Shown here: piece after piece, positions 1 through 40,343 of the stretch
How positions within the stretch are numbered: position 1 is the stretch's first letter
Layout: each line of letters opens with the position of its first letter
DNA from: a virus
Strand: one strand, 5' to 3'
DNA length: 40,343 nucleotides
Virus record (IMG/VR): IMGVR_UViG_3300045988_036893
Coordinates: 1 to 40,343 of that record
Program-made: the position numbers and the translations under genes
The notes under the pieces: generated by a model
Databases searched by the model: none
What the model was told of the DNA's origin: nothing
What the model saw: the letters and a program-made list of their open reading frames with translations, nothing else

Positions 1-55
1 GAAGCCCCGCCCTTTGCCTTTTCTACGCCTTTTTCGTATTCGCTTGTGTTTAGGC
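1..55. repeat. 55-nt terminal direct repeat identical to 40289..40343 (circular-contig overlap)
   Basis: Letter-for-letter identity read directly. The repeat lies inside the continuous tape measure reading frame. Confidence 0.95.
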
Positions 56-86
56 TTAATTTGGCATAAAGATTAAAAACGTCCAT
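1..86 (-). CDS. tape measure protein, 5' end (ATG at 86; continues across the junction into 40343..37984)
   Basis: Minus strand reads AAGGGAGTGATAAA-ATG GAC GTT TTT AAT..., in frame with the 37984..40281 ORF. Bases 1-55 duplicate 40289-40343. The total is 2391 nt, or 796 aa. Confidence 0.85.
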   Translation of the reverse strand, partial: MDVFNLYAKLSLNTSEYEKGVEKAKGGA

Positions 87-101
87 TTTATCACTCCCTT
101 C

Positions 102-130
102 TTGAATTTTTTTATCCGGTATTGTATTCT
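102..130 (+). promoter_or_regulatory. sigma70-like promoter for the opposite-strand insert gene (TTGAAT-17 nt-TATTCT)
   Basis: The hexamers at 102-107 and 125-130 have 17-nt spacing and lie about 20 nt upstream of the RBS of the 151..525 gene. Confidence 0.45.
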
Positions 131-150
131 ATCCGTAGGAGGTGTTTTTT

Positions 151-525
151 ATGGCAAAAGCAAAAAATGCGGTAATCGCCGGTGATTTTATGGGCAAAAA
201 GGTGTCTGTTTCATTTGGCAAAGTCTCTATGGACGTTGGTGGTCTATCAGCACTTGAACTAAACAGCCGCACTGTTGCCGGTTACTCTGTGGTAGATGAA
301 ACTCACAAAACATCTATGGCTTCCGGCGTTATGCGCGGAATGGTCGGCGGTGCTTTGTTTGGTGGTGCTGGCATGGTTGCCGGTGCAATGACTGCCAAGC
401 AAAAAGGCGTTTATCAGGTTGTTATACAGCTTATAGATGACCCGCAATGGCGTTACAGCGGCAAGCGCTTCCTGTTGGAAGTTGACGAGCCAACCTATAA
501 AGCCATTATCAAAAATTGTTTCTAA
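151..525 (+). CDS. small glycine-zipper membrane protein (124 aa); opposite-strand moron between tail chaperone and tape measure genes
   Basis: AGGAGG at 137-142 precedes ATG 151 by 8 nt. There is a central GVMRGMVGGALFGGAGMVAGAM segment. It is the only plus-strand gene in the late region. Confidence 0.75.
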   Translation: MAKAKNAVIAGDFMGKKVSVSFGKVSMDVGGLSALELNSRTVAGYSVVDETHKTSMASGVMRGMVGGALFGGAGMVAGAMTAKQKGVYQVVIQLIDDPQWRYSGKRFLLEVDEPTYKAIIKNCF

Positions 526-527
526 GT

Positions 528-1204
528 TTAGCTGCCCTCTGTTTGGGCGGCTTTTTTCTTTGCTTCTTTCAACCCATGCCGCGCCGCAAAGTCTTTGAAA
601 TCTTCTTGCACCTGTTCTGGTGTCCGCGTATCCACTTTGGGCGGGTGAATAATGTCAATATATCTCGCTGGCCTGTCCTTTACGCCTGTAACAGCTACAA
701 CAAGGCTCCACGCACTGTCTGTCATGTATACCTTGTACATCTGCTCTTCAAAATCAGCTTTTAAAGCGTAAGGCAGCGCCGACACAAGCGCCTTTGCGCT
801 CAGTTTCGGCATTTTCAGCAGTACAGGGATTACTTGTTCTGCCCGCCAGCAAGACACAATTTGAAAAAATCGACAAAATCCTTATCGTTCAGCAAATCAT
901 AAACCTGCTTGCAAGTGACAAGAAAATTCTGCTTGCCGATTTCCTCTGCCGTCAGCCCATTAAAGGGGGAAAGAATCTCGTAAACGTCGGTACGGTGCTG
1001 CTTAATTGCAATGTTGAGCAGTTTTACGATTTTCGCAAGGCCGAAGCGCTGCATTGCAATAACAGTCGTGTCGCCTTTCGGCATGGTTTTCTGCACTTCA
1101 GCAACAAGGTTTTCATCCTCGATCAGGTTCGTGATGGGCGGTGCAATTCGCAGCGCAACCTCACCAGCTTCGTCAGTGCTTAACTGAGAAAACAGCTTCA
1201 TCAT
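528..1204 (-). CDS. tail assembly chaperone, frameshift fusion product (gpGT-like)
   Basis: The -1 frame after TTTTTTC reads Q I V S C W R A E Q..., identical to track ORF 528..857. Its position directly upstream of the tape measure gene is canonical. Confidence 0.7.
531..557 (+). terminator. rho-independent terminator of the moron (GCTGCCC-7 nt-GGGCGGC + T6)
   Basis: A 7-bp stem (one G-U) is followed by TTTTTT, 6 nt after the TAA at 523-525. No T-run follows on the minus strand, so it is unidirectional. Confidence 0.7.
830..1204 (-). CDS. tail assembly chaperone, zero-frame product (gpG-like, 124 aa)
   Basis: It lies between the major tail and tape measure genes and its 3' end overlaps the -1 frame ORF. 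Confidence 0.8.
   Translation of the reverse strand: MMKLFSQLSTDEAGEVALRIAPPITNLIEDENLVAEVQKTMPKGDTTVIAMQRFGLAKIVKLLNIAIKQHRTDVYEILSPFNGLTAEEIGKQNFLVTCKQVYDLLNDKDFVDFFKLCLAGGQNK
863..869 (-). promoter_or_regulatory. -1 programmed ribosomal frameshift slippery heptamer T_TTT_TTC
   Basis: Minus strand reads GAT TTT TTC AAA, the canonical X_XXY_YYZ pattern in the zero frame, located 33 nt before the gpG stop. Confidence 0.7.
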
Positions 1205-1794
1205 GCCTCATCCTCTCCCGCCTTGATATACACCTCACACGGCACAGTGTCCTGCGCGGTAATGGAGTAGTGCGCCGTGTATTCAAAGCTCATCTGGCCT
1301 TTTTCCTTGTCTCCCGTCTGCAAGCTAAAACCGCCGGTGGACAACGTATTCAGCATATGGATGGCACAGAAACCGCCATTCGTAGTGCCGTGCTTGTCTG
1401 AATAATCGCACAGCAGCCACAAATCAGTAAAGTCGCTGTCTTTCAGGTCGTTGCGCGGCGTGATTTTGGACACCTTGGAAGTGGTCGTAACATCCGCAGC
1501 GCCAAGCATGCTCTTGGCATTTTCTGCCGATGCCGAAACATAAGTGCCGCTGCACTTGACTTCCCAAGATTCAATCTGTTTCAGCTCTTTCATGTTCTTG
1601 GGGCAGTTGTCGATGTCCTCGCCGAAGTCGGTAAAGCTCGGCACAGCCGTAAAGTTGATGCCGCCGGTCGTGGCGCCCAGCAGCGCACTTTCTTCCGGCG
1701 CAGTACCGGCAGCCGGGTCAAACGTAGTTGCAAGATAGCCTGCGTTCAAGACCAGTTCTTTAAACGCAGATTCAGGAATACGAGTAAATTTCAT
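1201..1794 (-). CDS. major tail protein
   Basis: It is 197 aa and sits immediately upstream of the G/GT chaperone pair, after the connector genes. ATGA overlap with the downstream gene. Confidence 0.7.
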   Translation of the reverse strand: MKFTRIPESAFKELVLNAGYLATTFDPAAGTAPEESALLGATTGGINFTAVPSFTDFGEDIDNCPKNMKELKQIESWEVKCSGTYVSASAENAKSMLGAADVTTTSKVSKITPRNDLKDSDFTDLWLLCDYSDKHGTTNGGFCAIHMLNTLSTGGFSLQTGDKEKGQMSFEYTAHYSITAQDTVPCEVYIKAGEDEA

Positions 1795-1803
1795 GCTTTC
1801 ACC

Positions 1804-2172
1804 TCAATTTAGGCATAAAAATTCGGCGGTCACGTTGATGTACCGCCGTTTTAGGTTTTTGTCTGTATCATCTGCCAGCGATTGGCAGAACGGGGAGCCG
1901 CGTTTTAACCAAATCAAACCGCCATCTACCGGCAGCGTCACGCCGCCAATGCCCAGCGCGTCCGAAAGCTCAAGCGCCTTTGCATTAGGCACCGCTTCGC
2001 TCGTGGTATGGAACCACATGTTGACCGTCAGCGATACCGCCCCGCCGCCCCATGCGTCAAACACGGCATCATAGGTCAGATAGGGGAGTACAGCGTCATC
2101 CGGCACGGCATTGCTGGCGTATGCTGTCATAAATTGCCCGAAAAACTGCTGTAATGCAGCGCCCTTTGTCAT
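1804..2172 (-). CDS. tail terminator / tail completion protein (position-based)
   Basis: It is 122 aa and is the last small gene before the major tail protein. Confidence 0.5.
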   Translation of the reverse strand: MTKGAALQQFFGQFMTAYASNAVPDDAVLPYLTYDAVFDAWGGGAVSLTVNMWFHTTSEAVPNAKALELSDALGIGGVTLPVDGGLIWLKRGSPFCQSLADDTDKNLKRRYINVTAEFLCLN

Positions 2173-2546
2173 GTCGGCAATCCCTCCCGCAATCGTTCAG
2201 CCGTAAAACTCTTTAGGTTTTGCAGCATTGGAGAAGCGCTTGCCGGGGCTTGCTTTTCTTCCGGGCGGCTCGTGACCCGGAAATATGCCCTGGTCGTCAC
2301 ATCCTTGTACACGCTGCCGTACTCAATAGGCACATCTTTCCGCACAATGCCGGTATACACGCTGGTCACGCCCTGCGCTTCGGCCTGCCGTGCTTCAAGG
2401 CTGCTGTCAAATGCGACGTAATTTGAAAACTCTGCGCCCTCGCGCCACTCGGTAGAATAGCCGCCCTCGCCGTCAGGCTTTGTCAGTTTGTCCATAATGA
2501 TGCAGCTGCGCGAAAAATCATCTAAAAGGCTCATAGCTTTCTCCAT
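2169..2546 (-). CDS. head closure / head-tail adaptor protein (SPP1 gp16-like by size and order)
   Basis: It is 125 aa with ATGA-type overlap to its neighbours. The pattern KPDGEGGYSTEW...A.F resembles head-tail adaptor families. Confidence 0.5.
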   Translation of the reverse strand: MEKAMSLLDDFSRSCIIMDKLTKPDGEGGYSTEWREGAEFSNYVAFDSSLEARQAEAQGVTSVYTGIVRKDVPIEYGSVYKDVTTRAYFRVTSRPEEKQAPASASPMLQNLKSFTAERLREGLPT

Positions 2547-2956
2547 TTGTTTAGCCGGGACGCAAACACGCCCTGCCAGCCCGTCACAGAGCCGCCAGAA
2601 TTGCCGTTCGCGCTCGATTTGGTGTAACTATATCCCGCAAAGCTCTCACTTTGAAATGGGCTGTTTGCGGCGCTCTCATACTTGTTGCGCCATGCTTCCA
2701 CATCCTCAACCAGAGAAATAAAGGCAGCGGGCACAGACAGCGCCCACACAGCACCGTCAAACGTTTCATCGGTCAAGCCGCCAGCACCGTACTGGTACAC
2801 GCCATCGTTGAAAACGCTGCCGACAATGCGGAAATACTGCCCGAGAACAAGAAAAGGCAGCGCAATGCTGCCTTCCTTGACGGTAAAAGTGCCCAGATGT
2901 ACGCCATTCGGCGCAACAAACCAGTTTCTACACTCTCGCATCAATTCTTCAAGCAT
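2531..2956 (-). CDS. head-tail connector protein (position-based)
   Basis: It is 141 aa and is the first gene after the major capsid gene. Confidence 0.45.
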   Translation of the reverse strand: MLEELMRECRNWFVAPNGVHLGTFTVKEGSIALPFLVLGQYFRIVGSVFNDGVYQYGAGGLTDETFDGAVWALSVPAAFISLVEDVEAWRNKYESAANSPFQSESFAGYSYTKSSANGNSGGSVTGWQGVFASRLNKWRKL

Positions 2957-2971
2957 TTCGCTGCCTCCTTA

Positions 2972-3970
2972 TTACTTTTTGAACTTTGCCAGCACGACTT
3001 TGGCTTCGTTGGTCAGCGCCGCAACGTAGAACTCGTCAGCAGTGATCTCGGTGGAGCGGTTACGCGGCTTGCGCTCGGTCTCCACGTTGATATTGCGCTT
3101 GCGGTAGATGGTCAGGGCGGGCACATCGTCCTCAGTCTCGCTGTCCTCGTTCAGCTTGACGATGGGGCAAGCGTAGTAGGCGGCAGCAGCAGCCTTGACC
3201 TTATCACCGACAATCAAAGCAGCAGCGCAATGCGGCTGGATGGTCGCCAGATGCTTTTTGGTGGAGGTTTCGGCGGTAGTATCAGCGACAATCTCAATGG
3301 TGCCGGTGCTGTTGTCCTTCTCATACTCGATAGAAGGAACCTTGCGGGATGCTACAACGCGGGTGTTGGCAATCTTGCCGATTTCGCCGGTGACAGCAAC
3401 GCCAGCCTGATACTTGTCAGCGCTGATAAAATCAGCATCCTTGCGCAGGGTAGCCATCTGCTTGGGGTTGATGAACATGACCTTGTCGCTGTTGATCTCC
3501 TCGTTGAACACGTCGATAGCGTCCACAACGCCGCTGTATTTGATAGCGGCGGCAGTGCCGTCATACACCAGCGTAGCGCCCTGCAGGGCTTCCATGCAGT
3601 CATTGTCGATTTTAGCAGCGATAGACAGCGCCAGCTGCGCATTGGCTTCGCCAACAGGGTTGCCGTAGCCGGACAGCACAGCTTCATCGGTCAGGCCAAC
3701 GCCCTTCATGGCCTTCTTGATTTTGTACTTCTTGTCCTTGGTGCTCATCTTGTCGATGTCAACGTCAACGCCCTCTGCAACGTCCTCAGCATCGCCGATG
3801 TAGCCGTAAGACGGCACAGTAATGGTATCACCGGGCACGCCAGCAAGGGTGTCATCCATTTTTGCAAAAGGTGCCACGCGGATTTTGTCAGGGATTTTAG
3901 CCGAAATCATATCGGCCATGACTTCCGGGTCAATCAGGTCTGCAAGCTTGGTCAAAATAGTATCTGCCAT
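2972..3970 (-). CDS. major capsid protein (HK97-fold class)
   Basis: It is 332 aa and directly follows the scaffold gene. The N-terminus MADTILTKLADLIDPEV... and overall pattern recall N4 gp56-type capsid proteins (from memory). Confidence 0.8.
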   Translation of the reverse strand: MADTILTKLADLIDPEVMADMISAKIPDKIRVAPFAKMDDTLAGVPGDTITVPSYGYIGDAEDVAEGVDVDIDKMSTKDKKYKIKKAMKGVGLTDEAVLSGYGNPVGEANAQLALSIAAKIDNDCMEALQGATLVYDGTAAAIKYSGVVDAIDVFNEEINSDKVMFINPKQMATLRKDADFISADKYQAGVAVTGEIGKIANTRVVASRKVPSIEYEKDNSTGTIEIVADTTAETSTKKHLATIQPHCAAALIVGDKVKAAAAAYYACPIVKLNEDSETEDDVPALTIYRKRNINVETERKPRNRSTEITADEFYVAALTNEAKVVLAKFKK

Positions 3971-3973
3971 GTG

Positions 3974-4594
3974 TTAATCTCCTTTGCTGTTTGCAAGCTC
4001 GGAATACTGCTCCGGGCTTTCTTTCTTGAGTTTCAGTCGTTCGGCATAGCCCATCTTTTTAAAGGCTTCTGCCGTAATACCACTACCGCCGTTGTTGTCG
4101 GGTGGGTTCGGTGTGTTTGCGCCCTGGGTGCTGGTTTTAACGATGTAGTCGCCGTAAGATTCTTTCAGGCTGGTTTCCAGCTTGTCAGAATCCTTGATAG
4201 CGCCTTTTTCGTCCAGTTCCAGCTTGTCCAGCAGGCCATCGCCTTTGCAAAGCCGGGCAACAGACTGCAAACGTTTGTCGGCAATGCCGACTTTTTTCAG
4301 GGCGGTCTCCAGTGCCTTTTCTTTGGCAGCGGTAGTCTTTTCGGCGGCCACGCTTGTTTTGTAATCCTCAAAAGCCTTGTGCTCGGATTCATACTTCTCT
4401 TTGTAACCGTCATCGCCCTTGCCTTTCAGGTCGTCCAGTTCCTTTTGAACGCCGGGAAGTTTTTCCGCATCGGCTTTATAGCGGTCAACGTCCGCTTTCA
4501 AACCGTTTACGGTGTCAGTGTGGGCTTCAATAATGGTGTCCTGCTGCTCTTCGGTCAGCCCCATACCTTTTAGCAGCTTACGAGTAATAGCCAA
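3974..4594 (-). CDS. scaffolding protein (phage GP20-like, coiled coil)
   Basis: The sequence is charged and coiled. The likely start is TTG at 4594 with AAAGGAG 8 nt upstream. The track ORF extends to 4639, but no RBS is present there. Confidence 0.7.
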   Translation of the reverse strand: MAITRKLLKGMGLTEEQQDTIIEAHTDTVNGLKADVDRYKADAEKLPGVQKELDDLKGKGDDGYKEKYESEHKAFEDYKTSVAAEKTTAAKEKALETALKKVGIADKRLQSVARLCKGDGLLDKLELDEKGAIKDSDKLETSLKESYGDYIVKTSTQGANTPNPPDNNGGSGITAEAFKKMGYAERLKLKKESPEQYSELANSKGD

Positions 4595-4730
4595 TGTTTT
4601 TGCTCCTTTTCTTCGGTGCCGGTCCTTCGGCATTAGCATTTATTCAAAACAGCAGTTCTTCGCTGTTTTTGCGGATAAAAATAGCACCTGCCGCAAGTGC
4701 AGTAGATGCTAATAAAAAGAGCCGAGAGGC

Positions 4731-5129
4731 TTATTTGCCTTTCAGCTCTGCTTCGATGATTCTTTTGTACTGTTCGCCGTGCTCGGCAACGGCAGGCTTG
4801 ATATACGGTTTAGCGCGTTGCCCGTGGGTCAGATGCCAATTGCCTTTTGCGTCTTGATATACCCACGGCGTTTGTCTGCCGCCCGGATAGTAAATGCCCG
4901 TGCCGCACTCCACATAAACTGCATACTCGCTGTTTGTGCCGATATATGCGGCCTTTTCGCCGTCGCTGACCATGTGTGTAATGCTGTTGCGCAGGTTGCC
5001 TGTGTCGACGGGGCATAGCTTTTTTGCATAGCCCTCCGCAACAAGCCCGCATTTTTCAAGCCCGCGTGCAAGGGCAGCGTCAAGGGCTGAAAGCACCTCG
5101 TCGCTGTGGTCGTCAAAGATGATTTTCAT
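4731..5129 (-). CDS. HK97 gp10-family head-tail component
   Basis: The motif DTGNLRNSI and the 132-aa size are typical of the HK97 gp10 family. Confidence 0.7.
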   Translation of the reverse strand: MKIIFDDHSDEVLSALDAALARGLEKCGLVAEGYAKKLCPVDTGNLRNSITHMVSDGEKAAYIGTNSEYAVYVECGTGIYYPGGRQTPWVYQDAKGNWHLTHGQRAKPYIKPAVAEHGEQYKRIIEAELKGK

Positions 5130-6154
5130 TTTTTAATCTTTCCAGCGTTCTGCGCAGCTCCTTCCTTCCAGCTTTCCCACTGCGCATAGGTCATATCTGA
5201 TACAAGTATGCTCTTTCCCGTTTCCGGGTCGCGTGCACGGCGCAGCGGGTTCGGGATTTTTGGCACATCGTCAAGCGCTGCAATTAGAGTACATCGGCAG
5301 TTATACACCAAATAGCCCGGTGCGCTTGCATCGCCGGGAAACATAATCTCATAGCCGTCTACTTTAAACGGCTTGTCATTGTCAACTGTCTGACCGTCCA
5401 GCATCGCGTGTGCGTGGCGTGTGCGGTTGTCCAGCGTTGCCAGCCATTGCTTTTTCAGCTTTATGCCCATGTCTTGTGCGGCGCGGTAAGTATCTAGCCG
5501 CCCCGCGTTCTGCGCTCCTGTGACCGCCGTTCTGGCCGTTCTGATGGCGCTTGCGAGGCTCATATCCTGCATACGGTGTTGCAGGTCGTTTGCAATTTTC
5601 GGTATGCTTTTGCCTTGAAGGATGGAGCTTGTCACGCTGCCTGTAATCTGTTGCTTGCCGTACTTCAAATCAATGCCGCGCTGCAACGCCCGCTTTGGCG
5701 GGTAGTACGGCATAAGGTCAGGCTGTTCCACAATCAGACGTTTTACGGTCTGCTCATCCCACAGCGTAAAATCCGCTTTGCTGGAAACTTGCTCGATTTT
5801 GTAAGCGGCATAATTGCGGTTCAAGCTGTAAATGCCCGGCGTGGCGTCATTGACATAGGCCACAGCCGTTGCATTAGCATCGGTGTACCGTTCTGCCACT
5901 TTATCGCGCAAGGCTTCAAAACGCTTGCCACGCCCTATCTGCGCAAGCCGCCATTGCTTGTATTGCTGTTCGGTGATTTCGCCTGCATCGAGCTTTTCTT
6001 TCATGGCTGCATCACGCTTCTCGAATTGCTCAAAATAGGCTTTCACCGTGTCGGTCAATTCGTCAGCAGCTTCTTTGTACAGCTTTGCAATGCGCCGTTC
6101 CAGCTTGGAAAGCTCGGCATCTGTCATTTTGTGAGCATAATCAGGTTTCGCCAT
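5126..6154 (-). CDS. minor head protein, SPP1 gp7 / Mu F family
   Basis: It has the C-terminal YNCRCTL motif and sits immediately after the portal gene. Confidence 0.85.
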   Translation of the reverse strand: MAKPDYAHKMTDAELSKLERRIAKLYKEAADELTDTVKAYFEQFEKRDAAMKEKLDAGEITEQQYKQWRLAQIGRGKRFEALRDKVAERYTDANATAVAYVNDATPGIYSLNRNYAAYKIEQVSSKADFTLWDEQTVKRLIVEQPDLMPYYPPKRALQRGIDLKYGKQQITGSVTSSILQGKSIPKIANDLQHRMQDMSLASAIRTARTAVTGAQNAGRLDTYRAAQDMGIKLKKQWLATLDNRTRHAHAMLDGQTVDNDKPFKVDGYEIMFPGDASAPGYLVYNCRCTLIAALDDVPKIPNPLRRARDPETGKSILVSDMTYAQWESWKEGAAQNAGKIKK

Positions 6155-7520
6155 TGCCGTTCATTCCTTCTCCCGGCTGGTTCTGTGGCTCGTTAGGTGG
6201 TTGGTTAGTAATTGTACGGTCTAGCTCCTCGGCAGCCTTGCGCCGCATCAGGTCCTCGTACTGGTCTGCGTCGCCGAGAATGGTCAGCAGCTTTTTGGTG
6301 ATGTATTCATCATCGTAGTATTCCGCACCCAGCATCACGGTCTGCGCTTCTTCCTGCTTGTTAATGATTTGATTCCGCGTGTAAGTTGGTTCATCATCAA
6401 GCCCAGCAATTGCCAGAATGCCCTTGATGCAGCGCGAGACCCAGCTTTCAAACTTATCCGTTTTCAAATCCAGCGGCACATAGCTTGCCTTGATGGCTGT
6501 TGCCGTCTGGTTTCCGGCGCTTACGGCAGATGCGTCAAACGCTTGGAAATCCGTGTACAGCTTTTTGGTCAGCATATCAATGGTGGCCTGCGTACCTTGG
6601 AACGGTGCTTCAATGCTCTGCGGTGTGGCTTTTGCGCCCTCGTCACCGTCTGCATGGGCAACGTGGGTGGTTTTAAGTCTCTCAACAAACTTTGCATCGT
6701 CAATTTCATCCATGCCGCCGCAGTTTGTCAGCACCCAATAGATGAGATTGCCCTCATCCACATTGTTTACCATGTTGCTGCTGGCAAGGTCGAGCGCGTC
6801 AACGGTATTTTTCCTGCCGCAAAGTTCGCTTCTTGCTTGTTCGCCGTTCTTCAGCGGGATAATGGGAAATCCGGGATAATTCTCGCCGTCATAAATTTCC
6901 GCGCCGTCAATCTCCGAGTACCGAACTTTCAACTTGTATGGCAGTTTCCCGTTTAAACTACGCACTTCACCGTTTCTCGGCTTGATGTAGTCAGTATAAC
7001 CGTCCATCTCGTACAGAGTTGCCCGCAGCGGTTTGTCAGGATCAATCTGCCAGAACCGGATTCCAGCTTTTAGTGCGCCATCTTCTTCATCGTATAGCGG
7101 CACAAACTGCTCCGGCGAGAACACCTGAATATGGTCAAGATTCCAGAATACGAAAGACTGCCCACCAATCAACGCATGGCGGGCAGCATCCATAATATTT
7201 TCATCAAACGTAGCGCCAAGCGCCTTTTTTGTGGATTCACTGTTAAACGCAACGCCGTTGCCCAGCAGGTAAGAAACTTCCTGGTCTACAACAAATCCAA
7301 AAAACTTGCTGGCAATCTTGTGGTTTGCTGTATACATATCGGGATGCGCTTTCCCTTCAAGGTCGTACACCATTTTTTCATAGCGGTTGATTGTGGGATT
7401 TTCGCCCCAATAGTACAGCTTTGCGTCCAGCATGTCCCGCGTCTTTTTCTGGCCTTTAAAATCGTTGATGGTGTCAAACACAAACCCCATGCGGGAACGT
7501 TCATCTTCACCGACCGCCAC
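6141..7520 (-). CDS. portal protein (SPP1 gp6-like)
   Basis: It is 459 aa and lies between terL and the MuF-like gene. The exact start is uncertain (GTG at 7520 lacks an RBS). Confidence 0.85.
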   Translation of the reverse strand: MAVGEDERSRMGFVFDTINDFKGQKKTRDMLDAKLYYWGENPTINRYEKMVYDLEGKAHPDMYTANHKIASKFFGFVVDQEVSYLLGNGVAFNSESTKKALGATFDENIMDAARHALIGGQSFVFWNLDHIQVFSPEQFVPLYDEEDGALKAGIRFWQIDPDKPLRATLYEMDGYTDYIKPRNGEVRSLNGKLPYKLKVRYSEIDGAEIYDGENYPGFPIIPLKNGEQARSELCGRKNTVDALDLASSNMVNNVDEGNLIYWVLTNCGGMDEIDDAKFVERLKTTHVAHADGDEGAKATPQSIEAPFQGTQATIDMLTKKLYTDFQAFDASAVSAGNQTATAIKASYVPLDLKTDKFESWVSRCIKGILAIAGLDDEPTYTRNQIINKQEEAQTVMLGAEYYDDEYITKKLLTILGDADQYEDLMRRKAAEELDRTITNQPPNEPQNQPGEGMNGNGET

Positions 7521-7554
7521 AAAGTCTTGATATGTTCTGATTTTCCCTCACCGC

Positions 7555-8838
7555 CTATCTGTAAATGCTTTGATACTTCATTGCCGTATTGTCTCCGGCT
7601 TTGTTCGCTGTGCTTTCCATCGCATAACGCACCGCGTCAATGTGATGGTTGTTCAAATCCGGGTACCCTTCCAGCACTTCCCCAGTTTTCGCGTCTCGCT
7701 CGTACTCGTACTCGCTGAATTCCTTTGCTGTGTCCGGGCATCGTTCTGGATCAATGACAATCGCTTCCAGCATTTGCAACCATTTTGTGCCGTATCGAAC
7801 CGATTTCGGCCCTTTACGGGCAGGGAATGTTTTCACGCCGTACTTGTTATAGTCCGCAATGGATTTTGGCTCGGCGCTATCCGCGCAGATTTTGTCCTCG
7901 CGCGTAAGCCCTCTGTCCAGCAGCAGTTGCGCAGTGTCCCTATTGCTGGTTCTACGTCGTGTCAGTTCATCGAAGATGTACAGCGTTCGACGTGCCGCGT
8001 CATAGTGCATAGCATTGTATGCCCACGGGTCAGGGTACCAGCCCCAGTCCACGCCGCGTTTGATACGATCAAAGCTGGCAATCTGTTCATCGGTGATTTT
8101 CTCAATGCGCAGATTCTCAAATACCGCCGTGCCGCTGCCGACAACCTCTCCTAAATACTCATGCCGGTATGCTGTTTCGTTTGTGCGCTGCAAGTATTCT
8201 GCATCGGCCAGGAACCGTTCTCCGAGCCATTCTGCGGGCGTTGTTTTGTAGGTGCTATGATGTATTAGCTTTCCATCGCGGGCTTTCAGTGCGTAGCCGT
8301 TCGCCCAGTTCCGCGCCATTGCGGGCGGGTTGAAGCTCTTGAACGTGATAAACCAGTCACCGCCGCGCAAGCAGGATTGCTCCACATTTCGGATTTGCTC
8401 TTCACCGTCAAACTGGTCAAGCTCTTCAAACCAGCAGATGCCGATATAACCAAACGGCACTTTGATTGACTTTACCTTTCCGGGGTCATCAACGCCGAAA
8501 AAAAGCACCTTTTGTCCAGTTGGCAAATAGGTGCATTCCATAGGGGAGACCGTGCAACGAAAACGATCGTGCAAACCAAGCTCATTAATTGCCCAGACGA
8601 TTTGCGCATAAACGCTTGTGCGCAGTGTGTTGCCGACCTTGCGGAACACTGCTGCGTGGCATTGCGGATGTGCTCTCAGCTGCAAAATGACTTCAACGCC
8701 AATAAAGCTTGACTTTGTGCTGCCACGTCCGCCTTTTGCCACAAACTCTTGAACTTTACCATCCTCAATGTCCCAAAACGGCTTATAAAATGCTGGCGAA
8801 ATAATATCCTTGATATGTTTATTCTCTTGGCACATCAT
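7555..8838 (-). CDS. terL: terminase large subunit (PBSX/Terminase_3 type)
   Basis: It has the Walker A-like motif KGGRGSTKSS, is 427 aa, and overlaps the terS stop. Confidence 0.9.
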   Translation of the reverse strand: MMCQENKHIKDIISPAFYKPFWDIEDGKVQEFVAKGGRGSTKSSFIGVEVILQLRAHPQCHAAVFRKVGNTLRTSVYAQIVWAINELGLHDRFRCTVSPMECTYLPTGQKVLFFGVDDPGKVKSIKVPFGYIGICWFEELDQFDGEEQIRNVEQSCLRGGDWFITFKSFNPPAMARNWANGYALKARDGKLIHHSTYKTTPAEWLGERFLADAEYLQRTNETAYRHEYLGEVVGSGTAVFENLRIEKITDEQIASFDRIKRGVDWGWYPDPWAYNAMHYDAARRTLYIFDELTRRRTSNRDTAQLLLDRGLTREDKICADSAEPKSIADYNKYGVKTFPARKGPKSVRYGTKWLQMLEAIVIDPERCPDTAKEFSEYEYERDAKTGEVLEGYPDLNNHHIDAVRYAMESTANKAGDNTAMKYQSIYR

Positions 8839-9253
8839 AAATAATATTCACCGTTCCCGCGCTCTCTTGCTTCGGCTTGTCATCCCATCCAAAATTTGCC
8901 CGCAAACTGAACTGTGCGCCGCCGGAGCCGTCTTTGTCGTACAATCTTTCTTCGGCGTACTGTTCGCAACGGGCCTTTGCACGCGTAATCGTGTCATTGA
9001 ACTCTGGTTTGTTTTGATAATTCAAAAGCGCCTGCCTTGATGCAAAACCAAGTGCAAGCGCCAATCCTGTCACAGTAGGCGGTTTTTTATCGTCATAGAT
9101 AATATAGCCGTTTTTATTTCGCATCGGTTCTCCGTTATCGTCTAAAAACGGCTTTCCTTTACAGGCTTCAAAGTAGGCATCAATCTTTTCTTGCATTGCC
9201 TTTACGCTTCTGTATTTAGGTGGTGCGCCCCCCGGATTTTTTCTTGATGCCAC
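8819..9253 (-). CDS. terS: terminase small subunit
   Basis: GTG start at 9253 with GAGGTG upstream. The segment PPTVTGLALALGFASRQALLNY is HTH-like, as is typical of small terminases. Confidence 0.8.
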   Translation of the reverse strand: MASRKNPGGAPPKYRSVKAMQEKIDAYFEACKGKPFLDDNGEPMRNKNGYIIYDDKKPPTVTGLALALGFASRQALLNYQNKPEFNDTITRAKARCEQYAEERLYDKDGSGGAQFSLRANFGWDDKPKQESAGTVNIIYDVPRE

Positions 9254-9274
9254 TTTATCACCTCGCTTTACAAC

Positions 9275-9302
9275 ACAAAAAGCCCACACAATTTGTGTAG
9301 GC
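9275..9302 (-). terminator. rho-independent terminator 22 nt upstream of the terS start
   Basis: Minus strand reads GCCTACAC-AAATT-GTGTGGGC followed by TTTTTGTGTTG. Confidence 0.7.
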
Positions 9303-9708
9303 TTATATCCCCCCAAAACCCCTTTGCGCCGGAGGAAAAGCGCGTTCCCGCCCTGTCGGTTTATGCCGTGCCGACCTCACCCGTTGCGGTGAGCAAATCC
9401 GCAACGCTTTTGTACAGTCAGAATTTAACGTGCCTGCTGTCCACACGCTTTTTTCATCCGCTGCATTTATCCCCCGCGTGCGGATTCGCGGTTCTGCTTT
9501 GATGTAATGGGTTTCGGCGATGCGTAACGGCGTCAGTAACAGCGTTCGCACAAGCAGATGCCGGGCAGACTTTTTCAGGCTCTCGAAGTCCCGTTGCGAC
9601 CTGCCATCGCGCCGCGCTCCTTATCGGCTTGCCGCTTTGCTTACAGCGTTCATGTTAGCTATCGCGTTTCCTGCGCCGGGCTTTCACCGGTGGGAGCGAC
9701 CCAGCTTT
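9303..9708 (-). ncRNA. candidate large structured non-coding RNA (about 400 nt body)
   Basis: No credible ORF is present (track ORFs here lack an RBS and are Arg/Cys/Pro-rich). Hairpins are dense, including GAAA loops, a long-range 7-bp helix (9552-9558 with 9493-9499), and mutually exclusive helices at 9376-9406. Confidence 0.4.
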
Positions 9709-9792
9709 CGCCAACAGCAGGATTTGAACCTACAACTAAACCCGCAGCTATGCTGTCATGAGGCCCGGCTTTACCAGTTAAGCTATGTTGGC
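9709..9792 (-). other. tRNA-like element lacking a canonical anticodon arm
   Basis: It has a perfect acceptor stem GCCAACA/TGTTGGC, a D arm GCTT-AACTGGTA-AAGC and a T arm GTAGG-TTCAAAT-CCTGC. The 34 nt between them (containing CTCATGA) form only a 4-bp hairpin. No CCA is encoded. Confidence 0.4.
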
Positions 9793-9894
9793 ATATAAAT
9801 GCGCGGCAGTTGCGCGTGTTGCACGGTGTGCAAGTTATAAGCAAGTTAATATTTAACGTATTAACGCGCTATATTTTAAAACTTGTCACAAACT

Positions 9895-9920
9895 TACACG
9901 CTTTTGCAAATTGCGTGTAA
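9895..9920 (-). promoter_or_regulatory. inverted repeat TTACACGC-N10-GCGTGTAA containing a 15-mer shared with 30086..30100
   Basis: GCAAATTGCGTGTAA (9906-9920) recurs exactly at 30086-30100. Both copies are in AT-rich gaps upstream (minus sense) of late units. Confidence 0.45.
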
Positions 9921-9941
9921 CAGAGGCTTGCCGCGATCTGT

Positions 9942-10259
9942 TCACTCTACAGGCTCGTATGTCTTTTCAAAGATGCCCGGCTTGCACGGATACTGTTCAC
10001 CGCCCACACCAGTGATAATCCAGTCACCGGGAGCAGCGTGCATAACGCCTTCCAGCGTAAAAATATCAAGTTCTTCCTCCGTCTGGTACGCTTCAATGAC
10101 AACCGGCTTTTTCCTAAAATACATAGGCGTCACATCCTGCTTGCTTTTCGGCCCTTCCTCTTTTTTCTTGGCTTCTTCCTCTTCCTCGCGGCGGTGTCTG
10201 GAAATCGTGTTCTGCATATGGATTGCGCCAACGATAGCGCCGACAGGAATATACGGCAT
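9942..10259 (-). CDS. hypothetical protein (105 aa) with conserved small phage C-terminal domain
   Basis: ATG at 10259 follows GGAG. The C-terminus reads [29 protein letters not shown], a motif I recall from small phage proteins. Confidence 0.6.
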
Positions 10260-10375
10260 AGGTCTCCGTCCTTTCTCTCCGACATAAATGTCGGGAACAT
10301 CTAAAAAATAAGGCTCATGCTTTCTGCCTTGCAAGTTTCTTCGGCAAGCCATACCAGCACAAGCCTGTTCAGAAC

Positions 10376-10426
10376 CCGCCACATGGTACGCACTGTTAGT
10401 AGGCGTATGGCGGTTGCCTAACGGGG
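10376..10426 (-). ncRNA. structured RNA motif, copy A (invariant 18-mer inside a covarying outer stem)
   Basis: The outer stem pairs CCGCCA (10376-10381) with TGGCGG (10408-10413). The core CGCACTGTTAGTAGGCGT (10389-10406) is identical to copy B. Confidence 0.5.
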
Positions 10427-10476
10427 AACACAATTGCCGCGTCCGGCCCTGCTACCTTTACCCGTATCATCGGCCT

Positions 10477-10552
10477 TGGTGCTGAATCGAGGACTTGAAC
10501 CCCGAACCCCCTGATTACAAAACAGGTTCTCTACCAGTTGAGATAATCCAGC
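10477..10552 (-). tRNA. tRNA-Thr (anticodon UGU), CCA encoded
   Basis: I folded the cloverleaf by hand: 7-bp acceptor stem (one G-U), D arm TCTC/GAGA, anticodon loop TTTGTAA, T loop TTCAAGT. Length is 76 nt. Confidence 0.8.
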
Positions 10553-10640
10553 ATGTGCGGCTTACCGTTTGCACGGTCATTGTCATCGTTTGTGAGGTAT
10601 GCCGCGCACGCTCACACAGACTAGGAGCTACCTATTCATC

Positions 10641-10714
10641 TGGCACGGGTGGAAGGTCTTGACCCCTCATCTTGCGGTTTTGGAGACCGCAGTTCTGCAT
10701 TGAACTACACCCGC
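10641..10714 (-). tRNA. tRNA-Trp (anticodon CCA), CCA encoded, non-canonical D and T loops
   Basis: The acceptor is GCGGGTG/CACCCGT (G1-U72), the anticodon arm is GCGGT-CTCCAAA-ACCGC, and the T loop GTCAAGA is atypical. Length is 74 nt. Confidence 0.6.
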
Positions 10715-10719
10715 ATAAA

Positions 10720-10777
10720 CCCCCGCAGTTTGCGCACTGTTAGTAGGCGTGCTGGGGGGTGCCTATCTGGCTACCCC
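10720..10777 (-). ncRNA. structured RNA motif, copy B
   Basis: It carries the same 18-mer at 10733-10750. The outer stem is CCCCCGCAG/GCTGGGGGG (compensatory relative to copy A). Adjacent hairpin GGGGT-AGCCAGATAGGC-ACCCC competes for the G/C run. Confidence 0.5.
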
Positions 10778-10817
10778 GGCAAGCGTACCTGACGGGTAAC
10801 CCCGGCAAGCGTACCTG
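10773..10817 (-). repeat. 19-mer ACCCCGGCAAGCGTACCTG repeated twice (26-bp period), each forming a hairpin
   Basis: The exact copies are at 10773-10791 and 10799-10817. The second forms CCGGCA-AGCGTACC-TGCCGG. Confidence 0.7.
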
Positions 10818-10928
10818 CCGGATATATAGCCAGAGTCATCGGCGTTGGAGCCGCACATAGGTCTCACACCATTTCTACGCGGTCGCTTCTAAGCGTAGCG
10901 CCCTTATCTTGCGATTGGCTATGCGGCA

Positions 10929-10952
10929 TATAAAATGCCGGTCTTTCCCGGC
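10929..10952 (-). terminator. terminator-like hairpin downstream of the late activator gene
   Basis: Minus strand reads GCCGG-GAAAGA-CCGGC followed by ATTTTAT. The T-run is short, so it would be weak. Confidence 0.35.
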
Positions 10953-11057
10953 TGCCAGCTATGAGAATAGGAGAATTGAAACAATAAAGAAAAGAGGTTT
11001 TAGCAATGTCGTATGCTGTCCCGTTCTTACATCATCCAGCATATCTATAATAACAGG

Positions 11058-11489
11058 TTAAAAGTGAACTGGAGTGCACAGATTTTCAATTGCAGCGCGG
11101 TGTAATTTTTTTGCCCATCGCTCGGAAATATTTAGATTTATAGCAATCTTCCACCAATACGGTGTGCCGACAATATACCGCTCCCGCAAAACATCCCGCT
11201 GCATTTGGTTTTGCACAGAGTTTATTGCGGTTTCAATTTCTTCCCGTTGCATCTCGGTGTCAATAATCTGCTTGTATAGAGCTTCTTGGCGCTCCATGAT
11301 TCTGCAAACGGCATCCTCGATTTTATTTTTACCGCCAGCAGACACCACAACGGGGGATAACGCTTTAGTTGTCGCTGCTGCTCGTTCACGTTCGCTCTGT
11401 ATCTGCTGGCGCAGCTGTCGTTCATGATTTCTGCTGCGTTGGTATCTCCATAGCCACGTTTTCTTTTGGTTGAATTCTTCTCGAGTCAT
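11058..11489 (-). CDS. sigma-70 region-4-like late transcriptional activator (RinA/ArpU/DUF1492-like)
   Basis: ATG at 11489 follows AAAGGAG. The C-terminus reads RDVLRERYIVGTPYWWKIAINLNISERWAKKLHRAAIENL. It is the last regulatory gene before the packaging region. Confidence 0.6.
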   Translation of the reverse strand: MTREEFNQKKTWLWRYQRSRNHERQLRQQIQSERERAAATTKALSPVVVSAGGKNKIEDAVCRIMERQEALYKQIIDTEMQREEIETAINSVQNQMQRDVLRERYIVGTPYWWKIAINLNISERWAKKLHRAAIENLCTPVHF

Positions 11490-11610
11490 TGTTTCTCCTT
11501 TCTTCAAGTTTCATGCAGCGCGGCAGCGTGCAAATATTGCCATTTTTCCACTCGCATGTCGCGCAAAGATGTTTGCGGGCGTATTCATCAACTAATTGCT
11601 GTTTTGTCAT
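11422..11610 (-). CDS. small Cys-rich hypothetical protein (62 aa)
   Basis: It has a GGAGGTG RBS and ATGA overlap with the upstream gene. It overlaps the next start by 68 nt. Confidence 0.5.
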   Translation of the reverse strand: MTKQQLVDEYARKHLCATCEWKNGNICTLPRCMKLEERRNNDSRRIQPKENVAMEIPTQQKS

Positions 11611-12008
11611 GGGGTCACCTCCGGGGGTTCGGGGAGCGGCAGTTCTGTCCATGCGAGGACTTTTGTTCTAGTTCCGCGCGTAGGCTCACCGTCCCATTGA
11701 CCATTGAAAAAATGTCCACGATCCATCGTGCGGTACATGCGGTTGTATTTACCATAACGGAAGTATTCGTAGTAGCACAGGTATTCGCCGTTTTCTTTAG
11801 GCGGGTCATTTTGTGCATCGTGCCAAACGGTTGCTTTAGAATCCTCGATAGCGTCCAGTTTTTCTAACGCATCGCGGATCACTTTTACGGCGTTCTGGTA
11901 GCAATCGCATTCGTGGCAGTGACCCTTGTCGAGACCCTGCACGCAATCACTGCAAAATCCGTATTTTATGGCGATGTTAAAGGCTCGTTCGTATGCTTTG
12001 TTAGTCAT
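11607..12008 (-). CDS. hypothetical protein, DUF551-like C-terminal half
   Basis: It is 133 aa. The segment WHDAQNDPPKENGEYLC resembles the DUF551 pattern (from memory). Confidence 0.55.
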   Translation of the reverse strand: MTNKAYERAFNIAIKYGFCSDCVQGLDKGHCHECDCYQNAVKVIRDALEKLDAIEDSKATVWHDAQNDPPKENGEYLCYYEYFRYGKYNRMYRTMDRGHFFNGQWDGEPTRGTRTKVLAWTELPLPEPPEVTP

Positions 12009-12283
12009 TTTCGTTCACCATCCTTTGCGTTATGCACAGCAAAAAGAATTGCTTCTCTTATTGCTTCATCGATGCAGCCTTGTAGGCTGATACGGTTCTC
12101 GGCAACGACGGGCATTTCGGCCAATGCTCCACGGTAATACCGCGTTTTTCGCACTTCCCATTTTCCATTCCAATAGTCAATGGAGTAGCCGTAGACGAGT
12201 GACGAATAACCGGCACCACTCGATGCCCCAGTTTTTACGAAGTAGCTTTCACGAGTTACCCAAGGGTTCTTATAGACTTTCAT
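12005..12283 (-). CDS. hypothetical protein (92 aa)
   Basis: ATGA overlaps occur at both ends within the tightly packed operon. Confidence 0.6.
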   Translation of the reverse strand: MKVYKNPWVTRESYFVKTGASSGAGYSSLVYGYSIDYWNGKWEVRKTRYYRGALAEMPVVAENRISLQGCIDEAIREAILFAVHNAKDGERK

Positions 12284-12363
12284 TCAGCGTTCTCCATTCT
12301 TGCACTGCAATGCGGACAATAGTTATACGATTTTACCAGCACTGTGCCGTAGTCTTCGTCCAT
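12280..12363 (-). CDS. micro-ORF (27 aa, MDEDYGTVLVKSYNYCPHCSARMENAE)
   Basis: It is not in the track (under 60 aa). It exactly fills the gap, with a TGATG overlap upstream and an ATGA overlap downstream. Confidence 0.4.
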   Translation of the reverse strand: MDEDYGTVLVKSYNYCPHCSARMENAE

Positions 12364-12512
12364 CAGTCTTCACCTCCGTGTGTATGCTCCATGTTGATAT
12401 CTTCTTCCCGCTTCTGCGTGGCTTCCCGGCCAGCGGATACGCCCAGGGCGTAGAATACAACAAACATGGCGGCAAGCGCTGCACCGCCGATAATATTTGC
12501 TAGGATGGTCAT
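12363..12512 (-). CDS. small membrane protein (49 aa)
   Basis: ATG at 12512 overlaps the upstream stop (ATGA). It contains the TM segment ILANIIGGAALAAMFVVFYALGV. Confidence 0.55.
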   Translation of the reverse strand: MTILANIIGGAALAAMFVVFYALGVSAGREATQKREEDINMEHTHGGED

Positions 12513-13096
12513 TCTGACACCTCTTCTACATACGCCATGTTCTGGCGCAGATTGAGGGATTTCGGATTGAGAACACAAGCCGGGGCAACAGCGCCGCAGT
12601 TGCACGCACCGTAGTTGTACAGCAGACCACCCGCGTTCACAGTGCGAACGATGCTCGATCCTCCCGCGTCGGAATCCTTATCACCGCAGCCCCAAGGCGT
12701 GGCAGTCCAAATCAATCTGTCGTAGTGCGGGATGTAATCACGGTACTTGCGGTGCTCGTCACAAGTCAAGATAAAAACAGAGTCATGTACAGTGCCATAA
12801 GCTCTGTCTCCGTTGTCTGCTACAAGGTCAACGGTATGCAAAAGCAGACTTTCTTTATCGAAAACAGCGTTCGCCATAATATCTAGAATCCCCCGCACAT
12901 TACTGGTGCGGTAGTTATTCCAGTTACCTTTTTCATCGGCAAATTTAGCACTTGGGCAGAACTTTACATCTTTTGCCCACGGCGTTGCCATAATAGCCAA
13001 CACACCGCCGTCAGGGTGGTTCGGGTCAAGGCAGACCCACTCGTAATTCTTGAACATAAAGTGTTCGCCGGGGAGTAAAGTTGTGATGTTAGTCAT
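12509..13096 (-). CDS. hypothetical protein, DUF6273-like
   Basis: ATG at 13096 follows GGAGGTG. The C-terminal pattern ...TPWGCGDKD...VRTVNAGGLLYNYGACNCGAVAPACVLNP recalls DUF6273 (from memory). Confidence 0.55.
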   Translation of the reverse strand: MTNITTLLPGEHFMFKNYEWVCLDPNHPDGGVLAIMATPWAKDVKFCPSAKFADEKGNWNNYRTSNVRGILDIMANAVFDKESLLLHTVDLVADNGDRAYGTVHDSVFILTCDEHRKYRDYIPHYDRLIWTATPWGCGDKDSDAGGSSIVRTVNAGGLLYNYGACNCGAVAPACVLNPKSLNLRQNMAYVEEVSE

Positions 13097-13442
13097 TGTT
13101 GGGCACCTCCGTGAGCCAGTAGTCTTTTGCGCAGGTTCCACATTTAATTAAATAGTTATCGTCTGTGCAGCATTTAGAATCTATATCACACGGACGAATC
13201 GCAAGAACTCCGTTACTGTCTAGTTTTGCGTTTGGGAACCGCTTCAAAAACTCACTCTGGCGGGTCTTGACTGGGTGGTCTTTCGCCCATTGCTCAACTT
13301 TTGAAATTGTTTCCTCAATGTTTTTAACTGAATCGTCATCGAACCCAACCATGCAACACCCTTCTTTCGCAACAGGGCATACATTGCAACCTTGATTTTT
13401 GCATAACCTGTTTGCCGTCTTGAAAAATTTAACTGCGTCCAT
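13089..13442 (-). CDS. Cys-rich hypothetical protein (117 aa)
   Basis: ATG at 13442 follows TAAGGAG. Confidence 0.6.
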   Translation of the reverse strand: MDAVKFFKTANRLCKNQGCNVCPVAKEGCCMVGFDDDSVKNIEETISKVEQWAKDHPVKTRQSEFLKRFPNAKLDSNGVLAIRPCDIDSKCCTDDNYLIKCGTCAKDYWLTEVPNND

Positions 13443-13453
13443 AGTCTCACTCC

Positions 13454-13810
13454 TTACCAATTTTCGTTTAACAAATTTGCTCTTATAGCTACAAAATCTC
13501 CGTTTTCTATTGCGCGATCTACCAGCTTCCCAATGCTTTCCCAACAGTATACATTGCGTTTTCTTTTTCTTACAAAAGTTGCAAGGTGTTTTGCCTGTTC
13601 AGATGTGATCGTCATATCCTTTCCGTAAAAATCGCGTTCCGGTTCTTTCTCTCGTATTTCATAGGGCACATAATAGCCGATTTTTTCGAGATACTCTTTC
13701 CAGACACGGCCGCCGGAATTCACATAGTCGCGGAGTGTTCCTTTGATGGGATTTCCGCAGTGCGGGCACTTGTCCACATCGCAGCGGCTGACTGTGATAA
13801 CTAATCCCAT
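13454..13810 (-). CDS. hypothetical protein with CxxC zinc-ribbon-like N-terminus
   Basis: It has a GAGGGGG RBS, is 118 aa, and contains CPHCGNP. Confidence 0.6.
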   Translation of the reverse strand: MGLVITVSRCDVDKCPHCGNPIKGTLRDYVNSGGRVWKEYLEKIGYYVPYEIREKEPERDFYGKDMTITSEQAKHLATFVRKRKRNVYCWESIGKLVDRAIENGDFVAIRANLLNENW

Positions 13811-13822
13811 TACAATACCCCC

Positions 13823-14212
13823 TCATTCAATATCTGCAATGCTTTCCACAAAGCAGTTGTAGTAAATATACCGCTTTCCGTCAAAGTCGAATTTCACGTA
13901 ACCGTCGTTATCGCTTATATCAATTTTGCCTTTATACTGAGCGAGCTGCTTTCCGTCGGCTGTATAAACGGTCACAATACGCTCGATGCCGTTTTGCAAG
14001 TTGCTTTTCTGGTCTAACATTGCGCGTTGCCCTGCAGCGGTATTTGCATAATACCAATGAAATCCCAGAATTATAGCACCACAAATCGCGATTGTAACTA
14101 GCGTCCCGATAATTTTTGCAGCGGAGCTATAAGTGTCATAAAGGAAAAAGGCAGCCATAAAAATAATAAAAGCAACTAAAAAACTTGCCACTATCCATGC
14201 AATAATTGGCAT
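13823..14212 (-). CDS. membrane protein (two TM segments plus a soluble C-terminal domain)
   Basis: ATG at 14212 follows AAGGAG. The track start at 14230 has no RBS. Confidence 0.6.
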   Translation of the reverse strand: MPIIAWIVASFLVAFIIFMAAFFLYDTYSSAAKIIGTLVTIAICGAIILGFHWYYANTAAGQRAMLDQKSNLQNGIERIVTVYTADGKQLAQYKGKIDISDNDGYVKFDFDGKRYIYYNCFVESIADIE

Positions 14213-14216
14213 AAAA

Positions 14217-14510
14217 TCACTCCTTGTCATACCCGCGCTTCACATACTGTCCGTAGGAGATGTCCAGCGCGGCGGCTTCTCTTACGCATTGTTCAATGGA
14301 TTTGATGCGGGGTTTCAGTGCTGCCGCTTTATCCGGCTTTTTTGCCTGCATGGCAGAAATAACGCCTTGCTGCTGCGCTTTCTTTTTCTCGTAGTTCTGC
14401 TTTGCCTTTTGCCTTGCTTTTTCTTTTATGCAAGCATCGCAGAACCGCTTGCAGGGCTGCACGTCCCACATCATCTTGCCGCATTTCTCGCAGAATTTAG
14501 ATACTGTCAT
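14217..14510 (-). CDS. zinc-ribbon hypothetical protein (97 aa)
   Basis: It has CEKCGK...CKRFCDAC and ATGA overlap with the upstream gene. Confidence 0.6.
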   Translation of the reverse strand: MTVSKFCEKCGKMMWDVQPCKRFCDACIKEKARQKAKQNYEKKKAQQQGVISAMQAKKPDKAAALKPRIKSIEQCVREAAALDISYGQYVKRGYDKE

Positions 14511-14725
14511 AGCTTTAAATCATCATCCTTTGTGACTTCCATTTCTGTCCCGTCTGGAAATTTCCGCGTGCGTTTAAACTCCGCAAAATGAATGCACTGA
14601 TTCATAATGTCCTCGCGCTTAATGTCCAATGCGGCGAGCATTTCAAGCGTTGAAAAGCCTTCCACCTCGGTCTTGATTTCCATCTGCTCATCATAAGCAG
14701 TGCAGATAATGCTAAATCTTTTCAT
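14507..14725 (-). CDS. hypothetical protein (72 aa)
   Basis: It has a GGAGGAG RBS and ATGA overlap. Confidence 0.6.
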   Translation of the reverse strand: MKRFSIICTAYDEQMEIKTEVEGFSTLEMLAALDIKREDIMNQCIHFAEFKRTRKFPDGTEMEVTKDDDLKL

Positions 14726-15080
14726 AACGGCTCCTCCGTCTTTTTTGCATCAATGCCGATGCCCTGTAGTGTTACCTGTGCCCAAAGGTCTGCAAGCTGG
14801 TCGTTGCGGTACTCATTGTATTTGTCGGCTACCGGGCCGGTCATGTAATTCTGGATTTTAACCAACGTCCGGCGGGATAACCCCGCCTGATAACAGGCCA
14901 GCAAGCAAAGATATGTTGCCCTCGTGGCAATGTCGTTGCGCTCGTGGCAATGTCGTTGCGCTCTTTCATTACCGCTTCATAGGCGCGGGATTGAATGTCC
15001 TTGATTTTCTCTTCGGCATATTCGTCAACGGCTTTCTGCAATGCCGGGGTAGGGTGTAGTCTTGCTTTCACGTCTTTCAA
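14722..15080 (-). pseudogene. hypothetical gene split by a 20-bp tandem duplication (would be 112 aa without one copy)
   Basis: Track ORFs 14841..15080 and 14722..14904 become one frame if one 20-mer is removed (359-20=339 nt). I verified this by hand translation. Confidence 0.7.
14921..14960. repeat. exact 20-bp tandem duplication CTCGTGGCAATGTCGTTGCG x2
   Basis: Read directly. The copies are at 14921-14940 and 14941-14960. Confidence 0.95.
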
Positions 15081-15283
15081 CTCTTTCCTGTTTTATATAA
15101 TCCGTATTTTCTGACATCGCGGCGGATTTTAATTCCGCGCTCTGCATCTGCCGCGTCCGCTGCAGCATCTGCAAGCCGCTGTGCGCGGATTTTCTCAAAC
15201 ATGGCCGCATACTCGCCGTAGCGATTGCAAGCGCTGTGGCAGTGCGCATGGCGGTCTGGGCAGTCTTTACAGGGGCTGGTCAT
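15077..15283 (-). CDS. Cys/His-rich hypothetical protein (68 aa)
   Basis: ATG at 15283 has GAGGAG upstream. The N-terminus reads MTSPCKDCPDRHAHCHSACNRYGEY. Confidence 0.55.
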   Translation of the reverse strand: MTSPCKDCPDRHAHCHSACNRYGEYAAMFEKIRAQRLADAAADAADAERGIKIRRDVRKYGLYKTGKS

Positions 15284-15665
15284 CGTCCGACATCTCCTCA
15301 ATAAAAATTTCGGTGCGGGGGTTGGTTTTGTCATACAGTACGCGGGAGCCGTCCACGCTGGCAATGATGGTGTTGTTGTCGTCTGCAAGGATTTTGGCGG
15401 CTACAAGGGTGTCATGGGAAGCTTCCATTAAGTTCGTGAGGTCTACTTTGCGGCGGGTTGGCATGTAAAATACCGTGGCAACGCGGTAGCGGCCTGCCAG
15501 CGGGGCTTTCGGCTTTGGGGTGAGATACCACATGGCTGCCTGTTCGTACTTCTTGTACTGCTTGCTTGGGGCTATGAACGGCTTGCCGGTGCGGTGGTTG
15601 GTAAGTATCTGCTGAGAGTTCTTCTTGGTGATAGGGGGCAGGGAGATTATGTATTTTTGTATCAC
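15267..15665 (-). CDS. rusA: RusA-family Holliday junction resolvase
   Basis: It is 132 aa. The motif VDLTNLMEASHDTLVAAKILADDN matches the RusA acidic catalytic pattern. Confidence 0.75.
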   Translation of the reverse strand: MIQKYIISLPPITKKNSQQILTNHRTGKPFIAPSKQYKKYEQAAMWYLTPKPKAPLAGRYRVATVFYMPTRRKVDLTNLMEASHDTLVAAKILADDNNTIIASVDGSRVLYDKTNPRTEIFIEEMSDDDQPL

Positions 15666-15853
15666 GGTACAATCTCCTTTACTTTCGCGTAGTACTTCTC
15701 GCTGTACCAGATGTCCGGCAGGCGCTGGTTTTGGGTAAAGCCCGCCTTTTGCAGCTCCTTTTCGGCAGCGCCAGTGGTGGTGTAGGTCTGGTGAGAGTGG
15801 CGGATGTCACCGGTAGAGCGGGAGTAGGTGATGATTTCAATACGTTTCATCAT
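15662..15853 (-). CDS. hypothetical protein (63 aa)
   Basis: ATGA overlap with the upstream stop. Confidence 0.55.
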   Translation of the reverse strand: MMKRIEIITYSRSTGDIRHSHQTYTTTGAAEKELQKAGFTQNQRLPDIWYSEKYYAKVKEIVP

Positions 15854-16266
15854 TCCCACCCCGCGTAGGCGAAACTGCCTGCTTTTTGTGCTGCATCATA
15901 CCTGTCAATTTGGCGTTGGCAGAAAGCGGCGTCAAGGATACCGCACTCGGCTAGGTCTGCGTACATTTTGGCATCCCACTTTGTCATCGGTGGGCGAATC
16001 TCATTGCACCAGGTAATCAGTTCAGAAGGAGAGGACGGCGGGAAGATTTGCCCAGCACGAACTTTTCTGTCGATGGCCTCTTTTTGGAGTTTTACGGGCA
16101 CATCCTGCAAAGCTTTCTCCCACACGGCGATCATGGAGCGCTTTTGTGCAAGCGTTTTTCCGTTGCCAAAGTTCGGCCATACGGCGGCGATATAACCCAT
16201 GATGTAGTGCAGGCCATCCTCGACTGGCTGCGCCTGCTGCGTAAGAACTGTGTTTGATACGGTCAT
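15850..16266 (-). CDS. hypothetical replication-module protein (possibly helicase-loader/G39P-like)
   Basis: ATG at 16266 overlaps the organizer stop (ATGA). The functional guess is based on position only. Confidence 0.4.
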   Translation of the reverse strand: MTVSNTVLTQQAQPVEDGLHYIMGYIAAVWPNFGNGKTLAQKRSMIAVWEKALQDVPVKLQKEAIDRKVRAGQIFPPSSPSELITWCNEIRPPMTKWDAKMYADLAECGILDAAFCQRQIDRYDAAQKAGSFAYAGWE

Positions 16267-16964
16267 TGACCTGTCAGCCAATCGAAATCCCTCCCATCTG
16301 CACGGCGCTGCGGCACTGCCTGCTGTGCATCGCGTATCGGATAAAACGCCTGCCAGCCCTTGCGCACGACCTCTCGCATGTAGTCCTGCAAAGACAGATT
16401 ACTTTGTGCTGCCATGCCAGCCAGCTTGTCGAGATTTTGCCCGATAGCGCCCTTGGTTTCTGGCGCCCGCTGTTTCTTGCGGTTGTCGAGCCACTCAAAG
16501 AGCAGCTCTCGCAGCTCTGCGTCCTGCGTGTACTCCTCGATAGCTTTCTTTGCGGAGTATGCAGGCGCGCGCTTGCGCGTAGCCACGCTTTCAGCGTGGC
16601 ATATATCTTGGGTATCTAACGATACACAAGATATATTTTGTTTTTTGTTTTTTGTTTTTTGTTTACCTGCATTTGCTGGCAATTGATAGCAATTGCTATC
16701 AATTGCTTCTTCATCTGGCAATTGCTTGCGTTTCTTTCCGTTCTCGCTTAGCTTGGCACATTTTTCGCTGTACCGTTCTTTTGCTGCATCTATATCTTCC
16801 GTGATGAAGTCAAATGCGGTTTCCTCACGTCCATTGAGTTGCGTCTTTTCTCCCGTCTCGTTATATACCATAAGAGCACGAAACAGCCGACCTAGCTCGC
16901 TATCTGATAGGTTGCGCGTTTTCTTTCTGTAGGAATTAAAGCAGCAGAAATACTCTAGTGCCAT
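16263..16964 (-). CDS. phage replisome organizer / DnaD-like replication initiator
   Basis: The N-terminus is MALEYFCCFNSYRKKTRNLSDSELGRLFRALMVY. The C-terminal domain follows a low-complexity linker that carries DNA repeats. Confidence 0.6.
   Translation of the reverse strand: MALEYFCCFNSYRKKTRNLSDSELGRLFRALMVYNETGEKTQLNGREETAFDFITEDIDAAKERYSEKCAKLSENGKKRKQLPDEEAIDSNCYQLPANAGKQKTKNKKQNISCVSLDTQDICHAESVATRKRAPAYSAKKAIEEYTQDAELRELLFEWLDNRKKQRAPETKGAIGQNLDKLAGMAAQSNLSLQDYMREVVRKGWQAFYPIRDAQQAVPQRRADGRDFDWLTGQ
16582..16724. promoter_or_regulatory. candidate origin of replication inside the organizer gene
   Basis: An 8-bp inverted repeat lies at 16582-16600 and a near-perfect 36-bp palindrome at 16601-16636. 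These are followed by (T6G)x3 at 16637-16664. CAATTG occurs four times at 16680, 16690, 16700 and 16719 (10-bp phasing). Confidence 0.5.
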
Positions 16965-16966
16965 AT

Positions 16967-17620
16967 TCAATTTTCCTTTTCTTGATGGCAGTGCATATAA
17001 ACGTATTCTGAATTTGCTGCCATGTTTGAGTAAAGCCAATCGTCGGCTTTCTCTTTACTTAAATGCTCATGCATCACTCGCTTTTCATACACAAACTCGC
17101 CGTTAATTTTCTTCTCGGCGATGCGGTCTTGAATGTCCGCTTCTTTGTAGTTGGATTCCACGAGATACAGGTTGTAACCTTTGGCCTTGATGCCGTTCAG
17201 ATTGTTTGTGTCTGTGGCGTAAAATAGGCGATCTATAGGGTGCTGCTGTAGCTCAATATGCCAGCAGCAATTTTGCACATCGTGCTTTGTCTCCTGCGCC
17301 TTTATGCGGCATAGCCCTTTGTAGGTGTACCAGCGGTCTGTGCGTATAGCATCTATCTGGTTAGCCTTTACGCCCGCATCTACGAGAGGGGCGCATAGCC
17401 ACGTGCAACACGCAAAACGCAGTGTCGGTATCTCTCTGGCGAGCCTGCGAAGCGTGGCGGGGTTGAAGTGGTCACCGTGGATGTGTGTAAGGAGTACGAG
17501 CTTCAAATTCTTGTAATCGTCTGCAAGCCGGGAAAATGGAACGCCGCAATCAATCAATATTGAATTTTGAATGAGAACGGCGTTCCCTTGACTTCCAGTT
17601 GAAATTATCTTGTAGTCCAT
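16967..17620 (-). CDS. MBL-fold metallo-hydrolase
   Basis: It contains the LLTHIHGDHF (HxHxDH) motif and is 217 aa. Confidence 0.75.
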   Translation of the reverse strand: MDYKIISTGSQGNAVLIQNSILIDCGVPFSRLADDYKNLKLVLLTHIHGDHFNPATLRRLAREIPTLRFACCTWLCAPLVDAGVKANQIDAIRTDRWYTYKGLCRIKAQETKHDVQNCCWHIELQQHPIDRLFYATDTNNLNGIKAKGYNLYLVESNYKEADIQDRIAEKKINGEFVYEKRVMHEHLSKEKADDWLYSNMAANSEYVYMHCHQEKEN

Positions 17621-17621
17621 C

Positions 17622-18551
17622 TTACAGGATGCTCAAATCAATTTGCATCGGCTCGGCAGTGGCGTTCGCATTTTCAACCGCCTGTTCCGTCTGCTGCTGT
17701 TCAAGCTGCGGTGCAGGCTGTGCAGCAGATTCAAGGCGAACGTCCTTTGCAGATGCGACGCGCTCTGCAATCAACTGTCCATCGTTGTCATGCGTGATGG
17801 TATCATCATGTTCAAGCGCGGTCTGCATATCTACGCTCATAACGCCCCAACGGGAGATGAGCTGCCGAAGCATGGTTTTCTTTGCCATATCATCGAAATT
17901 CTTGTACCAGAACGAGGAATACTTCCACATATCACCCTGCGAAACATTGCCTGCAATCAGATTTTCGTATCCCTTGCGGCTAAAAGCGGGGCTGTAAGTG
18001 TCTGCATGGGTCATCATCTTTTCTTTGCTCCAATACAGCACCTTGCGGAATCCGTTCAAATACTCGAAGTATGCCATGTAGCCGATGGTCGGCAGGGCAT
18101 CGCGCACATCATCGTCCTCAATGAACTTAAACCGGGCTTTCCCGGTTTCTGGGTCTTTGCCCATGTACTCGCCCTTCTTGATGACCATTACATCAAGGTC
18201 TTTATACTGTCCACTGCGCAACGCCAACTGGATATAGCCCTTGTAGCCAAGCACAAACTGCGCTGTAGTGGTCTGCTGGCGCTTGTTTTTGAACGGCACG
18301 AGATAATATTGCCCCAGCTGCGGGGAAGGGGAGAGCTTCAAGCTCTCGCCCAGCAGCGCACCGGCAAGAATCGTACCGGCGTCGCATTCCTGCAAGGCCG
18401 GATTCACAGCGACAGCGCTCGTGATGCTGGCGGTGAAACTGCGGGCGCGGTCAGGGTCGCGCAGCGTGTTGTTAATTAGGTTCTGGTAGCTCTGTGTCGT
18501 GATCGCAACGGAAAACTTCGGTTTCTGTGCCAACTGATTAGATGTCGTCAT
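17622..18551 (-). CDS. recT: RecT-family single-strand annealing recombinase
   Basis: It is 309 aa. The pattern YYLVPFKNK...GYKGYIQLALRSGQYK is typical of RecT. Confidence 0.85.
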   Translation of the reverse strand: MTTSNQLAQKPKFSVAITTQSYQNLINNTLRDPDRARSFTASITSAVAVNPALQECDAGTILAGALLGESLKLSPSPQLGQYYLVPFKNKRQQTTTAQFVLGYKGYIQLALRSGQYKDLDVMVIKKGEYMGKDPETGKARFKFIEDDDVRDALPTIGYMAYFEYLNGFRKVLYWSKEKMMTHADTYSPAFSRKGYENLIAGNVSQGDMWKYSSFWYKNFDDMAKKTMLRQLISRWGVMSVDMQTALEHDDTITHDNDGQLIAERVASAKDVRLESAAQPAPQLEQQQTEQAVENANATAEPMQIDLSIL

Positions 18552-19428
18552 AGCTCATACCCTCCTGCATGATGAACTGTTTCAGTTTCTTCAACTGTTC
18601 GATGGTGCCGCGAACGGCGAACTTTACTTCATAGACGGCAGTCTGTGTTTTCTCCGGCTCCTGCACGGCTGCTGGCTGTTCTTCAATCGGTGCGGGAACT
18701 TCTTCAACAGGCGGTTCCGTAGCATCCTGCACCTCTGCAATGGCCTGCTGCACCTTTTCCTCTGCGGCCTGCTGCTGTTCAAGCGCTGCGCGGCGTTCAG
18801 CTTCTTGCTGCTTTTGCAGTTCGATTTGCTCATGGCGAGCGCGAACCGTACTCAATGCAAGCGCAACATTCAGCGATTTCTTATATTCAACCAGCAACTC
18901 GGCGGCGTCCTCATGGCGGGAAAGCTCCTGCACCTCTTCGTCAATTTTAAGTACCGTAGAGGTCAACGCGGTCTTCACGCCGTTTACGCTGGTCGAAAGC
19001 CCGATTTTCAAATTCATCTGCTCGAAGCGCAGCCAGGGCAGATTGTTCGCCTTGCAAAGCTCTGCGAAGTAGCTTTGAATTTCCTTTACCTTATCAGCTT
19101 TCAAGCCAGTCTCGACCTCATCAACGCGGCGCTTCAACTCGGCATCGGCCTTTTTGAACGGGTCTGCGATGCACTGCTTGTACACTTCCTCAAAGCGGTT
19201 GTACGGCTCCATGATGGCTTCTTTGACCCGTTTGCGCTGTTCTTCCATCGCCGCAAATTCCCTGCCAAGCTCTGTGCGGATTTTCTTTACATCGCCGCGC
19301 GTTTCTTCCGTGCAAACAAGCTGCATCGCGTTGTTGGTACGGGCTTCTACATCGGCTTTCACAAGCTGTAGATGTTCCTCGATAACTGGCAGCTGCTTTA
19401 GAGTAATTACCTGCATTTTGTTTTCCAT
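18538..19428 (-). CDS. DUF1351-family protein (RecT-associated)
   Basis: It is a 296-aa coiled-coil protein directly upstream of recT, with a GGAGG RBS. Confidence 0.65.
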   Translation of the reverse strand: MENKMQVITLKQLPVIEEHLQLVKADVEARTNNAMQLVCTEETRGDVKKIRTELGREFAAMEEQRKRVKEAIMEPYNRFEEVYKQCIADPFKKADAELKRRVDEVETGLKADKVKEIQSYFAELCKANNLPWLRFEQMNLKIGLSTSVNGVKTALTSTVLKIDEEVQELSRHEDAAELLVEYKKSLNVALALSTVRARHEQIELQKQQEAERRAALEQQQAAEEKVQQAIAEVQDATEPPVEEVPAPIEEQPAAVQEPEKTQTAVYEVKFAVRGTIEQLKKLKQFIMQEGMSYDDI

Positions 19429-19431
19429 TTG

Positions 19432-19632
19432 TCAAACCTCCATATGTTTGAAGTGTTCCATGCTCTGGCATAGGCCAGCTTCGGCAGATAGCATCAAGTC
19501 TCGCATCTGCTGATACTTGATAAAATCAGGCGTTGAGCGGTCATGCACGATGCGCTGCATAGCCTGAAAATGTTTCTGGTATTTATCCGGGGCGTTATTT
19601 TCAAACGCCATTCTGATGTTTTCGCAAATCAT
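19432..19632 (-). CDS. hypothetical protein (66 aa)
   Basis: It has a GGAG RBS and sits in the packed early operon. Confidence 0.55.
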   Translation of the reverse strand: MICENIRMAFENNAPDKYQKHFQAMQRIVHDRSTPDFIKYQQMRDLMLSAEAGLCQSMEHFKHMEV

Positions 19633-19635
19633 TTT

Positions 19636-19839
19636 TTAAGCTCCTGCCGCAATCGAGGTATGGATTCCGAGCGCGGTCAAAACTGTCTTAACGTCCAAGT
19701 CATCGTAGCGGTAAATTGCACCGCCCAGGTCTACAATCTCGTCGCCCTCGTAGTACGGTACGCCGTCAGCGTCCGTTCCAATCGGTTCATCATCATAGGG
19801 CGGGAAGGGGTTATCTTGATGGCCCCAAAAGCTTGTCAT
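19636..19839 (-). CDS. hypothetical acidic protein (67 aa)
   Basis: ATG at 19839 follows AAGGAGG, with ATGA overlap upstream. Confidence 0.55.
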   Translation of the reverse strand: MTSFWGHQDNPFPPYDDEPIGTDADGVPYYEGDEIVDLGGAIYRYDDLDVKTVLTALGIHTSIAAGA

Positions 19840-20084
19840 TCTGCAGCCTCCTTGAAATACAGTCCGCACAGTGGATTCAGGGCCAGCAGGGCGGCGAGAG
19901 TGGCGGGGATGTTGAGAGAACCGAGCGCCGCCAGCAGCAGCACCAAATCTGCGGTGATTGCCAGCTTGACGGCGGCGCGGGTAAGTGATAGAATACAGTT
20001 AGAGCTTTTTGCGATGCTCTGTTCGTTCTGCCGTCTCTGTGTGCCAGCACAGGGGCGGCGTTTTTTTGTTGCTGTCGCCATCAT
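19836..20084 (-). CDS. small membrane protein (82 aa)
   Basis: ATG at 20084 follows GGGAGGAAG. It has two hydrophobic segments. Confidence 0.5.
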   Translation of the reverse strand: MMATATKKRRPCAGTQRRQNEQSIAKSSNCILSLTRAAVKLAITADLVLLLAALGSLNIPATLAALLALNPLCGLYFKEAAE

Positions 20085-20102
20085 TCTTTTACTTCCTCCC
20101 AT

Positions 20103-20675
20103 TCAAAGCGGCCCTTGCCACTGGCCCAGACCGCGCAGCGTGCCGTAGTCGAAGCACTCCCGGACAACGTCCTCAAGTTTCGGGTCGAGACAGGTGACTT
20201 CAAATTCAATGGTAGAGCCTGCCGGGACGGTTTCCGATTTGGCGATGCTAACGCGCTCACCCATTGGGGTCTGTGCGCGCAGGGGGCGCTCACAGAAGCC
20301 CATCTTTAGGCCGTGAAGGTTGTATGGAATCTCACGCGGGGAAACGAAAATCAGGCCGTCAATGGCTTTCTTGTAGGCTTTCAACGCGGCACAGTGCTTG
20401 CCACCCGGATAGCCTGCCTTACCGGCAGTGGCAAGGGCCTTGCAGCTGTCCTTGAACATGCCCTTGATCTGATAATCGTAGATGAACGGCGTTCCGTTGG
20501 CAGTCTTGGGAAAAATGGTCGTTCTTTCCTCTGCAGCCTGCGCTTTGATGTTGTCGACTTCCTGCGCAGTCAGGTCATCGGTGGGGGCCTTGCTGGCGAT
20601 GTAAGCGGCCAGCAACTCCTCATTGCTGGGGCTGGAACCTAAAACCTCTTCGGTTAAAGTGATACGGATTTTCAT
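20103..20675 (-). CDS. hypothetical early protein (190 aa), family not recognised
   Basis: It has an AAAGGA RBS and is the first gene after the repeat array. The C-terminus reads YGTLRGLGQWQGPL. Confidence 0.65.
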   Translation of the reverse strand: MKIRITLTEEVLGSSPSNEELLAAYIASKAPTDDLTAQEVDNIKAQAAEERTTIFPKTANGTPFIYDYQIKGMFKDSCKALATAGKAGYPGGKHCAALKAYKKAIDGLIFVSPREIPYNLHGLKMGFCERPLRAQTPMGERVSIAKSETVPAGSTIEFEVTCLDPKLEDVVRECFDYGTLRGLGQWQGPL

Positions 20676-20729
20676 TTGTGGTCGTCCTTTCTAATTGATA
20701 AATTACGGTTGCTCTTCAAGTATTTGCTT

Positions 20730-20951
20730 TGCCACTGCTATGCCTCGCACATCGTTGCCCTGTCAAAGCCATTCTACGCAAAGCCTCCGCGTTGCCATTC
20801 ATTGCCGTTGCTGTGCTCTGCGTAGCTATGCCTTTGCGGCTCTATACATATCTTTGCCATTGCAAAACAATGCTAAACGGTGCTTTTCCAATGCAAATCC
20901 ATTCCTTTCCAAGCTGCGCATCGCCATTGCCGTTCATAGCTCTGCCATTGC
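20730..20951. repeat. array of at least 6 same-orientation TGCCATTGC-like 9-mers in a 320-bp non-coding gap
   Basis: Exact copies lie at 20855-20863 and 20943-20951. Variants lie at 20730-20738, 20793-20801, 20802-20811 and 20922-20930. Confidence 0.8.
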
Positions 20952-20997
20952 ATGGGCAAGCATGGCTTTTCCTTTGCTCCGCCTTTCCAAGCAATTC

Positions 20998-21294
20998 CTA
21001 CGCTTTTTTGAGGAGGTCAGCGGCAAGCTGCAGCGCGTCGGCCAGCTGTTCGCGGTCAGATTTGGGCTTGACGGGGGTTGACCGGCGGACGGCGGCGGCG
21101 GGGAAGTAGGCGGCAAAGTCGTCCAGGGAGATGTCCAGCGCGGCACATACTTTGCAAACCTCCGGCCACGTCCACGGAATTTTACCGGTGTATTTTCTCC
21201 CAACAGAATTTCCACTCAATTTCAGTTCTTCTGCCAGTTTTTCCCGGTTGTAGCCTTTACTTTTGAGAAGCGCTTTAAAAGCAATGTTTGTCAT
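20998..21294 (-). CDS. XRE/Cro-type HTH transcriptional regulator (98 aa)
   Basis: ATG at 21294 lies 9 nt after AAGGAG. The HTH segment reads FKALLKSKGYNREKLAEELKLSGNSVGRKYTG. Confidence 0.7.
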   Translation of the reverse strand: MTNIAFKALLKSKGYNREKLAEELKLSGNSVGRKYTGKIPWTWPEVCKVCAALDISLDDFAAYFPAAAVRRSTPVKPKSDREQLADALQLAADLLKKA

Positions 21295-21307
21295 GTTCAT
21301 CATCTCC

Positions 21308-21336
21308 TTGTAACACATATCAAGAAGTTGTATACT
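21308..21336 (+). promoter_or_regulatory. promoter TTGTAA-17 nt-TATACT for the plus-strand 88-aa gene
   Basis: The hexamers are at 21308-21313 and 21331-21336. The promoter overlaps the 5' end of the divergent XRE gene. Confidence 0.5.
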
Positions 21337-21357
21337 GTGCGAAAGGGGGAAAATAGT

Positions 21358-21624
21358 ATGGATTTAAAAATTCCAGATTTTACAAAAGACATTGACTTTG
21401 AAAGCACTCCGCTGAAAAATATTGAAAAAGCATCAACGGTAACTGCCGTACAAGCCAAACGCCTTGCAGAGTTAGCGGAGCGCCGTGCCCAAAAAGCTGA
21501 GCAGGATGCAAAAGATGCCGATGCCAGTGCAAAGCGTGCAAACGCTATTGCCATTGTATCGGTAATAATCGCTGCAATTTCTCTTTTCGGCGAAGCGCTC
21601 GGCCTTTTCCCGCTCTCTTTTTAA
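21358..21624 (+). CDS. tail-anchored membrane protein (88 aa), expressed in the integrase direction
   Basis: The RBS is GAAAGGGGGA. A coiled charged region is followed by the C-terminal TM AIAIVSVIIAAISLFGEALGLF. Confidence 0.65.
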   Translation: MDLKIPDFTKDIDFESTPLKNIEKASTVTAVQAKRLAELAERRAQKAEQDAKDADASAKRANAIAIVSVIIAAISLFGEALGLFPLSF

Positions 21625-21720
21625 CCAGTGTTCAAAGTAGAACGTAAAAACCAGATTGCATATCGCACCGCCCAGCACAGCGCCCTTGATAGCAATTGTG
21701 ACAAACAGTTTAGGTGTCAT
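21472..21720 (-). CDS. possible small membrane protein (82 aa) overlapping the convergent plus gene
   Basis: A strong AAAGGAG lies 7 nt before ATG 21720, with an N-terminal TM. The last roughly 50 codons are antisense to 21358..21624 and look artefactual. Confidence 0.35.
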   Translation of the reverse strand: MTPKLFVTIAIKGAVLGGAICNLVFTFYFEHWLKREREKAERFAEKRNCSDYYRYNGNSVCTLCTGIGIFCILLSFLGTALR

Positions 21721-21734
21721 TGGGTTGCTCCTTT

Positions 21735-22473
21735 TTATAAAGCATTCAAGCACAGCAGTCGGAACGTCTCACGGCCTTTAGGCGTGATAAGTGTCTGTGT
21801 GCCGCTCCACTTGGTTTTCTCGTTAAAGCACTCTTTAACCTCAAACAATCCGTTGTTTTTATCGGCGTATGGCATCAGCTTTGCTTTTTTATCTCTGTAG
21901 ATGTATTTCTTTTCCATCAAAAAAGAGATAAACTTTTTCTCTTCAACTCCAAGTTGTTTTGCCGTCTCCCGAAAGCTGGTCAGCAAATTACGGTCTACAA
22001 GTTCGTCAAAATATTCAGCTTTAGGCTGCATAATAGCATTCTGAACTGTAAGTTCCGAAATCCGAGCATCCCGTTCTGCAAGCGTTTTGTTGGCAACAAG
22101 CAGTGCTTTAGCCATAAGCTCAGATGGCGTAAGCTGTTCCTGCCCGGCGATGTAACCACCGTTTTTGCGGATACTGGGCAAGACTTCACTGGTGACCCAT
22201 TTGCGGAAAGGCTTTGCCTCTGGCTTGTCACTACGCAGGATGACGTTGTACAGGCCGGATTCGTTGATAACGGTAGTCTCCTGCTGGCGGCCCATGCTGT
22301 CGGTGAGGTCAGTCAGGATTACCTCATCCGCATCAAGCCGCTGCGCCGTCATTTTGTGGTTGGAGATCCCCAGCACCGCGCACACGTCTTTGAACGGCGA
22401 ACCACGGTTCGCCGTTCAACTCAACCGTGCGTACATCGTTGTTTTCGTACTTAAAAATCTGAATGTTGTTCAT
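21735..22473 (-). pseudogene. antirepressor (BRO-N + KilAC/ANT domains) interrupted by a 1-nt frame disruption at about 22392
   Basis: ATG 22473 (AAGGAG RBS) gives MNNIQIFKYENNDVRTVELNGEPWFAV and then stops after 46 codons. The +1 frame continues KDVCAVLGISNH... as track ORF 21735..22385. Confidence 0.75.
22390..22419. repeat. perfect 14+2+14 palindrome TTGAACGGCGAACC-AC-GGTTCGCCGTTCAA inside the antirepressor gene
   Basis: Read directly. The frame-breaking C (22392 on the minus strand) is the base that extends the perfect arms from 11 to 14 bp. Confidence 0.9.
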
Positions 22474-22477
22474 TCGC

Positions 22478-22672
22478 TCACTCCTTTCTTTCTGCGATCA
22501 GTTCACTTACAGCCGCCTCCATCTTCTTCTGAATGTCAGGCGGTTTGCGCTTACTGTTCAGAATCAAACAGATGTAAGGCTTGCCGTAACCGAGCTTTTT
22601 TGCTACGTCTTCATAAGAAATGTCGTTATTGTGCATCTTCCCAATCAAACGACCAGTCCAAGCTTCGGGCAT
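22478..22672 (-). CDS. small HTH regulator (64 aa), first gene of the leftward early operon (cro-like position)
   Basis: It has a strong GGGAGGTGA RBS. The segment ISYEDVAKKLGYGKPYICLILNSKRKP is HTH-like. Confidence 0.6.
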   Translation of the reverse strand: MPEAWTGRLIGKMHNNDISYEDVAKKLGYGKPYICLILNSKRKPPDIQKKMEAAVSELIAERKE

Positions 22673-22710
22673 TTTTTCACCTCCCTAGTAAAAATTAGAA
22701 GTAAACAAAA

Positions 22711-22739
22711 TTGACTGCCGCGACACAATATGCTATAAT
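22711..22739 (+). promoter_or_regulatory. near-consensus promoter TTGACT-17 nt-TGcTATAAT
   Basis: The hexamers are at 22711-22716 and 22734-22739, with an extended -10 TG at 22731-22732. Confidence 0.75.
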
Positions 22740-22745
22740 CTGAAT

Positions 22746-23040
22746 TGCCAGAGTAAGGCAGAAAGGAAGGTGGTCGTCCCTTGACCCAACTTTTGAGTAT
22801 GCCAGTTCCAGACTAAAGAAATTGCGTAACGCGCTATGGCTTAAACGGCTGCCCCAAAGCTGCCAAAGGTTACGGCAAGTCCACAGAATTGCAAGTTCGT
22901 TTTGCAAGCAGCGGATGCGCATTGCACAAAGGACCGTGTACTTGCTCGCTCACATTGAGCGGTTCCGTTGCTGCAAACTTGTTCTGGTAAAAAACTTTGG
23001 GAAAAATCCGTCTGCTAACGAACAGCAGGCGGATTTTTTT
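22746..23040 (+). ncRNA. candidate non-coding RNA of about 295 nt (promoter-to-terminator unit without a credible ORF)
   Basis: A strong promoter and a strong terminator bracket it. Inside are only an 11-codon ORF and an RBS-less ORF that reads through the terminator. Internal helices include TGCC/GGCA, TTGCAA/TTGCAA and CGCTCA-CAT-TGAGCG. Confidence 0.55.
23002..23040. terminator. bidirectional rho-independent terminator
   Basis: A 10-bp stem TCCGTCTGCT/AGCAGGCGGA (one G-U) with a 7-nt loop is flanked by A5 on the left and T7 on the right. Confidence 0.8.
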
Positions 23041-23062
23041 GCTGTCGCGGCAGTGTAAGGTG

Positions 23063-23091
23063 TTGCAAATGTTTACAAAACGTGCTATATT
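23063..23091 (+). promoter_or_regulatory. promoter TTGCAA-17 nt-TGcTATATT, face to face with the minus-strand promoter
   Basis: The hexamers are at 23063-23068 and 23086-23091, with an extended -10 TG. Confidence 0.6.
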
Positions 23092-23179
23092 GTAGTTGTC
23101 AGATACGTAATAGCATTTAGTTCAGGCATATAGCTGTCTGGGCTTGGTGTTTTGTTGCGTTTGTTGCCTTACAAGTGCC

Positions 23180-23208
23180 ATTATACCGTAAACATACGCA
23201 ACAGTCAA
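23180..23208 (-). promoter_or_regulatory. consensus promoter TTGACT-17 nt-TATAAT on the minus strand (candidate early lytic promoter)
   Basis: The reverse complement of 23180-23208 reads TTGACTgttgcgtatgtttacggTATAAT. Confidence 0.75.
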
Positions 23209-23274
23209 GCGGTTTTGTTGCTTTTGTTTACGTTTGTATGATTGCACAAATAATTAGGTGAAAAATTGTATGTT

Positions 23275-23499
23275 CTATGACAACTTTATTCGATTGTGCG
23301 CAAAAGAAAATATATCCCCCAGTGCGGCAATTACACTGTCCGCAATAGCTCTGTCCAGCTCTAACGGCAGATTTTGCGCATCGTAAAAGTTCATGCCAGA
23401 GACTTCAATCAGTTTCAGCATTTTTTCAACGACTTCATCCTTTTTCTGCCTGTACTCGCTGTCATCGCACTTATTGTAGACATCAATTCTGTTGCGCAT
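23275..23499 (-). CDS. hypothetical protein (74 aa), AT-rich island
   Basis: A strong AAGGAG lies 7 nt before the ATG at 23499. Confidence 0.6.
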   Translation of the reverse strand: MRNRIDVYNKCDDSEYRQKKDEVVEKMLKLIEVSGMNFYDAQNLPLELDRAIADSVIAALGDIFSFAHNRIKLS

Positions 23500-23635
23500 T
23501 GCTTGTCTCCTTTATAACCTCATTACAAATTGCAATAGCATCTTTTAGCGGGATTTCTCGCAAAAGCTGCTTTGCCTGCTCTCTTAAACTAAGTATCGTA
23601 CTTTTTTGCGTGATTGTCAACGGTTCTTTTTTCAT
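23483..23635 (-). CDS. hypothetical protein (50 aa), AT-rich island
   Basis: ATG at 23635 follows GGGGGA. The longer track ORF would overlap the divergent gene. Confidence 0.45.
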   Translation of the reverse strand: MKKEPLTITQKSTILSLREQAKQLLREIPLKDAIAICNEVIKETSNAQQN

Positions 23636-23671
23636 TTCAGATTCCCCCAAATTAAATAAGGTTGTGATACT

Positions 23672-24577
23672 ATGGGCTTTTTTGACTTTTTGAAGCCGAA
23701 ACAAAAAGTAAATGTTTCCATAACTACACATGAGCCGACTAAAGATGAAATTGCAAAGCAGTATGCTGGTTACTGCAAAGCACAAACAGAAAAGCGGCAT
23801 GCTGAACAGGAAGAGCGAGCAAACGATAATTTTCTAGCGCTGTCTGCTGATGATCTCGCAGACAAAAACGGTCTAAAGCCAACAGAAATTTTAATGCTTT
23901 CTTATTTAGAGAAATATTCCAGCGGAAAGCCTGTTGCAAAGTTCTGGCATTATGATTATGGCGTTGATGATGTTTGGCCTATTATTAAAAAGCTGGAATC
24001 AATGGGATTTGCCGAAAACGGAAAATTGACCGAAAAGGGAAAAGCAGAAATAAAAGCCAACGAATACGTTTATTTTTATCACAGAAAATCCTATGCTCAT
24101 TGGGCTTTTACTTTGCCGGAGTTTTGTCGCGCCGTAAACGCTCGAAGAGACATCCCATATCGAGATTTAATATGGGGGCAATATAATAAACTATATATGG
24201 AAGCATTTTCATCTCCAAAAAGATGCCGTGATCTGCGCTATTTAATGTATGAATTTTTAGAGGATGAGAAGAAGTACAAAAATGCTTTTTCCATGTTGCT
24301 TGAAATTCCGTTTTACGACATGAATTGCGGTCGCCCGTTTGTATCGCCTAGTGTTATGCTGGAACTAAAAAAGGCGCAAAAGAAAGCATCCCTTACAGAA
24401 GAAGAAGTCTTTAATATGGCAAAAGGAAGCTATAGCAGAATCTTTGTTGATAATCCTACCATTCCCGCAATGGATGCCGCAGGCGTTGTCACGTCTTACA
24501 TTTTTGGAAAAGACGGGCTTGCGCAGAGGGTTCTAAAATCTTACAAAATAGATTGCAATAGATTGTTTTCCGCATAA
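23672..24577 (+). CDS. orphan 301-aa protein in AT-rich island next to the integrase (family not recognised)
   Basis: It is a long clean ORF, visibly AT-richer than the genome, on the same strand as the integrase. Confidence 0.7.
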   Translation: MGFFDFLKPKQKVNVSITTHEPTKDEIAKQYAGYCKAQTEKRHAEQEERANDNFLALSADDLADKNGLKPTEILMLSYLEKYSSGKPVAKFWHYDYGVDDVWPIIKKLESMGFAENGKLTEKGKAEIKANEYVYFYHRKSYAHWAFTLPEFCRAVNARRDIPYRDLIWGQYNKLYMEAFSSPKRCRDLRYLMYEFLEDEKKYKNAFSMLLEIPFYDMNCGRPFVSPSVMLELKKAQKKASLTEEEVFNMAKGSYSRIFVDNPTIPAMDAAGVVTSYIFGKDGLAQRVLKSYKIDCNRLFSA

Positions 24578-24870
24578 ACAGTTTATTGTATTTTACACAA
24601 CTCACAGTTGTATTTCAACACTTTCACAAAAATACTCATTTGTCAAGTCTTAGCTGTCCTATATATTGGATTTCCAGCACTTGACAACAACTTTTTTTGT
24701 CGCTTCCGCCCATGATGGGACGGCGGCTTGTTTACCAGCCTTTCCATTTGTCTGCCCCCTTGACCAAAATTGTACTGCATCCACAATATGCTTTTTGTCA
24801 AAGGCTGTAAATGACCAATATCGACAACTTATTGATATTTGCATTGGGTCTGTTGGTTTTATCCGCTACT

Positions 24871-24912
24871 AAACAAAAAAGCCCCTGCCGGTGTTCGTAC
24901 CACCGACAAGGG
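24871..24912 (-). terminator. minus-strand terminator upstream of the integrase start
   Basis: Minus strand reads GCCCTTGTCGGTG-7 nt-CACCGGCAGGGGC (13 bp, two G-U) followed by TTTTTTGTTT. On the plus strand the same positions are C-A mismatches and no T-run follows. Confidence 0.55.
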
Positions 24913-24976
24913 CAAAGAGCCGTCAACATAAAAAGTTGACGGCATTATTATAACACACAAAAAAAGGAGCCGCAAT

Positions 24977-26053
24977 ATGAAAAGAACAAATACAGCGAGA
25001 TGGATTGAATCTGCCCAGCGCTGGCAGATAAACGTGCAGAAAGACGGCGTGCGCAAAACCTTTACCAGCGCCAAGCCGGGGCGCACAGGCCAGCGGGAAG
25101 CCAACAAAAAAGCAGATGACTGGCTAGAAAACGGCTTGCAAACGCGCGGAAAGACGGTCGAGAGCGCATATAAAGAATACCTTGCGAGAGAATCAAAAAT
25201 ATCGGGCATAAGCAATTTTAGACCAAAGGAAAGCCGCTGGCGCATATGGATTCAGCCGGAAATTGGGCACCGGCGGTTGGAATCGTTGACGCAGCAGCAA
25301 GTGCAAACAGTTTTAGACAACGCCAAAGCCGCTGGAAAAAGCCGTAAAACGCTTCAAAATATCTATGGAGACATCACATCGTTTTTTCGGTTTGCACGCA
25401 ATTCAGGCTATACAACGTTTGTACCAGATAACTTGAACATTCCCGCTGGAACTCCAAAGCCGCAAAAGAAAATATTGCAGCCAGACGATTTAGCAATTTT
25501 ATTGTCAAGCGACAAAACCAAGTACATGGGCAAGGAAGCCAAAGACCCTTATATCAACGCATACCGCCTTGCTGTTCTGACCGGGATTCGACCGGGTGAG
25601 TTGATTGGTATGCAGTGGGAAGATGTGAAAGAAAACAGAATTTTTCTGCGGCGTGCGATCAACATTTATGGAGAAAAAACAACAGGTAAAAATGACAATG
25701 CGGTTAGAGCAATTGAATTGTCCGACATGGCTAAAAGCGTAATAGATGCGCAACGCGAACTTACAAAAAATGGTAAAAGTGTTTTTGGCATCTCAGATGA
25801 GCACTTGCTCTATAAATGGTGGAGAAAGTATTTCGATTACAACGGAATAAATTATGTTTCTCTTTACGAGCTTCGACACACGTTTGTATCGATTGCAAGC
25901 GCACTCCCGGAAGGGCAGCTCAAACAGATTGTTGGGCACAGCAAAAATATGGATACATTTGGTGTGTACGGCCACGCAGTCAACGGCCAGGCCGAAAAAA
26001 TAGCCTCTGCGATTGACGAAACATTTAAGGACGTGCTAAAAAGTACACACTAA
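24977..26053 (+). CDS. int: tyrosine recombinase / phage integrase
   Basis: It has an AAGGAG RBS. The C-terminal catalytic pattern is YELRHTFVS ... VGHSKNMDTFGVYGH. Confidence 0.9.
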   Translation: MKRTNTARWIESAQRWQINVQKDGVRKTFTSAKPGRTGQREANKKADDWLENGLQTRGKTVESAYKEYLARESKISGISNFRPKESRWRIWIQPEIGHRRLESLTQQQVQTVLDNAKAAGKSRKTLQNIYGDITSFFRFARNSGYTTFVPDNLNIPAGTPKPQKKILQPDDLAILLSSDKTKYMGKEAKDPYINAYRLAVLTGIRPGELIGMQWEDVKENRIFLRRAINIYGEKTTGKNDNAVRAIELSDMAKSVIDAQRELTKNGKSVFGISDEHLLYKWWRKYFDYNGINYVSLYELRHTFVSIASALPEGQLKQIVGHSKNMDTFGVYGHAVNGQAEKIASAIDETFKDVLKSTH

Positions 26054-26064
26054 AAGTACACACT
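26040..26064 (+). repeat. two direct AAAGTACACACT repeats (candidate arm-type integrase sites, P arm)
   Basis: The copies at 26040-26051 and 26053-26064 overlap the int stop codon. Confidence 0.6.
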
Positions 26065-26160
26065 TTTTTGGAAAATATATGGTTTGCCACAAAAATGTAG
26101 AACGATAACGTCCCGTATCATCGCCATTTTTTGCTTGTTGAATCGATATGATTCTGTATC

Positions 26161-26188
26161 TCCGTGGGTTCGACTCCCATCAGCCGCT
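26161..26188 (+). other. attP core candidate: 3' part of a tRNA gene (T arm + 3' acceptor strand)
   Basis: The sequence GTGGG-TTCGACT-CCCAT-CAGCCGC-T has no matching 5' acceptor strand upstream, so it is a partial tRNA, as is typical of tRNA-targeting integrases. Confidence 0.6.
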
Positions 26189-26195
26189 CTTTTAA

Positions 26196-26236
26196 AAACA
26201 CCGTAGATTCGTCGAAATCTACGGTGTTTCCTTTTT
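26196..26236 (+). terminator. strong terminator directly after the tRNA fragment
   Basis: A perfect 14-bp stem AAACACCGTAGATT/AATCTACGGTGTTT with a 6-nt loop is followed by CCTTTTT. Confidence 0.75.
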
Positions 26237-26237
26237 C

Positions 26238-26260
26238 AAGTACACACTTTAGTACACACT
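26238..26260 (+). repeat. two more direct AGTACACACT repeats (candidate P' arm sites)
   Basis: The copies at 26239-26248 and 26251-26260 have the same orientation as the P-arm pair. Confidence 0.6.
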
Positions 26261-26263
26261 TGC

Positions 26264-26401
26264 CTATTTTCTCTGCAAGCTGTGTACCAAATCATTATAC
26301 ACTTCAGGCCGTGCTTCTTTCAGCGCATCCATAAACTCATCCAGCACACGCCACACTCGCCCGTCATCAGCCTTGCTTACAATCTCCAAAAATTCACTCA
26401 T
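26264..26401 (-). CDS. cargo ORF 9 (45 aa), paralogous to the C-terminal part of ORF 8
   Basis: It is not in the track. MSEFLEIVSKADDGRVWRVLDEFMDALKEARPEVYNDL aligns with SDFLQAVSNVDTTAALNVLDELMSALYVTNPKVYNNV. It has an 8-nt overlap with the upstream ORF. Confidence 0.45.
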   Translation of the reverse strand: MSEFLEIVSKADDGRVWRVLDEFMDALKEARPEVYNDLVHSLQRK

Positions 26402-26570
26402 CCTGTAAACGCTCCAATTTCCGCATTACGTTATTATAAACTTTAGGGTTTGTTACATACAAGGCCGACATAAGCTCATCCAGCACGTTCAGCGCTGCTG
26501 TGGTGTCTACATTTGACACAGCCTGCAAAAAGTCACTGCCGCTTCGTAGTAACGCGCAGGCTCTTGCCAT
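26394..26570 (-). CDS. cargo ORF 8b (58 aa; probably the displaced C-terminal half of ORF 8)
   Basis: It lies in the -1 frame relative to 26507..26716 and overlaps it by 64 nt. There is no RBS at its own ATG. Confidence 0.4.
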   Translation of the reverse strand: MARACALLRSGSDFLQAVSNVDTTAALNVLDELMSALYVTNPKVYNNVMRKLERLQDE

Positions 26571-26716
26571 TTTGCTTTTTGTGGGGCAGGGGATACATCT
26601 GCAAGTTGCTGATTTTTCACAACATACAGCGCCGCCAAATTTTTAACTCTGGTCATGGTAAGTTCGCTGTTTTCGATTTCGGCTATAGCGCCGTCAATCT
26701 CTCGCACGTCCACCAT
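26507..26716 (-). CDS. cargo ORF 8a (69 aa)
   Basis: ATG at 26716 follows GGAGGTG. Confidence 0.55.
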   Translation of the reverse strand: MVDVREIDGAIAEIENSELTMTRVKNLAALYVVKNQQLADVSPAPQKAKWQEPARYYEAAVTFCRLCQM

Positions 26717-26730
26717 AGCCGCCACCTCCG

Positions 26731-27126
26731 TCAAGTGTTTTTCAGCTCGTCGATGCAATGCTGGATAGTCTCGCGGTCGTATCCATCAACGTTTCGTAGC
26801 ATGTCTTCCAGCTTTCGCATCATGCTGTCTCGCGCATCGTCTCGGCTGTAATGGCCACGCACATAATGAGAACCGCGCCGAGCATAGCTACTGCCGCGTC
26901 CATAATTGCCGCGCATGTTGGCGTTCCAATCACCATCCCGGCTGTAATCTTCATCGCGGCTGTAACCGTTTTCTTCCAGCATTGTAATTTTGTCGATGTT
27001 TTTAATGGTGTCGGTCAGCTTGTGAACAGTTTCCAAGTCGCCAGCAGACATTTCGCCTTTTTTGCCGATTTCGTCCAGCTCTGCGCACAGCATGTCCTTC
27101 AAATCGTACATAACTTTCATACTCAT
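26731..27126 (-). CDS. cargo ORF 7 (131 aa): helical ends flanking a Y/S/R/G/D-rich low-complexity core
   Basis: It has a strong AAAGGAG RBS. The core reads GYSRDEDYSRDGDWNANMRGNYGRGSSYARRGSHYVRGHYSRDD. Confidence 0.7.
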   Translation of the reverse strand: MSMKVMYDLKDMLCAELDEIGKKGEMSAGDLETVHKLTDTIKNIDKITMLEENGYSRDEDYSRDGDWNANMRGNYGRGSSYARRGSHYVRGHYSRDDARDSMMRKLEDMLRNVDGYDRETIQHCIDELKNT

Positions 27127-27139
27127 AATAGCGCTCCTT

Positions 27140-27562
27140 TCAGCTCACTCTCTCAACCATAAAGTTTGCGTTCGCAAACAAAACGGTTTGTGTGCTTGTG
27201 TTTTCGGCGGCAACGGTAAGGCAGCAGCCGCGCGGAACTTCAACAAAAGCCGTGACGTAAATATTAAAATAGTTTTCTACTGCTGCCGGTGTCACGGTTG
27301 CACTCGCACTGTTCAGCGGTTCTCCGTTGATGGAAAGTGCAGCCGTAATAGCTTCCACTGTGCCGCCGGTAGGGATAGCAACGTTTGCACCAAATCCCAC
27401 TTTAAAGCGAGCTTTGCACTGGTTCGTAATGCCGCGCAGCGTAACAATACCGGCGCCCTCTCTGTGTACGACACAGCCCTTACCCGCTACTGCCGTTTCC
27501 GTCAGTGGCACGTTCTGGCCTGCTGCCACGCTCACGGTATTGGCGTTTGTAAATTCAGCCAT
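27140..27562 (-). CDS. cargo ORF 6 (140 aa): beta-rich protein, possibly BclA C-terminal/TNF-like jelly-roll
   Basis: ATG at 27562 follows AAAGGAA. The pattern ...GIVTLRG...FKVGFGANVAIPTGG...INGEPL...ANANFMVERVS resembles the exosporium BclA C-terminal domain (weak, from memory). Confidence 0.6.
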   Translation of the reverse strand: MAEFTNANTVSVAAGQNVPLTETAVAGKGCVVHREGAGIVTLRGITNQCKARFKVGFGANVAIPTGGTVEAITAALSINGEPLNSASATVTPAAVENYFNIYVTAFVEVPRGCCLTVAAENTSTQTVLFANANFMVERVS

Positions 27563-27577
27563 AAAATCATTCCTTTC

Positions 27578-27613
27578 AAAAAAAAGATAGTGGCGGGACG
27601 ATTGCCCCGCCAC
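27578..27613 (-). terminator. internal terminator/attenuator of the cargo operon
   Basis: Minus strand reads GTGGCGGG-8 nt-CCCGCCAC followed by TATCTTTTTTTT, immediately before the ORF 6 RBS. Confidence 0.6.
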
Positions 27614-27676
27614 ATTTTGCACCATCGGCACGGGGCCGAACATGTCAGATGTTCCGACAAGTTGCCGTATTCGGTT

Positions 27677-28435
27677 TTAGCAGCCGCAGCCGTTGCAGCC
27701 GTTATAAGTGCCAGCTGCCCAGGGGTTGCAAGACTGGTAGGCGGGCACCGGCAATGGGCGCAGCTGGTTCAGCAGATAGCTGTTCTGCGCCGCCTGACTT
27801 GCGGCAAGCTGAGCGGCGAAAAGCTGCTGGTTCTGCTCGGCAATCTTGGCGTCTTTGGCCTCAATGCGCTGGGCGGTCATAGCGTCCAAAATTGCTCTCG
27901 CATTGGCGTTCTGGTTGTCGATGATGTCGCGCGTGCCGTTGCTGATCGTCTGGCGTGTCTCACAAGCCTGCGTTGCCGAATTGTAATTCACGCCCTGAAT
28001 CGCCTCGCGGGTCTCGCAGCAGCAGTTGGCCTGCTGCATCTGCATGGCAAAGAGCTGCTGCATAAATGCGGCCTGCTGGTTTGCACGGCTGATTTCGGCC
28101 GACATAAAGCCGTTGCTCATGCCCTGCTGTACGCCGTTGATAAGCTGCGCCTGCTGATAAAAGCCATCGCACAAGCCATTGTTCACGTTGTCAATTTTGC
28201 GCTCAATGTTGGCAAAATCCGACGTAAGAACGTAACCGTCAACCACGCCAGCACCGTTGCCAGCATTGTTGCCCCAGCCGTTGCCATTGCCCCAGCCGCC
28301 AGCGAAGATGAACAGAAACAGAACGATAAGCCACAGAGCGCCGTTATCACCCCAGCCGAAGCCACCACCATTGGAATTGGTATTTGCGGGCTGAACCGGC
28401 ATTGTCATAACAGTGCCGTCAGAAGAAAGACTCAT
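27677..28435 (-). CDS. cargo ORF 5 (252 aa): G/N/W-rich N-terminus, one TM, Q-rich coiled region, Cys clusters
   Basis: It has a strong AAAGGAG RBS. Notable segments are NGGGFGWGDNGALWLIVLFLFIFAGGWGNGNGWGNNAGNG, ...QQANCCCETRE... and the C-terminal GCNGCGC. Confidence 0.7.
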   Translation of the reverse strand: MSLSSDGTVMTMPVQPANTNSNGGGFGWGDNGALWLIVLFLFIFAGGWGNGNGWGNNAGNGAGVVDGYVLTSDFANIERKIDNVNNGLCDGFYQQAQLINGVQQGMSNGFMSAEISRANQQAAFMQQLFAMQMQQANCCCETREAIQGVNYNSATQACETRQTISNGTRDIIDNQNANARAILDAMTAQRIEAKDAKIAEQNQQLFAAQLAASQAAQNSYLLNQLRPLPVPAYQSCNPWAAGTYNGCNGCGC

Positions 28436-28495
28436 AGTATTCTCCTTTCAAAAAATATCAAAGTTAATGTATGTTCACCGTGCGCACGGATAAAC

Positions 28496-28714
28496 CTATT
28501 TCAAAAATCCTTGAAACTGCTGCGCCATCGTCTGCAACTGGTTAAGCTGCTGCTGGCTCATCTTCCCGGACTGCAGCAGTTTCTGCACCTCTTGTTTTGG
28601 GTCGCCCTGAAAATTTTGCCGAAATTGCTGAAACTGCTGCATCATCTGCTGAAACTGCCCCATCGGGCCGGGCAGCTTACCACCGCCCAGAGCATTAAAC
28701 AGTGGATTTGGCAT
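28496..28714 (-). CDS. cargo ORF 4 (72 aa): Q/F/M-rich small protein
   Basis: ATG at 28714 follows AAAGGGTGA. The sequence includes PMGQFQQMMQQFQQFRQNFQGDPKQEVQKLLQSGKMSQQQLNQLQ. Confidence 0.6.
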   Translation of the reverse strand: MPNPLFNALGGGKLPGPMGQFQQMMQQFQQFRQNFQGDPKQEVQKLLQSGKMSQQQLNQLQTMAQQFQGFLK

Positions 28715-29126
28715 TGTTATCACCCTTTCCCGGCTTGTCTGCCGTCAGCGCGTCAAGGCGGGCGCGTAGAGCGTCAAACTCTGCTCGCGTGACAAACTTA
28801 TCGTCTACTGTTTCGGGCTTCTGCGGGGCTTGTTTGCCGCGCTCTGTGTAGTCAAATACTCGCAGTGGTTGCGGCATCCCGCTTGCATCAGTAGACTTGA
28901 TGTAGAACACACTGTTTTCGCTGTCCATCAGCAGCACACTGTTTCCAGCCGCCACCATGTAAGCTTTCGCGCCCTCTTCACCCTGCACCCAGATGATAGG
29001 CGCGGACTGCTGCGGTTGCTGGTAGTTCTGCCGCAGCTGCGCCAGCTGGTCTGGCATTGCGGACGGCTGCCCCATCGGGTAATATCCCGGCGCAAATCCG
29101 GGCTGATACGGTACGCCAAACGCCAT
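28695..29126 (-). CDS. cargo ORF 3 (143 aa): P/Q/Y-rich N-terminus plus a conserved-looking globular domain
   Basis: ATG is at 29126. The domain reads IIWVQGEEGAKAYMVAAGNSVLLMDSENSVFYIKSTDASGMPQPLRVFDY. Confidence 0.65.
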   Translation of the reverse strand: MAFGVPYQPGFAPGYYPMGQPSAMPDQLAQLRQNYQQPQQSAPIIWVQGEEGAKAYMVAAGNSVLLMDSENSVFYIKSTDASGMPQPLRVFDYTERGKQAPQKPETVDDKFVTRAEFDALRARLDALTADKPGKGDNNAKSTV

Positions 29127-29132
29127 TGTCAA

Positions 29133-29510
29133 TCATCCTTTCTGCCAGTAGTACAGCGGCACTTCATCTCCGCTGTCCCATGTATCTAGCCAATCCCCAT
29201 TCTGCACGCACACAACATGCGTAGCCATTGCCAAAATGTATGTTCCGTCCGGGTGGTCTTTCGCAAATTGCGCAACGGTGTAACAGTCCGGGCAACTGTT
29301 CGGAATTGCCGAACGCGTCCACCCGCATCGCCGCAGATAGCTGCCCCAGACATAGTTTGCAGACGGCATATCATGCAGTTCAAATCCTGCCAACACCAGC
29401 GCCGCATATACAGCCGCCCACGATTGATGCGTTGCAGCTGCAATGGCTCTGACGGTGCAATCGCCAACGCGCTTTTGCTCTGGGTTTAGGTTGATTTGCC
29501 TGTATGCCAT
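29133..29510 (-). CDS. cargo ORF 2 (125 aa): putative papain-like (C39-like) cysteine peptidase fold
   Basis: ATG at 29510 lies 8 nt after AAGGAG. Candidate catalytic residues are Cys (RVGDCTVRAI) and His (MATHVVCV), followed by DTWD. Confidence 0.55.
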   Translation of the reverse strand: MAYRQINLNPEQKRVGDCTVRAIAAATHQSWAAVYAALVLAGFELHDMPSANYVWGSYLRRCGWTRSAIPNSCPDCYTVAQFAKDHPDGTYILAMATHVVCVQNGDWLDTWDSGDEVPLYYWQKG

Positions 29511-29537
29511 CCGCACCGCTCCTTTTTCTTTAATTGT

Positions 29538-29592
29538 ACAAAAAAAGACGGCACAACGTAGGCCAGTAAAGTGCCAACATTGTGCCGTCTTT
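29538..29592 (-). terminator. terminator 2 of a tandem pair (13-bp perfect stem, 23-nt loop, T7)
   Basis: Minus strand reads AAAGACGGCACAA...TTGTGCCGTCTTT followed by TTTTGTACAAT. Confidence 0.55.
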
Positions 29593-29597
29593 GGGAC

Positions 29598-29636
29598 AAA
29601 AGAAAAAAGGGCGCGGCCGCAAAAGCAGCCGTGCCC
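29598..29636 (-). terminator. terminator 1 of a tandem pair ending the late/lysis operon
   Basis: Minus strand reads GGGCACGGCTGC-TTTT-GCGGCCGCGCCC followed by TTTTTTCTTTTG. Confidence 0.7.
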
Positions 29637-29642
29637 TTTAAA

Positions 29643-29807
29643 TCAGCCTATTTTGTTTTTGATACTGTGTACGCGCCGTTTTACCGTGCGCTCGCTACAA
29701 TTTAATTCTGCCGCAATATCAGCATTGCGCCAGCCGCGCCGCCGAAGCTGCAAAACATCCGTTTCTTCATCGGTCAGCAAACCGCCGACAAAATCAAACT
29801 TTGGCAT
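29643..29807 (-). CDS. stand-alone GerE/LuxR-type HTH protein (54 aa)
   Basis: It is not in the track. MPKFDFVGGLLTDEETDVLQLRRRGWRNADIAAELNCSERTVKRRVHSIKNKIG matches the GerE/sigma region-4 pattern. Confidence 0.6.
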   Translation of the reverse strand: MPKFDFVGGLLTDEETDVLQLRRRGWRNADIAAELNCSERTVKRRVHSIKNKIG

Positions 29808-29809
29808 GA

Positions 29810-30004
29810 TTACTCATCCTTCTTGTTCTTGCTTTCGGTCTGCGTGCCAAAATAAAAGGCCACGACCATTGTTACAATGGTCATAACCGTATCAGGCTGT
29901 AATTCGCTCTGCAATGCCAGCACCGCAAAAACCGCAACTACCACCAGCGTCACAATGGTTTTTACCTTGATAAGCGCTGCCAGATTTTTCAAAAAATCGC
30001 CCAT
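29810..30004 (-). CDS. holin (64 aa, two TM segments, charged C-terminus)
   Basis: It has TM segments TIVTLVVVAVFAVLAL and VMTIVTMVVAFYFG and the tail ESKNKKDE. It lies downstream of the endolysin. Confidence 0.7.
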   Translation of the reverse strand: MGDFLKNLAALIKVKTIVTLVVVAVFAVLALQSELQPDTVMTIVTMVVAFYFGTQTESKNKKDE

Positions 30005-30085
30005 AGATATACACCTTCTTTCAGTCTGTTCAAGTTTAATTTCTGTTTCAAATTAGTTTTAAAACGCGCGTGTTTTAATTGCGCG

Positions 30086-30100
30086 GCAAATTGCGTGTAA
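30086..30100 (-). promoter_or_regulatory. second copy of the 15-mer GCAAATTGCGTGTAA (candidate late regulatory site)
   Basis: It is an exact match to 9906-9920 in the AT-rich gap upstream of the holin. GTTTTAAAA follows 20-23 nt downstream (minus sense) in both copies. Confidence 0.45.
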
Positions 30101-30165
30101 ATTAAATTATGGCGAATTACCGTAGTTTAAATTGCGCGTTTTAATATTTGCTGCAATTCAGCAAG

Positions 30166-30417
30166 TTACTTGCCGTCCAGATCGTGCAACCGCTGCTCGT
30201 GGTTCTGCAAAACTTTGTCCTGCTCGGTATTGTGCTCCCACAACCGGCGGTGGCTTTCGGTGTTGTTGCTGTCCAGCGTTTCTACTTTCTTCATCACACT
30301 TTCCAACAACGTTTTTAGTTCGGTAATGCTGGCGTTCAGTTTCAAAAGCGGGGTGGTTACAGTTATAACCAGCCCCACAATCACAACAATGTCCTTAAAG
30401 ATTACCCATTCATCCAT
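30166..30417 (-). CDS. membrane-anchored coiled-coil protein (83 aa), lysis-cassette associated
   Basis: It has the N-terminal TM IVVIVGLVITVTTPLL followed by a coiled coil. It lies between the endolysin and the holin. Confidence 0.6.
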   Translation of the reverse strand: MDEWVIFKDIVVIVGLVITVTTPLLKLNASITELKTLLESVMKKVETLDSNNTESHRRLWEHNTEQDKVLQNHEQRLHDLDGK

Positions 30418-30437
30418 GTTTCACTTCCCGCCCGGGC

Positions 30438-31682
30438 TCATGCCCACTCGCTTCTATACAGCCCGGCATCCGTCAAGCCACGTTCCTTGCACAGCAAATA
30501 AATCGCATCTGCGTCTCCCTGCGTAACCGGCCCTACCGTGATGACCTGCAGCTTGCTTGCGGGCTTGTCCACTGCTGGCAGGGCCTTGACCAGATGGTTC
30601 AAATCAACCACGCCGGTGATGCCTGCGACGCTGCCCTGCCCGTATTGGTGGATGTAGCGCGGCAGCGTCTTATCGTAGTTGGTGCGCGTATCGGCCAGCC
30701 AGCCGATATAATCCTCGCACATATAAGCGTAGTCGATATTCGTGCTCGCGAACGACGTGAAGGTGTAGACGCCTGCCGTAAATCCGTGCGCTTTGGCCTT
30801 ATCGCAAAATGCCATTGCGATTGCCGTGCGCTGGTCTTTCGTCAGGTTGTCCGCGCGGCCATCATGTATGCCAGCATCGGTCGTATGCCCCCATTCGCTG
30901 TCGAAAAACAGCGGGTAGCCAGCTGGTGCAATGCTTGCGCAGAAGTCTGCTTCCTCGCGGGCTTCGTCCACTGTGACTGCCTGAGAGAAGAAATAAAAGC
31001 CGAACAGCTTCCCGTTCGCTTTCGCCCCTGCAAGGTTGGCATCGTACTGCTCGTCCTTCATCAGCTTTCCGCTGCCGTAGCCGCGATACCCGATGCGAAC
31101 AATGGCGCGGTAGGGAACACTCGCCCAGTCGATAGCGCCCTGGTGGTGGGATACATCAATCAGTACTTCCTCACCGCTTGTCTGCGCAGGCTGGTCGCCG
31201 TAGGTTCCTACCTCATTCGGGCAGCCCGCATACGCCGTCAGGTCAAGTCCCTTGCCGGTGGCAGTGGCACGCACCTCGAAATGGCAGTGCTTGTAGGGCG
31301 GGTCTGCCAACGCGGCATTGCCGGTGTTGCCCATAACGGCCAGCGCATCGCCGCTCTTGACTCTCTGGCCTGCCTTAACCAGCAGGCTGGCGCAGTGGCA
31401 GAAGTACAGGTAGTTGACGGCATCCGGCGTCTGGTTTGTGTCCAGCTGGACACAGACGTAATATCCCCACTCCCACGTCGCATTGCTTTTGTCGGTCACA
31501 ATCCGCGCCCGGGTCACCGTGCCGGAAATGCTCTTGCCCTTGTAGGTGGGCATGTAAATGGTCTCATCGTCCAGCGCTTCCAGATCAATGCCGCCGTGCC
31601 ACGTCTTGCCGCCGCCCCGGGTGTATCCGTACCGGGCGTAGTTGTACCGCACTCGAAATCGTCCTTTAAAAATTCCTGTCAA
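30438..31682 (-). CDS. bifunctional endolysin: M23 peptidase + GH25 muramidase
   Basis: TTG start at 31682 follows GAGGTGA. The M23 motifs are WHGGIDL and GNTGN...HCHFEV. The GH25 motifs are IDVSHHQGAIDW, GFYFFS and FFDSEW. Confidence 0.85.
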   Translation of the reverse strand: MTGIFKGRFRVRYNYARYGYTRGGGKTWHGGIDLEALDDETIYMPTYKGKSISGTVTRARIVTDKSNATWEWGYYVCVQLDTNQTPDAVNYLYFCHCASLLVKAGQRVKSGDALAVMGNTGNAALADPPYKHCHFEVRATATGKGLDLTAYAGCPNEVGTYGDQPAQTSGEEVLIDVSHHQGAIDWASVPYRAIVRIGYRGYGSGKLMKDEQYDANLAGAKANGKLFGFYFFSQAVTVDEAREEADFCASIAPAGYPLFFDSEWGHTTDAGIHDGRADNLTKDQRTAIAMAFCDKAKAHGFTAGVYTFTSFASTNIDYAYMCEDYIGWLADTRTNYDKTLPRYIHQYGQGSVAGITGVVDLNHLVKALPAVDKPASKLQVITVGPVTQGDADAIYLLCKERGLTDAGLYRSEWA

Positions 31683-31789
31683 GGTATCACCTCATCATTA
31701 TTCATCACCAGCAGGCGGCACAGGCCACTCCACCGCGTAGGGCCTGCCGGTAGGTCTTTCAGTCGGACTTCACCGTTTGAAAGTCTCAT
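31679..31789 (-). CDS. micro-ORF (36 aa) translationally coupled to the endolysin
   Basis: It is not in the track. It has an AAAGGA RBS, and its TGA overlaps the endolysin TTG (TTGA). Confidence 0.35.
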   Translation of the reverse strand: MRLSNGEVRLKDLPAGPTRWSGLCRLLVMNNDEVIP

Positions 31790-31831
31790 GGCTTGTTGTC
31801 CTTTCTGTTTGTTGGTCAGCTAAAGCTTCCT

Positions 31832-32071
31832 TTAACTAACTGTTTCGGCATCCTCGGTAGGCTCGTCTGTTTTGCTGTCTTCAGCGTCCAGAGCGTCGTA
31901 GTACGCCTGTGCCAGAGTCTCCACTTCTGCGATGTCGTCCTCCGTCAGCAGGCCACTGTCCAGATGAGTGTACGCCTTGTCCAACCAGTATGCCACATCG
32001 CGTCCTGCGGCGATTTCCCGCTTGATGGAGCGCAAGGTCAGGTCGTGCCGTGCTTTACTTTTGATAGCCAT
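31832..32071 (-). CDS. hypothetical acidic protein (79 aa)
   Basis: It has an AAAGGAG RBS and lies after the tail fiber gene. Confidence 0.6.
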   Translation of the reverse strand: MAIKSKARHDLTLRSIKREIAAGRDVAYWLDKAYTHLDSGLLTEDDIAEVETLAQAYYDALDAEDSKTDEPTEDAETVS

Positions 32072-32085
32072 AATGTATATCTCCT

Positions 32086-34233
32086 TTAAGTGGTAGTCAT
32101 GGACGCGATAGCGTCCTCAAGATTTTTTACGACAAGATTCACATCCCGTTGGTAGTCCAGCTTGATGCCTGCTCCGTCGCTCGCTTGCACCACGGTGTCG
32201 GGGCCGTAAGCGGTGAGGGCTTTGTAAGCGGCAATTTCAGCAGGGGTGAGCGGGGTTTCGATGGGAGCGTCGAGAACGTAGAATAAAATGTATTCTCCTT
32301 CTTCCGGGTTTTTAGCGCCGATGGGAATAAAAACCTGCGCGGCAAATGTGTCTACATAAAAGTGCGGTGTATCTTCGGTAAACGAAACAATGAATTTCAA
32401 TTTGTTGCATAGGGCTTTTGCTTTATAATCACGACCCTCGAGTGGCAACAGAATCGCAAGTCGTTTTGTTACCACAAGATTAGTGGTACCCGAAATTGCA
32501 CATGTTGACAAGTCTACAATGTTCACCCTCTGCACCTTCACCCCTCTCTCCAAGTCTACCTCGTCGCACACCCACTGCTGGCCGCTTTGGTCAGTGTAGT
32601 TGCCACCAGAGGTGACAGGGATGCCGGGTAAGCCGTTGGGTGTGGGCAGTGTGAGGATCTGTTCACGGTAGGGTTCATAATCGGGAGATGATGCGTTCCA
32701 CGTCAGGCACACGTTTTCACTAGCCGTATCGTTTAACAAATACTGAAACTTTGTTGCGTTTGCTTTAAACGTTACATGATGTTCAGCCTTACCAGCGTCA
32801 ATACCAAACAAAAGGTTTTCATTGTTTTCGCCAATGAATAAGATGTTTCCGCCTTGCGAAACAACACCGCCTTTGAATACTAAAGTTATCGGTGTGTTTT
32901 TCTCGATAAAGCACTCGACAAAGCTACCTCTGTTCAGGTTGGGTGGCATCCGATTCTTCCCCGTCACCCTCACCACCACGCTCCCGTCATCCCCTGCGCT
33001 TACAATTGGCACAGGGCTATCGGGGCTGGGGGTTCCGTCCTGCATGCTCTTTCCGTACACGGACAGGCCGCACAGCGGGGCGGAATATGCGTCATTACAG
33101 CTTATCGGGTTGCCTGTCTCACTGCCAACAAGCACATTCTGGTGCTTCTTCAGCGCAGCAGTATCTTCCTTTAGCTGACTAACCGCCTCCTTGTTCTCGG
33201 AAATTTGTGTCATAGAATCCTTGATGCTGTTGGCAGTGTTGTTGGCATTATCCGCCGACTTTTTAGCCGCCGCCGCGCTCTCAGCAGCGCTGTTCGCGGA
33301 TTTCGCTGCATTTTTCTCACTGTCCGCTGCTGCTGTGGCTGATTTTGCAGCAGCATTGGCATAGCCACTTGCGGCATCTTTTGCTGCGTTAGCATCGTGC
33401 AGGGCGTTTTCCGAGCCCGTTTTTGCTTCAAGCGCCTTTTTTGCTGCGTCCTCTGCTCCCTGCTTGGCAGTTTCAGCCGCCTCTGCACTCTGTGCGGCCT
33501 CGCCAGCACTGGTTCTGGAAGCCTTAGCGGCACTGCCGGCCGCGTCAGCAGCTTGTCCAGCGGCACCCGCTGCATCAGCGGCTGTCTGAGCAGCATTTTC
33601 GGCGCTGCCCTGTGCGGTCTGAGCTGCTTTGGCGCTTTCGTTGGCCGCACTGGCGGATGATGCGGACTCTTCTGCCTTGCCCGCCGCGCTCTCGCTGGAT
33701 GCTGCCGCATCCTCAGCGCTCTTCTTGGCTGCCGCTGCACTGGCAGCAGCGCCGCCCGCTCCCTCGCCCGCCTTTTTGGCCGCGTCCTCCGCGGCTTGGC
33801 GGGCGTTCTCGGCGGCTTTCTGCGCTGCCGTAGCGATACTTACAGCATGATTGGAGTTTTCCAAAATCTGCTGCACAACATCCGGCGTCGGCGTGCCTGG
33901 GTTGTCTCCATCGATGTCAGAGTGCGGCTTGATATTGTATCCCATGTCCACAGTAATGCGCTGCACGTTTTCCGCAAGCCCAACAAAAACAATTCTGCCG
34001 ACGTCTGCCTGCTTCGCCGTAGCTTCCGGCGGTACGGCAAGCATACCGTCTGCCCCAACAACAACCTTTGTAGCAGTCCCGTTCGGCGCGTGGAATACGG
34101 CCAGAATGTCAAGCCCCGCCCATTCATCATCTGCCGTAACGTGGATTTTCTCAATGCCGTAGCTGTCAAAAGTTCCAAGCTGCAGGGAGCTCGGCTTTAC
34201 GTTGTACCCATGCAGCACTACTTCATGCGTCAT
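32086..34233 (-). CDS. tail fiber protein with long Ala-rich coiled-coil stalk and C-terminal receptor-binding region
   Basis: It is 715 aa. About 200 aa are A/S/E/K-rich heptad-like sequence (AAxxAAxxA), as is typical of fiber shafts. Confidence 0.75.
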   Translation of the reverse strand: MTHEVVLHGYNVKPSSLQLGTFDSYGIEKIHVTADDEWAGLDILAVFHAPNGTATKVVVGADGMLAVPPEATAKQADVGRIVFVGLAENVQRITVDMGYNIKPHSDIDGDNPGTPTPDVVQQILENSNHAVSIATAAQKAAENARQAAEDAAKKAGEGAGGAAASAAAAKKSAEDAAASSESAAGKAEESASSASAANESAKAAQTAQGSAENAAQTAADAAGAAGQAADAAGSAAKASRTSAGEAAQSAEAAETAKQGAEDAAKKALEAKTGSENALHDANAAKDAASGYANAAAKSATAAADSEKNAAKSANSAAESAAAAKKSADNANNTANSIKDSMTQISENKEAVSQLKEDTAALKKHQNVLVGSETGNPISCNDAYSAPLCGLSVYGKSMQDGTPSPDSPVPIVSAGDDGSVVVRVTGKNRMPPNLNRGSFVECFIEKNTPITLVFKGGVVSQGGNILFIGENNENLLFGIDAGKAEHHVTFKANATKFQYLLNDTASENVCLTWNASSPDYEPYREQILTLPTPNGLPGIPVTSGGNYTDQSGQQWVCDEVDLERGVKVQRVNIVDLSTCAISGTTNLVVTKRLAILLPLEGRDYKAKALCNKLKFIVSFTEDTPHFYVDTFAAQVFIPIGAKNPEEGEYILFYVLDAPIETPLTPAEIAAYKALTAYGPDTVVQASDGAGIKLDYQRDVNLVVKNLEDAIASMTTT

Positions 34234-34334
34234 GCTCCCTCCATCTCTGCCCTTACGGCCTCACGCCATTTCTCCGGCACATTGTCCAACGTAATCAGCC
34301 CGCGCCGGATGCAGCAGATATAAAACTGTACCAT
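34230..34334 (-). CDS. XkdX-like small tail-module protein (34 aa)
   Basis: ATG at 34334 follows GGAGGTGA. The segment IRRGLITLDNVPEKWREAV resembles the XkdX-type pattern. Confidence 0.5.
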   Translation of the reverse strand: MVQFYICCIRRGLITLDNVPEKWREAVRAEMEGA

Positions 34335-34335
34335 A

Positions 34336-34653
34336 TCATTCACCTCCGGCCAGCATCTGAGCCAGCTCCAAAATGGCCGCCGCGTTGGCGTCCACCTGTT
34401 CCTGCAGCGTGGGTTTTTCCCGCTCGGCCAGTTCCTCTGCCGTGTAAGCGTGGTAGAACTGGCAGTCCTCGTACACGTCATGGGCAGGAATGATGCGCAT
34501 AAGCCCCTGCGGGTCGTCCTCGGTGACAGTGCCCTGCATCACTTCCCGGCTCTCCGGCACATGCTCGGCAACCTGCCTGGCGGTGTAGAGATAACCGGCG
34601 GACAGGTCGGGAGAGGTCAGCTCTTCGTTGGTGATTTCGTCGTAGATTTTCAT
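34336..34653 (-). CDS. hypothetical tail-module protein (105 aa)
   Basis: ATG at 34653 follows AAGGAG. Confidence 0.6.
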   Translation of the reverse strand: MKIYDEITNEELTSPDLSAGYLYTARQVAEHVPESREVMQGTVTEDDPQGLMRIIPAHDVYEDCQFYHAYTAEELAEREKPTLQEQVDANAAAILELAQMLAGGE

Positions 34654-34664
34654 ATCGCATCTCC

Positions 34665-35060
34665 TTACGACCAACTTTTACCAGGTAGCGGATAAAAAAT
34701 TTTTTCCAAAAAAACTGTCGTGTCGCTGTTGACGTTGTAGCTTGCCAAAGTATCTCCAGCGGAATATGTGGAGCCGCTAGAATCCTTTGCGTCTTGTAAG
34801 ATATATACATACACATCAGCGGCAACCGTTTGCACTTTAAAAAGATTATTTACAGTCCAAGTTTTGGGATCAGTAAAATACGGGCCGCTACTTAAATATA
34901 GATTTTCTGCTTTAACGGTCTTGTCTTTATAGGCTCGTACGCTGGCAATTGGCATGGCTTCATGCTTGTGCCCTCGCACAAAAATGCTTGCAAATTCTTT
35001 TATTCCGCCGCCCGGAATCCTAGGTGCCACACCCATCAGCAGCCACCCCGCGCAGCACAT
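34665..35060 (-). CDS. low-GC insert gene in the fiber module (131-aa ORF; true start probably 35113 in another frame)
   Basis: There is no RBS at 35060. A strong GGAGG-6 nt-ATG at 35113 opens a 25-codon ORF in the frame one nucleotide off. The composition is visibly AT-richer. Confidence 0.5.
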   Translation of the reverse strand: MCCAGWLLMGVAPRIPGGGIKEFASIFVRGHKHEAMPIASVRAYKDKTVKAENLYLSSGPYFTDPKTWTVNNLFKVQTVAADVYVYILQDAKDSSGSTYSAGDTLASYNVNSDTTVFLEKIFYPLPGKSWS

Positions 35061-35125
35061 GCCGCAGATTTCTTACGGGGGAGAGTAAAAATACATACAA
35101 ACGAATGTTTCATGCTAAACCTCCA

Positions 35126-36121
35126 TCAGCTTTGAATGACCCACCGCGCCCGGATTTCGGCGGTGGGCTTTTTTTTCACCTTAACCAGCACTGAATTGTA
35201 CGCCGTGACCGTCACGCCGTCGTTGATGATGTCCTGCACTTCATTCAGCACATCATCGGTAGCTGGCACCCCGGTCTTGTCGTAGCCGATGCCGGACAAA
35301 AACTCGCTGGCAGCCGTCACCACCGGCGCATGGCTGTTCGCGCAGGTCAGCGTAGCCGTCTGCTGGTACAGCAGGTCTTTGGCCTGGTCGGCGCTGCTGC
35401 AGGCCGTCCACCCGTTCAGCGTAAGCCTGGCGTAGTAGATGTTGGAGACCTTGTCGATCGCCTTGAAAATATCGGTCTGCCGCCCCTGCGGGTCATAGGT
35501 CGATCGCATCATCGTAGCCGTTCCAGCATGCAGCTGATCTAGCTCAGTTTTAATTTGGGTAAGAAAAGCAGCAAATTGTTCTTGCATTACCTTGGTATCA
35601 ACGCTTACCCAGTCAGTTACAAGCCCGCATACTGTGCTGTCAAGTCGTTCATCGGTAATATTGGCCGACGTGATTTTGCTTGCTGCCGCAGGAATTGCAA
35701 TCTGTGCAAGAGAAATCTGCCGCAACAGACTATTGTTTGTCAGTGCCGGTGCAACAGGTGTAGAAGCCGCCGTACCTTTCAGCACTTCAATGCGCGGTTT
35801 TGCTGCATAGTCTACTGTGTCCCAACTCACAACAATACGGTCAATACGCGGCGATACAGCATTTGCCAGCGGGATTGTCAGCTGTAACTCGCTGCCGGTC
35901 TGTTCTTTGGTATCATTCCAAAAAACCGTACCGTCTGCTTTGTCGTTCGCAAGCCAACCAACACCATCCGATACCCTTACCGTCATATTGCCGTTTGCAG
36001 TAACACTTAAATTGCCATCCGCGCCAAACACGCCGCTTGTACGCCCGTGCAGCCACTTCATGACATTTTGTGCCCCGATGTATTCGTCAACATTATTCGG
36101 GAAATTTTTAATTTCTGCCAC
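35126..36121 (-). CDS. tail fiber / baseplate structural protein (BppU-like by position)
   Basis: It is 331 aa with a GTG start after GAGGTGA. It follows the Tal-like gene. Confidence 0.6.
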   Translation of the reverse strand: MAEIKNFPNNVDEYIGAQNVMKWLHGRTSGVFGADGNLSVTANGNMTVRVSDGVGWLANDKADGTVFWNDTKEQTGSELQLTIPLANAVSPRIDRIVVSWDTVDYAAKPRIEVLKGTAASTPVAPALTNNSLLRQISLAQIAIPAAASKITSANITDERLDSTVCGLVTDWVSVDTKVMQEQFAAFLTQIKTELDQLHAGTATMMRSTYDPQGRQTDIFKAIDKVSNIYYARLTLNGWTACSSADQAKDLLYQQTATLTCANSHAPVVTAASEFLSGIGYDKTGVPATDDVLNEVQDIINDGVTVTAYNSVLVKVKKKPTAEIRARWVIQS

Positions 36122-36125
36122 TGTC

Positions 36126-37136
36126 TCACCTCAACACTGTTAAAATCGTGTCGCCAATAACCAGCTTGACGCTCGACCCGTTTGCATCCTGTGAATACTT
36201 TGCCGCCGTTATTCTTGCCTTGTACTTTACGCCCAGCCGCAAAGAAACGCACCAAACCAAATCTCCGACATTATATGCCGTGCCCAGTTCATCGCCGTCC
36301 GCGTCAATGTCAAATCCGTTTCGGTTCAAATGGCTACCTAGCTGCAACGCTGCATACTGCTTAACGCGCGTCTGAAACGCAGCGTTTGTCTCGCCATCCT
36401 GCTGTGCGTCTCCGCTGAACCGCGCCCATAGTTCGCGCCGTTCCGCATCGCTGGCCGTGCCAGCCTGCACCACAAACTTTGTACCGTCTTTGTACTGCGC
36501 TTCACAGTAGCACACATTTTTGTATTCAGAAATATCCTTGTCAACTACCAGCCCTGGCGCAGTTCCGCGTTCCTGCACAAACAGGACCGCGTTTAATCCC
36601 TCTGTACGGTCAACGCCCTTATACAATTCAAACGTTTCCGTTTTGGATCTGTAGTCCAAAACCATCCTGTTTCCAATCTCGGCATCTGTCAAAATCGGCT
36701 GTATGCAGTTTAACAGTTCATCCCCGTACACCTCTGTTGCTTTCACGGTTTCTGTCAAGCCTTTTTCCTTCGCCAGCAGTACAGGCAGCCCGCGCAGGTT
36801 GGCAGTAATAACGCTGTATACATCTGTTTCCACGTTGGCAATGCTGGCAGTTGCCGCAATAACACGCCGGTTCAGTTTGTTGTTCAGGCTGTAACCGTTC
36901 AACGTGATTTCGCTGTTGTCGCAATCAAACTGTATTTCTTCCACAGTATACGCAAGTCTTCGCTCTACAATGTACAAAACAGCATCCAGCTCCACTATCC
37001 CGATGTTGTACTCATCCATCGGCAAAACTATCGTAAATTTTCCAACATCGTTATAGTAGTCGCTGAATTCGCTGCTGATCGCGTGCGTGATTTCGTGTCG
37101 GTTGCTAAGGTCGGGGGAGAACAGCTCTAATCTCAT
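36126..37136 (-). CDS. tail-associated protein (Tal position; Siphovirus Gp37-like)
   Basis: It is 336 aa with ATGA overlap with Dit. It follows the canonical TMP-Dit-Tal order. Confidence 0.65.
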   Translation of the reverse strand: MRLELFSPDLSNRHEITHAISSEFSDYYNDVGKFTIVLPMDEYNIGIVELDAVLYIVERRLAYTVEEIQFDCDNSEITLNGYSLNNKLNRRVIAATASIANVETDVYSVITANLRGLPVLLAKEKGLTETVKATEVYGDELLNCIQPILTDAEIGNRMVLDYRSKTETFELYKGVDRTEGLNAVLFVQERGTAPGLVVDKDISEYKNVCYCEAQYKDGTKFVVQAGTASDAERRELWARFSGDAQQDGETNAAFQTRVKQYAALQLGSHLNRNGFDIDADGDELGTAYNVGDLVWCVSLRLGVKYKARITAAKYSQDANGSSVKLVIGDTILTVLR

Positions 37137-37987
37137 ATTACCGTTACACCCGCACTTTCTTCCGCAAACGAAACACTCATCTCAACGTTTTCAAGCCCAC
37201 TGTCCGCAGTAGGCTTCCACGCATTATCGCCCGTATGGATTCTGTACAGTGTACTTTCAAGCGTAAGTGCACCCCGGCAGTCACCGTCCTTAGAGCTTGT
37301 GACCGTTGTTTTCCCGTGCGATGTCTTGATAACGACGCGCTCATCTTCCACAAGCGTTTTTTCCAGCCGCAGCACTTCACCTGTCAGCATGTTTTCAATG
37401 CCTACGTTTGTTGCCGTCTCGCCAACGCAATTGATTTCCAGAATAAACGGAACATCAAACTGCCCGAAATTCTGCAAAACAATGTATTTCAGCACAATGA
37501 CTTTGCCGAAATAATACGTTTTGCTGATATTCCATGGGAATTTAAAACCTTTTTGCACGCCGCGCAGCTGCATTGCTTTTCGTTCTCCACTTTCCCAATA
37601 CGGGTAGGGGGCAAGCAAGCCAAGCTGAAACGGCGCACCGCGTTTTGATGGGCCAATGGTAGGCGATGCCGTTACAATAACGTCTATGTGCCAGTCTCCG
37701 GCATATAACACTCCGGTAAGGTCAGGTCGTACAACGGTCGTAAGCGCGTCTTTCAGCGCTTGCGCGTCTTTGCCTATAACTCTGCCATTGATGGTAATAG
37801 GCCGCGTCTGAATGGCCTTAGATTGCACCGTAGCGCCTACTTGACCTATGCCCTGCGCCGTGTTGGCAGTGATCGAAATTGTATCAATGCCATCCGGCTT
37901 ACTGATAAGATAACCATGATCATAGTCAAACACGATAGACTGCCCCAGCGAGTTGACGTATTTAAAAGTCTTGCTTAAAAAACTCAT
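37133..37987 (-). CDS. distal tail protein (Dit, Sipho_tail family)
   Basis: ATG at 37987 overlaps the TMP stop (ATGA). It is 284 aa. Confidence 0.75.
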   Translation of the reverse strand: MSFLSKTFKYVNSLGQSIVFDYDHGYLISKPDGIDTISITANTAQGIGQVGATVQSKAIQTRPITINGRVIGKDAQALKDALTTVVRPDLTGVLYAGDWHIDVIVTASPTIGPSKRGAPFQLGLLAPYPYWESGERKAMQLRGVQKGFKFPWNISKTYYFGKVIVLKYIVLQNFGQFDVPFILEINCVGETATNVGIENMLTGEVLRLEKTLVEDERVVIKTSHGKTTVTSSKDGDCRGALTLESTLYRIHTGDNAWKPTADSGLENVEMSVSFAEESAGVTVI

Positions 37988-40343
37988 ATCGCCCACCTCG
38001 CCCGCTGAAAATACGCTGCTGTACTTGCTGCCAGTTCAACCGGCGTCTGCTTTGCCGCGTAAATATTTTGCGTCAGGGTAAAACCGTTGCTGCTGCCCTT
38101 ACCGCGTCTGTAACTGTCCGCCTCATCGGCTGTCAGCACCATCTCGCCGCGATGCAGATTTGCAACGTAGTTGTTATAAGGGACATAATCCATGCCGCCT
38201 GCGTGGCTGCCGTCAGACCCCGTATTGTTTTTCACATCACTTGCATTGATGACAAAAATGCTCTTGATGCCATCCCACAAGCCCTGCACAAAGCTGACAA
38301 GACCACCCCAAACAGCCGCAATGCCGCCCTTGATGCCCTCTACAACGTTTTGGCCGACCGTAGAGAAAAAGTCAAACGCACCTTCAAAGATGCCCTGAAT
38401 CGACTCCCACGCGCTCTGAAAGTCACCGGACAACACAGCGTCAATCGTAGAGAACACGCCAGTAATCAAATTAAACACAGTCTGGAAAAAGCTTACCGCA
38501 ACATTCCAGATGCTTTGAATGATGATCCACGCGCCCTGAAAGAATCCGCTGATAATCGGTGCAAAAGGTGCAAAGATAACCACAATTGCCTGAAAGATAG
38601 CCTGAAAGAATGCGCTTGCCCATGCCCATACAGTCTGTACAAGGCTCCATGCAGCGCTGAACGCTTCACCGATGCTCTGTATAACCGGGGTCAAATCTGT
38701 AATGACCTGCGTAACGACCTGCCCGATAACCTGCATAGCCGCTTCAACATAGGGCTGCACCCATGCTACAAGCTCTTCGATTTTTGCCCAGATGTTTTCA
38801 ATAACGCCATTTACAGAATTTCTGAAATCTTCGTTCTTCGCATACAGCACAGCCAAAATACCAACCAGTGCGCCAATTGCAACCACAACCAGTGTAATTG
38901 GGTTTGCTGCCAAAACCGCATTAAAAGCGGCTTGCGCTTTTGCCGCTGCCGCCTGTGCCAACGTCATAAGAGAAATCTTCCCTGTAAGCAATCCGGCAAG
39001 AACTTCGGATGCCTTTAATGTGCCATTGAGCGCGCCCTGTGCAATTTCCGTGTCAGAAAGCCCCATGCTGAACAAAGAAACAGCAACTTTGGCTTCGTCA
39101 AAGGCCGTTGCCATTTTTTGGATTTTCGTCCCGATTTGCCAGCCTTTTACAGCTGCACCAACCGTCACAAGTGCTGGTGCGATTTCTTCAATTACAGGCA
39201 CGACTTCTTCAGCCGCTGTTTTAACATTATCAAAAATGTCAAGCAAGAACGAAAAGTCAGAGTTTTCAATCGCGCTTGTCAGCCCGGAAATAATTGCATC
39301 GCCAAAAAAAGAAAACACATCAGCAACAATGGGCTGCAATTCGCTTGCTACGCTGCTTAACCCGCCGAAAAGTGTCTGCAAGCCCTCTTCAATAGTCGGT
39401 TCAAGCTCCATAATCACACCGCTCACATAAGGCGCAAGCTGTGTGACCAGTTCGCTCAAACCATCAATCAAAGTAGGCACAATTTCTTTGATGCGCGGTA
39501 TAATGTTGTTTCCGGCAGTAATAACGCTGTCAACAAGGTTGTCCACCAAGGCTTGAAAGTTTTGCTCCGGGTCTGCAATTCCGGTCAAAAGATTTTCCCA
39601 AGCGCTCTTCATCGACGCTGTACTGCCTTGAATTGTAGTTGCAGCTTCCTTGCTGGTTGTTCCCATGATGCCCATGTTGGCCTGCACGACATGAATCGCT
39701 TGTACAATGTTCGCATAGGACATACTGTTGGAATCGACCGTAACACCAAGCTCTTTCTGCGTGTCCGTCATGGCAGCGGCTTCTTTGATAAGCCGCTTCA
39801 TTTCAGCTTGCGTGCCGCCGTAGCCAAGCTTTAGGTTGTCAAGCATTGTGTAGTTCTGCTTCGCGAAGCCGTTATATGCGTCTTGGATGGACGAAATATT
39901 CGTACCCATTTTGTTCGCATTATCGGACATATCCGAAATTGCAGTATTTGCCATTTCAGCGGCTTTTTCTGTGTTACCGCCCAAACTTGAAACCAGTGCC
40001 GCCGCAAACGATGTGGATGTTTCCATGTAATCATTTGCTGAAAGACCCACATTTTTGTATGCGTCTTTTGCGTAGTTCTCTATGATTCCCGCGCTATCTT
40101 TGTACAGCGTTTCCACGCCGCCGACAAGCTGCTCATACTCTCCGTAGCTATCCAGAGATGCCTTGCCGATTGAAATTGCCGCGCCAGTTGCCATTTTGCC
40201 TATGTTAACAAATCCGTTTGCAACATTGCGCAGACCGTCTGTAACAACGTTTCCTAGCACGGTGCCGGAAAAAACGTCCATCAGAGAGGAAGCCCCGCCC
40301 TTTGCCTTTTCTACGCCTTTTTCGTATTCGCTTGTGTTTAGGC
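37984..40343 (-). CDS. tape measure protein (body; the start lies at position 86 across the circular junction)
   Basis: It is long, Ala/Gly-rich and helical with hydrophobic segments, upstream of Dit. The frame is open to the window end and continuous with 55..86. Confidence 0.9.
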   Translation of the reverse strand, partial: LNTSEYEKGVEKAKGGASSLMDVFSGTVLGNVVTDGLRNVANGFVNIGKMATGAAISIGKASLDSYGEYEQLVGGVETLYKDSAGIIENYAKDAYKNVGLSANDYMETSTSFAAALVSSLGGNTEKAAEMANTAISDMSDNANKMGTNISSIQDAYNGFAKQNYTMLDNLKLGYGGTQAEMKRLIKEAAAMTDTQKELGVTVDSNSMSYANIVQAIHVVQANMGIMGTTSKEAATTIQGSTASMKSAWENLLTGIADPEQNFQALVDNLVDSVITAGNNIIPRIKEIVPTLIDGLSELVTQLAPYVSGVIMELEPTIEEGLQTLFGGLSSVASELQPIVADVFSFFGDAIISGLTSAIENSDFSFLLDIFDNVKTAAEEVVPVIEEIAPALVTVGAAVKGWQIGTKIQKMATAFDEAKVAVSLFSMGLSDTEIAQGALNGTLKASEVLAGLLTGKISLMTLAQAAAAKAQAAFNAVLAANPITLVVVAIGALVGILAVLYAKNEDFRNSVNGVIENIWAKIEELVAWVQPYVEAAMQVIGQVVTQVITDLTPVIQSIGEAFSAAWSLVQTVWAWASAFFQAIFQAIVVIFAPFAPIISGFFQGAWIIIQSIWNVAVSFFQTVFNLITGVFSTIDAVLSGDFQSAWESIQGIFEGAFDFFSTVGQNVVEGIKGGIAAVWGGLVSFVQGLWDGIKSIFVINASDVKNNTGSDGSHAGGMDYVPYNNYVANLHRGEMVLTADEADSYRRGKGSSNGFTLTQNIYAAKQTPVELAASTAAYFQRARWAI
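40289..40343. repeat. second copy of the 55-nt terminal repeat
   Basis: Identical to 1..55. Confidence 0.95.

Follow-up and report, generated by a model that had tools for sequence, protein, structure and literature searches.

Divergent abiF-type hairpins in a phage tRNA island as candidate antitoxin decoys

Two covarying hairpins in the tRNA island of a viral sequence of 40,343 nt (IMG/VR record IMGVR_UViG_3300045988_036893; the whole of this stretch is referred to as the window) are a divergent form of the abiF RNA motif (Rfam RF03085), which is the antitoxin RNA of AbiF/Abi_2 type III toxin-antitoxin systems. The toxins, AbiF and AbiD (Pfam Abi_2), are HEPN ribonucleases that act as widespread abortive-infection toxins and from which Cas13 is proposed to descend; the RNA antitoxin of these systems was not characterized until 2025. 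Because the phage carries this RNA antitoxin motif and has no Abi_2 gene, we infer that the hairpins are probably decoys that disarm host AbiF (probability roughly 0.55), with their transcription, processing, binding to AbiF and protective effect all predicted from sequence. The sole reported phage countermeasure that we found is one unrelated hairpin in the lactococcal phage sk1. Should the orphan hairpins act as decoys, phages would widely carry a simple and portable RNA inhibitor of AbiF/AbiD toxins.

An RNA island on the minus strand

The RNA-sense strand of the gap of approximately 800 nt is the minus strand of the window. The gap is best explained as a self-contained small-RNA operon, presumably transcribed from that strand, and its order is opening hairpin, CCA-ended tRNA-like RNA, twin-repeat hairpin, abiF-type hairpin B, tRNA-Trp, tRNA-Thr, abiF-type hairpin A and intrinsic terminator. 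The features of the island and its flanks are as follows.

11507..11058: DUF1492 late-activator-like gene (Pfam), preceding the island hairpin at 10937..10952
10937..10952, minus strand: terminator-like hairpin GCCGGGAAAGACCGGC, then AUUUUAU, at the upstream edge of the island (terminator scan)
10846..10927, minus strand: CCA-ended tRNA-like RNA, or pseudo-cloverleaf (RNAalifold on five relatives)
10835..10848, minus strand: trailer repeat CCAACGCCGAUGAC after the tRNA-like RNA (read from sequence)
10769..10831, minus strand: twin 19-mer element (exact repeat; two alternative folds)
10760..10765, minus strand: UAGGCA leader of copy B, complementary to GCCUA within the motif
10720..10757, minus strand: abiF-type hairpin copy B, CCCCAGC-A-CGC-CUACUAACAGU-GCG-CAAACU-GCGGGGG ("CAAAC" internal-loop subtype)
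10714..10641, minus strand: tRNA-Trp(CCA), starting 5 nt past hairpin B (ARAGORN; Rfam tRNA model 53.3 bits, cut-off 29)
10591..10616, minus strand: spacer hairpin UGUGAG...CUCACA between the two tRNAs (read from sequence, kept in relatives)
10552..10477, minus strand: tRNA-Thr(UGU) (ARAGORN; Rfam tRNA model 59.8 bits, cut-off 29)
10479..10466, minus strand: trailer counterpart CCAAGGCCGAUGAU after tRNA-Thr
10415..10420, minus strand: UAGGCA leader of copy A (sequence and relatives)
10376..10413, minus strand: abiF-type hairpin copy A, CCGCCAU-A-CGC-CUACUAACAGU-GCG-UACCAU-GUGGCGG ("UACCAU" internal-loop subtype)
10303..10365, minus strand: intrinsic terminator closing the island, stem GGCUUGUGCU/AGCAUGAGCC then UUAUUUUUU (fold −28.2 kcal/mol, z −3.1)
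10259..9942: small PGDYG-like ORF downstream of the closing terminator (weak Pfam PGDYG match)

Both tRNAs named in a preliminary description of this DNA were recovered by ARAGORN and passed covariance-model scoring with the Rfam tRNA model; the encoded NCCA that ends each of them was read directly from the sequence. The 5-nt gap between hairpin B and tRNA-Trp matches the 3–5 nt mode of canonical abiF hairpins in phages. The stem of the opening hairpin covaries in the relative L010 (GCCCGG/ACGGGC). A sigma-70 promoter scan of the gap returned no minus-strand promoter, and weak Rfam matches in the gap to RT-15, msiK, mascRNA and HgcC, all far under their cut-offs, were disregarded. A search of GenBank phages matched just the tRNAs and the small ORF and brought up no close relative.

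The two trailers indicate that a module, consisting of a tRNA or tRNA-like RNA, its trailer and, further on, UAGGCA and a hairpin, has been duplicated. In the relative L005, the tRNA-like RNA replaces tRNA-Thr, and the trailer type is common to both. A TGCCTA element had been noted beside each copy; it is present at 10415–10420 and 10760–10765, reads UAGGCA in the RNA sense and lies 5' of the hairpin. UAGG was also seen upstream of several orphan instances of the motif in other sequences.

The proposed CCA-ended pseudo-cloverleaf is present as a conserved fold and is not a tRNA by the models applied. RNAalifold gave a four-way junction with an NCCA tail in five relatives, with 27 pairs, 6 of which show compensatory changes; at 10927..10846, ARAGORN made no call and there was no Rfam tRNA match at E ≤ 10. 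The acceptor stem of this RNA has 8 bp, its D-like hairpin is variable, its anticodon-like arm is long, and its T-like arm has 4 bp and a loop of 5 nt; the tail reads UCCA. A canonical anticodon loop is absent, and the likeness to tRNA is limited to the acceptor stem, the NCCA tail and the four-way junction.

The 19-mer ACCCCGGCAAGCGTACCTG, said to occur twice, is present in exact copies at 10773–10791 and 10799–10817 (chance expectation 0.02). That each copy folds into a hairpin with the same loop is true of one fold, with UACG-tetraloop hairpins at 10821..10802 and 10796..10775 (−12.7 and −8.8 kcal/mol), and a single long hairpin closed by GGCUA/UAGCC is the alternative fold (−40.8 kcal/mol, z −5.6). 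The element was found only in this phage family, at a constant position. Its predicted hairpin of approximately 25 bp looks like an RNase III substrate; the suggestion that the island holds processing signals is plausible for this element and does not explain the covarying hairpins.

The covarying hairpins are divergent abiF RNAs

The 18-mer CGCACTGTTAGTAGGCGT is present in two exact copies, at 10389–10406 and 10733–10750, as first described, and has no further copy with up to three mismatches in the window; 0.01 matches were expected by chance, and none of 100 shuffles reached two. The stem register that fits all instances pairs CCGCCAU with GUGGCGG in copy A and CCCCAGC with GCGGGGG in copy B, the latter with one A·G mismatch that is repaired in relatives (CCCCCGC). 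Copy A folds at −15.4 kcal/mol (z −2.75). Across eight distinct instances, 92.5% of cells were paired and both sides changed in five of the seven outer pairs, with slid registers reaching at most 69%. A set of 39 distinct instances came from viral contigs and from metagenome contigs; in its alignment, which was fitted to the model and in which the search pattern fixes the inner stem and loop, 96.7% of cells were paired, all seven outer pairs covaried, slid registers stayed at or below 63%, and 69 cells were double-changed compared with 16.6 in shuffles. L002 and L011 have an internal loop longer by 1 nt, and MAFFT therefore shifted them by one column; they were left out of the model seed and aligned by the model instead. 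The compensatory outer stems of the preliminary description are strongly borne out by the 8 and 39 instances, in a slightly different register, and the strong covariation supports the view that these elements are conserved, structured and presumably functional.

Relatives carry B only, A only or both copies, and in related phages the 18-mer was found within complementary stems. Across the relatives, the core changes little or not at all, while the stems change in a compensatory way (CCGCCAU/GUGGCGG versus CAGCUAC/GUAGCUG). Six matches were returned when genome contigs were scanned with the 18-mer: that in L020 looks genuine, that in L018 falls within a coding ORF, and the remaining four were read as chance because they are without an enclosing stem. 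A blastn search of E. coli genomes with the 37-mer, a query too short to be informative against 28 Gb, gave no match at E ≤ 1. Reading the hairpin as an anticodon-arm mimic or a degenerate tRNA fails, the loop being 11 nt and not 7.

The abiF architecture consists of an outer stem of 6–7 bp, a 1-nt 5' bulge (usually A), a 3-bp inner stem (NGC/GCN), a loop of approximately 11 nt and a 6-nt 3' internal loop. Copies A and B both follow this plan exactly: the outer stem has 7 bp and the inner stem 3 bp, the bulge is a single nucleotide, the loop has 11 nt and the 3' internal loop has 6 nt. Copy A fits the abiF structure string with a U·G closing pair, and the string also fitted 8 and then 39 variant instances. 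Copy B matched the Rfam abiF model at 25.5 bits (E 0.03 for the region) with all 37 model positions aligned, which is below the gathering cut-off of 37 bits; copy A was not reported by cmscan at E ≤ 10. As a yardstick, the two motifs of RCd22, the validated antitoxin of the C. difficile phage phiC2, scored 37.6 and 19.5 bits, with copy B in between, and an Abi_2-linked motif (L175) scored 32.4 bits, also below the cut-off. The RCd22 motif at 19.5 bits and the L175 motif at 32.4 bits indicate that the RF03085 cut-off excludes true members, and it misses the whole variant class with loop CUACUAACAGU. The motif has been named RCd22 in C. difficile phi027/phiC2 and AbiFr in the AbiF system of Prevotellaceae (PMC12373285, PMC12737573).

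The inner stem NGC/GCN and the loop pattern CU...AAC..U are common to the abiF consensus and both copies. The consensus loop is CUCUCAACGAU and that of the copies CUACUAACAGU; four loop positions differ, so that 7 of the 11 bases agree with the consensus, and 8 of 11 agree with the motif of phage Acj61. The CAAAC internal loop of abiF is the same in copy B. RCd22 also has two motifs per unit, but they are 19 nt apart, whereas 344 nt and two tRNAs separate the copies here. In AbiF loci, a U-run terminator comes directly after the hairpin and the Abi_2 gene follows the RNA; in this phage, a tRNA follows B, a separate terminator lies approximately 10 nt past A, and there is no Abi_2 gene. Outside the loop, copy A is nearly identical, almost base for base, to the Abi_2-linked motif of L226, L227 and L215 (CCCCGCCA-CGC-CUCUCAACGAU-GCG-UACCA-UGGCGGGG; Rfam 48.8 bits).

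Searches in the reverse direction used R1, a covariance model made from the variant hairpin, on which copies A and B score 61.9 and 58.0 bits, respectively. In 166 kb of Abi_2 loci, R1 gave 13 matches, all on the coding strand and within approximately 100 nt upstream of an Abi_2 start; the best scored 30.6 bits (E 1.7e-5, a rough value, as are all E-values of R1, because calibration was shortened). In 866 kb of canonical loci, the best outside match was a canonical abiF hairpin (rough E 0.0066). With default filters, 1 of approximately 100 canonical hairpins was recovered, which we attribute to the high sequence specificity of the variant model, and the Abi_2 loci were relied on instead. The exact 17-nt core was found directly upstream of Pfam Abi_2 genes in the metagenome contigs L230, L314 and L265 (E 1e-46 to 1e-59). 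Copy B agrees in core and internal-loop type with the Abi_2-linked motifs of L230 and L314, as does copy A in core and subtype with that of L242.

Orphan abiF hairpins and tRNA linkage

No member of the Abi_2/AbiF family was found by PADLOC in 44 ORFs of the window or by Pfam in 10 selected ORFs, and an HMM built from 13 Abi_2 proteins had no match at E ≤ 10 in any of the six frames of the window. The only unannotated 301-aa ORF (23672–24574) was rejected as an AbiF candidate, with an hhalign probability against Abi_2 of 0.15%. With no Abi_2 gene in any frame, both hairpin copies are orphans.

Canonical abiF hairpins of 55–58 bits were also found in lytic phages of Acinetobacter, Mycobacterium, Synechococcus, Salicola and Aeromonas, and the AbiF protein was found by tblastn only in temperate Firmicutes phages. 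Viral contigs held at least 105 distinct canonical instances. Among the matches listed, an Abi_2 gene was present in 5 of 105 loci, so that approximately 95% of canonical viral instances are orphans. Among the same matches, 27 of 105 lie 3–11 nt from a tRNA on the same strand, compared with a mean of 0.52 and a maximum of 3 under random placement, and these 27 adjoin tRNAs with at least 13 different anticodons; approximately 60% of the orphan canonical instances listed have no tRNA within 300 nt. The tRNA-adjacent hairpins occur in unrelated phages of mycobacteria, cyanobacteria and proteobacteria, and the motif as a whole is present in phages of at least five bacterial phyla. The stems, loops and internal loops of these instances vary naturally, which provides material for mapping recognition by AbiF-type and early Cas13-type proteins.

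An abiF sRNA in cyanophage S-CREM1 had been listed as an Rfam match, without interpretation or mention of tRNA linkage (PMC9964418). It is likewise an orphan in a tRNA-rich lytic phage genome, but it is canonical (51.6 bits) and not of the variant type. In S-SZBM1, which is related to S-CREM1, the abiF motif lies 4 nt upstream of tRNA-Ala.

A decoy role and its alternatives

In a genuine AbiF locus, the hairpin and its U-run form the terminator, which places the 3' end of the RNA a few bases past the stem. Embedding among tRNAs would solve maturation by another route: an RNase P cut 5 nt past hairpin B could substitute for the terminator-set 3' end, and the ends of hairpin A could be set by tRNA 3' processing and the island terminator. 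Infection would shut down host transcription and deplete the host's labile antitoxin RNA, and copies of the hairpin made by the phage would then keep the host toxin inhibited, so that infection is not aborted. The antitoxin RNA acts in trans and binds its toxin directly, with its stems required (PMC12373285), and it blocks the HEPN active site of the AbiF-type toxin (PMC12737573; PMC13064643); binding and neutralization of AbiF toxins are known for RCd22 and AbiFr only (PMC12373285, PMC12737573). Because the CAAAC and UACCAU subtypes accompany Abi_2 proteins that are only approximately 27% identical, the phage may cover two toxin clades. An earlier aside that phage tRNAs might offset tRNA-targeting defences pointed in the right direction, although the defence implicated here is AbiF instead.

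We offer a broader reading tentatively, as a possibility that falls short of being probable. Phage tRNA islands may double as counter-defence cassettes, in which decoys of many unrelated phage groups would be cut out by tRNA processing and silence host AbiD/F; here, the two subtypes, spare tRNAs and tRNA-like RNA would form an integrated answer to RNA-cleaving defences. If so, the long-debated purpose of phage tRNA clusters would be partly counter-defence and not codon supply.

Blower et al. reportedly showed in 2012, by genetics, that the Pectobacterium phage PhiTE escapes the ToxIN type III toxin-antitoxin system by means of pseudo-ToxI, an RNA antitoxin mimic. In both phages, an RNA resembles a type III antitoxin and the toxin gene is absent, two properties that mark an antitoxin mimic and that were found for hairpins A and B alike; neutralization of a host toxin in trans is proposed here as for pseudo-ToxI. 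The systems differ in that PhiTE faces ToxN with 36-nt tandem repeats cut by the toxin, whereas the toxin here would be the HEPN protein Abi_2 and the RNA is a discrete hairpin. The mimicry of PhiTE was shown genetically; that of the present hairpins is suggested by their resemblance, and they sit among tRNAs. Small RNAs matured from tRNA-linked precursors are known from the tRNA-miRNA units of MHV68 and from engineered tRNA-gRNA arrays, where a structured small RNA adjoins a tRNA and its end is set by RNase P or RNase Z. The arrangement in this phage is alike, with processing putative, but those are eukaryotic, viral or synthetic systems. A hairpin at the cos site of the lactococcal phage sk1 inhibits or protects against AbiF (Rince et al. 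2000; Zilberzwige-Tal et al. 2025, both via PMC13064643), and as far as the account in PMC13064643 extends, this phage-borne inhibitor is a precedent for RNA-based anti-AbiF activity. By the same account, the sk1 hairpin is unlike the AbiF ncRNA, whereas the hairpins described here do resemble it.

The resemblance might also have arisen the other way round, if the hairpin were native to phages and the target of a phage protein with a regulatory or processing function, and bacterial AbiD/F systems had copied it into their leaders as bait for sensing this protein. In lactococcal AbiD1, a conserved phage protein is described as binding the structured 5' UTR of abiD1 mRNA and activating its translation (PMC12373285 and, as far as its account extends, PMC13064643), and orphans in viral contigs far outnumber Abi_2-linked instances (approximately 100 versus 5 of 105 among the matches listed). 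We nevertheless consider this unlikely, as the orphan motif spans T4-like and T7-like phages, mycobacteriophages, cyanophages and Firmicutes siphophages with no common protein seen, the ORFs downstream of orphan hairpins are heterogeneous, and the window is without a candidate binding protein. Moreover, the demonstrated role of the RNA in AbiF systems is direct toxin inhibition.

The tRNA linkage could mean a role in tRNA transcripts and not convenient decoy production, with the hairpins serving as elements for tRNA-precursor processing or stability that stop exonucleases, for instance, or guide RNase P, RNase E or RNase III, and that are unrelated to AbiF. The tight 3–5 nt spacing to tRNA ends would suit such a role, as would the membership of the hairpin in a larger array of structured spacers and the likeness of the twin-repeat element to an RNase III substrate. 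However, a generic block needs neither an invariant 17-nt core across dozens of unrelated stems nor a likeness to the Abi_2 leader RNA, and the many orphans without a nearby tRNA also make this explanation improbable.

It is more improbable still that the hairpins are decaying, now neutral remnants of an AbiF toxin-antitoxin locus once carried by the phage. Complete AbiF systems do exist in temperate Firmicutes phages, and intact hairpins stand beside fragmented Abi_2 genes in L251, L262 and L284/L308. In this phage, by contrast, the two copies are of differing subtype, each in a duplicated module with a tRNA or tRNA-like RNA, their core is nearly invariant across relatives over compensating stems, and the window holds no trace of an Abi_2 reading frame.

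Antitermination elements differ from the decoy candidates in form: put is a two-stem element and boxB a short hairpin with a GNRA-like pentaloop beside boxA, both acting in cis ahead of terminators, and the hairpins here have an 11-nt loop and a two-tier stem. The original proposal of put-like or boxB-like sites letting late transcription pass terminators suits the location between the DUF1492 gene and the packaging genes, the terminator-like hairpins at both island ends and the phage family of L002, in which the motif lies within a long hairpin followed by a U-run, but it is the least credible explanation, as no Rfam antitermination family was matched and the hairpin is of abiF type by its architecture, reciprocal model matches and Abi_2 linkage, with a core that is that of the Abi_2 leader RNA. 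A lineage-specific antitermination system is also no adequate explanation for a hairpin that adjoins tRNAs in unrelated phages with different transcription strategies, T7-like phages included.

Identity of the paired hairpins in the RNA island

The RNA island is an 800-nt gap in a temperate phage with 50% G+C and an integrase, and every gene around it is carried on the minus strand. Contigs of relatives are ~40-42 kb, and the window is therefore likely to be an almost complete genome. Its main neighbouring features are as follows.

11507..11058, minus strand: DUF1492 late-activator-like ORF, first in the RNA sense and followed by the 800-nt gap
10259..9942, minus strand: small ORF with a weak PGDYG match, after the gap in the RNA sense
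9793..9708, minus strand: odd tRNA (Rfam tRNA model, 45.8 bits); 29 nt are inserted in its anticodon region
9406..9343, minus strand: D12-methyl RNA (RF02950), 89 bits, directly upstream of terS
9316..8819, minus strand: terS (small terminase)
8838..7555, minus strand: terL
22824-23038, plus strand: FuFi-1 RNA (RF02986), 117 bits, in the lysogeny region
24977-26053, window coordinates: integrase

The preliminary description of the island, which reported two tRNAs among repeated hairpins, was confirmed as a whole. tRNA-Trp and tRNA-Thr are real according to ARAGORN and the Rfam tRNA model; the window has exactly two copies of the 18-mer and two of the 19-mer (chance expectations 0.01 and 0.02), and a TGCCTA element adjoins both 18-mers.

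A permissive Rfam scan gave a single match spanning hairpin copy B (10757..10720) from its first to its last paired base: the abiF RNA (RF03085), which scored 25.5 bits with the cut-off at 37 (E = 0.03 over the 621-nt region). The RF03085 model has two stems, an outer one of 6 bp and an inner one of 3 bp, together with a 1-nt bulge, a loop of 11 nt and a 3' internal loop of 6 nt. Copy B matches every one of these lengths exactly (CCCAGC-A-CGC-CUACUAACAGU-GCG-CAAACU-GCGGGG), and copy A (10413..10376) also fits if a U.G closing pair is allowed (CCGCCAU-A-CGC-CUACUAACAGU-GCG-UACCAU-GUGGCGG). The abiF motif is the antitoxin RNA of the AbiF/AbiD (Pfam Abi_2) HEPN ribonucleases. RCd22, from the C. 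difficile prophage phi027, contains two abiF motifs and binds and neutralises its toxin in cis and in trans, for which its stems are required (PMC12373285). In a Prevotellaceae AbiF, a member of the proposed ancestral family of Cas13, the RNA occludes the HEPN active site (PMC12737573; PMC13064643).

Four tests, namely calibration, covariation, reciprocity and direct linkage, say that the 25-bit match is meaningful. The validated RCd22 motifs, taken from phage phiC2, score 37.6 and 19.5 bits with the Rfam abiF model; the curated cut-off therefore leaves out true members, and copy B falls between the two. Contigs holding the exact 18-mer numbered 15 in IMG/VR, and 88 metagenome contigs held the 17-mer core; together they represent 64 distinct contexts, ~50 of which have an enclosing stem of at least 5 bp with many different stem sequences. 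In an 8-sequence seed, 92.5% of cells were paired and five of the seven outer pairs had changed on both sides. The compensatory stems noticed earlier were upheld by an alignment of 39 distinct sequences, which was fitted to the model with the core fixed by the search pattern: 96.7% of cells were paired, 7/7 outer pairs covaried, and 69 cells were double-changed versus 16.6 in shuffles, with slid registers reaching at most 63%. A covariance model built from variant hairpin instances, R1, matched just copies A and B in the window (61.9 and 58.0 bits; next match 11.6), and its best match in 866 kb around canonical abiF motifs was a canonical abiF hairpin (E = 0.0066).

To extend the reciprocity test, 80 viral loci encoding Abi_2 proteins were fetched and 166 kb of them searched with R1. 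All 13 matches were located within ~100 nt upstream of an Abi_2 start codon on the coding strand (best E = 1.7e-5). The best, locus L226, reads CCCCGCCA-CGC-CUCUCAACGAU-GCG-UACCA-UGGCGGGG, scores 48.8 bits with Rfam and is almost identical to copy A outside the loop. As for direct linkage, the variant core itself lies directly upstream of Abi_2 genes in L230, L314 and L265 (Pfam PF07751, E = 1e-46 to 1e-59) and is followed by Abi_2 HMM matches in L242, L251, L262, L284 and L308. Abi_2-linked loci are ordered as promoter, leader (A)UACAGA, hairpin, U-run, ribosome-binding site and start codon. The internal-loop types of copy B (CAAACU) and copy A (UACCAU) both occur in Abi_2-linked RNAs, with toxins just ~27% identical. 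Given these tests, CUACUAACAGU is a naturally occurring variant of the loop in AbiF antitoxin RNA, and both window copies carry it; the motif is very probably (roughly 0.9) an orphan, variant abiF antitoxin hairpin.

In four of the Abi_2-linked loci (L251, L262, L284 and L308), the Abi_2 frame beside the intact variant hairpin seems fragmented, with split or short HMM matches; these may be toxin pseudogenes with the antitoxin RNA kept. Relatives L316-L320, L001 and L008 have hairpins that vary in the loop and internal loop (CUACUGACAGU, combined with UAACAU or CAACAU), and L316, L318 and L320 have an A.G mismatch in the inner stem (AGC...GCG). Together these variants form a natural mutational series.

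Orphan abiF hairpins and phage tRNA genes

No Abi_2 protein is encoded by the window: none was found among 44 ORFs by PADLOC or among the ORFs neighbouring the island by Pfam, hhalign of the sole unannotated 301-aa ORF against Abi_2 was empty-handed, and an HMM of 13 Abi_2 proteins had zero matches at E<=10 in the six frames.

Orphan canonical abiF hairpins are common in phages. A blastn search of GenBank phages with the Rfam abiF consensus returned 75 records, always in unannotated spacers and mostly from lytic phages (of Mycobacterium, Acinetobacter, Aeromonas, Synechococcus, Salicola and others). In tblastn searches with AbiF, the protein was confined to temperate phages of Firmicutes. Five phages with canonical hairpins were inspected (Acj61, Thibault, S-SZBM1, CGphi29 and PZL-Ah8), the first three scoring 55-58 bits. 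The hairpin lies 4 nt upstream of tRNA-Ala within a tRNA cluster in S-SZBM1, near tRNA-Gly in Thibault, and with the portal and scaffold genes on either side in a T7-like Aeromonas phage. The sole mention found in a literature search was cyanophage S-CREM1, where an abiF sRNA is listed without interpretation (PMC9964418).

An IMG/VR search with a 21-mer of the canonical core gave at least 120 matches. Among the matches listed there were 105 distinct instances, 27 of them 3-11 nt from a same-strand tRNA versus a mean of 0.52 (maximum 3) on random placement; in 22 of the 27, the hairpin closely precedes the tRNA 5' end (mode 4-5 nt). Within the same listed matches, a tRNA is at most 50 nt away in 32/105 and at most 300 nt in 41/105, the adjoining tRNAs carry at least 13 anticodons, and an Abi_2 gene is present at just 5/105 loci, and Abi_2 accounts for no more than 4 of the 58 ORFs downstream. 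With tRNA-Trp starting 5 nt after it, copy B is a classic example of hairpin next to tRNA. Variant-core orphans also occur near tRNAs outside the window's phage family: 10 nt after tRNA-Arg (L294), 56 nt before tRNA-Ser (L279) and ~90 nt before tRNA-Gln (L015).

Metallophos (calcineurin-like phosphoesterase) genes are a recurrent downstream neighbour of orphan abiF hairpins (11 of the 58 ORFs in that position among the matches listed, including L058, L068, L069, L073, L110, L117 and L143), mostly in one lineage with the order hairpin, tRNA-Ile(GAU), ORF of ~186 aa; one variant-core locus, L302, also has such an ORF. A tie to RNA-end repair after HEPN cleavage is conceivable.

A possible decoy role and its alternatives

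There are two precedents for a decoy: phage PhiTE reportedly escapes ToxIN by means of a pseudo-ToxI RNA, and AbiF is inhibited by a hairpin from phage sk1 (PMC13064643). In type III systems the antitoxin RNA is labile, and the toxin is set free once infection halts host transcription (PMC12373285). A phage-made antitoxin copy would keep the host toxin blocked, and such a putative decoy function is the best-supported mechanism for the orphan hairpins, to which we give slightly better than even odds. At Abi_2 loci, the hairpin plus U-run ends the RNA a few bases past the stem. The tRNA context could offer a maturation route for the decoy: in a tRNA operon, an RNase P cut at the next tRNA would produce the same 3' end with transcription not stopped. 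Hairpin A has the tRNA-Thr 3' end on one side and a strong intrinsic terminator (10365..10303) on the other, so its RNA would resemble RCd22, a motif plus terminator. Since the two internal-loop types accompany such divergent toxins, the phage may cover two toxin clades via two hairpin subtypes. Among relatives, B is found alone in L004, L010 and L012, A alone in L005, L006, L013 and L014, and both in L001 and L008; this patchy presence is what one expects of accessory counter-defence cargo.

Mimicry could also run in reverse: the hairpin would be the phage's own element, recognised by one of its proteins, and AbiD/F leaders would imitate it as bait. The AbiD1 case suggests this, but the motif-bearing phages are very diverse and a common protein was not seen. 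If the hairpins served tRNA processing alone, neither the invariance of their core nor its identity to toxin leaders would be explained. Compensatory stems and a duplicated module contradict the idea of a decaying AbiF remnant, and the antitermination site proposed in the preliminary description found no support.

Other island elements and their neighbours

The CCA-ended tRNA-like RNA (10927..10846) is conserved and structured. This pseudo-cloverleaf fails the tRNA models. Its fold in five relatives is a four-way junction whose acceptor stem has 8 bp and whose tail is NCCA; compensatory changes affect six pairs. A trailer, CCAA(C/G)GCCGAUGA, follows both this RNA and tRNA-Thr, and in relative L005 the pseudo-cloverleaf takes the place of tRNA-Thr. 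In L006 (~230-330), the tRNA-Thr slot upstream of copy A holds a tRNA-like sequence whose anticodon loop has GCU and whose variable arm is long; ARAGORN did not call it.

The twin 19-mers can form two UACG-tetraloop hairpins or one long hairpin closed by GGCUA/UAGCC (-40.8 kcal/mol, z -5.6). They are confined to the window's phage family, always between the tRNA-like RNA and hairpin B, and an RNase III-like processing site is a reasonable guess from the predicted fold. The first element of the island, a hairpin followed by a U-run, shows covariation in L010.

Orphan variant hairpins are preceded by a UAGG(C) leader (window 10415-10420 and 10760-10765; L015, L020, L234, L237 and L295) that complements (G)CCUA at the loop's 5' edge, whereas Abi_2-linked copies have (A)UACAGA in its place; in the L002 family, the leader is UAGUA, the complement of UACUA in the loop. 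This complementarity could reflect leader-loop pairing or an alternative fold. In that AT-rich phage family (L002, L007, L009, L011, L246, L258 and L290), a long outer hairpin, GGAGACUGAGU...ACUCAGUCUC, encloses the variant hairpin; a U-run comes next, a VRR-NUC-like gene lies just downstream, and the motif in effect sits inside a terminator.

The D12-methyl RNA is also present in relative L001 (95.5 bits). FuFi-1 RNA lies upstream of the integrase and the unannotated 301-aa ORF (23672-24574), which is without a Pfam family and not AbiF-like by hhalign. ARAGORN calls the odd tRNA 'His(atg)', yet its loop is CUCAUGA (possibly CAU); it is without an encoded CCA and is kept in L001, L006 and L008. 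Just downstream (9589-9693) is a weak group II intron D1-D4 match (24 bits versus a cut-off of 49).

Follow-up and report, generated by a model that had tools for sequence, protein, structure and literature searches.

A predicted FuFi-1 RNA gene within a putative protein-based lysis/lysogeny switch: an uncultured phage, presumably of gut Clostridia

We analysed a viral window (the whole 40,343-nt stretch of the IMG/VR record IMGVR_UViG_3300045988_036893), in which the plus-strand unit at 22746-23040 is almost certainly, judged from sequence and covariance-model evidence, a gene for a FuFi-1 RNA, equipped with a near-consensus promoter and an intrinsic terminator of its own. The phage is an uncultured one, presumably of gut Clostridia, and the gene sits in what is predicted to be its ordinary, protein-based lysis/lysogeny switch. 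The best overall explanation, which we regard as rather probable, is a FuFi-1 gene in a protein-based switch whose repressor is truncated, with the RNA serving as a second brake.

In the covariance-model scan, the unit matched the FuFi-1 family (Rfam RF02986) at full length. The core at 22824-23038 scored 117.4 bits, about twice the gathering cut-off of 59.6 (E = 4.4e-25), with all of the model positions 1-175 of 175 covered and the hallmark element UGCA...GGUAAA.AA.UUUGG present. The predicted full transcript extends on the plus strand from the start site at 22746 to the end of the T-run at 23040, with a fold z-score of -3.4, and the FuFi-1 helices contain many G-U pairs and few mismatches, indicating that the plus strand is the functional strand. 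A discrete promoter-to-terminator RNA unit had been proposed for this DNA by a sequence-only reading, and the Rfam scan that it suggested has now assigned the unit to a family.

The structured RNA FuFi-1, an orphan, was reported in 2017; it was judged to be seldom located in 5' UTRs and counted among the motifs with properties suggesting a sophisticated biochemical function; neither a compelling protein association nor self-cleavage was found (Weinberg et al., PMC5737381). In the literature searched, where that paper alone mentions the motif, no function has been assigned. We detected FuFi-1 in 14 of 17 IMG/VR sequence clusters (113-144 bits); the other three cluster representatives (L221, L173, L220) were below the gathering score and were left out. 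An initial pattern search that fixed 16 bases had given mostly chance matches (the RNA in only 8 of 119 loci) and a second pattern succeeded. Megablast of positions 20000-27000 and blastn of the long-form FuFi-1 produced zero matches to GenBank phages, and no nucleotide match to the window was found in the species-representative genomes. Matches with the FuFi-1 core elements in those genomes all had Clostridia-type titles, plus one MAG titled 'bacterium', consistent with the Firmicutes/Fusobacteria distribution of RF02986, the window's own host apart; five of them were confirmed by cmscan. Two cultured strains, Blautia celeris NSJ-34 and Ruminococcoides intestinihominis CLA-AA-H171, carry FuFi-1 in prophages.

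The RNA would be transcribed from a predicted promoter, TTGACT-17-TGcTATAAT (22711-22739, plus strand; 11/12, TG-extended). A sigma-A-type promoter with a 17-nt spacer occupies the equivalent position in all 13 of the 14 FuFi-1 lineages that were scanned for promoters and is TG-extended in 11 of them; with a terminator ahead of the next gene, FuFi-1 is a stand-alone unit. The terminator (23002-23040) consists of a 15-bp stem (arms 23002-16 and 23024-38, 93% complementary) between an A5 tract and T7, the Rho-independent 3' end expected of RF02986. The claim that it acts in both directions was correct in part: the hairpin is real and the minus strand is also flagged as terminator-like in the window. 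For termination in reverse, the window, L170 and L211 have a good U-tract but L210 and L155 a poor one, so bidirectional termination is not universal among the lineages.

Two further promoters lie to the right of the RNA. The repressor-gene promoter TTGCAA-17-TGcTATATT (23063-23091, plus strand; 9/12, TG-extended) precedes a leader of about 170 nt and is kept, upstream of full-length repressors, in all three immunity alleles. The early lytic promoter TTGACT-17-TATAAT (23180-23208, minus strand; 11/12) faces it, the predicted start sites being about 75 bp apart. The promoter scan recovered all three promoters named by the earlier reading, in a 6-kb region with 17 promoter-like sites (8.6 +/- 3.0 in shuffles), and the face-to-face layout is real, recurring in two other lineages (L151 and L172). 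The minus-strand promoter had also been said to read antisense through the RNA gene before reaching the HTH and antirepressor genes, and this layout recurs as well: among the 13 lineages scanned, 10 have a strong leftward promoter at the equivalent place, right of the RNA, and in none does a leftward promoter of at least 10/12 separate the RNA from the leftward genes.

The RNA gene is bracketed by a perfect 12-nt inverted repeat, whose left arm ACTGCCGCGACA (22714-22725) falls in the -35/spacer part of the FuFi-1 promoter and whose right arm TGTCGCGGCAGT (23043-23054), invariant in all three immunity alleles, directly follows the terminator. Analogous inverted repeats of 9-18 nt are present in three other lineages, in which the gene order is the same (shuffle maximum, 9). 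We considered an inverton and rejected it: the repeats are there, but in none of about 100 loci is the segment inverted relative to its flanks.

The window copy is longer than the Rfam model, with a 40-nt insertion in one hairpin and a conserved 78-nt 5' extension outside the model. The extension, kept in 107 of 123 loci, is composed of a hairpin, an element resembling a Shine-Dalgarno (SD) sequence with a start codon, and one strand of a covarying long-range helix. The 5'-terminal hairpin (UGCC-loop-GGCA, 22746-22760, plus strand) is present in all representatives, and its GCC/GGC pairing is replaced by CCC/GGG in L185, L151, L211 and L201, a compensatory change. In the long-range helix, CCAGA at 22808-22812 pairs with UCUGG at 22983-22987 (both plus strand), directly before the hallmark GGUAAA...UUUGGG element. 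Its versions in the family include CCCU/AGGG, CCUU/AAGG, CCUU/AGGG, CCAG/CUGG, CCCA/UGGG and CCUGAAA/UUUCAGG, and the covariation score is 0.170, compared with 0.083 +/- 0.011 in shuffles (0/500). A proposed second half of this helix (UGUU/AACA) was dropped as unsupported, with uncompensated mismatches. Many FuFi-1 relatives additionally have a middle domain, about 230 nt long and covarying, that is absent from the Rfam model, and no Rfam family matched the 5' or the middle domain at a permissive threshold. The 5' extension and the middle domain appear to be new, the family model appears incomplete at its 5' end, and, to our knowledge, neither the longer architecture nor the link of FuFi-1 to the switch has been described so far.

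The element in the 5' extension requires the claim that the unit contains no RBS-led ORF to be withdrawn, since the strong SD-like AAAGGAAGGTGG (22762-73) precedes an 11-codon TTG ORF (22781-22816, MTQLLSMPVPD), the whole start-region-like element spanning 22762-22816 on the plus strand. It could be argued that the unit is the mRNA of this small peptide and the structured part its 3' UTR. Across the family, the SD-like element is kept at 7-10 nt from the first codon, which may be TTG, ATG or GTG but never CTG, and L153, which has lost the TTG, has an in-frame ATG 3 nt upstream instead. Against a peptide, the ORF lacks a conserved stop codon and has between 11 and 36 codons; a 1-nt insertion changes the frame, yet the bases downstream of it remain conserved; most substitutions affect first or second codon positions, without third-position bias; and codons 10-11 form one strand of the covarying RNA helix. 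We rejected a conserved small protein at 22781-22816 on the grounds of variable length and stop, frame-shifting insertion and absent third-position bias, and consider the mRNA reading very unlikely. The earlier reading had stated that a conserved protein encoded in 22746-23040 would refute its proposal of an RNA-based switch; the substitution pattern is contrary to coding.

To the right of the RNA, the window contains the 5' part of a conventional repressor gene. The ORF at 23270-23386 (plus strand) has the promoter, RBS and first 20 codons (to 23329) of the 116-aa Cro/CI-type repressor found just downstream of the RNA in relatives 97-99% identical to the window (L052, L044, L101, L140), the codons matching the L052 repressor; past 23329 it is the antisense of a 74-aa gene. 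The stub also matches an L185 repressor (E = 5e-4). Full-length repressors were read in L052, L001 and L075, that of L052 having HTH_26 and HTH_3 Pfam matches. Homology to the relatives breaks at 23329, a recombination junction with imperfect microhomology of about 18 nt to another phage's module. This junction was absent from IMG/VR and JGI metagenomes and, occurring in no other contig, is a single observation; the window assembled as a complete circle whose ends share an exact 55-nt repeat, and an imperfect 18-nt match would be unlikely to have caused a k=55 assembly join. We conclude that the CI-type repressor gene was very probably cut after codon 20 by recombination, as the sequence comparison suggests.

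The antirepressor gene is damaged as well. Leftward of the RNA, the first gene past the antisense FuFi-1 stretch encodes a 64-aa HTH protein (22478-22672, minus strand), which matches a cro-like protein alignment (E = 5e-17) and phrog_1468, and the following Bro-N/ANT antirepressor gene (21735-22473, minus strand) is broken by a 1-nt insertion near 22393-22395. With the repressor cut and the antirepressor frameshifted, the genome is a repressor-less variant rather than one in which an RNA replaces CI.

The sequence-only reading was right that the window has no intact CI/S24 gene: the six-frame HMM scan of the whole window found three HTH matches only and no S24. Its further proposal was that RNA and promoter interference form an immunity system replacing the protein repressor, like the P4 CI RNA, and the missing repressor would fit this, as would the RNA gene and all three promoters being intact. 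The slot said to be occupied by the RNA, however, holds the 5' CI-type stub (23270-23329) where relatives have the full repressor. FuFi-1 is not a repressor substitute, because most of an ordinary repressor gene, which adjoins the RNA in relatives, has been lost. A conventional repressor lies 240-1100 nt downstream of FuFi-1 on the same strand in 14/14 lineages (HTH_3 in 13/14 and S24 in 4/14, with generic HTH_3, HTH_26 and Phage_CI_repr Pfam matches across lineages), so RNA-only immunity is unsupported. Together with the junction and the allele-specific predicted operators around the lytic promoter, this contradicts the proposal, which we regard as extremely unlikely.

These putative operators are copies of the 16-mer TGTTGC-N3-TGTTTAC. 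Three are exact, namely TGTTGCAAATGTTTAC at 23061-23076 (plus strand) over the -35 of the repressor promoter, 23188-23203 (minus strand) in the lytic promoter spacer and 23216-23231 (plus strand) just upstream of the lytic promoter -35. A degenerate copy with 2 mismatches (23153-23168, plus strand) lies just 3' of the lytic start site, and elsewhere in the window there is no site with fewer than 2 mismatches. The GTAAACA heptamers noticed earlier do occur at all four positions reported, but the real element is 16 bp long, with the 22701 copy only a half-match, and the heptamer is not enriched across the whole window (7 found, 5.4 expected). Their assignment as the operator of a small HTH protein did not hold. 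There are three immunity alleles, each with its own repeats and its own repressor, and the 64-aa HTH protein is identical to that of the window in the two relatives read, L207 (allele 3) and L075 (allele 2). Since the repeats switch with the repressor allele and the HTH protein is unchanged, they most likely belong to the repressor.

The position of FuFi-1 relative to the switch is constant: in 14/14 lineages, it is antisense to, and located inside, the early lytic transcription unit. Ten lineages have a convergent cro-like gene between FuFi-1 and the repressor/lytic promoter, and in four, the window included, promoters alone lie between FuFi-1 and the repressor. FuFi-1 might be a cis-acting leader or attenuator of the repressor, regulated read-through of its terminator setting the repressor level; it is always upstream of and co-oriented with the repressor, nothing but promoters intervenes in those four lineages, and the public description of the motif reportedly mentions XRE-type genes downstream. 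This reading, which we consider unlikely, is opposed by the repressor's own promoter in most lineages, the intervening convergent gene in the ten, the strong terminator (7 U in the window) and the rarity of the motif in 5' UTRs (PMC5737381).

The lysogeny-side orientation and the antisense position suggest that FuFi-1 may act as a second brake, and an antisense/interference role beside CI is plausible on this layout. FuFi-1 would be a lysogeny-side transcript, co-oriented with the repressor. Encoded antisense within a few hundred bases of the start of the early lytic unit, it would hold back transcription that runs on from the lytic promoter into the HTH, antirepressor and early genes. Convergent transcription from the strong FuFi-1 promoter, a terminator at least partly active in reverse and a stable structured RNA pairing with the lytic leader would act in combination, and the 5' hairpin and ribosome-binding-like element would stabilise the RNA. 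We put this brake mechanism forward tentatively. The reverse U-tract is poor in L210 and L155, in ten lineages it is the 3' end of the cro-like mRNA, not a leader, that FuFi-1 overlaps, and a purely cis-antisense role leaves unexplained why sequence and fold are conserved among phages with unrelated flanks.

That conservation would be expected if FuFi-1 acted in trans through its fold by binding some conserved partner, be it a host or phage protein, an RNA or a small ligand, the antisense position merely reflecting an accessory gene expressed in lysogeny. FuFi-1 is kept while the neighbouring genes all differ, with highly conserved core nucleotides, a multi-helix architecture, the closing helix and the covarying middle domain, and the properties of the motif suggest a sophisticated function (PMC5737381). 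The same source found no compelling protein association and no self-cleavage, and our duplex scan of translation start regions and leaders in the window, a crude method, revealed no outstanding target (best -45 kcal/mol, shuffled minimum -51). For action in trans only, there would be no need of the strict orientation and position that 14/14 lineages show; we consider the trans reading possible but doubtful. As a further possibility, FuFi-1 may add an RNA, as third component, to the CI/Cro-type switch of temperate gut Clostridia phages. Made from the lysogenic side, it would gate early lytic read-through or act via a conserved partner; its full form, 300-400 nt long, would include the closing long-range helix and a 5' module that resembles a ribosome-binding site.

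FuFi-1 is one of the few orphan bacterial RNAs flagged by their discoverers as probably biochemically sophisticated, and it now has a concrete setting: in every lineage examined, it shares the repressor's strand within a predicted lysis/lysogeny switch and opposes the early lytic operon as an antisense gene. For annotation, a seemingly repressor-less temperate phage can be a mere deletion variant.

Among known systems, the 5' stabiliser of the Bacillus hbs mRNA, in which a strong SD holds a ribosome and blocks RNase J1 and 5'/3' pairing is added (PMC5737220), may be likened to the 5' hairpin, the strong SD-like element near the 5' end and the 5'-3' helix of FuFi-1. The hbs RNA is an mRNA, FuFi-1 is not known as one, and the likeness is an analogy only.

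The P4 CI RNA and P1/P7 c4 RNA are RNA immunity factors and, like FuFi-1, are encoded in the immunity region near an antirepressor operon. They are processed from longer transcripts and act via short complementary target sites, whereas none was found for FuFi-1 by the crude duplex scan. The P4 RNA is the sole immunity factor, while a protein repressor is the rule in FuFi-1 lineages, as the stub at 23270-23329 and the full repressors in 14/14 lineages indicate.

Lytic or antirepressor transcripts are opposed by small antisense RNAs in P22 (sar) and lambda (OOP). FuFi-1 is alike in being a short, terminator-ended RNA with a constitutive-looking promoter that opposes the antirepressor/early-gene transcript. 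It is far larger, with a conserved complex fold. P22 sar overlaps the ant ribosome-binding site and lambda OOP the cII 3' end; FuFi-1 in the window (22746-23040) overlaps no coding sequence or RBS, the nearest opposite start codon being at 22672 and the ant start at 22473.

In P2/186, the lytic and lysogenic promoters are face-to-face. The window resembles this arrangement in its convergent repressor and lytic promoters, with predicted repressor sites flanking the lytic promoter, and in relatives the plus-strand promoter has a repressor downstream. It differs in that the repressors are generic Cro/CI-type HTH proteins and that other FuFi-1 lineages have back-to-back, lambda-like promoters.

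We detected that the RNA unit at 22824-23038 (plus strand) is FuFi-1 (Rfam RF02986), matched by cmscan at 117.4 bits (gathering score 59.6; E = 4e-25) over the entire covariance model, terminator included. The RNA gene suspected in the sequence-only reading was thus confirmed as a member of a known, already catalogued family, and it has its own promoter and terminator. The terminator hairpin (arms 23002-16 and 23024-38, 93% complementary) lies between A5 and T7, as had been noticed, and was called terminator-like on the minus strand as well. Weinberg et al. 2017 (PMC5737381) presented FuFi-1 among four highly conserved terminator-ended motifs; they took its properties to point to a sophisticated biochemical function, found it seldom in 5' UTRs and saw no self-cleavage. 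In the literature searched, FuFi-1 was mentioned in that paper alone.

Other RNA elements of the window include a full-length D12-methyl RNA (RF02950; 9343-9406, minus strand; 89.3 bits vs 57), just upstream of the 165-aa ORF 8819-9316, and three tRNA genes at 9708-10714 (minus strand) detected by ARAGORN: His(ATG), Thr(TGT) and Trp(CCA). The tRNA-His call is unusual in its ATG anticodon and 86-nt length. Two back-to-back terminator-like hairpins (24881-24943) separate a 301-aa gene from the integrase gene.

The promoter scan recovered, at the same coordinates, all three promoters previously proposed. The FuFi-1 promoter (22711-22739, plus strand; TTGACT-17-TATAAT) scored 11/12 with a TG extension, the early lytic promoter (23208-23180, minus strand; TTGACT-17-TATAAT) 11/12, and the repressor promoter (23063-23091, plus strand; TTGCAA-17-TATATT) 9/12 with a TG extension. 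Promoter-like sites in the 6-kb region numbered 17, compared with 8.6 +/- 3.0 in shuffles. At 23119-23144 (plus strand), about 25 nt past the predicted start of the repressor promoter, a hairpin followed by a U-rich tail resembles a terminator and is a possible attenuator within the repressor leader; the other immunity alleles of the window's cluster have a hairpin of different sequence at the equivalent position.

The repressor gene is truncated in the window. Three related IMG/VR loci (L052, L044 and L101) are 97-99% identical to it across the RNA and both facing promoters, and this identity ends exactly at 23329. In these relatives, the ORF from the ATG equivalent to 23270 encodes a 116-aa protein (MFYDNFIRLCAKENISPSAAAEEMGF...) matching HTH_26 and HTH_3; the window keeps the promoter, the RBS and 20 codons in common with that gene (23270-23329). 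Past 23329 the window sequence corresponds to the antisense strand of a gene that encodes 79 aa in the related locus L001, and alignment placed the crossover within about 18 nt of imperfectly shared sequence. The junction 34-mer was not found in IMG/VR or JGI metagenomes. The window ends (1-55 and 40289-40343) are an exact 55-nt direct terminal repeat, so the circular assembly, about 40.3 kb long, is complete. When all six frames of the whole window were scanned with HMMs, no S24 domain was detected and HTH hits were limited to three: the repressor stub, the 64-aa protein and a lytic-strand HTH_26 protein of 106 aa. The absence of an S24-type gene, noted earlier, therefore stands, but a truncated CI-type gene is present, and its deletion, rather than replacement of CI by the RNA, accounts for the missing repressor. 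The final 15-18 codons of a 74-aa ORF (23275-23499, minus strand) are the antisense of the stub, so the C-terminus of this ORF differs from the one in the L001 homologue of 79 aa. Compared with L044 and L207, one inserted nucleotide near 22393-22395 splits the Bro-N/ANT antirepressor gene (21735-22473, minus strand). L052 has no antirepressor gene, the equivalent of 21283-22464 being missing there.

The heptamer GTAAACA, proposed earlier as the operator of a small HTH protein, is not enriched overall (7 in the window vs 5.4 expected), but four copies sit inside 531 bp. The repeat is better described as the 16-mer TGTTGC-N3-TGTTTAC, found exactly at 23061-76 (plus strand, covering the repressor promoter's -35), 23188-203 (minus strand, in the lytic promoter spacer) and 23216-31 (plus strand, upstream of the lytic -35), and with 2 mismatches at 23153-68, downstream of the lytic start site; no further site with <2 mismatches occurs in the window. 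The window's cluster has three immunity alleles, which differ from one another in the repressor N-terminus and in the repeats round the leftward promoter (TGTTGC-N3-TGTTTAC, GTAACTTTAGTAAC and GCAAACTTTTTAAACC), while the RNA, the repressor promoter and flanking sequence are unchanged. Since the repeats differ with the repressor allele and L075 (allele 2) and L207 (allele 3) encode the window's 64-aa HTH protein unchanged, the 16-mers are predicted operators of the CI-type repressor, and assignment to the small HTH protein was not supported. The heptamer at 22701, in sequence that does not vary between the alleles, does not belong to this operator set.

IMG/VR was scanned with two patterns, yielding 122 loci that fall into 17 sequence clusters, 16 loci belonging to the window's own; FuFi-1 scored 113-144 bits in 14 of the 17 cluster representatives. 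All 14 lineages have a same-strand gene 240-1100 nt downstream of the RNA, whose product carries HTH_3 in 13/14 and Peptidase_S24 in 4/14. In L172, L201 and L211, ORFs with HExxH-type motifs (AEELGH, AHELGH) come next after the repressor and, read by eye, appear ImmA-like. The window, L143, L151 and L172 have a small opposite-strand HTH gene left of the RNA; ten lineages have such a gene immediately right of the RNA, its stop codon abutting the terminator. All 13 lineages having a 5' module show, at a fixed distance from it, a sigma-A-type promoter whose spacer is 17 nt. Ten of these 13 have a strong leftward promoter (10-12 of 12) 70-290 nt past the terminator, and in the 13 lineages none of that strength was found in the interval separating the RNA from the leftward early genes, which begin about 50 nt from the RNA's -35. 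The RNA gene is therefore antisense within the early lytic unit family-wide. Repressor and lytic promoters are face-to-face in the window, L151 and L172 lineages and back-to-back in the remaining ones. Rfam also identified two further RNAs in contigs of related phages: in L221 a skipping-rope RNA (12830-12907, plus strand, 72.5 bits), and in L211 a type II hammerhead ribozyme (9879-9947, minus strand, 44.2 bits).

Among species-representative genomes, matches with the FuFi-1 core elements all had Clostridia-type titles, plus one MAG titled 'bacterium'. FuFi-1 was confirmed by cmscan in cultured Blautia celeris NSJ-34 and Ruminococcoides intestinihominis CLA-AA-H171, where an S24 repressor and a cro-like gene adjoin the RNA. 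The window's large terminase is nearest to uncultured human faecal phages (50-61% identity), then to Blautia and Clostridium phages (46-49%).

FuFi-1 extends beyond its Rfam model: a 5' hairpin and an SD/start-like element are conserved, and a long-range helix covaries. The 5' module, upstream of the core in 107/123 loci (22746-22823 in the window), comprises the 5'-terminal hairpin, whose change from GCC/GGC to CCC/GGG is compensatory, then GAAAGGAG, a 7-10 nt gap, a TTG/ATG/GTG codon and ACC.AACUUUUGA.UUGCC(C)UGUUCCCUUA. The earlier statement that the region has no RBS-led ORF was thus incorrect. A conserved small protein was nevertheless rejected, because the ORF varies from 11 to 36 codons with no conserved stop, a 1-nt insertion moves its frame, yet the downstream bases remain conserved, and third codon positions do not account for most of its variation. 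Selection does seem to act on the start-like codon, judging by L153, where TTG is lost and an in-frame ATG is present 3 nt upstream. In eight long-form loci, RNAalifold paired CC-N-N after the start-like element with N-N-GG just before GGUAAA (22808-22812 with 22983-22987 in the window), a stretch drawn unpaired by Rfam. Six versions were observed: CCCU/AGGG, CCUU/AAGG, CCUU/AGGG (the U-G intermediate), CCAG/CUGG (the window's), CCCA/UGGG and CCUGAAA/UUUCAGG. The covariation score was 0.170 vs 0.083 +/- 0.011 in shuffles (0/500) and <=0.086 with partners slid. Eight lineages (L151, L210, L155, L170, L172, L153, L168 and L201) have in addition a middle domain, about 230 nt long, whose helices covary well; the window lacks it. 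The extra 5' and middle parts matched no Rfam family.

A perfect 12-nt inverted repeat brackets the RNA unit at 22714-25 (promoter -35/spacer) and 23043-54 (just past the terminator). All three other lineages with the left-side small HTH gene have equivalents of 11-12, 13-18 and 9(14) nt: L143 6316-6326/6669-6679, L151 3733-3750/4143-4160 and L172 8102-8115/8520-8533. The longest repeat in shuffles was 9 nt. The two versions of the cluster-3 repeat co-vary. An inverton was rejected, as no locus examined had the segment inverted relative to its flanks. Both arms would occur together only in the leftward lytic transcript, so they could form a stem looping out the antisense stretch, or else be a pair of protein-binding sites.

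Lasting interest lies in an orphan structured RNA consistently placed in a phage switch and in its unannotated 5' and middle parts. FuFi-1 would be transcribed from the lysogenic side and impede read-through from the lytic promoter, as a brake via convergent transcription, reverse termination and antisense pairing. Action in trans is a serious rival, since the conserved fold suggests more than antisense action, though a duplex scan for FuFi-1 targets turned up none. The 5' hairpin and SD-like element would stabilise FuFi-1, by analogy with Bacillus 5' stabilisers (PMC5737220).

Follow-up and report, generated by a model that had tools for sequence, protein, structure and literature searches.

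Gene and signal layout beside attP

A block of minus-strand genes lies between the end of the lysis operon and attP in the 40,343-nucleotide stretch of viral DNA analysed here (the window). The original prediction had counted nine ORFs in it; their sizes were recovered once Shine-Dalgarno-linked ATG starts were taken, and the tandem and internal terminators, the 12-bp palindrome and the attP arm repeats were all found as described. The nine ORFs exist, but ORF7 and ORF8 (26507-26716 and 26394-26570) are pieces of one disrupted gene (26394-26716) of 117 aa in its undisrupted form, so the block comprises eight genes. The window lacks 31 bp that are present in the otherwise identical relative L093, the deletion lying between GCGGCAG repeats, and a single gene of 107-129 aa occupies this place in L001, L005-L008, L091 and L093-L095. 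The upstream border, set at about 29636 in the original prediction, was moved to about 29807 because the helix-turn-helix (HTH) gene at 29643-29807 travels with the cassette: an HTH of the GerE/sigma-70-region-4 kind adjoins it in 55 of 88 related loci. This gene encodes a stand-alone 54-aa domain that scores 39.5 bits against Pfam GerE (cut-off 23.5) and 29.2 bits against Sigma70_r4_2. The lysis operon ends with this gene, whose start is 2 nt beyond the stop codon of a holin-like gene.

Two tandem intrinsic-terminator hairpins (29538-29636, minus strand) separate the HTH gene from ORF1. A terminator scan located a hairpin at 29631-29614 followed by a T-run, and folding of 29525-29645 produced two strong hairpins, each with a U-run after it (MFE -61 kcal/mol, z = -9.4 versus shuffles). 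Nearly all related loci likewise have a strong hairpin and T-run after their HTH gene. After the second T-run, a TACAAT -10-like hexamer can be read. An intrinsic terminator or attenuator (27578-27613, minus strand) stands directly after ORF4, where the scan found a hairpin at 27613-27590 followed by T8; a hairpin and T-run recur in the ORF4-ORF5 spacer of 44 of 65 related loci, with differing stem sequences. There is no room for a promoter between this terminator and ORF5 and, as read from the sequence, most cassette genes have no promoter of their own. ORF1 and ORF5, which lie behind terminators and have no obvious promoters, could thus be poorly expressed.

The spacer between ORF3 and ORF4 holds a conserved operator-like element, the perfect 12-bp palindrome CCGTGCGCACGG (28478-28489), an exact match that is unique in the window. 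Its form CGTG-SS-CACG was found again in 24 related loci and, with few exceptions, occupies this spacer there too. Most other loci instead have a perfect palindrome of another sequence; its core is GC-rich, and TATAAAT or TAAATA comes after it, 25-35 nt ahead of the ORF4 start. As for the weak promoter predicted around it, the scan match TTGATA-16-TACTAT was rejected as implausible because its -10 coincides with the start codon, and an A/T-rich -10-like element just downstream of the palindrome appears to be a better promoter candidate. A palindrome in the spacer region of a promoter suits a repressor as well as an activator. That the HTH protein acts on it is an assumption; by-eye inspection across loci revealed no visible tracking between palindrome type and HTH type.

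The attP region (26042-26261) is not part of the cassette. The arm repeat AGTACACACT occurs four times in the window, at 26042-26065 and 26239-26261, and only 2 nt separate the last cassette stop codon (26264-26266) from the copy closest to it. Between the arm repeats lies a fragment resembling a tRNA 3’ end (about 26151-26190, identified by inspection), at which ARAGORN detected no whole tRNA. A perfect inverted repeat with 14-bp arms (26196-26229) and T-runs on both sides is situated just past ORF9, between the 26239-26261 repeats and the tRNA-like fragment. The tyrosine integrase gene is annotated at 24977-26053 on the plus strand.

Proteins encoded by the cassette

The cassette encodes one single-pass membrane protein, one TNF-like jelly roll and one small predicted peptidase. 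The predicted peptidase is ORF1 (29133-29510, 125 aa, phrog_3754), in which C18, H98 and D109 are invariant among 29 homologues. Its AF2 model is confident (pLDDT 94), its fold matches are weak (Josephin-2, probability 0.72, E 0.15), and it is probably papain-like. Thus, of the papain/C39-like Cys-His assignment made originally, the Cys-His part stood, now as a Cys-His-Asp set, while C39 did not, Pfam Peptidase_C39 having no match to ORF1. Members of the ORF1 family also occur alone, outside the cassette, in Bacillus Tsamsa-like phages, Geobacillus phage GBK2 and Lak phages, and ORF1 is therefore possibly a neighbour rather than a component.

The membrane protein is ORF4 (27677-28435, 252 aa, phrog_16490). 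Its Gly/Trp-rich N-terminus contains one hydrophobic span, LWLIVLFLFIFAGGWG (hydropathy maximum 1.76 at residue 33). Beyond it come a long helical stretch rich in Q and N, a CCC cluster that hardly varies, the motif P.PVPAY and a C-terminal tail rich in Cys and Gly, which ends in GCNGCGC. The protein is conserved over its whole length in an alignment of 24 homologues, and its family counts at least 7900 homologue clusters; Pfam, NCBIfam and PDB returned no match. ORF4 is predicted to be a coiled-coil protein that crosses the membrane once, and its Cys clusters are conserved. Hydropathy analysis found a hydrophobic signal-like segment in none of the other cassette products.

ORF5 (27140-27562, 140 aa) is a stand-alone TNF/C1q-like jelly roll with an invariant GCC motif. 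Its AF2 model (pLDDT 90.5) and Foldseek agree with the original suggestion of a BclA C-terminal/TNF-like fold: the top PDB matches are the C-terminal domain of F-BclA (9h38), ExsFA (7r1m), BxpB (8d02) and BclA (1wck), with E-values of 1e-7 to 7e-6 and TM-scores of 0.71-0.78, and TNF ligands come next. The model thus places ORF5 confidently closest to ExsF/BxpB and the BclA C-terminal domains. Sequence similarity to ExsFA/BxpB-BclA was undetectable in PDB profile searches, and Pfam BclA_C stayed below threshold on ORF5, reaching E < 0.01 in only 2 of 50 relatives. In BFVD, the matches include many uncharacterised gut-phage proteins of about 135 aa. The family forms 690 clusters at 50% identity, its listed members having a single domain and no more than about 200 aa, in most cases about 140 aa, with a mean column identity of 58% over 50 diverse members.

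ORF2 (28695-29126, 143 aa, phrog_21718) has, in an alignment of 39 homologues, a P/Q/Y-rich disordered N-terminus, a conserved small globular domain (WVQGE.GAK.Y.V....V.L.DSE...FY.KS.D.SGMP) that by eye is probably beta-rich, and a helical C-terminal YVTR.EFD.L segment; Pfam and PDB sequence searches gave no match. The start of ORF3 (28496-28714, 72 aa, phrog_22984), a helical protein with 28% Gln, overlaps the end of ORF2. ORF6 (26731-27126, 131 aa, phrog_28802) consists of helical N- and C-terminal domains around a hypervariable Y/S/R/G/D-rich low-complexity core (39 homologues). Tblastn cross-matches identify ORF9 (26264-26401, 45 aa, helical) as a paralogue of the ORF7/8 C-terminal domain, and a 45-aa gene is called at its place in relatives. 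The small paralogous helical ORFs predicted originally are thus paralogous in the case of ORF9, but ORF7 and ORF8 are not separate genes.

Co-inheritance and genomic settings

The order HTH-1-2-3-4-5-6-7/8 recurs across 88 loci in phages and prophages of Oscillospiraceae, Lachnospiraceae and relatives. ORF5 is present in all 88, ORF4 in 83, ORF2 in 72, ORF6 in 68, ORF1 in 61 and ORF3 in 60, besides the 55 with HTH mentioned above. This fixed order is kept down to 27-45% protein identity in many phage lineages, Butyrivibrio virus Ceridwen, at 27-44% identity, among them, which bears out the predicted co-functioning module. A shorter form, type B (n = 13), reads HTH-2-4-5-6 followed directly by a HExxH peptidase of about 106 aa; it has neither ORF1 nor ORF3, and a profile seeded with type B sequences merges with the ORF6 family. 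The HExxH peptidase is unrelated to ORF1, so that the peptidase class is interchangeable between cassette types. Near-identical cassettes are paired with different phage backbones and different lysis modules, and in relatives homing endonuclease and methyltransferase genes are inserted in the intergenic spacers. Thus, a fixed gene set is inherited together, with its own small HTH and internal cis-elements.

The cassette is always co-oriented with late genes. In most phages it follows the lysis genes, behind strong terminators, and in most temperate carriers it sits at the prophage end adjoining att. The slot between lysis genes and att, which the original prediction took as the classical site for cargo, does not define it, however: in Dulem virus 35 and one lineage of Lachnospiraceae prophages it is flanked by the minor capsid gene and the scaffold/major capsid genes, and it is complete in Ceridwen, which has been seen only in the lytic cycle and for which integration/excision enzymes are not reported. 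On its upstream side the cassette adjoins either holin and endolysin genes or the minor capsid gene, and on its downstream side an integrase, scaffold genes or host DNA. In keeping with the original prediction, the only PHROGs that the products match are those annotated as of unknown function, and PADLOC and NCBIfam searches matched nothing; no defence, bacteriocin or named Pfam/NCBIfam family was found among the matches.

A possible late envelope assembly and its alternatives

We tentatively favour a reading in which the cassette directs a late-expressed, membrane-anchored, peptidase-matured assembly. The cassette would be a “very late” lytic unit, its HTH protein being produced together with holin and endolysin from the distal end of the late operon. 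The HTH would act on the palindrome-flanked promoter to give strong ORF4 expression, while the terminators would throttle ORF1-3 and ORF5-9. Such a regulator would resemble GerE, stand-alone LuxR-type or sigma-70-region-4-like late regulators, with which it shares a Pfam GerE score above threshold and a stand-alone DNA-binding domain encoded at the end of a late operon beside its presumed targets; it differs in that HTH subfamilies vary between cassettes, being LuxR-like or sigma-r4/ECF-like. ORF4 would insert in the cytoplasmic membrane, its coiled-coil stalk reaching into the cytoplasm, and ORF5 trimers would dock on its conserved proline-containing, Cys-rich C-terminal tail, much as trimers of ExsF/BxpB hold on to BclA or F-Anchor by its proline-rich leader. 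The clefts of ExsF trimers bind a proline-rich leader peptide (PMC12357932). The disorder-rich ORF2, ORF3 and ORF6 would be adaptors or matrix, and the small peptidase (ORF1 here, HExxH in type B) would mature or release one component. In the infected cell this would yield a protein assembly anchored in the membrane and possibly cross-linked through Cys, acting at the envelope around lysis, in egress or in progeny protection or exclusion, and not in lysogenic conversion. This biological role is the weakest step. We know of no late function that requires such a protein set, and the promoter-gene-terminator layout at ORF4 and the usual att-adjacent site also fit prophage expression.

The likeness to the exosporium systems of the Bacillus cereus group (ExsFA/BxpB-BclA and ExsF-F-Anchor) extends beyond the fold. 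ORF5 is likewise a stand-alone jelly roll of about 140 aa, adjoins a fibrous partner that contains Cys and a conserved proline motif, and has no signal peptide, as cytoplasmic assembly would predict; BclA attachment involves proteolysis, in which residues 1-19 are removed, and a peptidase is linked to the cassette. The partner here, however, is a membrane-anchored coiled coil, and the cassette is phage-borne. ORF4 also shares with spanins (Rz/Rz1) and XhlA-type accessory proteins an N-terminal span, long coiled coils, conserved Cys, a proline-containing C-terminal end and a gene adjoining lysis genes, and it recalls an i-spanin fused to a proline-rich o-spanin-like tail. Nevertheless, no sequence or family match links it to these proteins, the hosts are monoderm Firmicutes, which lack an outer membrane that spanins could fuse, and the seven conserved cassette companions have no counterpart in spanin systems.

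Prophage-expressed superinfection exclusion or abortive infection is an unlikely reading, yet the one we weigh most seriously against the late assembly. ORF4 would serve as a membrane effector made in the lysogen under a promoter, operator and terminator of its own, ORF5 would sense an incoming phage component, and the peptidase would trigger the effector, loosely like protease-activated bacterial gasdermins. The prophage end adjoining att is a usual place for such genes, and the moron-like layout of ORF4, the pairing of a membrane protein with a peptidase of exchangeable type and the movement among unrelated backbones and lysis modules all agree with it. Gasdermin-protease operons similarly link a small peptidase gene to a membrane-active protein and allow peptidase classes to substitute (Cys-His-Asp versus HExxH), but no gasdermin or PADLOC model matches here, and ORF4 is a bitopic coiled-coil protein in a phage late-gene context, not a gasdermin fold. 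As the original prediction had noted, none of the products matches a nameable defence family; nuclease, NTPase and other usual effector or sensor domains are absent, and ORF5, at 58% identity, does not show the hypervariability that might be expected of an arms-race sensor. Morons and lysogenic-conversion cassettes share the position between lysis cassette and attP, the flanking terminators and the ORF4 layout. The present cassette differs from them in its fixed order of eight to nine genes, its own regulator and the lack of individual promoters for most genes, and it occurs also in a head-gene cluster and in an apparently virulent phage. These two settings and the lack of promoters also count against the exclusion reading.

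Conversion of the host surface or spore, by an exosporium- or nap-like layer, seems improbable. ORF5 would be its ExsF/BclA-like unit, the Cys-rich ORF4 a lattice or anchor, and the Tyr-rich ORF6 coat-like. The best structural matches of ORF5 are indeed all Bacillus spore-surface proteins, the regulator is GerE-like in Pfam terms, and the products other than ORF4 have no signal peptide, a trait shared with exosporium proteins that the mother cell assembles. The Cys clusters and the low-complexity protein rich in Tyr, Ser and Arg are likewise reminiscent of proteins of the spore coat and exosporium. The exosporium suggestion of the original prediction was nonetheless weakened, since the window has no collagen-like partner or stalk and neither ORF4 nor its family has an exosporium leader (TIGR03720). 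The BclA_C scores described above, the occurrence in a lytic phage and a head module, and the frequency of TNF-like jelly rolls in phage fibres and giant-virus proteins also argue against it, as do the likely hosts, which include Gemmiger, Vescimonas and Butyrivibrio, genera described as non-spore-forming.

We see equally little probability in a virion-associated accessory, in which ORF5 trimers, with ORF2 and ORF6, would decorate the capsid or form head or neck fibres, with ORF4 either helping assembly or being ejected as a membrane-active protein. The setting in Dulem virus 35 and the Lachnospiraceae lineage is one where decoration genes are often located, TNF-like knobs occur in phage spikes and fibres (the phi812 knob matches ORF5 with TM 0.63) and the cassette is co-oriented with late genes; however, most phages carry it after the lysis genes behind strong terminators, near-identical copies combine with different backbones, no PHROG structural annotation applies, and a regulator and membrane protein of its own would be unusual for structural genes. 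Finally, the ORF1 Cys-His pair, together with the GCNGCGC end and Gly-rich N-terminus of ORF4, would agree with the original guess of a secreted Cys-rich peptide and its peptidase, here a bacteriocin or similar peptide served by its own C39-type enzyme. This reading is effectively refuted, since there is no C39 match, no double-glycine leader consensus (by eye) or substrate and no ABC transporter nearby, nor any modification enzyme or immunity gene, and ORF4, at 252 aa, is a coiled-coil membrane protein whose conservation spans its full length.

The block is one copy of a tightly conserved cassette of eight to nine genes, which apparently has not been characterised before. Its carriers are thousands of phages of gut Clostridia, in which it is a mobile, self-contained accessory cassette.

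A conserved gene set between the late operon and attP

The cassette, a minus-strand gene set at about 26264-29807 comprising a small HTH gene followed by ORF1 (125 aa), ORF2 (143 aa), ORF3 (72 aa), ORF4 (252 aa), ORF5 (140 aa), ORF6 (131 aa) and the small ORF7, ORF8 and ORF9, is a mobile, co-inherited and internally regulated gene set of Clostridia phages. It represents about 3.5 kb of a 40-kb phage genome and encodes a single membrane protein, a TNF-like jelly-roll protein, a predicted small peptidase and several disorder-rich proteins. Iterated HMM searches were run over 88 fetched loci, many of them truncated contigs. ORF5 was found in all 88, ORF4 in 83, ORF2 in 72, ORF6 in 68, ORF1 in 61, ORF3 in 60, the small HTH gene in 55 and ORF7/8 in about 35. 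In these loci, the gene order is almost invariably HTH-1-2-3-4-5-6-7/8, with a Lachnospiraceae lineage displaying the order 1-HTH-2-3-4-5-6, and is kept at 27-44% identity in Dulem virus 33 and in the cultured Butyrivibrio virus Ceridwen.

The ORF4 family contains more than 7900 clusters at 90% identity, itself a lower bound. The ORF5 family contains 6420 clusters at 90% identity and 690 at 50% identity in an exhaustive profile search; among the matches listed, its members have a single domain and are mostly ~140 aa long, reaching about 200 aa at most. Scanning one genome per species returned an ORF5 relative in at least 193 genomes, nearly all from gut or rumen Clostridia (e.g. Oscillospiraceae, Lachnospiraceae, Acutalibacteraceae), a few being evidently mis-binned phage contigs. 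The six larger products fall into PHROGs of unknown function and gave no match in Pfam at threshold, NCBIfam or PADLOC; the generic HTH excepted, no cassette protein is in a characterised family. The original prediction had named no defence family for these proteins, and this holds: no PADLOC-DB v2 model credibly matches any of the nine ORFs, the sole match (E 0.0036) being to the low-complexity region of ORF3, and the HTH is recognised only by generic models of CARF-associated HTHs.

The window represents a whole temperate phage genome of siphovirus type, circularly permuted. An exact 55-nt direct repeat is present at both ends (1-55 and 40289-40343), indicating that the assembly is circular and complete. 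The late operon is on the minus strand and crosses the junction of the window ends. It includes the genes for the large terminase (7555-8838), the portal (6141-7520), a MuF-like minor head protein (5126-6154) and the major head protein (2972-3970) and, across the junction, the tape measure (37984-40281), followed by minor tail and fibre genes, an M23+GH25-type endolysin (30438-31682), a DUF7365/XhlA-like membrane protein (30166-30417) and a two-span holin-like protein (29810-30004). The 54-aa GerE/sigma-70-region-4 HTH gene (29643-29807) begins 2 nt past the stop codon of the latter. ARAGORN also calls three minus-strand tRNA genes (9708-9793, 10477-10552 and 10641-10714), namely Thr(TGT), Trp(CCA) and a 'tRNA-His' of 86 nt whose anticodon, ATG, is unusual; this last one may be a mis-call or an atypical tRNA.

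On the other side of the cassette, attP separates it from a plus-strand tyrosine integrase gene (24977-26053). It consists of four AGTACACACT arm repeats and a core (26151-26190) containing the tRNA 3'-end-like sequence GGGTTCGACTCCCATCAGCCGCTC on the plus strand, which suggests that the phage integrates into a tRNA gene. In two relatives that are integrated (L005 and L006), however, the prophage borders on Rnf genes and a flavodiiron-like gene; related phages thus use different integrases and att sites. Integrated copies terminate beside host Rnf genes, which makes an Oscillospiraceae species the probable host; among named relatives of ORF5, the closest, at 91% identity, is from Gemmiger formicilis. 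Upstream of the integrase, in the lowest-GC part of the genome (39%), lies a plus-strand ORF of 301 aa (23672-24577) with no PHROG match at E <= 1e-5, possibly a separate cargo or lysogeny gene.

The original prediction of a nine-ORF operon that begins at two tandem terminators and runs up to attP is largely borne out. The ORF sizes are recovered given SD-linked ATG starts, the tandem terminators downstream of the HTH gene are predicted to form a pair of strong hairpins with U-runs (z = -9.4), the terminator after the 252-aa gene is found again by a terminator scan, and the final stop codon lies 2 nt from the arm repeats. Two points need revision. Firstly, the ORFs are real but the unit does not start at the terminators, as the upstream HTH gene is part of it. 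Secondly, all nine sequences are present, but ORF7 and ORF8 are pieces of one gene (26394-26716, minus strand), which encodes 117 aa in the otherwise identical contig L093. Compared with that contig, 31 bp are missing from the window between two GCGGCAG repeats, resulting in two overlapping ORFs; more distant relatives have a single ORF7/8 gene of 107-129 aa. ORF9 is, by sequence, a paralogue of the ORF7/8 C-terminal domain.

Predicted structures and families of the cassette proteins

ORF5 was predicted by AF2 to be all-beta (pLDDT 90.5), and the model is confidently assigned to the TNF-like 10-strand jelly rolls. Foldseek returned F-BclA CTD, ExsFA, BxpB, BclA, 4-1BBL and EDA, all with a probability of 1.0. 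The best PDB neighbours are F-BclA CTD, ExsFA, BxpB and BclA (E 1e-7 to 7e-6, TM 0.71-0.78), the TNF ligands ranking after these ExsF/BclA-type proteins, while the best BFVD matches come from uncultured gut phages and are uncharacterised proteins of ~135 aa. The resemblance to a BclA C-terminal/TNF-like fold proposed for the 140-aa protein is therefore supported at the level of the fold but not by the Pfam threshold: BclA_C (PF18573) scores 17 bits against a gathering score of 38 for the 167-aa form of the ORF (E 0.0056) and does not match the 140-aa form. Only 2 of 50 ORF5 family members match BclA_C at E < 0.01 (best 4.4e-7), and PDB profile searches with ORF5 retrieved nothing, making the sequence-level link to ExsF/BclA marginal.

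ORF4 is the only product with a segment resembling a membrane span. Its Gly/Trp-rich N-terminus, with a single hydrophobic span, is conserved among 24 diverse homologues. So are a long helical stretch rich in Q and N, a CCC cluster that hardly varies, the motif P.PVPAY and a C-terminus rich in Cys and Gly. Its PDB profile search gave nothing significant, a weak match to influenza HA2 (E about 0.1-1) being treated as noise. In the exosporium, the clefts of ExsF trimers clamp the proline-rich leader of BclA or F-Anchor (PMC12357932). ORF5 is similar to the ExsFA/BxpB anchors in fold and stand-alone size, and the neighbouring ORF4 carries the nearly invariant P.PVPAY motif, a candidate ligand. 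A collagen-like stalk and an exosporium leader were not found: no run of five or more collagen-like GXY triplets is present in any frame of the window, and the exosporium leader TIGR03720 matches neither ORF4 nor its family.

ORF1 contains G16-D17-C18, H98 and D109, all invariant in 29 homologues, and in its AF2 model (pLDDT 94) C18 begins a helix (18-27). The best PDB fold match is the papain-like deubiquitinase Josephin-2 (probability 0.72, E 0.15, TM 0.46), and USP, Tae4, CHAP and PLpro are matched at E > 1 only. As Foldseek returned nothing at E < 0.1, the term papain-like is based on the catalytic residues; a PDB profile search also found nothing. ORF1 is thus a predicted papain-like (clan CA) cysteine peptidase. 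The more specific proposal of a C39-like enzyme, i.e. a bacteriocin-processing peptidase, is not upheld: Pfam gives no match and no transporter gene is found in or near the block. ORF1-like proteins (28-41% identity) also occur without the rest of the cassette in unrelated, large Tsamsa-like Bacillus siphoviruses, in GBK2 and in Prevotella Lak megaphages, for example Bacillus phage Tsamsa gp15 (L090 3974-4369) and Geobacillus phage GBK2_35 (L089 3986-4375), some being annotated 'putative peptidase'. ORF1 is therefore less tightly tied to the cassette than the other genes.

Among the remaining products, ORF2 is disordered and rich in P, Q and Y at its N-terminus, contains a small conserved globular domain that, judged by eye, is probably beta-rich, and finishes in a helical YVTR.EFD.L segment. 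Nothing significant was found for it by PDB profile search, weak matches to thioredoxin-family proteins (E about 0.1-1) being regarded as noise. ORF3 (72 aa) is 28% Gln, and in ORF6 helical ends flank a hypervariable Y/S/R/G/D-rich core.

A shorter form of the cassette, referred to as type B, was found in 13 loci. It lacks ORF1 and ORF3 and has the order HTH, divergent ORF2, ORF4, ORF5, longer ORF6, and then a ~106-aa HExxH protein with weak Peptidase_M78/SprT-like/DUF6782 matches (L003 7214-7531; L042 9100-9420; L050 9044-9364; L061 9361-9684; L062 9118-9450; and 8 more loci). Seeding a profile with the ORF6 sequences of type B leads back to the ORF6 family. Together, these results indicate that the core of the cassette is HTH-2-4-5-6 plus one small peptidase of either class. 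The HExxH protein seems to stand in for the Cys-His-Asp protein ORF1 without being homologous to it, and this swap between cassette types argues that some peptidase is needed.

Regulatory elements and genomic contexts of the cassette

The HTH scores 39.5 bits against Pfam GerE (cut-off 23.5) and 29.2 against Sigma70_r4_2 (cut-off 25.7), which identifies it as a predicted LuxR/GerE-type regulator. Three cis-features of the cassette are conserved in position and variable in sequence. Nearly all loci have a strong terminator directly 3' of the HTH gene. The spacer ahead of ORF4 contains a perfect palindrome whose core is GC-rich (for example GTGCGCAC, GTGGCCAC, GCGGCCGC, CCGGCCGG or CTGCGCAG) and which is followed, a few bases on and 25-35 nt before the ORF4 start, by a TATAAAT- or TAAATA-like sequence. 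A hairpin with a T-run follows ORF4 in 44 of 65 spacers. The layout around ORF4 is that of a candidate moron, with the palindrome and a -10-like element upstream and a conserved terminator downstream. A promoter called by the scan upstream of ORF4 was discarded, its -10 overlapping the start codon. ORF1 and ORF5 lie directly behind terminators with no space for a classical promoter; before ORF1, a TACAAT hexamer is found past the T-run of the second terminator.

The 12-bp palindrome noted in the original prediction is exact and is the only copy in the window. Its form, CGTG-SS-CACG, was observed in 24 loci, nearly always in the ORF3-ORF4 spacer, for an estimated chance expectation of about four matches in roughly 1 Mb. 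An RNA hairpin or terminator was rejected, the palindrome being perfect without a loop and having no consistent T-run. Loop-less and with its symmetry kept while the sequence changes, it has the look of an operator bound by a dimeric protein, for which the neighbouring HTH is the prime candidate; by eye, palindrome type and HTH type do not clearly correspond, and the link between the two thus stays an assumption.

Selfish genes have inserted into the cassette spacers. A NUMOD4+HNH_3 endonuclease gene occupies the ORF3-ORF4 spacer on the opposite strand in three loci, two of them from close relatives of the window (L091 4298-4900; L092 3770-4372) and the third from Dulem virus 33 (L001 9751-10302), and a 371-aa cytosine methyltransferase-like ORF, recognised by eye, the ORF4-ORF5 spacer of a Lachnospiraceae prophage (L038 6825-7940). 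Where the HNH gene is present, the usual palindrome is absent, and hence the palindrome might double as an HNH homing target.

When three genes on each side of the cassette were scanned with Pfam, most loci had holins and endolysin domains upstream, and six sequences had Phage_min_cap2 there; the downstream side holds genes for tyrosine or serine integrases or for phage scaffold proteins, or else host genes. Two contexts emerge. In the first, the cassette is at the prophage end, after the lysis genes. In the second, it is within the head module, between a minor capsid protein on one side and scaffold/major capsid genes on the other, as in Dulem virus 35 and the Lachnospiraceae prophages L035-L040. 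The slot between lysis genes and att is thus true of most loci but is not the only one. The cassette always runs in the direction of the late genes. The gene-neighbourhood comparison asked for in the original prediction yielded a conserved cassette order and no non-phage context among the loci examined, the genomic flanks all looking like phage or prophage ends. The single plasmid-database match turns out to be a prophage carried by a Vescimonas replicon of 861 kb; RefSeq annotates every cassette gene there as 'hypothetical protein'. A complete cassette is also present in Ceridwen, which its authors grouped as virulent with the related Arian and Bo-Finn and which was observed in the lytic cycle only; for Arian and Bo-Finn, the authors report no integration or excision enzymes.

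Near-identical cassettes (97-99% in ORF4) are joined to different lysins. The endolysin beside them is of the M23+GH25 type in the window (30438-31682), Amidase_2+Glucosaminidase in L091 (1190-2332) and M23 only in L093 (2385-3062). The recombination break points between these contigs lie just upstream of the HTH gene.

Possible roles of the cassette

We tentatively favour a role late in the phage cycle, on the basis of the co-orientation with late genes in both contexts, the presence of the cassette in a phage seen in the lytic cycle only, and the lack of an own promoter for most cassette genes. In such a role, the HTH, a product of the late operon's end, would switch the cassette on, and a membrane-anchored assembly would form in the cytoplasm of the infected cell. 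By analogy with ExsF, putative ORF5 trimers may attach to the ORF4 stalk at its tail, which contains proline and Cys, and the peptidase would mature the assembly.

Ranked second, and in our view rather doubtful, is an exclusion or defence function expressed from the prophage; the moron-like layout of ORF4 and the position beside att are what such a function would have in its favour, the failure of PADLOC-DB v2 to recognise any of the nine ORFs being a point against it. Conversion of the spore or cell surface appears improbable, given that the ORF4 family has no exosporium leader and ORF5 no collagen partner in the window, and we see a similarly small chance that the cassette decorates the virion. 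A bacteriocin system, in which a C39 peptidase would process a secreted Cys-rich peptide, is effectively refuted.

The late-cycle role can be extended to a more detailed proposal, speculative and on balance unlikely to hold in full: a 'very late' regulon of gut Clostridia phages that would build an exosporium-like, Cys-cross-linkable assembly at the infected-cell membrane from a TNF-like trimer, a membrane-anchored coiled-coil stalk, disordered matrix proteins and a small maturing peptidase. If true, known phage functions would offer no counterpart to such a structural or egress-related device, in which a phage would employ the ExsF/BclA architecture away from sporulation.

The gene set corresponds to no system in PADLOC, NCBIfam or Pfam, and a search of the literature retrieved no description of it; the only solid structural link, that to ExsF/BclA, concerns one protein of eight. 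We therefore rate the cassette as having no known counterpart, meaning that no characterised one was found, and its function as putative; it may prove to be a version of something known, exclusion for instance. The cassette is abundant in public data, intact across very divergent backbones, equipped with its own regulator and restricted to phages of the dominant butyrate-producing gut Clostridia. The cultured pair of Ceridwen and B. fibrisolvens DSM 3071 makes the question of its role directly testable. Solving it would give a function to six unknown-function PHROG families at once, would show the job of a TNF/ExsF-like trimer outside spores, and could reveal a new mechanism of the late cycle or of phage competition in poorly studied hosts.
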